DNA of 43,202 nucleotides. Source: Halocafeteria seosinensis. Taxonomy: Eukaryota. The notes beneath the pieces are model-generated. The model did no database searches and was not told the origin of the DNA. It saw only the letters and a list, made by a program, of their open reading frames with translations. Positions 1-43,202 of the stretch are shown here, in pieces. Positions within the stretch are counted from its first letter, which is position 1. Every line of letters begins with the position of its first letter. The stretch is from the NCBI GenBank assembly GCA_001687465.1, contig LVLI01000118.1, forward strand, positions 124,001-167,202, given 5' to 3'. Position numbers and translations under genes: made by a program.

Positions 1-61
1 ATCGTGGTCACCAGTTCCTAATTTTTTACAACCATTGTAGTCGCCCACAAGTCATATCGCA

Positions 62-228
62 GAAATTAAAATTGCAGTGCACTGAAGCAGTGCACTTTCT
101 GATACCAGCTCCACTGTTAAGAATCCCCAACATTAACTTAAACAATTGCGGAAATTAGAATTGCAGTGCACTTTCTGACACCAGCTCCATTGTTAAGAGT
201 CCCCAACATCAACTTAAACAATTGCGGG
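62..228. repeat. Two-copy tandem duplication, unit about 80-90 bp
   Basis: The block aaatt(a/g)aattgcagtgcact...ccagctcca(c/t)tgttaaga(a/g)tccccaacat(t/c)aacttaaacaattgcgg occurs at about 62-150 and again at about 151-228. Confidence 0.85.
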
Positions 229-413
229 TAGTCACCAGTCTACAGGGTCTACGTTGACGTTGCAGTGTCACAGTGTCACACATCCAAGGATAGCAGGGGA
301 AGGCGGAGAAAGCGAAACGCACGCAATAGCCGACGACGAATGTGTGTGTGACCGACGGCCCACCGCCGTGCCACCGGCAGTTGGATGTGAACCGCTACAC
401 TTAGGTAGCAGCT

Positions 414-1048
414 GGCGCCCGTGTCTGGCAGCAACGGGCCCGCTGTTCCACCACAAGAGCGGCAGCGCAAACGAGGGAATTCAAAGCATTGACGCAAACC
501 CGTACAGTACTTCAGCAATCATTTCCTTGTCCCCATGTCGGTACACCCACGTGGCTAGCTAGCAGTGCATTGCTTGATAGGATTGGGACGTTATTGTTGT
601 TTGTGTCCTCTTGCACGTACAAGTTGCTTGCTCTTCGGCTGGTCTCGTTTCTCTCACACACACATATGTGACAGATAGCCCACCGGCCGGGGAGTTGACC
701 GCATCCTAGCGGTATGCGCCCGTGTTAAGCAGTGACGGGCCCGCTGTTCCTGCAGCCTTGCTGACATGTGGGAACACAACCCTGGTTTTGCTCAGGAGGC
801 ATCGGGGGTGCCATGCCTGCGCCAACGATGTCAGGATTACCAAGGCTCACGTATCTGGTTTCCATCCGAGATGTTCTATCCGTCTCGCGGTATGACGCCC
901 AGCTTCTCTCCTGGCTTTAATGTGCGGCTTCCAAATGCTCCTTCCCGTCTGCGTCTCGTCGTTTCTCCCCAGTCTCGGCGCACCCGCATGGCTAGCTAGC
1001 AGTTCATTGCTTAGTCGGATGGGGAGGAAATTGTTTGTGTCCTCTTGC
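414..1048. repeat. Diverged direct repeat pair, probable repeat or TE remnant
   Basis: gcgcccgtgt...acgggcccgctgttcc occurs at about 415-449 and 716-750. gctagctagcagt(g/t)cattgctt...ttgtttgtgtcctcttgca occurs at about 554-614 and 991-1048. Confidence 0.65.
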
Positions 1049-1619
1049 AGAACAGCAGCAGTAGACGGTTTAGCGTTCTGTGCTGCTTGTAGTAGCGACC
1101 TTGTCGTAACTTACTCGTAAGTATTGGAGGGATGGATAGAAGTTTCACATCCCAGAGCAAAGTTGCAATTCCAGAAGCAACCTCGATTGAGGTCGTGGAA
1201 GCTCTTCTGTGGAATTTCAATTTAGCCAACCCGACACTGAGTAACAGGGGAGATGCGGAACTTTCGCAAGCTGATGACGGCCAAACTGTCAGTCACGTTG
1301 ATGCGCCACAACGTGAAGATGTGTGTGTGAAGATGTTGGAGCGGTTCGGGGTAGGGGGTCACATACGTGTGTGTTACCCCTCACACCGTGTAGCGTACCC
1401 TGTAGCATACAGGTCGTCCGGTAGGAGCAATACTAATACAGACCGAGTCAGTGTGTGTATCGCAGCACTTCCGCTATGCGGTGCTGTCAAATACACAGTT
1501 TCTCCAGACGCTGCGGCAATGCGTTACCACAGGGATAGAAATCAGTTGTGCTGTTGTGCATGCATCGAAATCAAACGGGGACTTCGCGCAGCATGCATGG
1601 AACGGGAGTCTGTGATCAA

Positions 1620-1930
1620 GTCTGTGCACAAGAGCAAACTCTCCCTGCAATAAATCTCTGACGTTATGACAGTAGCAGTGCTTTCTCTTTAGATAAAAAG
1701 CAATTCCTTCTCGCAGGTTCCCACTTGCCAAGGTCTTGAAGTGGTGAATGGGGGCGACTCGGGAGTTTGCAGCAGAGCTAATAAGTTGTAGCTCAAATAT
1801 ACCAATGATGTGCTCTTCTCAATATCCATATCGACGCAACCAAGAAGACTAGAAACTTGTAGTCCCCAACCGGTAGAATGACACAGGCCTTGTTGAAGAA
1901 GGCTCCTTTCCTTCCCTTTCTTCCGAGCAA
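1620..1930 (-). pseudogene. Possible decayed C-terminus of an RLE-type non-LTR retrotransposon ORF
   Basis: Broken minus-strand frames read KGAFFNKACVILPVGDYKFLVF / YGY*EEHII...LREGIAFYLKR, loosely parallel to KVHKYGAVC..KLIPFAFQSYGGIGE...LREGLSCRLMR at 42856-43202. The similarity is weak and judged by eye. Confidence 0.3.
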
Positions 1931-2373
1931 CTTATTTCGGTTCAACGTCCTGGTTCACACACACTGTACTCGGTTGAGTTGTTCAGCGTGTGTTACACCA
2001 TTTCTGTTGCGTTGCAAGAGAAAAAAAATTGCCACTGGTGTACCCCGCACCATTTAAAGAACAGGTTGCATCTGTTACGTAGAGAAGAGCAGTTGCATAT
2101 TCCACACCAAAATTGCAGCCTCAGGTTGACTCACGCTGTTCTTCTACGTACCGACTCGCATTCTGTGACTCGTTCGGGCGGCATTTATTCTGCATAACAC
2201 TTGCTGTACGACACTCATCAGAGTCCTAACTATCAAAGCCGCACTCTCAAACGTGGCGATGCACGTGTTGTGGTACGGGCCAGCTGAGGTGTAGAAGTTG
2301 CGCGCGATTGCTGATCGTACAACACAAGGTGTCCGAGCGTACTGGTTCAAACCAGAGGAACTACTACCCTGTA

Positions 2374-3691
2374 ATGAGGAGAACTAGCAGTGACGAACAG
2401 TATCGAACGCACTATTTAGGCGAGCATGTGTTCCATGTTCGGAGACGATATGTAAACCTACAAGTGACTGACACGACAACAAATAGCGTGGTTGTTAGAG
2501 GAGCTGATCTGGTAAGAACGTAGTGGTTACCCATTGAAGTCGACATATTGTCAGAGAGTTTGAGTGTCACAGGCAAGAGGGAAACCTGTTATCATCCATA
2601 AATGTTTCAATCTTCAATCAAGAGGTCAAGGTGCGTGCCTTCAGTCCGTTAGATCCATTGGTACTTGTAGCGGACGTTTGACGCATCTGTAACTGTTTCG
2701 GCCTTGCTGCAGCGAAGAGACTATTGGTTGAGATAAGGGTACTTCGCCATTTCGGAAATCATGGAAACATTATACATCTTATAGATTTAATGATGTATCC
2801 ACCGGATAGTTCCACGTGCGAGGCACTATACTTGGTGACCGAGTCGTTTGACTGCAGCCTTCGGGCGTTATTGCGCTCCAACCAGGTTTTCCAAGCCAAG
2901 CACATACAATACTTTTTATACCAGATATTACGGTCCCTGAAATACCTTCATTCGGCTGGAATTGCCCACACAAATTTGTCCAGTGCGGAAGCAATGGTGA
3001 ATAACCGGTGCGACTTGTCTCTTGTTGGATTCGGAAATGCTCACGATGGCCCGCTGATACCGGAAAGGATCTTCGGAGACGAATCGATCCCTTTACGCCA
3101 CAGAGCACCTGAAGTTCTGTGCGAAAATTATAACTATCCATTTGCTACTGACATCTGGGCCACCGGTTGTATACTTGCAGAGTTCATCCTTCGCAGCTCT
3201 GCCACATTTGTGGGGGATACCAGTTCCGAATGTCTCAGTTCAATTTGTACAGTCATAGGGAGTCCTAGTCAACAGGAACTTGAAGATGTGATGGGCACAA
3301 AGGATGAGGAACTCAGAGAGCAGCTGAGATCTACTCCCGCTTCCGGTATGCAACTTTCTTACCGCTCCATGTTCATATCCTAAATTAACACGCACGGTGT
3401 AATCGTGCCGCAGGCATTCGAGCGACGCTTGAGACCGCACTTGGTCCAACCGGCGCTGACTTGCTTTGGAGCTTGTTGAAATTCGATCCTAGGAAACGGA
3501 TGACAGCCGAAGAGGCTTTGCAGCATGAGTACTTCAGAAGGATTAGAAGGCAGTCAACAGAACCTATATGTAACGTACCTTTTCGGGTGTGTTGGGATTC
3601 GCTGGATTCGTCCCCTTCATCGTATATTTTCGATAGAATACGAGAAGAAACAGCTGCGATCGAGTCAGCAAATGCGGAAAAAGAGTTCTAA
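2374..3691 (+). CDS. MAPK-like (CMGC) pseudokinase, about 4 exons
   Basis: Spliced translation gives AKRLLVEIRVLRHF..HGNIIHL, HIQYFLYQILRSLKYLHSAGI, HRAPEVL, DIWATGCILAE and LKFDPRKRMTAEEALQHEYF. GT-AG introns lie at about 2512-2572, 2631-2712 and 3346-3412. HRD is replaced by HTN and DFG by GFG. Confidence 0.85.
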
Positions 3692-3731
3692 ATGAACTTC
3701 CTATTGCTGTCACTGTGGAAGTGAAGCTTGT

Positions 3732-5595
3732 TTATGCAGAAGAACTACCCTGGTTGACCAAATTTAGCCGGCTCAATTCAGCAATGATACCTTGGATGTC
3801 ACTTCGTTGGACAGCATTCAATCCGAGACTGCTGGCCACTTGATCCTTTACGGCCTCATCTCCGTCACGCGGGCTGCGTTCAAGAAGCGCTTCATAAGCT
3901 CGACGGAGCAATACAACAGAGGCACCAGCAATGCAGTCAAACGGGGCAGCATAGTCGGCGTTAAGCATGCTGACCGACGCTGCTCCTTTAATTAGCTCCA
4001 TGACAACCCCCGCAGAAGAGGACTCAACAGCGTAATGCAACGGTGTTTTGAGGGACTGCTCATCAACTACATCAGGTGACGCCCCCAGCTCCAACAGAGC
4101 AGCGGTTGCCAAAGGTTGGTTGTCCATCGCAGTAAAATGTAGCGGGGTTGTGCCTGCCTGTATGCGACCAACTTCCCTCGCTAATTTGAAATTGACGTCC
4201 GCTCCCCCTTTTGCGAGGAATCGTATTGTTGCAACATCTCCAGTTGCCGATGCTTTCATAATTGGTGGATACCCGTACCTATCCGTAGCATCAACAGAGG
4301 CACCACTTTCAATGAGAACTTTCAGCGTCTCAAGTTGATGGGTTCCCAGTTTCCCGCGATGATTTTGCAAAAGATCAAGGATAATGTTACAAAGAGACTC
4401 ATTAAAGTCGATTTCTCCGGACTTTACCAGTTGTCTAATTATGCTTGTGCTGTGTTCGTCCGACGAGCTTGCTACCGCTTTGGTAAGGAGACTTTCGCGT
4501 TGCTCCCGACTTAGCGCAGATGCCGATTGGTCCAGGAATTCTGTTAGAACACCCCAAAGTTCCTCGTCAATAGCTTGCTGATAAAGAGGAGAACGCCCAC
4601 TAGCCTGGTATGCGAACATATCCGCACCAGCTTTTATCAGCTTCTTGGCGGCTTCTGAGTTCTTAGTTCGTATTGCCCTTTCCAATGCCCCTGGGCTTTT
4701 GCTCGCGTCGATTCCCCTGTCAATGAGGATGTTGAACATCGTGGTGCTATCGCAGCTCAATGAGTTTTCCCGCGAATAGTTGTCCAGGGAGAGAGCAGTC
4801 GTGAGTGGATCGGTGTCCCACTGATGGTACTCTTCGGTTGCTTGCACCGTAGTGTCTATTCCAGCTGCCAACAAATACACAACCAACTCTTTGTTTCCAC
4901 TGTAAACCGCGTTTGTTAATACAGTTGAATCGGACGTAGCTCGATTCATATTGGCTCCTGCCTCAACTAGACTCTTGGTTGCGCTGTCCTGGCCATATTG
5001 TGCTGCAAGTAGCAGGGGAGTGATTCCTGCCTTATTCTTGGGGTCCGCATTAGCTCCTGCTCCTAACAGAACCGACACAATTCCGCTCCTATCAATACAC
5101 GGGCTCCATGTTTTCGCATGGGAAACAGCAAAATGAAGGGCGGTATTTCCCTTTACAGTGTCAACAGCATCCAAGCTGCCACCTGCAAAAGCCCCTAGCA
5201 GCTTCTTGAAGAGAGCGGCATCGGCGATGAGCGACTCCGCGGCAAGGTGAAGAGCAGTCTTTCCCTCACCGTCCCGGGTCGACCCAGATGCATTCATCGA
5301 GAGCAATTTGTCAACAATTTGCTCCAGAGCATTCTTTGACTCTAGATCCGTTTGCGATATACCCTTGGCAGCCCTAAGTGCCGCATGAAGTGGAGGAGTA
5401 GAGCCATCCTGTGAGAAACGTAAAAATTCCGCTGGGTTAAGTGTGTGAATCGACTACCTACAGTAGTTGGCAGTCTATTCTTACGTCAGGGTCTCGCGGG
5501 CCTGCTCCATCGCGAAGTGCATCAACCACACCTTCGACGAACAAGCTCCGGCATGCATCACAGAGACGGACTGTCTCAGCAGAAGGTTTATCCAT
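3732..5595 (-). CDS. Ankyrin-repeat protein, 2 exons
   Basis: Many ANK motifs (GKTALHLAA, GNTALHFAV, GITPLLLAA, GTTPLHFTA, KTPLHYAV). An upstream exon MDKPSAE...PRDPD is joined by a GT-AG intron at about 5485-5411. Confidence 0.9.
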
Positions 5596-5940
5596 TAGCA
5601 AAGATATATAGGGGTCAAAGAGCAGTGTGTAGCTCTCCAGGAAAGACACTTCAGGTTTAGTTCGTCTTTCACTTAAAAGATCATTCCATCTTTTTATTTC
5701 TGTGGACGGGACTCACTCTTTTAATCAATGTAGACACTTAATGTACTTATTAGTTTTGCTACAATCTTCGAAACACCTTGTGAAGCTTCTATGAGAAATC
5801 CGCTCCGCATTGGCCTTGACTCACACGTTCGCGAAATCGCTCCTGATCTGGCCTCGGGTGGCTTCAGCGCTACAGATTGCGTTGTGCAACATCTTTCGAG
5901 TGTATAGGAGCGAGTTACCTTTACGCTAAAGCCAAAGGGA

Positions 5941-7194
5941 TCAAGAGTCAGGCACGGTCACTATGTACGCAGTAAGATGCAGGTACAGCGACTTCTTGGA
6001 ATGGAGATTGATCTTTTTCCGATACACATCCGTCGGTTTTTGATAACTGCAACAAGAACAGGGAGAAGCTTCTCAAAGAGCATGAATTATCCGCATCTTA
6101 AATGAGACCAAACTCATCGACTTACATCTCCAGAGCTAGCGGCCCACCCTCGGGCAGGACTTCATCCATTTCCATAAAACTCCAGCACCTTACAGAAACG
6201 TATTTCTTCTTCCTTTTGTAGTGTTTGAATTCAAAAAACACGGCACAATTCTTTTCGACTAACCGATCTAGAGGAGTCTGTATATATACACGGGCGTCGA
6301 AACTGACATGTCGACGTTCTTTGAGATCAGCAATATCAGTGTTTTGTGGTGGTTCCGTCAGCACACCTCGACTGTCGGCAACGCTCACGGTAATCATTGG
6401 CTCTTGATAAATTTCAGCATCTTTTAGACCTATTTTATGGATATCTATCACCAGATACTGTTCACCTGCTTTTGCCTCCGCAGGTAGATTGGCGAGATGT
6501 TTGTCTAACAGTTCTCGAGGACCCAACTCGTCGGCTCTGTCGGGGGCGTCGCTTTTTCTAATGCCAATTTTATCGTGCGTTTTTCCACCTTCCTCCTTCA
6601 GAGTTTCTGCAGCTCTCCTCCTGTAGGCAGCTCGAACTTCGCGTTCGTCCGGTATTCCTAATTCCGAGTTGGTTGCCCCCCACTGTTTATTGCTGAGATC
6701 CACAGGGAATGATGTATATTCATCCACTAGGCGTGTTGCATACTTTCGTATCTGAGATAAAGTAGATGCTATTTCTTCCATGGAGGGACCCGATTCTGCT
6801 CCTCCCGTTTCGGACGTTAATCGGTACTTCCTCGCCGATAGACACTTCCTGAGTTTCGAGAAGAATGCCTGAAAGCATTAACGCCATTCTACAGTACAAC
6901 CGAATACCAAACTCCATCAGCCATTGAATTCGAGTCTGCTTACTTTCTCTGGAAGCTCTATAGAGGGACTCTCTAGTATCTCATTCACGATTCGTATGGC
7001 CCTGCAGTGGTATCCATAACAAACACATGCACATCCCATAGGCACCACCATTCTCTCACGTACTTATCATACGCATCCGAAGCCTCCACTATCTGGCCCC
7101 ACTCGTCTGTTCGTAAGCTTTCATTCATCTCATCGAGAAGATCTGTGATAAGATTGCCCCCGGCTGAAGCAGCGGCCGTGGTGCTAGCTGCCAT
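5941..7194 (-). CDS. AIDA: Axin interactor, dorsalization-associated protein (AIDA N-terminal domain plus Aida-type C2 domain), 3 exons
   Basis: N-terminal DEWGQIVEASDAY. C2 domain KIGLKDA..Y.EP.ITVSV, AVFFEFKHYK.KKKY.SVRCWSFMEMDE, GPLALE. The last exon YQKPTDVYRKKINLHSKKSLYLHL ends at TGA 5941-5943. Confidence 0.9.
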
Positions 7195-7360
7195 GATATC
7201 AAGCTAGATAGGTAACGTATGATGAAGAATTGTTGCTCCTCCCATTTATTTATTTATTAGCAGCTATTAAGTAACAATACGACAATGGAGCAGAAATCTA
7301 TAATTTATCGAGTATGTACTGCCTCGTGTATACGAGTTTGAAGTCTTGCCATATCTACCA

Positions 7361-7986
7361 ATGTTGCGTGGTACACAGAGTCTTCTCAAGGAACGACTGC
7401 TCGCCTTGCTGAATCAAGACATCGAGCAGAAAGCATCAGTTCAGACGGGACGGACTCAGAGGCGACGATTTGGAGGAAAATTGATCGTACTCGAAACAGA
7501 AGCCATCCACGCATTGGAGAGCTACCTGCCTCGAATTCTCGACAGACTCATGAAGGAAGCTCTTCGCTATAGGAGAGCAGTGTCGTATGTATTGATAAAA
7601 ACACTCCTTCCCAACCTACGATTAGCACCAATTCTAGCGTGGTACTTCGCAGAGGCACAAAAACTCATGGCAAATTAGAGCCAGAGTGTGTTAACGTGGC
7701 AGCAACCATATTACATAGCGGTAGAAAATGTATTCGGAGAATTCACACGCGGAAAGGATACAAACGGGAAAGAGGAACGGAATACATTCACAGACAATTA
7801 GAAACATACAGTGAATCCCAACCCTCCAGTGTCATGCATGCAAAGACTCGAAGAATAGACGGTGACATTCATCCAGCATTCCTAGATTACCCAACCCAGG
7901 ACGACACAGGCAACTGTTCCGAAGGTCTAAAGTCGCAAGAAGCCAGACACATTGTACATGAACAATTTCTACGTGGGGATAAATAA
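7361..7986 (+). CDS. Hypothetical protein, possible histone-fold (CENP-W/T-like), 2 exons
   Basis: Two overlapping ORFs join in frame through a GT-AG intron (about 7585-7651), giving EAIHALESYLPRILDRLMKEALRYRRAVS-GTKTHGKLEPECVNVAATIL. This has a helix-loop-helix histone-fold-like pattern. Confidence 0.4.
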
Positions 7987-7992
7987 CGTTCG

Positions 7993-10900
7993 CTAGGTTT
8001 CCTCTCCCGAATCAGCTGGTTGCTGCTCTGACTGCTCTTGTTTTCTCCAGCTTCTGGGGGTGTAAAGCATGGCAGAAGAGCGATCCTCCTCTTTGTCGGA
8101 AGCAGAACTGCTTTTCCTCGCAGTGTTATGGGACGTCATCTCTTCCGCTTCGGCGTCATCTTCACGTGCCCTCAGTAGCATCTGGTGTACCCGGTGTCTA
8201 AGAGAGCTGATCTTGGAGTACGAAATATCGTAAGAAGCTGCACGGTGGCGGATTCGTCGGAAAGCTTGGAGCCATATTCTGTACGGCTGTTTTAACGCTG
8301 TTTGCGAAGTCAGGGTACTAGGGTCGAACTCTTGAGAAGCAGTCGTTTCCAATATGGCCACAGGTAATTTTGTGGCCAGGTACTGAATTGAATTCATGAA
8401 ATCACGAGACAACAGTTCAGCCGTTGCTTCAGAGAGTATGGCCAACGCGGTTCCATGAACGGCAGGCCATCCCACAACAATCCACCAGTCCCATATCAGG
8501 GTTGCGATTGACATGGGGAACGTCGCCAAGCTACTAAATTGAGTCATGAACCATCTACTTGCGCCGTACATATCCGGGGATATTTCGTACTTCATGAAAT
8601 GGTCGTGTAGATGGGGCAACCTTGATTGACGCAGGTACTTATGAATTTCGAAGTGCTCCTCAAGCCCCTCAAGGTCCGAAGAGAACAAGGACTGTAAGTT
8701 GTAATCCTTGTCATGCATTAGCCACGCTAGCAGGTGAAAGGATAAAGTCTCATCACCTTCGAACACCCTCAACAGCATTGCGGCGATATAGTTCATCCCC
8801 TGACAGTATGATATCGATGGGTCCCAAACTGCATAGGCAAGTAATACATTCCTCAAGCTCTTGCGGAGACGGATAACCTCGGGTGCGGCACCAGTGTCCA
8901 ACGGACGACTATCTCTTCCCAAGTCTTTCGATGGCCCACCGCCCTTCCGGGACGCACAAACGGAGTCCATCAACGTCTCAACATCATAGTCAACGCTTTC
9001 AGACTCAACTTGGCTTTTACCCCTCTCTACATGCGACTCAATTTCATCAATGGCGTGCTCGGCAAGATCACCGAATGTTCGATCCACATCAGTGGTTATT
9101 TGTATTTGTGGACAGCACTTCTGCTCCACAAATGTTCTAACGTTGCTTTCTAACTTCTTCTCACTTCCTGTTGCTGTTACATAGTCGGACAGCCAAGGAG
9201 GAAGTGGCAGGCATATACCGGCACATCCATTGATCCATTTAGGCAGTTCGTAAGTGTCGGCGTTCATGTTCGCAGCCCACTGATCCCGATAAATGCCACT
9301 GACAGTCTCTGCCACTTCCTTCAAGGACGTTTGGGCTTCGACGGTACATCTCTCTAGGTCGTTCCGGTAAGACGCGAGTGTATCCTTCGTCTTCTTAATC
9401 TGGTCTTGCAATCTGTTCCATTTTTCAGTTGCTTCAGGGGACAAAGTAAATCCTTGGCTGGTCATCTCCTTTGCTTTTAGGTTGACACTCCCGCTACTCC
9501 GAGATCGAGTAATACTGTTAAGGTCTTCACAGTTATTCCCATTTGCCACACCACTGGCCTTATCATTGTCGTCTGCGAAAGCGTCGGCGACTTCTTCCGA
9601 GCTAGATCCTTTTCTGTGAAACTGCTTCTTACGCAATTTCGAGGAAACATGCTTTAAAGCACTTTTGAATTTAGAACGACCCTTAGCAGAAAGTTCCTTT
9701 TTCGATTTATCATCAGCCGATGCTTTTGAGCTCGCGGCGACAGCTGCCTCGGCAGCGGCCACCATGTCATTCCCAGCCGAACCGGAAGAGCGCCCAAGAC
9801 CTCCACCGTACACTCGACTGGATGAAGCAAAGAGCATCCTATCATTGGGTGTCTGAGGAGTAGCATCAGGTTTAGGTGGCTTGCTCCTTGGGCCTTTGGA
9901 ATTTCCACTACGTCCCAATATACTGTGAAGTATAGCAGCCTCTTCCTTCTCCAATTCGACCAGGGAATGACCCGCAGAATCAATCTCAGCTCGGAGATGC
10001 TCCATTCGCGCTTGTTTCTGCGCACTGATTAGACATTGTTCGTATACACATCCAGGAGCTCCAGCTGAACTAACTTCATCTACTTCTTTCTGAATAGATT
10101 TGAGGGATGGTATGTTACGCCACCTGACTAATATTTGGGTGGAATGCAAGACGTCACACTTTGGGCTCTTGACATTCATGGTCTTCATTTCGGGCTCAGG
10201 GTAACTTAACGAAGTATTCCTCGCAGGTCGCGGACACGAAGCAGCGTCGCCCAGCTCGCTCTTTATAGCAGCGGAATGAGGTGCTTTCGCAGGCCGTCCA
10301 GAGTTTGCCATCATAATCCATAAAATTTGACGGAAACTTTGGGGGACTTCCGCTTCTGACACCAGCGTTTCCCAAAGCAAAACATCATCACGCAAAGGTA
10401 GCAGATGCCAGCAGGAACATACACGCATCATTCCAATGATCTCGTCCACCCGCAAATACGTACACACCTTACTCAACAGTACATGATCATAAAGTGGGTG
10501 TAAAGTGCCCCTACACCGTAGGACCCGCTTCAGTGATCGTCTTTGATTGATTCGAAGCCGCGTAGTACTGGTCTGTCTGCCACCTCCATCTTGAGCCACA
10601 ACAGCACTAAGGGTGTGGTCTCCTCTAAATCTAATTTGTCGAGATCGACTTGCCGATGTCCCCTGTAGCAGCGACTTATTTTCGGATACTCCCTGGACTC
10701 CACTTGTTTCAGCGACAGTAGAAGTCTGCGTTGCTGAAGCACCTTTCCTGAGACCACGAATAGTTTTCTCAAGCTCCTGAAATTGTTTTATCAAAGAAAC
10801 ATGTAAATACAGTAATTAGCGGAAAGCGATTTCCCAAGTAGTTCAACGCTTACTTCGTTCTTCTCCTGGAGGTTGGCCAAAGATACCTTCGCTTGTACTA

Positions 10901-11282
10901 GTTCATCCGCCAGACTGTCAGAGTGGTTATTCTGTTCATGAATGCATCGATTGTCGACCATGGATGCCTTCTTCCTTTCCCGGTGGACAGAGTGTTTCAC
11001 AAACTCGTCACTATCGCCATCAGCACTTCCAGTAGAAGAAAACGAGGTTCCTGGTCCGGAATCATACCCGGAAGATTGAATGTTTAGTTGTGCAATGCGC
11101 TCCGTGGCGCTAGTGACGCTTGTTGTCGCCGTTCCGACAGCTGTATCCGGATTGCTGGCCGACGTAGATGACGATCTTGTGTACTGGGCTACATCATCTG
11201 AATGGCGCGTTTCCCCGCTGAAGGACACTCTACTTGTATTCTCCTCCTCCACTTGCTTGTCCGAGCGCACCTGTTCTTGCAT
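7993..11282 (-). CDS. TBC-domain Rab GTPase-activating protein with an F-box-like motif and coiled coils, 2 exons
   Basis: TBC motifs QITTDVDRTF, LRNVLLAYAVWDPSISYCQGMNYIAAMLL, SRWFMTQFS and IWDWWIVVGW. F-box-like PLYDHVLLSKVCTYLRVDEIIGMMRVCSCWH. Intron at about 10853-10795. Confidence 0.9.
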
Positions 11283-11826
11283 CTCCCTCAACCATGAGCG
11301 CGTCCTAACGTGTCCTCAACAGCCTTGCGGCGCATTGGTGTCTAGGACTACCCCTTGCTAACTCATATACACTTAGGATTTCGAATCATTTTCGTTTAAT
11401 AACTTTGATTATTAAAGTTTGATACACCGTGATTTGGTGGCCTTTTGCACAACCGGACAAACTTTTCGCACCCTTGAACATCAGCTAAACGGGAGGCGGC
11501 TGCTGTAGAAAGGCGCTCCTAGTGTCCTGGATGAGGTATCTTGTATACGATTGTCGATTTTATCGAAAGGAGTACTTTCTTCTCTACCGTTGACCGAGGA
11601 CTGTGGTAAATAGTACGAAGAATTGACACGAAATGAAGAAATACGATGTCTTAGTCTAGCAGCACCATATGCCGAGTGAGCGACAATTTAGGCCTATTGC
11701 ACGCGTCGCTGAACGGAACCTCGATATTCAGTTCGTCACATAAAAGGAATAAGGTCTCTGGAGGTCGTTTCAATCCAAGGAATACCTCGAGGAGAGGTTG
11801 CAAAGTTCGCTCGACCCCCCGGAACA

Positions 11827-13533
11827 ATGCAGCGCTATACAGTACAACGACAACTGGGAGATGGCGCTTACGGGCGCGTTGTATGTGCCAAGGATAACGA
11901 AACAGGTGAACTAGTGGCCATTAAGGGTATTAAGAAGAGGATTGAACGATGGAATGAGGCGCTGGGACTGCGTGAAGTGAAAGCTTTAACGACGATAAAG
12001 AAACACCCCAACATTGTCAGGCTAAAGCAACTGATTCATGAGAATCAAATGGTGTATTTTGTGTTTGAATATTGCGAAAGTAATCTTTTAGAGGTACGTG
12101 TGCACATAAATGTTTAGGGTGGAGTCCTACGTATGAGCCTCCGAACGTTCGTCAACTCCACCTGGCCTGTGGTCTTCATTCATATCCCGCAGGTCCAAAG
12201 GAAATTCGGACGATTGCCAGAGCCCGTTATACGTAACATTGCTAAACAAATTTTACAAGGATTGAGTCATATGCATAAGCACGGATTTTTTCACAGAGAC
12301 ATCAAGCCGGAAAACCTTCTCGTTCGGGACTGCCCTTCGGAAGAAGCGTACAATGCTGCTACGGACAAGGCCGCAGTATTTCGAGATATGCAGATTAAAA
12401 TAGCAGACTTTGGTCTAGCCAGAGAAATACGTTCCAGACCGCCATACACTGACTATGTTGCAACGAGATGGTACAGGGCACCTGAGCTTCTGCTGAGGAG
12501 CGGCCCTGGCCAATATAGTAGTGCTGTTGACCTTTGGGCGGTCGGATGTATCCTTGGAGAGTTATACGCAGGTAAACCGCTGGCTGCTGGCGCTACAGAA
12601 GCAAACCAATTCTTCAAATTGTGTATATTGCTTGGATCTCCGACGTCGCAAGAATGGCAACAGGGCATTAGATTGATTCATAATTCCGGTCTCGTGTTGC
12701 CGAGCCAGTCGGATAGTGAAGAATCTCTGGAGCACATGTGTGCCGACGCTCCGTCTGAGGCCGTCGCCTTGGTGCGCCTGTTATTGAACTGGAACCCTAC
12801 CAGGCGACCAAATGCAGCAGCAGCTTTGAAGCACGCATATTTTCGCAGTACTGCGGCCCAGGATCTTTCCAGCCGTGGGGGAAGCGGCCGATCCAGTAAC
12901 AGTCGAAGCCATAGCGGACGTGCTCTCCAGCACAGTCATAGCTTCAGCACCAGTAGCGAGAACAGTAAAGCAAAACAAGGCTGGTACAAAAAGGACTATA
13001 AGTCCTTTGACAGTAGCACCAGTGAGTCGCGAGCGTTAAATTCCTCGCAGATTAGCATGTCCACTTCCGTCCTTCCCGAGCACAACACGCATAAGCATGA
13101 AGACACGGAGAATCGACCTTCTACTATTAATTCACCACTTCCACATGAAGTGGATAGCGTCATGGCGGAAGCGTTTGAGCTCATAGAAGCTGACGGAAAC
13201 AGAGCAACGAAGTCCTCTGCCACGTCTGCTTCCTACACTTCTTCGTTTAACCGTCTCACGGCTTCAACAGTGCAGAACCCAGAGCACCAACCAGTATCAT
13301 ACAGTACTTATTCAAGCGAAACAACGTCTGCTACAACGACTGGGGTAGGAACAAGCTCCAGCTACGCGGCTACCGCCACATCATCATACTCTGCAGCACC
13401 TGCAAGCACCACCTCAAACCAGTTTCCGAAGGCTCCCCTCTCACCCACGAATGGGCTGCAAGCTGATGCGTCGCTAGACGCTTCGGCATTTATGGAGCTT
13501 CTAAACGAACTAGAGCAAGAAAAATGCCAATAA
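11827..13533 (+). CDS. MAK: MAK/ICK (RCK family) serine/threonine kinase, 2 exons
   Basis: QLGDGAYGRV, VAIK, LREVKAL, HKHGFFHRDIKPENLL and KIADFGLAREIRSRPPYTDYVATRWYRAPE with a TDY activation motif. Intron at about 12094-12192. Ser/Thr-rich tail. Confidence 0.93.
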
Positions 13534-13717
13534 TAATACACCCGTTTGAACACAATACGCGACGATGTCGTCCACGACACCCATCTTGAAGTTTCCAGCG
13601 AACTACTACTTCTCAGTAACGTTGCAGACGGCATAAAGGGTACTATTCCAATGATTGGTAGTTTTTTAGTACTCAAGTCCGTCCATTTCCCGTGTCCCCT
13701 TGCAAATATTATGTAAA

Positions 13718-15576
13718 ATGCAGTTGAGCAAGCTATGGAAGTCTTTACGGCCCGTAACGAGCGTCACAAAATCGTCGGATGGTTTAGTGGAGTGTGCTCG
13801 TTTCGGGAGGATTAATCTCCAGGTGAACACGAGCGTGTGCCTTTTTCGACTGGGCGATACTGTCATTGATACTTGTGCTCCCAATCGATGGAATGATGGT
13901 GTGAAACAGTATTTGCAAAAAGCTGCCTCGGAGAATCAGGACTTACAACTTCGCCAGGTCCTGGTTACGCATCACCATGAAGGTACGCGGCGACGCGTTA
14001 CTGGCATACAGCGGTGTTAGAGATGAGTACTGATGGTTTCTGTGCAGACCACGGAGGGAATGGCAAAGCCATTCGAGATGAGCTTGGACTTCCAGTGTAT
14101 GCACCGGCACGCACGATTCCATACTTACAAGGTACCTAGATGAACTGGAAGACTGGACAATTACTAACTCCGCTATATTTTTGAACGAGTGTTTTGCGCA
14201 GAGCAATTTTATGTACATCCGTATCGGAAATTCATTTGGGGAACTCCACAGCCGTATACACCTATGGTGCTCCCAGAAGAAGGAATCAAAGCGACAGTTA
14301 TGGAAAATGGCGACGCGACTACTCTCTCTGTTGTGCCCGTGTATACTCCAGGCCATTCAGCAGACCACTACTGTTATTGGGTTCCAGGTAAGTGCCATTT
14401 GAGGCTACAAACTAACAGGAATATGCAGCTTAGTCTGACTAAGTGTTTGCGCGCAGAAAAGAAGTGGTTGTTCTCTGCAGACTTGTATGTCGCCTCCAAA
14501 CAGACCACCGCACGATACGACGAGGATATCGTAGAGCAAATGCAAAGCATAGACAGCATTATAAAAAATTTAGACGTACAGACTGTGTTTTGCGCACACA
14601 AAGGAATCGTGGAGGAAAATGCTTCTTCGCTATTACAAACCAAGTACGTTTTCCTGGTATAGCTACTTGTAGGAAGTACTAATCGGTGAACCTTGACCGT
14701 GACAATTGCAGGTACAATAACCTCCGGGATATGCAAAAAGAAGTGTCCCAGATTTACACAGATGACCCATCTCTTCAAACAAAGCCGGAAGATATAGCTA
14801 AGAGAGTGTTCGGCCATGAGGAGATTACCTGGCTTATCAGCCTGGGGCACTTCAGTAGAGTCCACTTGGTCAAACAACTGCTGGCGCCTTATGCTCCCTA
14901 CAAACAAGCTCAAAAGCATATTGGTTCAATATCCCCAGAACATGCGTTGAGATATTTGGAGAGTGGCTCTATTCGCGGACCGGGGGCCGAACCTGCCACT
15001 TTACTGTCGAATAGCTCGTGGTTGGAGAAACACCAGCTCCGAATAGATCATAATGCCACCGACAAAGATATGGCGACTACGCCTGGAATGGGAAATGACC
15101 GCCAAGATGATTCGACACGCTCGTCACATACACTTCGGAGGATGATGAGTTCCTCTCGAGTTCAAGCTACTGGGAGGCGAGCGAAAATGCTGACCGAGCT
15201 AAAGTCTCAGGGAGACGCAGCTCATTTTACTGTTCGGGATGCTGAACAGACAGTCCGTTCTGCTCATGCACAGCACGCTGTTTTCCCTCAAGAGCAACGC
15301 CAGCCAACCTGGGTTGCTAAACACTTTGGCGAGTCTAGTTCCCAGCAACGAGTCTTGATGCCGGATCTTAGTAGACAGACCCCAGTGGAGGCACTGATAT
15401 CTATGCGCAATCTCAAGCAGCATCAAAATCACATGAGGGAAGAAGCACTACAAGTTGCTCGCTCTGCTGCCGATGAAGGGGAATACGTCGCTGCCATTAG
15501 CCCCTCAAACGAGAACCAGAAGAAGCTTATAGAAGAGGGCAAGAAAACCAATTCCGGAGGAACCAGACGGACATAA
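13718..15576 (+). CDS. Metallo-beta-lactamase-fold hydrolase, multi-exon, with a C-terminal extension
   Basis: Motifs VIDT, VTHHHE|DH (split by an intron), TPGHSADH, LFSADLY and CAHKG. Several short GT-AG introns; exact boundaries are approximate. Confidence 0.85.
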
Positions 15577-15666
15577 GAGTCTTTTTCAGGAATCATGTTG
15601 TGTTTTGATGAGAGGAGAGATATTGGCATTATAATCCCAAAGCAGATTGTGTATGAGCGCGGTAAT

Positions 15667-17345
15667 TTACGTGCTCTCCTTGGTCTCCGCCTGTTCATCG
15701 CGAAACGCCTGTACTACTTTTCGTACCCTGGCATCTTTGAACTCAGAGGGGCAAAAATCCGCTGCATCGGCAGCAAATGCTTTTATGTCTTCGATGCGCT
15801 TTAGTTCGTCTCCGAGAGACTTCGCGAATTTCTTCACCTGCAAGAAACGGTTAAGCACTTCCATCGGCATTGGGTAGAACCTTAAATATGTGAACTTACA
15901 CTTTCTGGATCCTGATCGAAATAAATTTCGTCCAATGCTGTCTTCAGCGCAGACATAGCTTCCTCCTTTTGTTTACGAATTTGTTCACGAAGATCAAGCA
16001 GACTTTTGTAAATGGTCCTGCCGTCCGCTTGCTCCGGGTCCGACGGGAATAAAGAAGGTGCGTGCGCTAGGAGGAATCTCATATCGCGCAGCGACGGGAC
16101 ATGTTCCAAAACCGATTTAACAATGTCTGCGTAACAAACCAGGAATTTTAGGCCTTATATAGAAACAGCGTGAGAATGTGAACATACGCTCTGCTTCCGG
16201 GGGATCTATCTTCCCATAGTATATAGCTCGCACTTTCAGCTCTATCTCAGCCGACAATTGCTTCCTCCTGTTGGATTCGTCCAATTGCTCGAACCTCGTT
16301 CGCACGTAGTCGGCCGTTGCATCTTCGACTTTTTCCGGAAACAATCTCTCCTGTATAGCTCACAGAACAACATACAAAGAAGTAGGTTGTGTTTCGTGGG
16401 AAAGTCTGCCGATCGAAGTCAGAGATGCTTACTGCGTTGCGGAGCACCGTCTTGAGTTCATCTGAGTCTTTGAAGACATGGCACACATTTTTCGTGAGCT
16501 TCGCGATAGTATTCTGGCCCTGTGGTGTGTCGCCGGTCTCTGCACGCAAAGAGGAGCGTTTTAAAGTGCGCCGATTTAAGTTTAATATGGAATCCTGACT
16601 TACCGTAATAGACCTGCATATCCAGGGATGTGAAAAGAAGCTGACTATATAATTGGGGATACATCTATCTAATGGAGAAGAGACGTACCTCTGTCAATAG
16701 TTTATGCTTGAGTTCACCTTTTAGCGCTCTTCTCGCTCGTTTCTGCTCCAGGAACTCCACAGCCCCTCGTCCACCTTTCTCAGCGAACGCACTCTGTAGA
16801 CGTCCCTTCAAGGCGCTTCCGCTGAGATCCAGAAAAGTTAACTTGGGAAGTGTGCTTATTTCTACTGGCAATTCCTCTACCGAGGTGTGGCGCAGATCGA
16901 TCATGCGCAGCGCCTTGCACTTTCCGATGGAACTGGATATGGTCTTCAGTGGGTTATCGTTAAGCCAGAGCTCCTTCAAACTGCACGTTGACATCATCCA
17001 ATAAGACTTCTTCTTTACGTTATTAGCATAATTTCGATCCGTCAGAACAAATACATACTGGCGAAGCTTCCCAATATCGCTCGGTATTTCTTGCAGCTCG
17101 TTCATGGACAAATCTAAACGCTCCAGTTGCTCCAATTCAAATACCTGCAAATTGCATTGCAATCAAACCAAGCCAGTTCTTCAGGACTCGTAGCTCCTGG
17201 AGGTCGAATTGAGGAGAAAGCATACCTGCTGAGGAATTTCTGAAACATGGTACCCGGAGAAATGGAGCTTCTTGGTCTTTTGCGCCTGCTTCAATAAACG
17301 ATTTAACGTGGGGTCGAGCGTCCGCGAGACGGACTGAGATTGCAT
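15667..17345 (-). CDS. Leucine-rich repeat protein, multi-exon
   Basis: LRRs LERLDLSMNELQEIPSDIGKL, LKELWLNDNPLKTIS, LRMIDLRHTSVEELP and LTFLDLSG. A chain of short minus-strand exons runs down to the stop at 15667. Confidence 0.8.
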
Positions 17346-17652
17346 TGTATGATGCTGTAATTCAATATGACAAACGGATCCCAAATATACGTTACCAATG
17401 ATACTGTGACATTGACTCATTCCCGCAGAGCGTACTGTTATATACCACTGGAATACCAGAATTGTATGATTCCTGTGAAGCAGGCTGAACTCTGGGAATC
17501 CCCAGCCTGGGGTAAATTACCAGTCTGCTCGAATTGGTGGTAACGAGTCAGTCGTCGAGCGATTCGAGCCCTCAACAGATTTACCCCATACGTATATGAT
17601 ACATGTGTGTTCATCCTTTTTAGTGTATATTGATATGTAGCAAAACAACGGC

Positions 17653-19934
17653 TCAGATCTGAAATTCCGTATCTACAAATCCAAAGGGATCATCACTCTT
17701 GGCTTTTGTAGAGCTCTGAGTTGTTCCGTTAGGAGCTGCCGAGCCTTTAGACTGTTTTTCTGGTGATGATTTGTAGACTGGTTGTTGCATATTATCAAGC
17801 AACCCGTCTTCGTCAGCTCCCATCCAGTTCCCTTGACCACCAGCGTTTGAGCCAGCGGCAAAAGAAAAGCCGCTCGTTGCAGGCTGCACCATGGGAGCTG
17901 CATTGTTATGGGGATCCGCAGTAGAGGGAGACTGTGTAAACGAAAACCCCGAATGGGGCTGATTCTGTTCCATTGGGGCATTATTGCTGGCAAACGAAAA
18001 ACCTGAGGGCTGCTCTTGATCTCCGCCAGTGCTAGCGAATGAGAACCCCGACTCCTGCTGATTTGGAGGCTTATTATCCGGCACATGCAGACCCATGCCA
18101 CTAAATAAATCATCTTCACCCTTAGTATCCATACCACCGAATAGATCATTCACACCACCTTGTTCGTTGGAAGAAGAGTCTAAGGGACCACTACCGGCAC
18201 TGGCGGCCCACGGAAATGAACCCTCTTGCGGCTGTCCTGACGAGCCTCCGACATTTAAGCCACCAAACATATCCCCTAGTTCCTCTCCACCACCACCAAC
18301 ATCAGCAGAGTTATTCACTGGCGCGGCAGTATTGTCAAAAAGCTCTCCTAAGTCATCATCTGTGTTCGACTGTCCACCTGCTTGGGGAGCTCCGGTCTGA
18401 CCCAATCCAGATACACCTTCAACATCCAACAAATCCTTCCCACTAGCAGGAACATCTGGGTTCCCCGAGGCGTTACCTTCCATGTGCCCTTCATAATTTA
18501 CTCCTAAGGCATTCAACGTATTCCGCGCTTGTTTTCGGATACTCGGTTTCTCTGCTTCGTCGTATAAAGCCAAAATTTCGTCGCAGTGATCGGCAAAGTG
18601 TTGCTTATGCTTAATGCAGGAGGGATCTTTTGCCATAGCTTCAATTACCGCCAGCGCCTTTTGGACAATATGAGGTGATTCAGACTGGAGTCGCTCATCA
18701 AAAGCCGTCAATAAAGTCTCTGTAGATAGGGACTTAACAGCAGCGAGGAACGATCTGAGCTTGTTAGGGTCCGGTACAGGGCGGACACCTGCAGCAGCAG
18801 TGATATCGTTTACCAGTCGTCGCTCGTACTCTCCATCATCTTGAGCTTTTCCAGCATCGCCAGAGAATCTACCCGTGTTCACAGAACCATATCCTGATGC
18901 TTGATACTGACCAGAGTTGACTACTTTGGCATGAGCGCTACCCCAAACTCCCCCAACCGCGCCCCTGCTTCTCTGAGAGGAACCGCCTTGCCACTGGTTA
19001 GAATCACCAGGCTCACCGTACGTTCTAGGTCGTACGGCATTGGGGCCTCTATTACTGGCAAAATTATACCCCGGAACACCCGTACTCTCAGGTAGGGATG
19101 GGCCCTTCTTCTCCGTAGAGAATGCTGAACGCATTTTACTCATGAACTCTCTTGACTTCGACTCATATTTCTTAGGATCATAGTTTCCTATCCCCTGCAT
19201 CGTACCTGTACTTACTACAGGCTGATTGAGTTGATCATTGTGGTCGTAACTAGAAGAAAAATGTCGCTGATTCGAACTCCCGCTTCCCTGAGGACTGCCT
19301 GTTGCAGAGAATCCTGTACTCGAGCTATTGCTCCCCATGCCAGCAATGCGTTCCCCACTCAATGAATGCTGATACGCCTGACTATTGTCGAATATTGCTT
19401 GAACTGCCTCGCTGGCAGCATCACGAACGCGTTTATTCAATGCGTCGCCTCGCAACGGATCCACCTGCCCTCGAAACTCTGTAAACATAAATCAATTACA
19501 CATCAGGTGAAGACATATGCGTCTTTTCTTTTCTCTTCTTTTCATTTACGTACGTGTTCGCTCCTTAATCACGGCAGTATCTCTCTGTAATAGCCTCTTA
19601 AACTCGGGACGCGCAAGCTTAGCTACATGCTGCAACAAGAAATGACATGTGAAATTCGAGTCGCCAGAATGGGACCAAGGGAAGGTCTCTGGAACCATGG
19701 TCTTCAGGATTTAGCACAGTGACTGTTTCTCCCACATACCTTGATAGTCATTAGCGTCCTATACTGTACGTTCGCCTTCTTTTCATTGCTCTTCAAGGTA
19801 TCAACCAGGTATTTCGCCAGCTTATCGCAGACAGTCACGTCATTATGCGTCATTTTGGCGATGTCATTGTACAAATATCCAGGCGGAGGATTTTCATCAT
19901 CCTTGACTGCCTCTCGTAGAACGCTTTTGTTCAT
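17653..19934 (-). CDS. TEPSIN: Tepsin (AP-4 accessory ENTH/VHS protein), multi-exon
   Basis: N-terminal AVKDDENPPPGYLYNDIAKMTH and FRGQVDPLRGDALNKRVRDAASEAVQAIF. A second VHS-like domain EYERRLVNDITAAAGVRPVP. Disordered tail with DLFGGM and SGFSF motifs. Confidence 0.85.
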
Positions 19935-20869
19935 TTTTCTCCACTCTCAACTGTGTATATAGGCTATCCAAGATGAGGCATGCACCTCAAGCAGGCAAAA
20001 GCAGGGCGGGACAGAAATGTACCACGCTCTCAGAGAACAAAAAAGGTCCGGTAAGCGAGGAGTGCGGCACAGGAAGGATCTGCGTCGAACACGCTGGAAA
20101 CGTACGAAAGCCGCCAATCAAAACTAAGCGAGAAGGACAGCACCGGATCTTCAACACACACCTATTCTTGTATTGTCCCTCCAGACACACCATTATGCGG
20201 GCGCTTTGACCGGTTAAACAGAGAGTACAATCTTTTTGCGCACTTTCAAGGCAGCCAACTTCAACGTCGGTCCTGGAGAAGAGTCTGGCGTATTCATTCA
20301 TTCCCAAGGGAGCATTAAGTCAGTGTACATGTCCACATATACCCTACCATACTGCATTGTGCTCATTCCTTAAGGAGTATGAAGTTGGTGTACTTGCACC
20401 GTGCGAGATGCGAAGCCATCTCAGTCGAATGCTTGAACAAGTAGGGCGGTTGTATAAACAAAATTTAACAGCCTGTGCAACATTACCTTTTCACTACCAT
20501 CACCAGGTGTGCGTAGGGAGGTGCAGCTTACGTTTATCGCCCTTCTCTCTCCAGTTTGTGTTCGCGCGCGCCCCCACTAGCCGCCAACTACGTTGGTGTA
20601 CGAGGGAAACCTCCGGTTACACCTTTGGCCGACAACTGTTCTAAGATACTGGCGCGATCAACAGCCGAACTACTGTGTGGTGTATTGTTTTGGCTTGGGA
20701 GACGTCTTGACTTCCTCATTCTTGCCAAACACTTTGGCCTTCGTTGGCGTCCGAAGCTACGCAACGCAATTCTGCCGCGTCCTGCTTTACTGTTAGCTTT
20801 GGGAATGAGTAAGAAAAACTTATGCGTCCTTGTATCAAAGTTGCATCAGGAATCAGGAATGGCGCAAAC

Positions 20870-21200
20870 TCAACTGCGTTGACTACCGAGCTCTTGGAAG
20901 AAGCGCAAAGTGTTAAAGGTTGACTCCATCGGAGTCCGGAGGTCTTACCCCAAAAGACTCCCACACTTAATGGTCATACCCGCTGCGTCACTACATGTAG
21001 TGACGACCACTCAACTGCGTTGGCCTCTCAACAAGCATGAAGATCTCCAGACTTCAGTACCCTCCGCTCAACTACCCGACGCGGTTTCTTCCCACAGCGT
21101 GTGAGTCCGGAAGTCCTGGCCCAAGACGCTCTCAGACTTAATAGTCATACCGCTGCATCAGCAATGACAAGCGCCCAACTGCGTTGGCCTCTCAATAAAA
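20870..21200. repeat. Diverged tandem repeat, period about 170 bp
   Basis: caactgcgttggcctctcaa occurs at about 21012 and 21176, with a partial copy at 20871. acttaat(g/a)gtcatacc(c)gctgc(g/a)tca occurs at about 20965 and 21136. Confidence 0.6.
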
Positions 21201-21899
21201 TCCAACGGAGTCCATACTCCAGAGTTCGCTACCTTTCCCACAACTAGACAGTGTCTGGGCGGAGCTAGTCTATTATCCACAGCACATATCGGCCTTCGTT
21301 CGCTACGCAACGCACTTTCGCCACCTCAAAGCCATCGACTCTTCTGTACCTTTTTTCACGCTTAATAGTCAGTCGTACAGCTACATCGGCAACGCTAATT
21401 TGATCGGGGATGGAGGTTGGTTAACTTCCGTGCATCCCGTCCCTTCCCTGCCCTCTTTACGTCTCAATCCCACGATCCCAATACTTCCCAAAGCACAATA
21501 GATGCCTTACAGTGACCCTCCTTCCTCTCTTTGTCTCTCTCTCCGGACCCGTGTCTTCCATGCTATCTTCCATGCAGCCACCCTGAGCGAGGCAGGTGGA
21601 TCCTCTCGGTAGCAAGTATCTCGTAGTCCCCACATACCATCTTTTTATCTTGGAAAGCTTTATAGGTTAAGCCGCATCAGATCTATACCACCAATGAAAT
21701 ATATATGGTGGGTAGAGGGGGGAAAGTGTGGGTCGTAATACGTTAAGACCTAGAGGTCCTCTTTTAGAGTCCCCTAGGGATTTTTTCACAAGGCCGCGGA
21801 CAGGGGCCGTCTATGGCTCCTACGACTCCATTTAGGGAGGTACGTCGATAGTTCTCGGTAATTTACTTTGTCCAATGCCCTCCCTTCGGGAAAGCAGAT

Positions 21900-22460
21900 G
21901 AAGTAACCCCGAACTTCAGGCTATACCATATGACATCTAGCACAACTCTTGTTCAGTTGCACACCGTGTCAGGTGAGCCGTTAAAGTCTTCAGCGAGCTC
22001 CCGCATGGATGAAGCTGCAAAGGAGCGGTTGTCGTTATGTACTTCGCAACGCTCCACTAACCTAACGACCACTTACATTTTCGGCAGTAACGGATAAGAA
22101 CGGCAAACTTCGTCCGCCCCTGAAGCTCATGTTGGGATATGTCTCCCGACACATTGCTCAATTTTCGGGACGACAATGCTCGCCAGTATGTCGAATTGTC
22201 TTCGGACTAGATCAAAGTTCTCGACAAATCGCCACGCTTCCATTCCGTGGAAGTTCCACTAAAACCATTCGTTGTCCGCCCGCAAGCTTTTTCCAGCTGG
22301 CCTTCCACTGTGGGTGGCAGTACTGACGAGTGCTATCGCTGCACCGATAGCGGCATGTCCAACTTCTTTGTCGCCGCTATCGCCGCTTACAGTCTCTGTG
22401 TTGCGGCTGTCGTTCTCGCTTAACTGATCGGAGCTGCTGAGGCTGATGCGACCATCCATT
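21900..22460 (-). pseudogene. Decayed N-terminal part of a PIF/Harbinger-type transposase
   Basis: Minus-strand translation with stops and a frameshift reads EWF*WNFHGMEAWRFVENFDLVRRQFDILASIVVPKI...KFAVLIRYCRK, then an intron, then ASSMRELAEDFNGSPDTVCN*TRVVLDVI. This matches the F-x-E-N-F..F..L / LAV.LRY / S.RELA..FG.S..TV HTH pattern of Harbinger nucleases. Confidence 0.55.
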
Positions 22461-22951
22461 ATTGAGCACAGTGACATTCAAAATCATGTAAATCAATTGT
22501 CGCTATTGTATGTACTATTGGATATACATGTATGTGGTATAATTTGTACATCAGATGGTTGTATACACCCTGCAATGGTGGTTGGTAAGTCAAACGCTCG
22601 TCAGATTATGCGTTCGACTGTTTGAATTCAAGCTGCCACCTCAAGCTTACCTCGGTTCCGCAGGAAAGCTTCGGACACGTCCCCGAGGTGATATCTTCTT
22701 TGTGTGTATGAGCCAAGTAACAGCAGTGCACTGTGCCCAACACCGAGGCCGGGAATTGGCCCAAACATGGCGCCCTCTGCGTGGCCGGCGGTGGGTAGCC
22801 TCGCCCAACGCCAGCCTAACCGGACGACTCGGACTACATAGGCTCTGCCTTTGAGAGTAGTGTAACGGATGAACTTGTATGACACTGGCAGTGCGGATCA
22901 ACGTATAGACTAACGGCAATGTGGTGTTAGCGGGACTCGCGCTGTATTCCG

Positions 22952-23866
22952 ATGAATTTCCACCAGTTGCAATTTTCGCTCCTCGTGACTATTTCCTTTG
23001 TGATAGTGGTTTGTGTACTCAGGGTTCAGAACGGATCGTCAGAGGAGCGTGTGCAGCCCACTGATACAGTACCCCAAAGATCCCCAGTCGAATGGGGCGT
23101 TCGAAGTGAACCATTGTTTGACCGTTCGTATTTCGTCTTGCTGTCTTCGATCGAGTACCTTCCAGGTGTTTATGCACTCCTCTGTCGACTGGACTCCTTT
23201 GGAAATGATATTCCTGTGATGCTTGTGGTAGACGATTCAGTCGACTCAGGCACACGTAGCACAATAGTGACAATTATGGAGAAGCTTACGTTGCATGTGT
23301 ATGTAACCTACCAACCTACGGTTCTACGACGTGAGTCTCCGGAGTGGCGTGAGAAGCGGAAAGCTACATACACAAAATTACGGGTGTGGGAAATGGATTG
23401 GTTCGCGGAGAAGGGTGTGTACATCGATGCAGATGCTGTACCCTGGCGAGACCCTGTACTTCTTTTCGACTACCTTTCGTCAGAGTCCACTTTCTGTGTA
23501 TGTGGAAACTCCCAATATTTTAACTCGGGCTTGTTCGCGTTTTACCCGAATAAGGACCGGTTTCAGGAGATCACGAGCACCTTGTATTCTGGGGCATTTA
23601 GGAAAAACATGAAGGATGGGCCCACCGAACAGGATGTTCTTATTCAAGTATTTGGACCTCGTAAGACGACGACGTTCTTACCCGGAGTATACAATTTCAG
23701 GAAGGTTAGAGTAAGACATATCCCTGCAAATGCCGTGGTAGTACATTTTATCGGTAGCCCGAAGCCATGGAGTACCACATTGAGTAGGGAAAAAGTATCG
23801 TTGCCTGCTTTCACACACTTTAGAAAGTGGCTGCAACTGGCACAAGCCTGGAAATGCCGCTCGTAA
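22952..23866 (+). CDS. Glycosyltransferase family 8 (glycogenin-like) with an N-terminal signal anchor, intronless
   Basis: Motifs YLPGVYAL, TYTKLRVW, YIDADA (DxD), YFNSGLF, EQDVL, YN and VVHFIGSPKPW. Hydrophobic N-terminus. Confidence 0.9.
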   Translation: MNFHQLQFSLLVTISFVIVVCVLRVQNGSSEERVQPTDTVPQRSPVEWGVRSEPLFDRSYFVLLSSIEYLPGVYALLCRLDSFGNDIPVMLVVDDSVDSGTRSTIVTIMEKLTLHVYVTYQPTVLRRESPEWREKRKATYTKLRVWEMDWFAEKGVYIDADAVPWRDPVLLFDYLSSESTFCVCGNSQYFNSGLFAFYPNKDRFQEITSTLYSGAFRKNMKDGPTEQDVLIQVFGPRKTTTFLPGVYNFRKVRVRHIPANAVVVHFIGSPKPWSTTLSREKVSLPAFTHFRKWLQLAQAWKCRS

Positions 23867-24086
23867 AGTGCATGGATATCCAGGTGTTATGAATAGGACA
23901 CTGGATATCAACGGAGGGAGGTGTTTGTTTTCCGGACGGTCCAGACGGTCCTGTCGGAGGCACACTGGGGGGCACAGTGCCCGGGCACTGTCCCACCTCC
24001 CACCGGGGACCCACCCACTCCCATCCCACGGGCTTAGCGCCCGGATCTCCGGGCTTGGAGCCCGGTCAACAAACAACCACCTAGAC

Positions 24087-25700
24087 TAGGGTGGTTGGAA
24101 CACGTTCCCGGTGTGCTCTCCGTTCCCGGGAACTGTTTCAAAAAAAAAGCTTGAAAAATATACGTGTGAGTGTGGATGGTTTGCACGAGTAAAATAATGG
24201 AGATACTCAAATTTCGCGTTTTTTTGACAATCGTCTTCATCATTATTTTCGTCAGACTTCGTATCTGAATCAGAAGACTTGTGTGTTCGTTGTTTCGTTT
24301 CAAACACGGCTTGTAGCTGTGTGTTAGGACTGGAAGACCGAAGAGCTACTCTGGCTGATTGTCAAATCGAGTTGATTCGCATGGGATACGATCTTGCTGA
24401 GGTAACCGAGACGGACAATGGAGTCGACTCTGAAGAAACGAAGGCTTTCAAGCAGCATGTTACGACGTCATTCAACTTGAGATACAGCGAGTATAGTGAT
24501 CAGCTTTACACAGCTGCGCTGTCACTACATCCTCAGTGCTCGACATTGGCCTTTTCAGGTGTGCATACTGCCGAGTCTATTGGCGCAACACTCCTCGAAT
24601 TTGCAGAGCAGCTTAACCTGGTCATCAATCCAGCTCAGGGGGTAAAATTCTTCGCCGAATACGAGAGATTCCTTGACGTCGAAGCTCCATATGACAAACG
24701 GATTGACAAGACAATCGAGCCGGCAAAATGGTGGAGCAAAGTTGACAGTTCGTACGACAAACTGAAGGAAGTCGCTCTACGACTCTTCAGTATTTCTCCA
24801 GGCTCTGCGGATGTCGAGAGACTCTTCTCCAATCTGTCAGCTGCAAACACGAGCAGGAGCAACCTAAGTGTCAATAGTCTGGCGAAAACGGCTAACATGA
24901 AAACATACTTCCAGTCGGATACACGTCAGCGTACTGTTGAAAATGAACCACGCAGAAAGCCCTTATGGCTCCGCGAGCACCGCCGGGATAGAAACCTCGG
25001 TCTGCAAATCGCTGTCATCGATGTGCTCAGCCTGCGAGAAGATGACAAAGATGACTGGGATACAATTGGAGCAGCTGAGGCTGCAGACTTGAGTGATTTC
25101 GAGGGCTTCGAAGATACCTCCGGTAAAGAGGATGAGACAAAGCTCTCTGAGGAAGATGTAGACCTGGTGGACGACTTTGAGCTAGACGTGGAAGAGTTCT
25201 TCGACGGCATTGAAGATTTGCTCGAAGAAGCTAGTGAATGCCAAGCGTCGAATCTAGATGGAATCAAGGTTCTCAATGACTTCATTGTTGGCGATAATGA
25301 GCTTCATCGCTCCATGTAGTTCTTGGCTCCACGACCGGCGGTCGAACGAAAGAGGAGGGAACCGAAATGTTCGCCCCAACCTGACGCAAATTAGAGGGGG
25401 AAGATCAATGCGAAAGAGCTCGCAAAACAGTATCTTTCCCAAAGGAACGTTGCATAGCTCTGCGAGAATACACATGTGGAATGTAAAGTAATAAGGTTTG
25501 CAGGTATTCGTTCCCGGGAACGTCGAGTGGGATCCGGGCACGGGAACGGGAAAGTCGGGAAAATCGTCTGTTCCAGCCAGCGGCTTGTAAGAACCCTGGC
25601 TAGCTTTGACCCCTCCCCCCAAGCCAACCAACTGCCGTTCCTGTTCCGGACAAACCCCGGTCCGGGGGCGGGGAATGGAACCCGCCGACGCAATGGACCA
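24087..25700 (+). mobile_element. Internally deleted hAT-superfamily DNA transposon; right end uncertain
   Basis: Begins TAGGGTGGTTGG. gttcccgg(gaac) subterminal motifs occur at about 24104-24133 and 25509-25660 and flank a hAT dimerisation-domain ORF. Confidence 0.55.
24279..25319 (+). pseudogene. 5'-truncated hAT transposase (C-terminal dimerisation domain plus acidic tail)
   Basis: Motifs AALSLHP and PAKWW....YDKLKEVALRLFSISPGSADVERLFS. The N-terminal DDE residues and BED finger are absent. Confidence 0.85.
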
Positions 25701-25723
25701 GTTGTACTTTTGTAGTTCACTCA

Positions 25724-26080
25724 GGTGGTCGCCTACCGGCGATTCAATTTGGGGTTTCAAGCGACCTTCAATTGGCGACTAAAATGGAGTATTTAGGCGA
25801 CCACCCCTACCAATGACACCTTATGACACTTTTTCTGTCATGTATGACAGATTTAAAATCGTACTTTCAAAAGTGTCATAACCCTTACACCACTATACCA
25901 CCAAATCCAGTAATATAAGGCTTTGTTGAAAATCGTATGACACTTATGACAGAAATGACAGAAAATTTTGGGGGTTGGTTGATAATGAAAAATAAAAAAT
26001 AAAAATTAAGAAAAATAATTATTAATATCAACTGACCCCTGAAAATTTCTGTCATTTCTGTCATAAGTGTCATACGATTT
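25724..26080. repeat. GTCGCC block plus ATGACA/TGTCAT iteron array with a perfect 35-bp inverted repeat
   Basis: 12-bp IR at 25724-25735/25794-25805. About 11 ATGACA/TGTCAT hexamers. 35-bp perfect IR at 25930-25964/26046-26080 around an 81-bp AT-rich spacer. Related to the block at 41978-42464. Confidence 0.9.
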
Positions 26081-26259
26081 CCCGATGAAACCAACAGGTT
26101 GAAGAGGGTCCTACCAGGAATTCGTGTGCTGCAAACACAATTCTCGTCCATATCTCACGCTCATATTACACCCCGAATAGCTAAGCGCACTATCAATCTA
26201 GTACTTACACGACACTGAATGTATTGTCAGTGGACATTATGTTATGGGCATCCGAATAC

Positions 26260-26915
26260 CCCCACAAAAGCGTGCACCTTGTCGCAAAAAACGACGGTCG
26301 GAAAAAGCTCCAAATACACACGCTTAACGTCGATATTCCCTGGATCTTTTGTGGGCCCTACCGTGCAGTGAATGTACTTACCAGTCGGACCTCGAAAACG
26401 TGGCCTGCGATAGTATTCCGGTCAGTGAGAGCCTTTGAAATCCGGCGATATTTTTACCCCAGCTGCAAGTTCCCAGACAAGCGCCCGCAAAAGCGCGCAC
26501 ATTTTTTGGATACACCACAGAGTGCCGCCGAGCCATAAATGTGGGGTTTCTTTCAACTGATCACATTAGAATTGAACAATGCATCATATCATCTTATCCT
26601 CGTTGAGATCAATTCCTCCTATATTGGTCAATAGGTCCTCCAAAGTGGGCAGCCAAAAGCGGACACGCACCAGCAAAAGCGCACCAACCCACCCTCAAAA
26701 GCGTGCGTTTCAGCTTCACAAATGCAGAAATCCGCAAAAGGGCGCCCCTGTTTTGGCAAGCTCTTATTTCACCATTCGTGCTCGGAATTGTATATTTCTT
26801 GTTTTGAATGATAGTAAAACAGTAAAAGTGCTATATGGACTATATCTCTTTTTTTTAATGCAGCCGAAAGCAACGGAATATGCCAACAAAGTCACCCGCC
26901 AAAGCGCACCCAGCT
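26260..26915. repeat. Dispersed AAAAGCGCAC-like motifs, possible subterminal region of the MULE-like element
   Basis: Motifs aaaagcgtgcac, aaaagcgcgcac, aaaagcggacac, aaaagcgcacc, aaaagcgtgcg and aaagcgcacc recur between about 26266 and 26911. Confidence 0.4.
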
Positions 26916-27120
26916 CAGGAAAATTGCCCCATGTTGTTCGCGGCTATATCTCGATATTGGATGGACGTATCCAGATTCCAAGACTAGATTTGGAATCTTT
27001 GTTAAAATGCGGCTCAGAAATGGTATCGCATGTTACATGAAGTGACCTAGGGATGGAAATACAATTTTACCCGTGGGTAAAATATATTTTTCCCGATCTG
27101 GGCGATTTGTCCCGCTCACC

Positions 27121-27828
27121 TTACCAGCCATGGAGGTTCCAAGGACCGTCTGCAAAATTATGGCTTTCTTGAATCAGCCAATGTTTGACGACTTCCAGCT
27201 CCACATGCCGTCTTGCTGGATGTTTACTGTCGTAACTGGTAATACTCCTGCGTGGAATGTTGATCACGATGACGGCCCAATGGACTCTCTGGGGAAAGAT
27301 TGGGATAATTATTTTCTCCGCTGGCATGTGAAGCCGGAACCAATTCCCGACGTTTGCGTAGCAGAACTCAGTTTGGTTGTAATACAGGCTGTCCATGAAT
27401 CCCGTTCCAAAACTCACGACGCTATATCCCAAAGACCGGGCTTCCGCAGATACCATAAGGAAGGCCGCGTCTAGGAAGAAGTTGGTAACCCACAAGTTAT
27501 CCTGGCATGCACGAAGATCAACAAAACGCAGGCCTGCTTCTCTAACTATGGTCTGTCGTCTCCCCATTCGCTGGTACAAAAACACCCTCGCCGACCGGAG
27601 ACGCTGCTCCTCAGCGTTTTCCCGTCGGAGCTGAGGCAGTTGATTCACGGTACTTAAGAGTTGATGGTATTCCTGTAGACTGAGTCGAGGCTCACTGGAC
27701 AGAACAACATGCAGATGATCATTTAAGCCTATTTTTTGTAATATGGATGCCCGGTGATTGTTTCGGATCGAGCATCCCCCTGATCGAAACGCAGCTCTGC
27801 CCGTTCGATACAGTGAAGTGGTTTCCAC
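27121..27828 (-). pseudogene. Ulp1/C48 (SUMO-protease-like) peptidase fragment of a Mutator-like element
   Basis: Motifs WVTNFFLDA and KIIIPIFPQRVHWAVIVINIPRRSITSYDS carry the catalytic His and Asp. The downstream Q..DCG catalytic Cys motif was not found. Out of frame with the upstream ORF. Confidence 0.75.
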
Positions 27829-28909
27829 CGTTGAACTTGAAGTTTGACTGTAGCAGGCGTAGGTCGCCGATTCGATACTGCTACAGTATTAGGACTTCCA
27901 TTATTTACTGAGTTGTTATGACTGAGAGTGGTATAACAATCCCGATCTGTACCCGTACCTTCGGCTTCGCCACGTGCTGAACGGCGCTGTGGACGATTTC
28001 CATTATTTACGGAGTTATTATGACTGAGAGTGGTATAACAATCCTGAACTGTACCCGTAGCTTCGCTTTCACCGTGAGGAGAACGGCGCTGTGGATCGCT
28101 GCTTATCGATTCGCTGGCTACGTGAACATCTGGTACTGTACGAGTACCACAATACAAATCTGACTCCGACGTAGGATGCTCTTGTGGAGTATCACTTCCA
28201 ACGACGTACGCGGCATCTGTAGAAGTTAAGGATTCTGAAACAGCCAAAGAACTACGAGTGGTGCTACTGGTGGTACATCCCTGATTACCTCCAGTCAGTG
28301 CACCCAGCATCTGCTTGTTGTGTCGGCCTTCAGCTGTCCCTTGTTCGCTCGGATAGGGATCATCGGTGCATGATTGTCTCCTCCTACGTGATTGGGAACG
28401 ATTTTGCGCTTCCTCAACCAGTACCTGTGTCCGCCGTTCAATGATGCCCAATTCTCCGAGGATTTCCTTTTGGTCCTCGCAACGGGCAACACGGTTAACA
28501 TAATCGTCTACATGCTGCAGATGTTTTCCAGTCGTTTGTCTATCGCGGCGTTTATGAGATCGCCTGGAAGACGTCCTGGGATTTGACGATTCGGTTCCTC
28601 TTGCTTGCCTGCGGAAGAACGTGTCGGGGATTGCGTGGATGGCATTATGGGGTACTGACAAGCCTTCGTTGTTGGAGCGACGTTGCTCTCCAACAGAACC
28701 ACAAATGTTCGCCCGTTCCACGATCTCCGGCCGTTTATATTGATCCGGTATGCTCCGGAAGAATTCCTCATTCTGCAGCTCTGTTGCTTCCAGCAGTTTC
28801 CTTGTTACCTGAGAGATGGATACCTTCTTAATGTTCCCAAGATGCTTTTTTTGAAAGTCGTTATTCCACGACTCAACCCGGGCGGTGGTGGTAGGTTGGG
28901 ACACAAGTC
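27729..28909 (-). pseudogene. C-terminal part of a MULE-type transposase plus disordered linker, 5'-truncated
   Basis: TTTARVESWNNDFQ resembles the TTNxxESxN motif carrying the catalytic Glu of MULE transposases. It is preceded by a splice acceptor (ttctgtcag). There is an internal 102-bp duplication at about 27899-28092, and the ORF is adjacent to a Ulp1 domain. Confidence 0.6.
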
Positions 28910-28943
28910 CTGACAGAACAAGTTAGAACTCTCTTTCTATTCC

Positions 28944-29318
28944 TTAAGGAATTTCATCCTGATCCACAAATAAGGAATTTTTTAAATCACCAAAACATTT
29001 AATTATATTACTAATTTTTTGGGATTCTCGTGGTTGAGTGTGTGGTGGTGCGTTAAGAGCAAACAAACCTTTAGGGGTAAAAAGAAAAACATCAGGTAAG
29101 TTATCAAAGAGTAATTGTATACGGCTTAATAGTACCAAATTATCATCAGTAATTTGCTTTTCATACCTTTTAATTTTATCTAATTTCTCACCCCATTCAT
29201 AACGGTGATTTGGACATAGAAATTGATAATCAGAATTTAGTAAAGTGTCTAAACAATTGGGGGGATGTAATACTACTATATTATGCTTAATACTATACAA
29301 AAAATTATCTATGTTCAT
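28944..29318 (-). CDS. Hypothetical viral protein
   Basis: Intact AT-rich ORF. The likely start MNIDNF directly follows TATATA and the element's 38-bp motif. Confidence 0.6.
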   Translation of the reverse strand: MNIDNFLYSIKHNIVVLHPPNCLDTLLNSDYQFLCPNHRYEWGEKLDKIKRYEKQITDDNLVLLSRIQLLFDNLPDVFLFTPKGLFALNAPPHTQPRESQKISNIIKCFGDLKNSLFVDQDEIP

Positions 29319-29357
29319 TATATAAAATGTTTTTGAAAACATTTTAAATCTTAAAAC

Positions 29358-29433
29358 ACAGATGCTTTAAAAACCATCTGTAATACTTCAAACTTACAGA
29401 TGCTTTGAAAACCATCTGTATTACTTCAAACTT
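29358..29433 (-). promoter_or_regulatory. Two tandem copies of a 38-bp promoter/operator-like motif
   Basis: acagatgcttt(a/g)aaaaccatctgta(a/t)tacttcaaactt occurs twice. Related copies lie at 31578-31614, 31638-31660 and 32615-32648, always upstream of ORFs. Confidence 0.7.
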
Positions 29434-29469
29434 AAACTAAATTATAGCATGTGTTTACCGTGGTTTTAA

Positions 29470-29556
29470 GCTTGTAGTCCGAAGCTACAATGACCGAGGC
29501 GTCATTGAGCTTTCGCTTGTAGTCCGACGCTACAATGACCGAGGCGTCATTGAGCT
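29470..29556 (-). terminator. Duplicated 42-bp double-hairpin unit at the 3' end of a gene, putative transcript-end signal
   Basis: gcttgtagtccga(a/c)gctacaatgaccgaggcgtcattgagct occurs at 29470-29511 and 29515-29556. Stems are ttgtag/ctacaa and caatgac/gtcattg. It abuts the stop codon of 29555..29962. Confidence 0.5.
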
Positions 29557-29962
29557 AACCTAGTAAACCAAACGTGGCAACATTACCAACATCACGAGCT
29601 AATCTACCAATATTTTTGGCATCACCTCCGCCTTTCTTTTCATATAATCCTTCCTGTTTTACAATGTGTGAAGCTTTAGGTAGTGAAACACCCCTAGCTT
29701 TCATGACCTCTTTAACTATATCTCCTCTATTACGGAGGCTCTTGTTTTTTCTAGTGCCAGATTTAGCACTTTTCTTACCTTTAGCACCTCCAGACTTACC
29801 TGCTCCAGCTAAGCCTTCAAGAAATCCACTGAATCCTCCCCCGATTTTTGAAACCTCTTCTATAAATTCATTTCCTTTTCCGGCTTTATCCAATTCGTCA
29901 TAGAGTTGAGTCAGAAGTTTCTTAGCATTGGCTTTAGTTAGCTTTTTTCCTTTACCTGCCAT
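29555..29962 (-). CDS. Small basic (Lys/Gly-rich) putative virion core or DNA-condensing protein
   Basis: Very basic. Contains RGDIVKEVMKARGVSLPKASHIVKQEGLY, a motif type I recall from virophage/PLV-like genomes, and three GG sites. Confidence 0.7.
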   Translation of the reverse strand: MAGKGKKLTKANAKKLLTQLYDELDKAGKGNEFIEEVSKIGGGFSGFLEGLAGAGKSGGAKGKKSAKSGTRKNKSLRNRGDIVKEVMKARGVSLPKASHIVKQEGLYEKKGGGDAKNIGRLARDVGNVATFGLLG

Positions 29963-29974
29963 ATTTCTTATATA

Positions 29975-30850
29975 TTATATGTGAATATTTTGTTTTCCTA
30001 ATCTTTCTTTTGTTTTTTGATTTAATAAGTCTACAGTTTTCTTTTCTAGATCAGATATTTCTTTTAAACTTGAATTATCTAGAATTTGGTTCAATTGTTT
30101 GACAAGTTTTTTATTTTTAGGATATTGTCCGAAACTAATCCAGTACCATTTTTTCACTCCCTCTAAAGCTGACTTAAGGTGAGAAGACCTTATACCGATT
30201 TTTTCTTGCTCTAACAAAGTTATTAACACATCTAAAGATTCCCTAATTTGATGTAAAGAACCTAAAGCTGGATCGTTTAAGACTTCCAATATTTGGGAGT
30301 TTTCTTTATTTTGTTTTTGTTCTAACATATAAAATCTCTTTAATGCTTTATAATACTGTTTTTCTTCTATTTTTTCGTTATAATCCTCTTTTAAAGTCGT
30401 CTTAATATTTTTGGTTGATTTACCTGTATGAAAGTCAATTACATTAGTAAACTCATGAAACTGTCCCGTACTAGGTAGAAAACCTATTAAGTCTATCTTA
30501 AATTTTGATCCTGTATCTTTAATAGCTGTTGTGAATTTTACATTATCTTTTTTACCCCTTATAATATCTTCAGGACTCCATCTTATAGGTTCTCCATTCT
30601 TTTCACCTGCTTTGATATCTGTAATCCAGAGATTGGGTTTCTGTTTTATTTCGTTTATTTTTTCCTTTAGTTGTGTCCAGACTTTTGTAGCTGAAATATT
30701 TTTAGGTATTTTTTCATTCAAATCGTAGTCCATTGTATAAATTAAGTAAGGGTTTTGTTGAGAACCAACTAATTTCGCTTTGTTGGTAAAGCTCAGAAGA
30801 TTCATATAACTTTTCTCCTTAGTGGTCAAAAATAATTTACGTTCTGACAT
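29975..30850 (-). CDS. Putative Pol-beta-superfamily nucleotidyltransferase
   Basis: LVGSQQNPYLIYTMDYDLNE fits hGS-x(9-13)-DhD, and FKIDLI is a candidate third Asp. Helical C-terminus. Likely start MSERKL. Confidence 0.6.
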   Translation of the reverse strand: MSERKLFLTTKEKSYMNLLSFTNKAKLVGSQQNPYLIYTMDYDLNEKIPKNISATKVWTQLKEKINEIKQKPNLWITDIKAGEKNGEPIRWSPEDIIRGKKDNVKFTTAIKDTGSKFKIDLIGFLPSTGQFHEFTNVIDFHTGKSTKNIKTTLKEDYNEKIEEKQYYKALKRFYMLEQKQNKENSQILEVLNDPALGSLHQIRESLDVLITLLEQEKIGIRSSHLKSALEGVKKWYWISFGQYPKNKKLVKQLNQILDNSSLKEISDLEKKTVDLLNQKTKERLGKQNIHI

Positions 30851-30913
30851 TAAATCTTTATAGTTAACTGAAAGAAAAACCATTTTAAACCATATGACTA
30901 TGGTTTCTTAAGC

Positions 30914-31270
30914 TTAACGCACCAGTTTTTTGACTGTCCGACTATAAACTGGATAAACAGTCATTTTGTGATTAATGTTACCCAAATCACACCAGCTTTT
31001 ATAAGCATCTTTGCTTTTTACAGGTTCAATTTGATAGTAATATTTCTTTTCCCAAGTAAAACTTCTATAAATCATTAAAGGAATGGGTAATTTAAATTCG
31101 TTTGGTGGCTTATTTTCTTTCTTCATCCAAGCTCCAAAAACAGGTCTAGAAGCTACATATTCTATTTTTTCTACTTTGTCATTAGATTCTAATTTAGGAT
31201 GAATAATATAATTTGGAGTTTGCTGAAGTTTTAAACAATCCTCTTGTCTTAAAGCTAACCAAGGAAACAT
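30914..31270 (-). CDS. Hypothetical viral protein
   Basis: 118-aa ORF packed in tandem with its neighbours and sharing their AT-rich codon usage. Confidence 0.6.
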   Translation of the reverse strand: MFPWLALRQEDCLKLQQTPNYIIHPKLESNDKVEKIEYVASRPVFGAWMKKENKPPNEFKLPIPLMIYRSFTWEKKYYYQIEPVKSKDAYKSWCDLGNINHKMTVYPVYSRTVKKLVR

Positions 31271-31283
31271 TACCCAAATTTCT

Positions 31284-31565
31284 TTATCTTTCCGTCCTAC
31301 ATATTAACTGTTTCTCACCCATTAGGTCTAGTCTTACTTCCACATGATGATAAATCTTTCTTAACCAATCGCTGATTTCCCTTTTCTTAGGTAGTTTTTT
31401 CACTTTTAGTGAAAACCAAAGTGGTAAAACCTTTTCTTTATCTTCCGTGTCAACATATTCATAGAGTGGATAACAACAACACCCTTCTAAACTCGTGTTA
31501 ATTTCCGATCTCTTTAAAATCAGTTTTCGCTCTCTTTCATCATAATGACTATAATTCTTTTCCAT
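31284..31565 (-). CDS. Hypothetical viral protein
   Basis: Likely start MEKNYS, directly downstream of the 38-bp motif and TATAAG. Confidence 0.6.
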   Translation of the reverse strand: MEKNYSHYDERERKLILKRSEINTSLEGCCCYPLYEYVDTEDKEKVLPLWFSLKVKKLPKKREISDWLRKIYHHVEVRLDLMGEKQLICRTER

Positions 31566-31693
31566 CCTTATATTATAACAGATGCTTTTAAAAACCATCT
31601 GTATTACTTCAAACGCAATAAAGAATTTGTTTCTTTCTTTTGAAGTTTAAGATGGTTTTCTTTTCTTATATTATAAGAAAGAAAAGCATATTA

Positions 31694-32611
31694 ATGAATA
31701 AAGCTTTGAATATTATCGCACAATTAACACAAGGCGTAGATGATGCCACTTCACTGAGAAAAAAGCCTAAAAAAGAAGGTAAAAAGCAGAAAAAGGAGGA
31801 AGGTAAGAATAATGATAGATTTGTAGGTCGGGAAAGTAAACCTGATTTTGATAGTAATAGCTGTAAAACTCCCAGTGATGAGGTTTATTTTCAAATTGCT
31901 AAAGCTTCCTATCAACTTCCTAAAGAAAGACCTAAACTAATAAATCGTACTTATGAATATCAAAAAGACCTTTCCACTAAAGCTGTTTGTCTCTATATTG
32001 ATAAGTTAAATAATTCGGCTGTGCTGGGATTCAGAGGAACCAACGTAAGTGACCCAATGGATTTAGTAGCCGATACTAAAATCGCTTTCAATAAATTAAA
32101 TGAAACTCCACGCTTTCAAGATGATGCTCAAACAGTTAGCAAAATTTTGGAAAGTTTTAAAGATAAGGGTTTTTGCTTTTTCTCCGTGGGTCATTCACTG
32201 GGCAACGCCGTTCAGCTACAAATAGATCGTGAATTTGGTCGCTTTATTAAAAGTGGTAGAGGATACAACGGTGCTCTTCAGCCTAAGGATGTGCTAGAAT
32301 CACCGAAAAAGTTTAATTATTGGTATATCAAGGGTGATCCCTTGTATCAATATTCGGGTCGTATGTTAAGAAGAAACTTATCTGTTTTTCCTAGAGTTTC
32401 TAAGAAATCAGTTCAAAATCATGCTTTGGATAATTTCCAAGGTTTGACTAAGCAAGATACTTTAAAGAAAGGGGGTGCTAAACCTTCAAATAAACCTCCC
32501 ACTAAAAAGGATTTAACACAAATTGGATTCTGTTCTAATAATCAGAAAAAGATAAATGGCTTGCCTAAACCAGTCTATGATTTTCAAAAGACATTAACAC
32601 AAGAAAATTGA
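31694..32611 (+). CDS. Class 3 lipase-like alpha/beta hydrolase
   Basis: Motifs VLGFRGT...DLVAD, nucleophile elbow VGHSLG, GDP and NHALDNF give a Ser-Asp-His triad. Likely start MNKALN. Confidence 0.9.
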   Translation: MNKALNIIAQLTQGVDDATSLRKKPKKEGKKQKKEEGKNNDRFVGRESKPDFDSNSCKTPSDEVYFQIAKASYQLPKERPKLINRTYEYQKDLSTKAVCLYIDKLNNSAVLGFRGTNVSDPMDLVADTKIAFNKLNETPRFQDDAQTVSKILESFKDKGFCFFSVGHSLGNAVQLQIDREFGRFIKSGRGYNGALQPKDVLESPKKFNYWYIKGDPLYQYSGRMLRRNLSVFPRVSKKSVQNHALDNFQGLTKQDTLKKGGAKPSNKPPTKKDLTQIGFCSNNQKKINGLPKPVYDFQKTLTQEN

Positions 32612-32663
32612 GGATTTTGAAGTTTAAGATGGTTTTTTAAAAGCATCTTATATAGAGTAAAGA

Positions 32664-35600
32664 ATGAGTGTATCTCAGATTATTAACCAAAGTAATAATA
32701 AGATCTATAAACACCTAATACCTACCAAACATTCCTCACATGTTTCTAATATTACGGTGTCTGCTAGCAATGCTCCTACTTGTATAAAAAATTCGGCGGA
32801 TTTTGTCTGTGATGGAACAGCTGATCAGGATGAAATCAATCAAGCAATTCAAAGTGCTAATGACGGTGATCGCATTATGTTATCACAAGGCGAATTTGTT
32901 ATTGACGACCAAATTCAAATAAATACGTCAGTTAGTTTTTTGGGTGTTAATCGGGAGAATACTACTATTAAAGTAGATGATAACGCAACAAGTGATAATC
33001 ATTGGTTAAACGTCACAGCCAATGGTTTACTCATTCAGGATATGACCTTAGACGGTAATAATGGAAACCGAGGAGTTGATAATATTAATGATGTTCTTCT
33101 CCGTTTTCAAGGTGTTAACTTTTCTACTATTCAAAGATTGAGGCTCCTTTCAACCTCATCTTATGAAATTTATGTTGAGAATTGTAGTCATTTACTACTA
33201 ACCCAATTATATGTTGACAATACTGATTCTCAAAAAGGTTCCGCGGTTTATTTTAAAAGCTTGAATGCTACCTCGAATGTCTCTTTAACTCATTGCTATT
33301 TTGACATGTTAAACCGAACATGTATTGAAACCGATAGTGTAAACTCTCTAAGCATAGATAATTGCGAGGTACACAATGGTAATCGTCCTGTATCGTGTTC
33401 ACCTACGGATTCTAATGTTAGAGTTAGTAACTGTCTCTTTGATGGATGTACCAACATTCATTATTCAGGCAATAGAGGTGTGTTTTCCAATAATCAATTT
33501 ATTGGAACTAATGGGGCAATAACAATTTTCAACAATAGTGGAACTGGTAACGAAGATTACATCAATGGTTTATATTCTGAAAATGATCAGAGCGTAGTAG
33601 GAGTCATTCACATTGACGGAGGGTCTCATAATTCTGTATCTGATATAGAAATTATTAATCCAAATCACACAGCTATTGTGGTTGACAAAGATAATGGTAG
33701 CGGTTTCCCTTCTGTTGTTGATATAAATTCTGTTAAGGTTGATGAGACTGATAATTCAGCCTTAGACATTAAAAATTTAACTACAGGTTCTTTTTCCGAT
33801 ATCCTCCTCACTAGTGCTAGTAGTGCTACAGCTGTTTCTACTCAAAGCAGTTCAAGATTGAGATTTGATGGATTCCTATTGGTAGATGTTAACAAAGGTT
33901 TTAATGTGGATAGCACAACCAATAGTCAGTTTGGTGATATTAGGATCAAAAATTGTACTCAAGGTGGATTTGACCTTCAGAACAGTTCCACTGGTAATCA
34001 GTTTGCTAATATTAACGTTGATGGAGCTCTTAGAGGATTTTTCCTAACAAATACCGCCAACGATAATACATTTAGTCAAATTTCAATGTATAGTTGTACA
34101 CAAAACTGTATCCAAAATAGCGGAACTGAAAATAATTTTTCGGGTATATTTTGTTATAATACTGGTAGTGGAACTCCAACTGATAACAGGGGTGTTATAG
34201 AAGATGAAGCGAATGGATCCAATACTTGGCGAAATATTAGTATTTTACAAATCAGTTCCTCCTATGATTTTAAACCTCAGGGAGCTAATGGCTTTTTCCT
34301 AGGTTCAAATAACTCAACTCTTGAAAATATTTACATTGATGCCGATGTTACTGGAACTTTTGACCGTTCAGAGACACAAGGAGTACAAGCCCCTCTTTTA
34401 TCTGGTATTTACATAACCACCAATCAAGATTGTAACATATTTGGAGCTAAAATTTATAGGTGTCTAGAATTCGGAGTTCAGGTAGGAGTTGCTACCAAAA
34501 ACTTAAATTTAGAATCATCTGTTTTTCAGGCAAACACTAACGACGCTAATGAAGCTCTTGGCTTATATTTGAATGGTAATGGAACGCCTATTGAAAATAT
34601 GATTATTAAAAGTTGTGTATCCCAGAGCAATGACAAACAATTCAAAGTTGGTGGTAGTAATGCTGATTATGATGTTAGCGGAAGTACTGGGATTCAACAA
34701 CCATCAGAATCTGTATTGTCTAGTCTTCGTCACGGTGCTAGAGCTCACTATAATTTCAGTGGTTCAAATCCCCACAATGATAAAATTGGAACTTATGATG
34801 CTACCTTAGGTAGTCAAAGTTTAGTTTCAGGTAAAATAGGACAAGGTATTCAAAACGCATCCGGTTCTGATTATGTCTTAAATGGGGGTGGTTCACGTAT
34901 AAGTGGAAGTCTAATTACTGACCCTTTCACAATTAGTTTCTGGTATCAAACCCCTGATGTTAGTTCTTCAGCTATTGTTTATGCTACTGGTTTAACAGGT
35001 GATGCTTTTCGTCTTTCTCAAAGTAATGATAAACTTTCCCTCGCATCTGGCAATGGTTCGGATGATACAACCTCATTTTTGGAAACAGGTGTCTTTTATT
35101 TACTTACTGTTACTTACGACGGTTCCGATGCTCGTCTTTATGTAAATGGTGAGTTTAAGATTAGTCACAGTTTTTCAAGTTATGAATCAGCCGGTGGAGC
35201 ATTTTTGAACAGTACACTTAATTGGATCGTTGATGAAGCTTTAACATTTGAACGAGCCATTTCAAACGGTGAAATTAACATGATATATAATGGTGGTTCT
35301 GGAACACAAGCTCATATTAATCACGATTGGCATACTAGACCCGCTCAAAGTAATGTTCATATGAAAAGTAACCGAATTACTAACCTTGCTGACCCTACTA
35401 GTACCCAAGATGCTGTTTCAAGAAATTACTTAGAAGCTGGTATTATGGTTAATGATATTGATATGAATTCAAACCAGATTAATAACCTAAGTGACCCAAC
35501 TAGTGCTTCAGATGCTGTCTCCAGAAATTATTTAGAAGCTGGTAATATGGCTAATGCTCTAGATATGAATTCCAATCAAATTAATAATCTTTCTTCAGCT

Positions 35601-37427
35601 ACATCCGGAACTGATGCTATTAATAGGAATGATGGTGATTCTAGATTCTTAAGACGAGATGGACAAAATACTATGGATGGAACACTTAGTTTTTCAACTG
35701 GTAACAGTATCACTTTAAATGATACAGATATGGATGCTGGTTCTAATCAAATTAATAATTTGTCTGATCCTACTTCAGCTCAAGACGCTGTTTCCAGAAA
35801 TTATTTAGAAGCTGGTAATATGGCTAATGCTCTGGATATGAATAGCAACCAAATTAATAACTTATCTTCAGCTACAAGCGGAAGTGATGCCATTAATAGA
35901 AATGATGGTGATAATAGATTTCTCCGTCGGGATGGTAATAATACTATGGATGGAACACTTAGTTTTTCAGCTGGAAATAGTATTACCCTAAATGACACAG
36001 ATATGGACGCTGGTTCTAATCAAATTAATAATTTGTCTGATCCAACTTCAGCTCAAGACGCTGTTTCCAGAAATTATTTAGAAGCTGGTAATATGGCTAA
36101 TGCTCTTGATATGAATTCTAATCAAATTAATAACCTTGGTGAACCTGTTCAAAGTGGGGATGCTGTAACAAAAAACTATACGGATGCTCTTTCGGGTATT
36201 CCGCAATTAAGACGGGGTGCTAGAGCCTATTATAGTTTTGATGGAACTAATTCCTATGCCGATTCCATCGGAACGCATGACGGAACAAATAATGGAACAT
36301 CTGTTGTGTCCGGTAAAATTGGGCAAGCCATTGCTTTCACGGCGTCGGATCATGTTGATATCGGTGATGCGATGTCTTTTGGATCAGGTGATTTTTGTAT
36401 TTCCTGTTGGTTCTATCCCACAACGTCTTCACCTAATGCTCAGTATCTTTATACATCGGCGAAGGATTCTAATGGAGATAAGTTTGAATTAAAAATGCAG
36501 ACCGATCAATTAATATTACTGACAAGTGTAAATTCAAATTCATCGATATCCGCTAAATCTTCAGCATTATCCCTCAACACCTACCATCATGTGTTGTTAA
36601 ACAGAACGGGCTCGGATTGGAAACTTTATGTTGACAGGAGTCTGGAAATAGATGCCACATTAAGTTCAGGAAGTATTTCATCTGGATCGGATACAAGTTC
36701 GTTGGGACGTAATTTTAGTGATTCCATCGCAAGCAGTGGAGAACTGGATGAAGTGGCTTGTTGGGATCGTGTTTTATCGGCCGAAGAAATCAAATATATT
36801 TACAACAACGGAGCGGGTACCAATGATTTCCAATCCTTCGGGTGGTATTCCCTTCCGGCTCAATCCAATGTGGATCTCAATAGTCACAATATCGTCAATG
36901 TAGCCGACCCGACATCCTCAGATATGGCCGTCAATAGGAACTATCTTCACGGGGGCAACATGGCCAAGTCGCTTGACATGAATAGTAATACCATAATCAA
37001 TGTAGCCGACCCGACATCCTCGGATATGGCCGTGAATAGGAATTATCTTCACGGAGGCAACATGGCGAATTCGCTTGACATGAACGATCAAGAAGTGGTT
37101 AGCGTCGCCACGGTGACTTCCAATGCCGTGACCATTAATGACGATTCCTTCCATTCCTTCACACCAACCCATGAAGTGGGTAAGTTTCTTATCCGAACCA
37201 CTGCGTCCAACGGGGCTATGTTAGAAATACTGTACAATGTTTCAGGGGATAATATTTCCCAAACCAATGTACTAAGAAGTACAATGTTTGAAACGGCCGT
37301 CAATCAAACGCCTTCAGGGACGACCGGTACAGACGGCAAAATCACAGTCTCAACCGGCTCATCCCAGTTACACATTGAAAACCGCTTGGGGTCTTCCGAA
37401 ACCTTTACCTTTTTATTGTTAGGCTAA
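32664..37427 (+). CDS. Large fibre/tailspike-like protein: pectin-lyase-type beta-helix, two LamG/concanavalin-like domains and stalk repeats
   Basis: ADFVCDGTADQDEINQAI..IMLSQGEF is followed by parallel beta-helix repeats. Two LamG-like modules (GKIGQ, FTISFW/FCISCW, LYVNG/LYVD, DE..F/W.R.S..EI..IYN). About nine DM.SN.I.NL.DPTS..DAV.RNY repeats. Confidence 0.85.
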   Translation: MSVSQIINQSNNKIYKHLIPTKHSSHVSNITVSASNAPTCIKNSADFVCDGTADQDEINQAIQSANDGDRIMLSQGEFVIDDQIQINTSVSFLGVNRENTTIKVDDNATSDNHWLNVTANGLLIQDMTLDGNNGNRGVDNINDVLLRFQGVNFSTIQRLRLLSTSSYEIYVENCSHLLLTQLYVDNTDSQKGSAVYFKSLNATSNVSLTHCYFDMLNRTCIETDSVNSLSIDNCEVHNGNRPVSCSPTDSNVRVSNCLFDGCTNIHYSGNRGVFSNNQFIGTNGAITIFNNSGTGNEDYINGLYSENDQSVVGVIHIDGGSHNSVSDIEIINPNHTAIVVDKDNGSGFPSVVDINSVKVDETDNSALDIKNLTTGSFSDILLTSASSATAVSTQSSSRLRFDGFLLVDVNKGFNVDSTTNSQFGDIRIKNCTQGGFDLQNSSTGNQFANINVDGALRGFFLTNTANDNTFSQISMYSCTQNCIQNSGTENNFSGIFCYNTGSGTPTDNRGVIEDEANGSNTWRNISILQISSSYDFKPQGANGFFLGSNNSTLENIYIDADVTGTFDRSETQGVQAPLLSGIYITTNQDCNIFGAKIYRCLEFGVQVGVATKNLNLESSVFQANTNDANEALGLYLNGNGTPIENMIIKSCVSQSNDKQFKVGGSNADYDVSGSTGIQQPSESVLSSLRHGARAHYNFSGSNPHNDKIGTYDATLGSQSLVSGKIGQGIQNASGSDYVLNGGGSRISGSLITDPFTISFWYQTPDVSSSAIVYATGLTGDAFRLSQSNDKLSLASGNGSDDTTSFLETGVFYLLTVTYDGSDARLYVNGEFKISHSFSSYESAGGAFLNSTLNWIVDEALTFERAISNGEINMIYNGGSGTQAHINHDWHTRPAQSNVHMKSNRITNLADPTSTQDAVSRNYLEAGIMVNDIDMNSNQINNLSDPTSASDAVSRNYLEAGNMANALDMNSNQINNLSSATSGTDAINRNDGDSRFLRRDGQNTMDGTLSFSTGNSITLNDTDMDAGSNQINNLSDPTSAQDAVSRNYLEAGNMANALDMNSNQINNLSSATSGSDAINRNDGDNRFLRRDGNNTMDGTLSFSAGNSITLNDTDMDAGSNQINNLSDPTSAQDAVSRNYLEAGNMANALDMNSNQINNLGEPVQSGDAVTKNYTDALSGIPQLRRGARAYYSFDGTNSYADSIGTHDGTNNGTSVVSGKIGQAIAFTASDHVDIGDAMSFGSGDFCISCWFYPTTSSPNAQYLYTSAKDSNGDKFELKMQTDQLILLTSVNSNSSISAKSSALSLNTYHHVLLNRTGSDWKLYVDRSLEIDATLSSGSISSGSDTSSLGRNFSDSIASSGELDEVACWDRVLSAEEIKYIYNNGAGTNDFQSFGWYSLPAQSNVDLNSHNIVNVADPTSSDMAVNRNYLHGGNMAKSLDMNSNTIINVADPTSSDMAVNRNYLHGGNMANSLDMNDQEVVSVATVTSNAVTINDDSFHSFTPTHEVGKFLIRTTASNGAMLEILYNVSGDNISQTNVLRSTMFETAVNQTPSGTTGTDGKITVSTGSSQLHIENRLGSSETFTFLLLG
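35511..36135 (+). repeat. 273-bp (91-aa) tandem coding repeat, about 2.3 copies
   Basis: Units start at 35511, 35784 and 36057 (DAVSRNYLEAGNMANALDMNSNQINNL...). Confidence 0.9.
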
Positions 37428-37470
37428 ATACCGCCATTTCTTTTTTTCGGCCATGAATATAGAAATACTC

Positions 37471-39213
37471 ATGGACAGGGAACTCATGAAAAAACTCAAT
37501 CTAACACCCGATGATTTACGCAATCCATCCGCCCCCGATCCAAGGTTCTTGGAGCAACCGCATGACCCATGGCGGGAATATACCGCCCCTTCCACCCGTG
37601 ACAATATTAGTGGCCAGTATCGCTTCCTATCGGACACATGGCATATCGCTGAACCGTCGCAACACCGCACCTCTGAATTTGATAACCCTATGTATCAGGC
37701 TAAATACAATCTTCTTCGGGGGCAATCCGAATCCGGTTCATACACGTATCCCAAATACCATCCTAGCCAAACCCTTCCCGAACAACCTCTCAACTTTTAT
37801 GATCAAATGAAAGAGACGTTCGGTGCCCCGAATATAGGCTTATCGTCGGAAGAACAGCAACGAATGGATGTGGAAGCCAACAAAGAACGAGGCGATTTCA
37901 TCATCGCCAAAAAAAGAGGTATGGAAAAAAAAACAGGAGGAAGTAGAGATCCCAAAGCGTACGGGCAACTTCAGAACCTAATCCGGCAACACTTTGAAAA
38001 ATTTGAAGACGAGGAAGATCCAGAAGAAACCGACGAACCCACCAATCCCGATGAATTTGCCAAAACGTTGCCTCTCACCGAAAAGCGGGGCGAAGTATTA
38101 CAACTGAAGAACATGATTCAAGAAGTTCAGGCCAGTCTAGGCCGAGGAAAGAGCGGAGCGTCGTTCAGTGCCCTTCGGATGGAAACGCTCAATAATGGAC
38201 TTCGTACCTTAGAGCAACATGGTCTTGAAATGAAGAAGAAAAATCTAGAGGAAATCAAACGCATGTTAGAGCAATCCATCAACCCATTAGCCGATAAAAA
38301 CAGTCTCTTCACCGGTAGCAATTTGCCCAAAATTCGGGTCATTCTGATCGCTTACATCTATGTCTTGAAATTGCTTCAAACGTACAATAACAAGAAGCGG
38401 AAAGACGCTCTAGATGCGTACATGGAAGATCTTGTGGATGCCAAAATGCCTCAGTTGATGTCATTTCTGAAGCAACTACAAAGTTGGAGTCGGCTGTCGT
38501 CGGATACCATTCGGAAACTGACGCTTAGGCTTCGCAATATCAAGGAAAGCGATTTACGACGTGAAGAAAAACAGCAAGAAACCGACCAGCATATTCCTAG
38601 CGATGATAAACAGAAGGCTTTGGATCAATTCAGTAAAGGGCAACTTTCTATGAATCAGTTGAAAAAACACAATATCAACAGAAACGATCTCATTTGGAAA
38701 CTTCGGCAACTCAATCTTTCCACCGATGGTACAGTCCCACAACTCAAGGAACGTCTTGAAAACGCTCAGGCTCAACCCAATACCAGTGGCCAAGCCCAAC
38801 CGGATACCAGTGGTCAGGCTCAACCGGCGGAAGAAACGCCCGTCGGTGAAGAAAAGACCGATGAAGAGGATCAACAACAAGAGCAAGAGCAAGGTGGTGC
38901 GAAGAATCCATTCAAGGAGGTCAAGAAAGGAATTGATTTCCTGAAAAACCTTGGAAACGCCGGTAAAGATCATGGGATCGGGTCAAAAGACTTTCAAAGT
39001 GAAGAGGAAATTGATGCCCTTCAATTGGCCAGTCCGGAGGAGAAGAAGAAGATGAAGCAGGAATTCCGGAAGAAGCAAAAGCAAAAGAAAGGTAACAAGA
39101 AAAAAGGCAAGAAGAAAGGCGGTAATCAATCGGATTTCGCCCCGATGCCAATGCCAAACTTTCCAAACAAGCAAGGCGGTAAAACGTCATCATTGGCCAA
39201 ACGCCTGAAATAA
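37471..39213 (+). CDS. Putative virion core protein with a SAP-like DNA-binding motif and basic tail
   Basis: RNDLIWKLRQLNLSTDGTVPQLKERLE is SAP-like. Lys-rich C-terminus and four xGG sites. The start is either 37453 or 37471; the latter follows TATAGA. Confidence 0.75.
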   Translation: MDRELMKKLNLTPDDLRNPSAPDPRFLEQPHDPWREYTAPSTRDNISGQYRFLSDTWHIAEPSQHRTSEFDNPMYQAKYNLLRGQSESGSYTYPKYHPSQTLPEQPLNFYDQMKETFGAPNIGLSSEEQQRMDVEANKERGDFIIAKKRGMEKKTGGSRDPKAYGQLQNLIRQHFEKFEDEEDPEETDEPTNPDEFAKTLPLTEKRGEVLQLKNMIQEVQASLGRGKSGASFSALRMETLNNGLRTLEQHGLEMKKKNLEEIKRMLEQSINPLADKNSLFTGSNLPKIRVILIAYIYVLKLLQTYNNKKRKDALDAYMEDLVDAKMPQLMSFLKQLQSWSRLSSDTIRKLTLRLRNIKESDLRREEKQQETDQHIPSDDKQKALDQFSKGQLSMNQLKKHNINRNDLIWKLRQLNLSTDGTVPQLKERLENAQAQPNTSGQAQPDTSGQAQPAEETPVGEEKTDEEDQQQEQEQGGAKNPFKEVKKGIDFLKNLGNAGKDHGIGSKDFQSEEEIDALQLASPEEKKKMKQEFRKKQKQKKGNKKKGKKKGGNQSDFAPMPMPNFPNKQGGKTSSLAKRLK

Positions 39214-39243
39214 TTTTCTTTCGTGTCCATGATATACGAAGGA

Positions 39244-39534
39244 ATGGAGATTGTCAGTTATGTTTTCATTGGGCTGTTTGGAAGTGTCTCAGCCGTAGGA
39301 ATCCCGCTTTTCTATCGGTATTGGCGACGATCCAATTGCTCATCCAGTTGTACCAACAGTGATTTGGTCACCACCATTTGCCGGTTCAGTACCGAGGTTC
39401 GGAAAAATGGCAATTCTAATATAGAGCAAAATGGTGAATCGCCAAAAAATCAAGGAACTAAAGCAGATAGCCCTCAGCGAATCCCAGATACAAAACAACA
39501 CGACCAAAAACATTCCAATCCTGACGTACAATGA
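39244..39534 (+). CDS. Small membrane protein with an N-terminal TM helix and a Cys motif
   Basis: Hydrophobic IVSYVFIGLFGSVSAVGIPLFY followed by RRSNCSSSC. Overlaps the protease gene. Confidence 0.6.
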   Translation: MEIVSYVFIGLFGSVSAVGIPLFYRYWRRSNCSSSCTNSDLVTTICRFSTEVRKNGNSNIEQNGESPKNQGTKADSPQRIPDTKQHDQKHSNPDVQ

Positions 39535-40015
39535 AATTTATGGCAAGTCACTGGATCGCTTGACCCAAAATGGGGCGTGTATTTTGTTGTATCTGATTGA
39601 AGAGAACTATGGCCATTGGGTTTCAATATGCCGGATCCCTAAAGAGAATGAAGCCGATCATTTGATCTACTTTGATTCCTACGGCGAATATCCGGATGAA
39701 CCCCTGACATGGGCGACGCCTGAGAAAAACGAAGAACTGGGGCAGAGTCGCCCGTATTTGTTGGAAAAAATCGTAAAAAACCCTGACAGGTATGAGTATT
39801 ATTCTAATCCCTTTCCATTCCAAAACGAAGATAATCTGGATATCCAAAGTTGCGGTCGTCATCAGATTTGCTTTATTCACTATTGTTGGAATGCTGATGA
39901 CCCAAGTCTGGTGGGTTACAAGGAATGGCTGGATGGTATCAAAGAGCAAACCGGTTTGGACACTTATGACCAAGCGGTCACTCTTCTGACCGACCATATT
40001 GATGAACCGGCCTAA
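39431..40015 (+). CDS. Virophage/PLV-type maturation cysteine protease (adenain-like, clan CE)
   Basis: His-Asp-Gln-Cys order: CILLY..NYGHWV, IYFDSYG.YPD, FQ.....IQSCGRH. 194 aa. Confidence 0.9.
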   Translation: MVNRQKIKELKQIALSESQIQNNTTKNIPILTYNEIYGKSLDRLTQNGACILLYLIEENYGHWVSICRIPKENEADHLIYFDSYGEYPDEPLTWATPEKNEELGQSRPYLLEKIVKNPDRYEYYSNPFPFQNEDNLDIQSCGRHQICFIHYCWNADDPSLVGYKEWLDGIKEQTGLDTYDQAVTLLTDHIDEPA

Positions 40016-40042
40016 TAATAACACGGAAATTGCTGTTATTAT

Positions 40043-40711
40043 TCAATCGGTTTGTATAAAAGCATATTTAAATTGATGGGTGTTGCTGTCAAAACTACAC
40101 TCTATGTCAAACAGTTCTCCTCCTAGTTTATCGTTTTCATCTTCTCGCATCCATTTTGCTAATTTCCTCCAAAATTCCTTCTGATCTCGTATTATATGAT
40201 TCTTCTTTTTGATCCATTCCTCCACTGTGTAATTCCCTTTAAAACTATTAAACAGTTGAAGGCAGTCATCTGATACTTTTTCAATGACAAACGTATGTGC
40301 TTCCCCCTTCGATTCATACCGTTTAATCCGACATAAAGCAATCCCACTTGAACAATTGTCCATATTCTTTCGCAGTGAATTGAATATCGCTGTATTGATA
40401 TTTTTGTCTTGATGTGTTGGCTGGTATAAGTTTAGGGATTGCTGTACCCGATCCATCGTCTCCGGATTACAGTCGGGGTCGTAATGTTCCGGATGAAACT
40501 CTTTCTTATCTGTCAAATGACAACACGCTAAAATCCAATACAGGAGATGACCCGTATGGACACAATATGTTGGATCTGTATAAGCCTCTCCTTCCTGTAA
40601 CCCCTCGGGGAGTGATCGGAATATCTTCCACATCGCATAATTGACGTTAAACTTACCGTGTGGGGTACAAAGTTTCTTTATGACTTGGACGGAAAAGAGG
40701 TTCTGTCTCAT
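40043..40711 (-). CDS. Hypothetical protein with a papain-like Cys-His-Asn arrangement
   Basis: YCVHTGHLL ... AHTFVIEK ... LFNSFKGNYTVEEW. Likely start MRQNLF after TATAGA. Confidence 0.6.
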   Translation of the reverse strand: MRQNLFSVQVIKKLCTPHGKFNVNYAMWKIFRSLPEGLQEGEAYTDPTYCVHTGHLLYWILACCHLTDKKEFHPEHYDPDCNPETMDRVQQSLNLYQPTHQDKNINTAIFNSLRKNMDNCSSGIALCRIKRYESKGEAHTFVIEKVSDDCLQLFNSFKGNYTVEEWIKKKNHIIRDQKEFWRKLAKWMREDENDKLGGELFDIECSFDSNTHQFKYAFIQTD

Positions 40712-40798
40712 ATATGTTCTATATGAACCGGATGAAAAATTTTCTATATACCCTCCGGTCGCCAAGTTTTGAAAATTTTGATATCAAATATAGAGAAA

Positions 40799-41122
40799 AT
40801 GCCAACGGCTGAGGATTGGTGCTGGTATTACCTGAGGGACAATATACCCAAGGTGCCGGATCTCTCTCATTTTCGGGCGTATGAAATGAAAAGCCTTGAT
40901 GATGGACGCTGTTTGCTTAAATTGTGTGGTAATCGCTATCAGTATAGTTTCCACATGTGGCTGAGCAACGAAGAAAAAGAATCAAGATTGTTTGTTACGG
41001 CTCAAACTCTAACTTACCCCCGAAAAGAAAAAGCATTGGTCGAACGAGAATGGTCGATTGATAGTTGGCAGGTTGCTTTCAATAAAATGATAATTGGTGA
41101 ATTAGAGTCTCCAAAAAACTGA
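40799..41122 (+). CDS. Hypothetical viral protein
   Basis: The start MPTAED follows TATAGA by 4 nt. Divergent from the previous gene. Confidence 0.65.
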   Translation: MPTAEDWCWYYLRDNIPKVPDLSHFRAYEMKSLDDGRCLLKLCGNRYQYSFHMWLSNEEKESRLFVTAQTLTYPRKEKALVEREWSIDSWQVAFNKMIIGELESPKN

Positions 41123-41636
41123 ACCGGTCGCCACCCAAGAAAATCGTACATCTGACTTTTGTACGATAGAGAGATAGGCGGATCATTCAGGGCGGACACA
41201 TCAGAGTGTCTTGTCAGGGTGGATATCACGGCCACCTATCCACTGTCCTGAGTCCGTCTCCGACGGACTCTTGGGGTGGGACGGGTGGGCATGAGATACC
41301 CCGCCTGACTCTTCCCCTGACCATCCACTCCAAAAAAAATGGGGAGTTATGGCGAGATGGGTCTCATTCCTGCGAGTTTTCCGTCGTGTGGGAGTGCTTC
41401 GGAACTCTTGACGAAGGCTTACCTCCACCACACCACCTTGCGTCCGTCGCTAAACAGACGCAGGACACGGCATCCAAGTTCCTTTCGGAACGAACACTCT
41501 AGCAGTACTGACCCTCTCGAGCCTCTCGACCCAAGATGAGTTCATAGTTCTTTGGAGCTGGATAGATACCTCCACCTTGGCCTCATGCTATTTCGGTTGG
41601 CGGAGCTGCAGGATGTGTTAGTCCCGACTTACCGCC

Positions 41637-41855
41637 CTAAGGAATCACCCCCTGAAGGATGAAACCCCTACCAACCACATTTGGCCGTGTGGGATATCGC
41701 CACCAACTCCACTTCGCCGTCCCAAAAAACCTGTCGGTTTCGGGACTCGAACCCCAGACCCCTGACCTACTAGCAGTATGGTCAGATACCCGCCAAAGCC
41801 CCCAACACCTTTCGTCACAGGGGCCAAGGCAATAACCCATTGTGTTCTTTCTCAT
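41637..41855 (-). CDS. Possible small Trp/Cys-rich hypothetical protein
   Basis: MRKNTMGYCLGPCDERCWGLW... with TATAGA immediately before the ATG. No homology recognised. Confidence 0.3.
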   Translation of the reverse strand: MRKNTMGYCLGPCDERCWGLWRVSDHTASRSGVWGSSPETDRFFGTAKWSWWRYPTRPNVVGRGFILQGVIP

Positions 41856-41977
41856 ATCTATAGTACTCTGAATACCCCCTTGAATATTCACAACTTCAAC
41901 CGGTGGGTGACCCCCCTTGAATACATTCACAACTTCAACCAGCCGACCTCCAAAATCGTACCTTTGATAAAAGTACG

Positions 41978-42310
41978 ATGACACTTTTCTGTCATGGATG
42001 ACAGAAATGAAAATCGTACTTTCATTTCTGTCATAACCCCTATACCTCTATACCACCGTCGTTCCCTGTAAATTTGTACTTTGTTAATAATCGTATGACA
42101 CTTATGACAGAAATGACAGAAATTTTTGGAGGTAGGTTGTTATTAATCATTAATAAAATTATTTTTTAATTTTCTTAAACCTCAACCGGCTGAAACCGAA
42201 GTGTCATCTGTCATTTCTGTCATAGTTTTCTGTCATCCCACTAAAAGACCGAATTGAAGGGTCGTTTAGAGGGGGGTCGGGTTATGACAGAAATGACACT
42301 TTTCTGTCAT
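41978..42310. repeat. ATGACA/TGTCAT iteron array (right copy)
   Basis: About 14 hexamers. 34 bp (42089-42122) are identical to 25931-25964. Confidence 0.9.
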
Positions 42311-42335
42311 AAGCCTAATCGCCCATTGATGGTTG

Positions 42336-42464
42336 CCTGAATACCCAAATAGAGTCGCCCATTAATGGGTCACCTGAATATTCCAATTGGTGGTCGCCTG
42401 AATACCCAAATAGAGTCGCCCATTAATGGGTCGCCTGAATATTCCAAGTGAGGGTCGCTTGAAA
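42336..42464. repeat. 61-bp tandem repeat with GTCGCC motifs and cccattaatggg palindromes
   Basis: cctgaatacccaaatagagtcgcccattaatgggtc(a/g)cctgaatattccaa occurs at 42336 and 42397. Confidence 0.9.
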
Positions 42465-42475
42465 AATATAATTAT

Positions 42476-42710
42476 AAAAACAAAATGTAAATTTTAAAAA
42501 TGTAAATATAAAAACAAAAATGTAAATTTTAAAAATGTAAATATAAAAACAAAAATGTAAATATAAAAACAAAAAATGTAAATAAAATTGGCCAAATTGT
42601 AAAATTGGCAAATATAGCCAATTTTGGCCGAATTTTTAATCTAATAAAAATCGTAATAAAGTCCAATTTTAAAATCCGGTAAAAATAGCCAATTTTGGCC
42701 GATTTTTGGA
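42476..42710. repeat. AT-rich subterminal tandem repeats
   Basis: Repeated aaaatgtaaat(at/tt)/aaaaac units at 42476-42587, followed by atagccaattttggccga twice. Confidence 0.85.
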
Positions 42711-42717
42711 AAATCGT

Positions 42718-42767
42718 ATCACCCGCGAAAATCGTAAAACAATTGTTTTACGATTTTCGCGGGTGAT
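42718..42767. repeat. Perfect 50-bp palindrome at the end of the viral segment (hairpin-telomere-like)
   Basis: atcacccgcgaaaatcgtaaaacaa|ttgttttacgattttcgcgggtgat, with no spacer and no mismatch. Confidence 0.97.
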
Positions 42768-42855
42768 CGAAGTGGACGACCAGTTCGTGATCCACTTCCT
42801 CCGTCTGACACGTCACTACTCCATCTGTGTGTGTATTGTTAATGATCTTGGAATA

Positions 42856-43202
42856 CTACTGAACAAAGGTAGAAGCATAAACAGCTACACCACCTCTCTC
42901 TCTGGGTAAGACTAACTGAAGCCATCTGCACAGTAAGTTGACATTGGACCGCATAAGCCGACAAGACAACCCTTCACGAAGACATTCCACATATTTCGTA
43001 GGATGAGATACATGAAGAGAAGCGGGCCGATGTTTAAGCTGAGATAGGAAATCCACCGCATCCTCTCCTATACCACCATATGATTGAAACGCAAAGGGGA
43101 TTAACTTCTTTCCAAGTTCTTGACAGACTGCCCCATATTTATGAACTTTCATCCGTTCCACCACTCGAGTAGCTGCGGCAGTACGAAGGTTTTGTTGGGT
43201 AC
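42856..43202 (-). mobile_element. 3' end of an RLE-type (CRE/R2-like) non-LTR retrotransposon ORF, continuing beyond the window
   Basis: AAATRVVERMKVHKYGAVC...LIPFAFQSYGGIGEDAVDFL...LSCRLMRSN is the typical restriction-like endonuclease C-terminus (E..K..KY, P.a.es.G.g). Confidence 0.75.

Follow-up and report, generated by a model that had tools for sequence, protein, structure and literature searches.

Provirophages of Halocafeteria seosinensis were described in a preprint of July 2026 (10.64898/2026.07.28.741278) as carrying terminal repeats of ∼800 bp (mean TIR, 808 bp) that end in palindromes, for which a hairpin-priming model was proposed. The same work reported 18 fragments lacking most core genes, MULE and LINE insertions and LamG genes among these virophages, a host GC content of 47 to 48%, and a virophage GC content of 35% or 44% by subtype, with 52-nt terminal palindromes given for subtype 5 (∼44% GC). 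For Cafeteria burkhardae, the accessible part of the report on EMALEs and mavirus (PMC8547959) likewise describes low-GC elements with conserved upstream motifs and retroelement invasion, including three truncated copies and one recombinant type.

We analyzed a window of 43,202 nucleotides from H. seosinensis. Its right part is likely a truncated, mosaic provirophage remnant of the described kind, likened to it by description, not by sequence identity. Set against H. seosinensis subtypes 1, 2, 5, and 6 (by description), the window combines 48.4% GC in host sequence, 34.0% and 44.6% GC in viral sequence, and a repeat of ∼820 bp. LamG genes, core-less fragments, presumed MULE and LINE neighbors, and recombined elements are shared features. 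A protease is present, as in that host's virophages, whereas its PLVs have none (10.64898/2026.07.28.741278). Relative to subtype 5, GC content is 44.6% over 36401-41900 but 34.0% in the left part, the palindrome measures 50 nt rather than 52 nt, and only one end survives. The main text of the preprint mentions neither a GC switch in a fibre gene nor a V21-type nucleotidyltransferase (10.64898/2026.07.28.741278). According to the accessible part of the EMALE report, truncated EMALEs retain terminal repeats on both sides, which the fragment does not, and their invader is an Ngaro retrotransposon, unlike the Ulp1-bearing element found here (PMC8547959). The mavirus upstream motif is TCTA, versus TATA(1-3)G in the fragment. 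Environmental virophages with a Sputnik-type capsid (94 IMG/VR and metagenome loci, L001-L094) have proteases of the same family at 27 to 42% identity and share ORF3, ORF6, and a short ORF2 motif with the fragment; they differ in that MCP, penton, and ATPase genes are present in many of the fetched flanks. The features of the window are as follows.

24381..25319, + strand: C-terminal fragment of a hAT transposase (PF05699, E 5.5e-7) in a multi-copy element (∼23.9-25.7 kb)
25725..26079, no strand: diverged terminal-repeat remnant without palindrome (76-84% identity to the right repeat)
26080..28924, - strand: multi-copy element bearing a Ulp1 protease (PF02902, E 2.7e-7)
28925..42767, no strand: virophage-derived fragment, 13.8 kb, probably the right part of a provirophage (GC step, gene content, loose contig ends at 28924 and 42766)
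28944..29318, - strand: ORF1, 124 aa from the second ATG, no assigned function (ORF call)
29555..29962, - strand: ORF2, 135 aa, Lys/Gly-rich, three Gly-Gly sites (composition)
29975..30850, - strand: ORF3, 291 aa, predicted V21/MG662/L544-type nucleotidyltransferase (profile, model, fold matches, locus homologues)
30914..31270, - strand: ORF4, 118 aa, no assigned function (ORF call)
31284..31565, - strand: ORF5, 93 aa, no assigned function (ORF call)
31694..32611, + strand: ORF6, 305 aa, likely lipase-like alpha/beta hydrolase, one Gly-Gly site (GHSLG motif, tblastn)
32664..37427, + strand: ORF7, 1587 aa, fibre-like protein (beta-helix, two LamG stretches, 34-aa repeats)
37453..39213, + strand: ORF8, 586 aa, charged, four Gly-Gly sites (composition)
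39229..39534, + strand: ORF9, 101 aa, hydrophobic N-terminus, overlapping the protease start (ORF call)
39431..40015, + strand: ORF10, 194 aa, predicted virophage-type maturation cysteine protease (alignment, locus comparison, tree)
40043..40711, - strand: ORF11, 222 aa, accessory gene (no Atlas match of at least 0.9)
40799..41122, + strand: ORF12, 107 aa, accessory gene (ORF call)
41637..41855, - strand: ORF13, 72 aa, doubtful, preceded by the upstream motif (ORF call, motif)
41950..42767, no strand: likely right terminal repeat, ∼820 bp, inner edge inferred (iterons, tandem repeats)
41987-42310: 9-mer iterons, within the right terminal repeat
42322-42463: 61-bp repeats, within the right terminal repeat
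42462-42710: AT-rich repeats, within the right terminal repeat
42718..42767, no strand: perfect 50-nt terminal palindrome (perfect 25-nt arms)
42768..43202, - strand: very high-copy repeat abutting the palindrome (X1 depth)

Virophage-type genes and missing core genes

The fragment is distinguished from the host by GC content (38.2%, versus 48.4% over positions 1-23900), and its 12 intronless, intact ORFs span 94.6% of 28944-41122. ORF10 is predicted to encode a virophage-type cysteine maturation protease. Residues His62, Asp82, Gln131, and Cys141 were invariant in 14/14 aligned sequences, and among the 94 loci whose protease is related, 85 encode at least one of MCP, penton, and ATPase in the flank fetched (seeds Pfam-confirmed; MCP in 55/94, penton in 59/94, ATPase in 52/94), with none of the three in the fetched flanks of the other 9. 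A quick tree (88 rows; locus ORFs of 150-260 aa, duplicates dropped), built with no outgroup from PLVs, Polintons, or adenoviruses, nested the protease among those of virophage loci. The seven closest proteases formed a long-branch clade, and the clusters looked up, for four of the seven, come exclusively from contigs of ≤5120 nt, so that no close relative was seen beside a capsid gene. The single-protein scan of viral_contigs returned no relatives of the protease, and its profile found no useful match in PDB.

A second virophage gene was identified by structure prediction. The ORF3 profile matched Megavirus MG662 (E 1.2e-6), and the alignment-based model (pLDDT 85.5, versus 37.7 from a single sequence) matched 4XUL (Foldseek E 1.8e-8, TM 0.72) and, by fold, proteins of Zamilon, YSLV5, and mavirus, which carries a structural homologue. 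Residues Gly29, Asp41, Asp43, and Asp120 were conserved. The modeled fold, as in the family of Megavirus chilensis MG662, mimivirus L544, and Sputnik V21, identifies ORF3 as a predicted V21/MG662-type nucleotidyltransferase, a virophage gene; the solved MG662/L544-family structures share 12-14% identity with ORF3, which is shorter. Homologues were detected in 21 of the 94 virophage-type loci, at most two ORFs away from the ATPase in 12 of these and immediately upstream of it in three orientation-checked loci (L020, L034, and L059); in the fragment, the break lies ∼1 kb downstream of ORF3. Neither the single-protein scan of viral_contigs nor a database search of 1576 candidates returned a relative of ORF3, and our literature search found no report linking virophages to the L544 nucleotidyltransferase.

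ORF6 contains GHSLG, which we take to be a lipase motif, and is likely a lipase-like alpha/beta hydrolase judging from its sequence. It had tblastn matches in 5 of 80 virophage-type loci and none in Pfam; iterated relatives were unreliable (motif in 3/19), and direct matches alone were counted. We assume that Gly-Gly sites in ORF2 and ORF8 point to virion core proteins. On this assumption, ORF2, Lys-rich in composition and with a short motif matched in seven ORFs of the 94 loci, is likely a core or DNA-packing protein, and ORF8 is likely a core protein by composition. ORF8 had no usable Atlas match and was rejected as a divergent capsid (K+E+Q+R, 33.8% versus 14.4 ± 1.2% in 41 MCPs; hhalign probability, 0.09%). 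ORFs 1, 4, 5, 7, 8, 9, 11, 12, and 13 had no match among the 94 loci, and ORFs 1, 4, and 5 had none in Pfam or PHROG. ORF11 and ORF12 are skipped in a relative (joint 40017-41135 in contig set X2).

The motif TATA(1-3)G preceded 9 of 13 starts; over the element as a whole it preceded 24 of the 450 ATGs, and 5000 shuffles gave no more than 5. Both the motif and the downstream start codons used for ORFs 1, 3, 5, and 6 were picked after viewing the sequences. By analogy with mavirus, it would switch on transcription only during giant-virus infection of the cell, and it is the sole sign, a suggestive one, of giant-virus-dependent replication.

Core genes were sought with HMMs built from virophage loci. 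In six-frame searches with stops read as X, the MCP, penton, ATPase, and primase-helicase models reached best E values of 0.83 to 1.5 inside the element (MCP, 0.92; penton, 1.4; A32-like packaging ATPase, 0.83), and all 52 hhalign comparisons of ORFs with core genes, MCP included, gave probabilities of ≤6.8%. No ORF matched pPolB, rve, tyrosine recombinase, resolvase, or a protelomerase/telomerase-like gene in Pfam or PHROG. The fragment lacks the MCP, penton, and ATPase of a complete virophage genome (Maveriviricetes/Lavidaviridae), and the protein-primed polymerase B and rve integrase of Polintons/Mavericks; we class it as a fragment derived from a virophage rather than as a member genome. 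As for PLVs, with profiles that were virophage derived, no ATPase was found, and ORF8, the only unassigned ORF of capsid size, is compositionally unlike a jelly roll. An earlier note, made from the letters alone, had read this DNA as an element without capsid, ATPase, polymerase, or integrase, and profile HMMs, hhalign, and Pfam agree. Its ∼13 tightly packed, intronless, intact ORFs hold as 12 plus the doubtful ORF13, and its shared promoter motif, maturation protease, and nucleotidyltransferase-like gene are all recovered here.

Mosaic composition, junctions, and terminal repeat

The earlier proposal of a fibre gene was also supported: besides the beta-helix, LamG stretches, and 34-aa repeats, ORF7 carries T7-tail-fibre-like repeats. 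Within ORF7, third-position GC is 0.23 before and 0.54 after a switch located at 36540-36807 (change point LLR, 39.4 versus ≤9.4 in 200 permutations), and because of this jump inside the fibre gene, we regard the fragment as a mosaic. Contigs of the same organism (X1) hold variants across the whole element, such as a 1257-nt contig with 37 differences, and X1 joints omit ORF1 or fibre modules. Contig sets X2-X4 show no cover of 29.9-35.9 kb, which was not counted as evidence.

At the left edge, the stop codon of ORF1 lies 19 nt from the junction, where the long ORF of the Ulp1-bearing element is severed: its frame is open from 28922, and the start is absent before it. Loose contig ends of this element fall at 26079 and 28924, and other copies continue beyond 28924. 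Iteron, palindrome, and terminal repeat are all absent from the left junction. Since it has no terminal repeat and adjoins a cut ORF, the left edge is no terminus but a break at a transposon-like ORF. We presume from its motif that the Ulp1-bearing element is a MULE; a homologue search for this label gave none. The repeat remnant at 25725-26079, 2.9 kb left of the fragment, stops where the Ulp1-bearing element begins, and it may be unrelated because it is ∼80% identical and partly in direct orientation relative to the right end. This repeat copy, the left transposon junction, and the fibre-gene GC switch were absent from the earlier note.

At the right edge, the iterons, tandem repeats (units of 61, 35, and 20 bp), and perfect palindrome noted earlier were all found. 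The 9-mer iteron occurs nine times in 41987-42310, five times in 25833-26064, and is absent from the rest of the window. The palindrome has 25-nt arms, compared with 10 nt for the next longest in the window and a maximum of 11 nt in 100 shuffles (fold z-score, -11.2); it is likely a subtype feature. The hairpin-telomere-like terminus proposed earlier stands insofar as the palindrome is able to form a hairpin; the left edge is no such viral end. Exact searches of viral_contigs with two terminal motifs and an Rfam scan over 25600-43202 returned 0 matches. Other copies of the abutting repeat extend beyond 42766 with different sequence, and X1 summed depth reaches 12,890 in the last bin, over this repeat, a qualitative value and not a copy number. 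Presumably, judging from a motif, it is the 3' end of a non-LTR retrotransposon; searches of Pfam and for other homologues gave no match for the LINE label. Paired TIRs, an integrase, and a target-site duplication (sought near 25.7 kb and 28.9 kb) were not found.

Origin of the fragment

The protease and the V21/MG662-type nucleotidyltransferase argue for the virophage origin already put forward in the earlier note. The fragment is probably what remains, on the right, of an integrated virophage; the left half, carrying the genes for capsid, ATPase, replication, and integrase, was likely lost at the neighboring transposon. A complete palindrome-ended virophage would have integrated via its own integrase, with its right end in the high-copy repeat. 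Fibre-repeat recombination would then have fused a low-GC type with a high-GC type. Later, the Ulp1-bearing transposon would have landed within or close to the left terminal repeat, of which 25725-26079 may be a remnant, and a deletion would have fused the transposon interior to the virus interior. Having one end only and lacking an integrase, this copy can probably not move. Speaking against this reading are the intactness of all ORFs, the missing target-site duplication, the lack of a close protease relative beside a capsid gene, and the nine protease loci without core genes; the 50-nt palindrome speaks against likeness to subtype 5. A described virophage type with its other half deleted, which the earlier note had named as fatal to its own proposal, is probably what was found, on the description of the preprint elements rather than on sequence identity.

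It is unlikely that the arrangement is in part an assembly artefact, in which two provirophage insertions were joined via fibre repeats or the transposon and the mosaic or the truncation is unreal on one chromosome. Copies of the element are multiple and occur in many variants, a very high-copy repeat closes the window, and only 0.57 of sampled words of 33500-43202 are present in X1; however, X1 matches the flanking pieces with 0 differences at a depth of 53-58. Partial EMALEs of C. burkhardae were mostly assembly artefacts in the accessible part of that report, but they sat at contig ends (PMC8547959), whereas the left edge here lies in the interior, between unrelated sequences. According to the accessible part of another report (PMC10120064), false consensus contigs arise frequently; against this, the 1587-codon frame of ORF7 stays open through the GC switch, and an X1 contig links low-GC with high-GC fibre sequence (35363 to 36960, with just 57 nt on the short side).

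We think it quite unlikely that the fragment, lacking a capsid gene, is maintained as a satellite of the complete virophages in this host; it would then be hairpin-copied from its palindromic end, packaged in trans, and donate shuffled fibre modules. Such mobility in trans would raise its importance, as a satellite of a virophage, and the donated modules would change the cell or giant virus to which particles bind. Slightly harder still to credit is a non-autonomous family of capsid-less derivatives, copied and packaged with proteins of complete sister elements and supplying accessory structural genes. Intact ORFs, retained promoter motifs, and the existence of sister copies would fit, yet nothing points to a left edge common to the sister copies. 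The preprint raises the reliance of some fragments on complete copies (10.64898/2026.07.28.741278), and truncated EMALEs with regenerated terminal repeats exist (PMC8547959), but here a single end is intact, the left edge severs a transposon ORF, and a target-site duplication was not found.

Hardly credible is the earlier proposal, in which a linear, hairpin-ended virus, virophage-like and undescribed, left one arm or segment here, taken up through DNA repair with no integrase involved: the perfect palindrome stops exactly at the junction, integrase and target-site duplication were both not found, the protease clade is distinct, and the terminal motifs lack exact matches in viral_contigs, but a captured hairpin end need not hold both palindrome arms, such palindromes adjoin target-site duplications in four subtypes of virophage whose complete elements bear an integrase (10.64898/2026.07.28.741278), resolvase and telomerase-like genes were not found, and the genes present form an ordinary subset of those of virophages. 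Palindrome-capped repeats, hairpin priming, and core-less fragments had already been described (10.64898/2026.07.28.741278), and the left edge, cutting the ORF of the Ulp1-bearing element, is no viral end.

As the surviving half of an integrated virophage, the fragment is a further decaying provirophage of the kind catalogued in 2026; in another host species it would add no more than one new member to that kind. In complete elements, the palindrome could prime copying as a hairpin, as the preprint proposes, and that model could readily be tested on the palindromic end. Of modest value, the fibre gene preserves a datable recombination scar together with module-number variants between sister copies.

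Setting of the viral piece

Eukaryotic host genes, one of which is represented in EukProt, fill the first part of the window, and a stack of mobile elements runs from about 23.9 kb to the window end:

1-23900: host genes, eukaryotic, GC 48.4%
from about 23.9 kb: hAT transposase fragment (PF05699), first in the mobile stack
25725-26079: 355-bp low-GC repeat, after the hAT fragment
26080-28924: element bearing a Ulp1 protease (PF02902)
28925-42767: low-GC viral piece
right of the viral piece to the window end: very high-copy repeat

Partly on the basis of sequence motifs, we take the Ulp1 element to be a putative MULE and the right-hand repeat a putative LINE. ULP1 domains have been described in Mutator and CACTA elements (PMC2528002). 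At the window start, a cluster of direct and tandem repeats (56-1050; a 76-bp tandem and pairs of 44 and 68 bp) is probably another repeat element. In host intergenic DNA, a 34-bp repeat occurs three times at 20860-21198, a stretch that also includes a 20-nt palindrome (20986-21005).

Gene content and environmental relatives

Together, twelve intact ORFs account for 94.6% of 28944-41122. The motif TATA(1-3)G, which like four of the start codons was picked after inspection of the sequence, lies within 25 nt upstream of 9 of 13 starts; across the element it precedes 24 of 450 ATGs, and 5000 shuffles never gave more than 5. The tight packing of intact ORFs described in an earlier note on this DNA was borne out, as was a common motif upstream of the genes, which that note took for a promoter. 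An intergenic repeat foldable into a hairpin (29358-29433, 31579-31616, and 32615-32663) lies upstream of several genes and includes an ATG through which naive calls extend ORFs 1, 3, 5, and 6; it may mark transcript ends, as hairpins do in Mimiviridae (PMC4402537). At 29470-29556, between ORF2 and ORF1, two 45-bp units stand in tandem, and both contain a small hairpin.

A six-frame HMM search of the element, with stops read as X, gave best E values of 0.92 for MCP, 1.4 for penton, 0.83 for ATPase, and 1.5 for primase-helicase. All 52 profile comparisons remained at or below 6.8% probability, and no polymerase, integrase, or recombinase domain was detected in the ORFs with Pfam and PHROG, in agreement with the earlier claim that capsid, ATPase, polymerase, and integrase are absent. 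Because MCP, penton, ATPase, primase-helicase, polymerase, and integrase were not found, the viral piece does not qualify as a complete virophage, yet it is clearly derived from one. Capsid-sized ORF8 was rejected as a capsid, its composition being unlike that of 41 MCPs.

The His-Asp-Cys set of the maturation protease (ORF10) was invariant in 14/14 sequences. Searches with the protease alignment turned up 283 relatives in viral_contigs, the best 80 of which entered the comparison, plus another 14 from metagenome contigs. Among 50 ORFs from five protease-bearing loci, Pfam identified Sputnik-type capsids, pentons, and ATPases; these seeded HMMs that recognised an MCP in 55 of the 94 loci, a penton in 59, and an ATPase in 52, with at least one of the three in 85/94 (the viral_contigs part being the best 80 of 283). 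A quick tree built from 88 proteases, with no PLV, Polinton, or adenovirus outgroup, placed the window protease and seven database proteins in a long-branch clade inside the proteases of protease-bearing loci. The window protease (39431-40015) is 47 to 75% identical to these seven (P0001-P0007), with 100% clade support, and those looked up occur on short contigs only; the clade is possibly an under-sampled virophage lineage.

Homologues of ORF3, the nucleotidyltransferase, occurred in 21 of the 94 loci (again with the best 80 of 283 from viral_contigs). The ORF3 family profile matched Megavirus MG662, and the ORF3 model (pLDDT 85.5) matched MG662 as well as mavirus, Zamilon, and YSLV5 proteins. 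ORF6 had matches in 5 of 80 loci (the best 80 of 283), and the fibre, ORF7, contains beta-helix, LamG, and tail-fibre-like repeats. Partly from sequence motifs, we take ORF6 to be a probable lipase and ORF2 and ORF8 to be putative core proteins. No family was assigned to ORFs 1, 4, 5, 8, 9, 11, 12, and 13 by Pfam/PHROG, Atlas, or the 94-locus comparison. ORF11 (40043-40711), which had no Atlas match at 0.9 or above, has a Cys, His, and Asn/Gln spacing that we take to be reminiscent of papain-fold enzymes. Among the environmental loci, two penton-family genes stand side by side in L044 (5340-9647); in L059 (16260-17369), an ORF adjoining the penton matches the C-terminal capsid domain only, and the capsid gene may be split.

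Ends of the viral piece

As the earlier note had described, the right end carries iterons (a 9-mer in nine copies), tandem repeats (61, 35, and 20 bp), and a perfect palindrome, which spans 50 nt at 42718-42767. Elsewhere in the window, palindrome arms reach 10 nt at most, and the longest in 100 shuffles had 11. In contigs, other copies of the flanking repeat extend past 42766 with different sequence there, a pattern that fits insertion of the virus into the high-copy repeat. The stretch from the last gene to the terminal repeat (41122-41950) is GC-rich (50 to 55%), mostly non-coding, and without a match in Rfam.

The left edge, at 28924/28925, is a break. Neither an iteron nor a palindrome is present at 28925, the long frame of the Ulp1 element starts at 28922 without a preceding start codon, and other copies of that element extend past 28924 in contigs. 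In 12 of the 21 loci with an ORF3 homologue, that gene is at most two ORFs away from the ATPase; here, the break falls about 1 kb downstream of ORF3. The repeat at 25725-26079, 76 to 84% identical to the right terminal repeat and in part direct, in part inverted relative to it, ends at the start of the Ulp1 element; it may be the former left end or a separate fragment. A search for a target-site duplication found none.

Probable history of the piece and its sister copies

This kind of remnant is already known. Among H. seosinensis virophages, 36 complete and 18 fragmentary ones have been described (bioRxiv 10.64898/2026.07.28.741278), with host GC of 47 to 48%, viral GC of 35% or 44%, and terminal repeats averaging 808 bp. 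In that study, palindromes, with a length of 52 nt in subtype 5, adjoin target-site duplications in subtypes 1, 2, 5, and 6, and the authors also report LamG genes and insertions of MULE and LINE elements and put forward a model of hairpin priming; the likeness to the window is one of features, not a sequence match. Other sources give a GC of 46.8% (10.64898/2026.06.25.734631), truncated and partial EMALEs (PMC8547959), and 74 virophage capsid genes in H. seosinensis, with assembly caveats (PMC10120064).

GC is 34.0% in 28925-36400 versus 44.6% in 36401-41900, and within the fibre gene GC3 switches from 0.23 to 0.54 at 36540-36807 (LLR 39.4 versus at most 9.4 in 200 permutations). This switch points to recombination of two types or to an assembly mis-join; mosaicism is also treated in 10.64898/2026.10.13.758929. 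We consider it quite probable that a complete palindrome-ended virophage integrated, that recombination in its fibre gene and insertion of a transposon followed, and that the left half of the virophage was then deleted, which would have left an immobile remnant. Counted against this history are junctions known at contig level rather than from reads, and an assembly mis-join is an unlikely alternative. Also counted against it are the intactness of all ORFs, the occurrence of sister copies as contig pieces, none a complete element, and the restriction to short contigs of the closest proteases looked up. That the piece belongs to a non-autonomous family mobilised in trans is somewhat less likely still, and that it is one segment of a new virus with hairpin ends is highly improbable.

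In run X1, whose contigs come from the same organism, 1152 contigs fell on 23300-43202, many of them 85 to 99% alike. Depth of exact single pieces in X1 was 53 to 58, and bins over the element summed to 121 to 1007, values that are sums and not copy numbers. Contig joints skip ORF1 (X1), ORF11-12 (run X2), or fibre modules. The fibre gene contains two LamG-plus-repeat modules of different GC (35350-37170), and in contig variants modules are skipped or repeated, with jumps from 35363 to 36960, from 36299 to 36761, from 37171 to 37425, and from 36848 back to 35553, suggesting that modules may have been shuffled among copies.

Follow-up and report, generated by a model that had tools for sequence, protein, structure and literature searches.

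The question raised by this locus, a stretch of 43,202 nucleotides of Halocafeteria seosinensis contig LVLI01000118.1 (the window), is why virus-like DNA should end against foreign sequence in a perfect palindrome, and what such an end may have done for the virus that carried it. The palindrome is the outer tip of the subterminal repeats of a partial endogenous virophage. We consider it probable that this tip is a terminal-repeat unit of 52 bp lacking its last base, that the tip of the free virus acts as a hairpin primer, and that the end was inserted through a cut made by an integrase.

The palindrome occupies positions 42718-42767, with no strand assigned, and in an inverted-repeat search of the window its arms (42718-42742 and 42743-42767) proved to be 25 nt each, 100% complementary and separated by a spacer of 0 nt, confirming the exact 25+25 bp symmetry noted in a sequence-only reading of this DNA. 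No other perfect palindrome in the window is as long, the runner-up having 10-bp arms, and the 25+25 bp one stands far above chance: shuffling the window 200 times in blocks of 500 bp gave arms of at most 12 bp, and the analytic expectation for a 25+25 bp palindrome at the local composition is about 1e-9 per window. The symmetry is therefore exact and non-random. Pairing of the arms ends at position 26, with 29 aligned columns if one gap is allowed, and as single-stranded DNA the palindrome folds at -27 kcal/mol (z -10.35). Its GC content is 0.40, and its arm reuses an AAAATCG motif of the adjoining subterminal block.

What the palindrome terminates is a block that begins near 29 kb and has a GC content of 0.38, as against 0.484 over the host-like positions 1-25000. 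On the plus strand at 39431-40015 this block encodes a virophage-type maturation cysteine protease of 194 aa, with 1096 relatives at E<=0.001 that include proteins of virophage contigs; a locus search with the single protein returned no relative, an alignment-based search did find relatives, and the PDB held no sequence match of note. The protease alignments supplied a comparison set of 126 loci, made up of the best 80 of 536 from IMG/VR and 46 metagenome loci. Three further genes are shared with such loci. A 302-aa protein (29975-30883, minus strand) has tblastn matches in 16 of the 80 loci and is 30% identical to a protein of locus L051; it carries a nucleotidyltransferase-like motif seen by eye only, matches no Pfam family, and found no homolog among 1576 candidates, all of its Atlas matches being below 0.9. 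The product of 31652-32611 (plus strand) is matched in 10 of the 80 loci and in no Pfam family, and is tentatively labelled lipase-like from a motif. The third is a fibre-like protein of 1587 aa (32664-37427, plus strand) with a beta-helix, two LamG domains and internal repeats (Pfam PF13385, PF13229 and PF03906), shared with 2 of the 80 loci. None of four window proteins looked up in an exact-match collection was present there. Next to the protease gene lies a 222-aa ORF (40043-40711) with no relative in the 80 virophage loci, whose Cys and His motifs, judged by eye, suggest a papain-like protease.

The protease and the other genes common to virophage loci bear out the earlier description of the element as virophage-like, and its completeness can be judged from the same loci. 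The major capsid protein of L051, which Pfam names as Sputnik-type and which adjoins a V18/19 penton, was matched in 66 of the 126 protease-relative loci, which are thus for the most part virophages. When 1087 proteins of the 126 loci were compared with the window by reverse tblastn, matches were confined to the protease, 302-aa, lipase-like and fibre genes, and neither this search nor Pfam found a capsid, penton, ATPase, polymerase, helicase, integrase, resolvase or recombinase gene in the window. Because the major capsid, penton and ATPase genes were not found, the element is a partial one, a virophage remnant and not a complete member of the group.

Between the genes and the palindrome lies an intact, non-coding, TIR-like subterminal block (41978-42717, no strand assigned), which is multi-copy in sequencing run X1 and consists of a TATGACAGAAATGAC inverted-repeat block at about 41978-42300, 61-bp tandem repeats at 42325-42463 and A-rich repeats of 20 and 35 bp at 42462-42584, leading via AAAATCG motifs into the palindrome. 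A copy of this block in inverted order, 76-82% identical and devoid of both the A-rich repeats and the palindrome, is found at 25738-26079 (no strand assigned), and is likely a remnant of a left end or of a sister element. Around this left remnant, the search for a TSD gave only short matches at chance level, and the 6 nt with which the flank starts at 42768 are not repeated within 24000-29500. The left remnant is flanked by the C-terminal remnant of a hAT transposase (24228-25319) and by a Ulp1-protease ORF (27121-27888), inferred to be Mutator-like, the whole forming a nest of mobile elements.

Whether the palindrome belongs to the element in general was judged from contigs of four of six sequencing runs (X1-X4; X5 and X6, with small shares, were left out), which represent at most 3 samples of 1 study, one of them possibly the source of the window itself. 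Contigs cross the centre of the palindrome in all four, covering 42717-42757 in X1, X2 and X4 and 42720-42765 in X3. Among the pieces listed, which for X1 cover 8 of 21 matching records, the outer end of the arm joins four distinct foreign flanks, two of them common to X1 and X2 and joined at 42717, the other two in X3 and joined at 42716. The flank seen in X4 is probably one of the X3 pair, to judge by its letters: 19 of 30 places match the consensus of that pair, and each of the 11 differences, counted by eye, goes the way that an alphabetical tie-break would. Diverged inner repeats, and not host DNA, may account for some of the four flanks. Record 19 of X3 is short, with a depth about 3 times that of record 18. 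All four joins to a foreign flank carry a T at 42717, always one base further out than the palindrome of the window; thus the family unit is 26+26 = 52 bp, and the window copy, to which 42717 is to be added, is without one base at its right end. This unit was derived from the contig junctions before any comparison with the 2026 preprint considered below. The palindrome caps the subterminal repeats and meets other flanks, and the earlier proposals that it is the terminus of the element and that it recurs at other insertions both hold. It is a real, well-defined viral terminus.

Variation within the palindrome was also recorded. In one X1 contig among the pieces listed, the subterminal block leads into a shorter, 24-bp-type palindrome whose outer arms are unchanged and whose centre measures 2 nt, and hence the sequence of the tip is conserved while the inner length varies; three X1 contigs, again among the pieces listed, carry an extra A within the arm. 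Inside the palindrome lie three junctions, at +4, +4 and +8 nt from its centre, which fit variable opening or later deletion alike. One of the three is record 14 of X2 (200 nt), a lone remnant of 34 bp in which both 6-bp tips are preserved. Of the six letters that follow it, 5 agree with the end of the two-contig consensus that precedes it, the one that differs doing so in the tie-break direction, and the remnant is probably flanked by a 6-bp target duplication, a lead that comes from a consensus of two sequences. Empty cover of 42660-42715 in X3 and X4 was not counted as lone palindromes, because cover there is patchy and some records were filtered. The sequence-only reading had looked to other insertions for variable arm length, and here the result is divided: the outer flanks, all four of them, share one end point, and it is the three inner junctions that vary. 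Taken together, the single outer end point and the lone remnant with its probable duplication favour insertion of the integrase type over joining of a randomly nicked telomere. Target duplications in mavirus and Polintons are 5-6 bp, and in most EMALEs 3-5 bp, according to the text available for PMC8547959.

How such an end might work can be set out as a sequence of steps, all of them conditional. The single-stranded tip would snap back on itself, and its 3' end would prime replication in the manner of parvoviruses and poxviruses. Mavirus has a protein-primed polymerase; a virophage lacking such a polymerase needs another primer, and hairpin priming would replace the protein primer of those relatives that encode pPolB. 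A nick 26 nt from the tip, followed by extension, would regenerate the full duplex palindrome, and an RVE integrase of the kind presumably encoded by complete sister copies would insert the opened end with a short target duplication. At this locus the end would have landed in the 3' UTR of a retroelement, or have been joined to it later by a small deletion, and the left part of the virus would then have been lost. Since reverse complementation leaves a palindrome unchanged, an integrated copy carries its two tips as direct repeats as well, and if these recombined with each other, a lone tip would be left behind. Since the window contains no gene for replication or integration, the priming and integrase steps rest on relatives; on the analysis made here, hairpin-primed replication from the palindromic tip is plausible.

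The sequence-only reading regarded replication as hairpin-ended DNA as a mode undescribed for this group, a claim overtaken by a preprint of 2026 (bioRxiv 10.64898/2026.07.28.741278), from which, in the text available, palindromic virophage ends and the hairpin-priming model are already known. That text describes terminal palindromes in endogenous virophages of subtypes 1, 2, 5 and 6, as well as in PLV subtype 4 of H. seosinensis, lying within TIRs and next to TSDs and measuring 52 nt in subtype 5; it links them to non-pPolB replication genes and RVE integrases, proposes hairpin-primed replication, naming parvoviruses and poxviruses, and calls for experiments; and it reports elements that are partial, LamG proteins, and MULEs and LINEs as neighbours (bioRxiv 10.64898/2026.07.28.741278). 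The element of the window resembles these virophages, as they appear in the available text, in having a palindrome at the TIR tip where it meets the host and in being open to the same hairpin-priming model, as well as in its virophage protease, its LamG protein and the occurrence of partial copies beside DNA transposons and LINEs. With subtype 5 in particular it shares a 52-nt unit (as seen at sister junctions; 50 bp in the window copy), a likeness of length and position. The host GC content given there, about 48%, is like the 0.484 of the host-like DNA of the window; the average of 44% for subtype 5, in contrast, differs from the 38% of the window element, and the window copy is partial, one base short and without its left end. 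The accessible text of the preprint makes no mention of a lone remnant or a short variant such as those seen here. Endogenous virophages of Cafeteria burkhardae (EMALEs and mavirus) are likewise bounded by TIRs, accompanied by TSDs, often truncated and mixed with retrotransposons, but the searched text of PMC8547959 has 0 occurrences of 'palindrom'. In the sources that were available, a literature search found no experimental study of palindromic ends in virophages. Palindromic tips offer a testable answer to the question of how ends are copied in virophages without a protein-primed polymerase, a point already made in the preprint, and the present locus adds small details only: an outer end point that is fixed, a variant that is shorter but has the same tips, and the probable target duplication at a lone remnant.

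A terminal palindrome need not prime anything. It could have arisen by a single fold-back repair and have been inherited since, or it could be a symmetric binding site for an integrase or an initiator, and the available text of the preprint raises an alternative of its own, accidental annealing following single-strand breaks (bioRxiv 10.64898/2026.07.28.741278). The reuse in the arm of a motif that recurs in the subterminal block, and the conservation of the outer tips while the inner length varies, agree with such an origin or role. However, the common form is perfectly symmetric across runs and the variants are either symmetric or retain both tips, and the link to non-pPolB replication genes that the preprint reports for five subtypes points to selection connected with replication, as far as the available text goes (bioRxiv 10.64898/2026.07.28.741278). 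We regard a terminal but non-priming palindrome as unlikely.

Related loci were also searched for palindromes. Above the score cut there were 7, in 6 of the 126 loci, and in 1 of 126 only (L019) was a palindrome terminal at a contig end. L019 is an environmental virophage contig with ATPase, primase-helicase and recombinase-like genes and no pPolB motif in its 20.4 kb; a perfect 62+62 bp palindrome stands at its end (L019:20296-20419, the first 124 bases of IMGVR_UViG_3300032271_000990), and at its other end there is neither a palindrome nor a copy of the near end. This end of L019 speaks for the hairpin-priming reading, and its being the only one of its kind in 126 loci speaks against it. Terminal palindromes such as this can be produced by amplification or assembly. 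In L129 a perfect 102-bp palindrome (5586-5687) lies in non-coding DNA at mid-contig, between two gene blocks of a virophage, and could be an end-to-end junction or an origin. AT-rich hairpins at L081:515-552 and at L124:2324-2405 and 8008-8081 follow the 3' ends of recombinase-like and ATPase genes directly, the position expected of giant-virus-type polyadenylation signals. Searches for the exact arm of the window palindrome gave 0 matches for viral and for metagenome contigs alike. A gapped pattern of the tip matched once among viral contigs; the contig concerned is phage-like, its ORFs show it to be unrelated, and the match was taken as chance.

The replicated or opened hairpin ends of parvoviruses and poxviruses, and the protelomerase targets of N15-like phages, read as palindromes of this size. 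The sequence-only reading accordingly proposed that the free virus is capped by hairpin telomeres, covalently closed by an enzyme of the protelomerase type, and that it integrated when a telomere nicked off-centre was joined to host DNA. The spacerless symmetry of the palindrome is as this proposal would have it, as are the three junctions inside the palindrome, the shorter variant, and the 124-bp terminal fold-back of L019, a contig that has a gene for a tyrosine-recombinase-like protein as well. Unlike those viruses and phages, however, the window has no detected Rep/HUH nuclease, Holliday-junction resolvase or protelomerase. The recombinase-like family, present in 34 of the 126 loci, has weak matches to integrase N-terminal domains, and gave no sign of a protelomerase: the 23 members scanned have no telomere-resolvase match in Pfam, and no PDB match was seen, a weak negative for a family so divergent. 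The variably nicked telomere finds no support either, given the single end point of all four outer flanks and the remnant that seems to carry a 6-bp duplication, and the available text of the preprint places the palindromes next to TSDs (bioRxiv 10.64898/2026.07.28.741278). Closed telomeres of this kind are thus quite unlikely. A wider version is held to be similarly doubtful, namely that non-pPolB virophages are closed, hairpin-ended linear replicons whose own divergent tyrosine recombinase resolves the palindromic junction, and whose tips recombine to excise the virus and leave lone scars; were it true, its traces would be seen in the fold-back end of L019 and in the lone 34-bp remnant.

The reading of the palindrome as a virophage tip must also be set against the DNA on its right, where the sequence-only reading placed host-like sequence. 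The palindrome does adjoin non-viral DNA, but this neighbour, which lies on the minus strand (42766-43202), consists of the 3' part of a non-LTR retroelement. It is interrupted at 42766 and made up of a 3' UTR and a C-terminal ORF (42856-43200, minus strand); the ORF shows 87% identity to the C-terminal end of P0176, a reverse transcriptase protein of 867 aa, and its Cys-His knuckle and nuclease-like motifs presumably mark the retroelement as RLE-type. The retroelement is very high-copy in the runs examined. Palindrome and retroelement overlap by 2 nt, and from their abutment one could take the palindrome for the retroelement's own 3' end or target site. Yet retroelement contigs match from 42766 on and in X1 carry different letters upstream, so that the palindrome interrupts the 3' UTR and is not the natural end of the retroelement; 0 retroelement contigs run into the palindrome in 4 runs, the palindrome joins the viral subterminal block and unrelated flanks instead, and in X1 the depths are about tenfold apart (7190 against 690). 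This origin is largely refuted and very improbable. The upstream continuation of the retroelement has no exact match within the window, and hence the left half of the interrupted retroelement does not lie in it. No contig bridges the junction itself, the depth being 0 at 42760-42764 in X1, X2 and X4 and the X3 piece stopping at 42765; those samples may lack the insertion, or it may have been filtered out or misjoined.

Palindromes trouble assemblers, and an unbridged junction is what a fold-back artefact of assembly or amplification might leave, but crossing of the centre in all four runs and the several independent flanks on the arm argue against it. Mimivirus-type transcripts end at palindromic hairpins, in the available text of PMC4402537, but here the nearest element ORF of at least 80 aa ends 1596 bp from the palindrome, and the candidates in related loci are AT-rich (GC 0.11-0.18) and right behind genes, against a GC of 0.40 for the window palindrome; an artefact or a polyadenylation hairpin of giant-virus type is hardly credible. 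The earlier reading of a viral end therefore survives two refuters that it had named, the contigs of 4 runs indicating that the palindrome is neither the retroelement's own nor an assembly fold-back. Beside the junction, a small stem-loop (42769-42798, z -3.85) lies in the retroelement 3' UTR, and in the host non-coding DNA of the window there is a three-copy 34-nt repeat at 20860-21198 with a perfect palindrome of 20 bp at 20986-21005.
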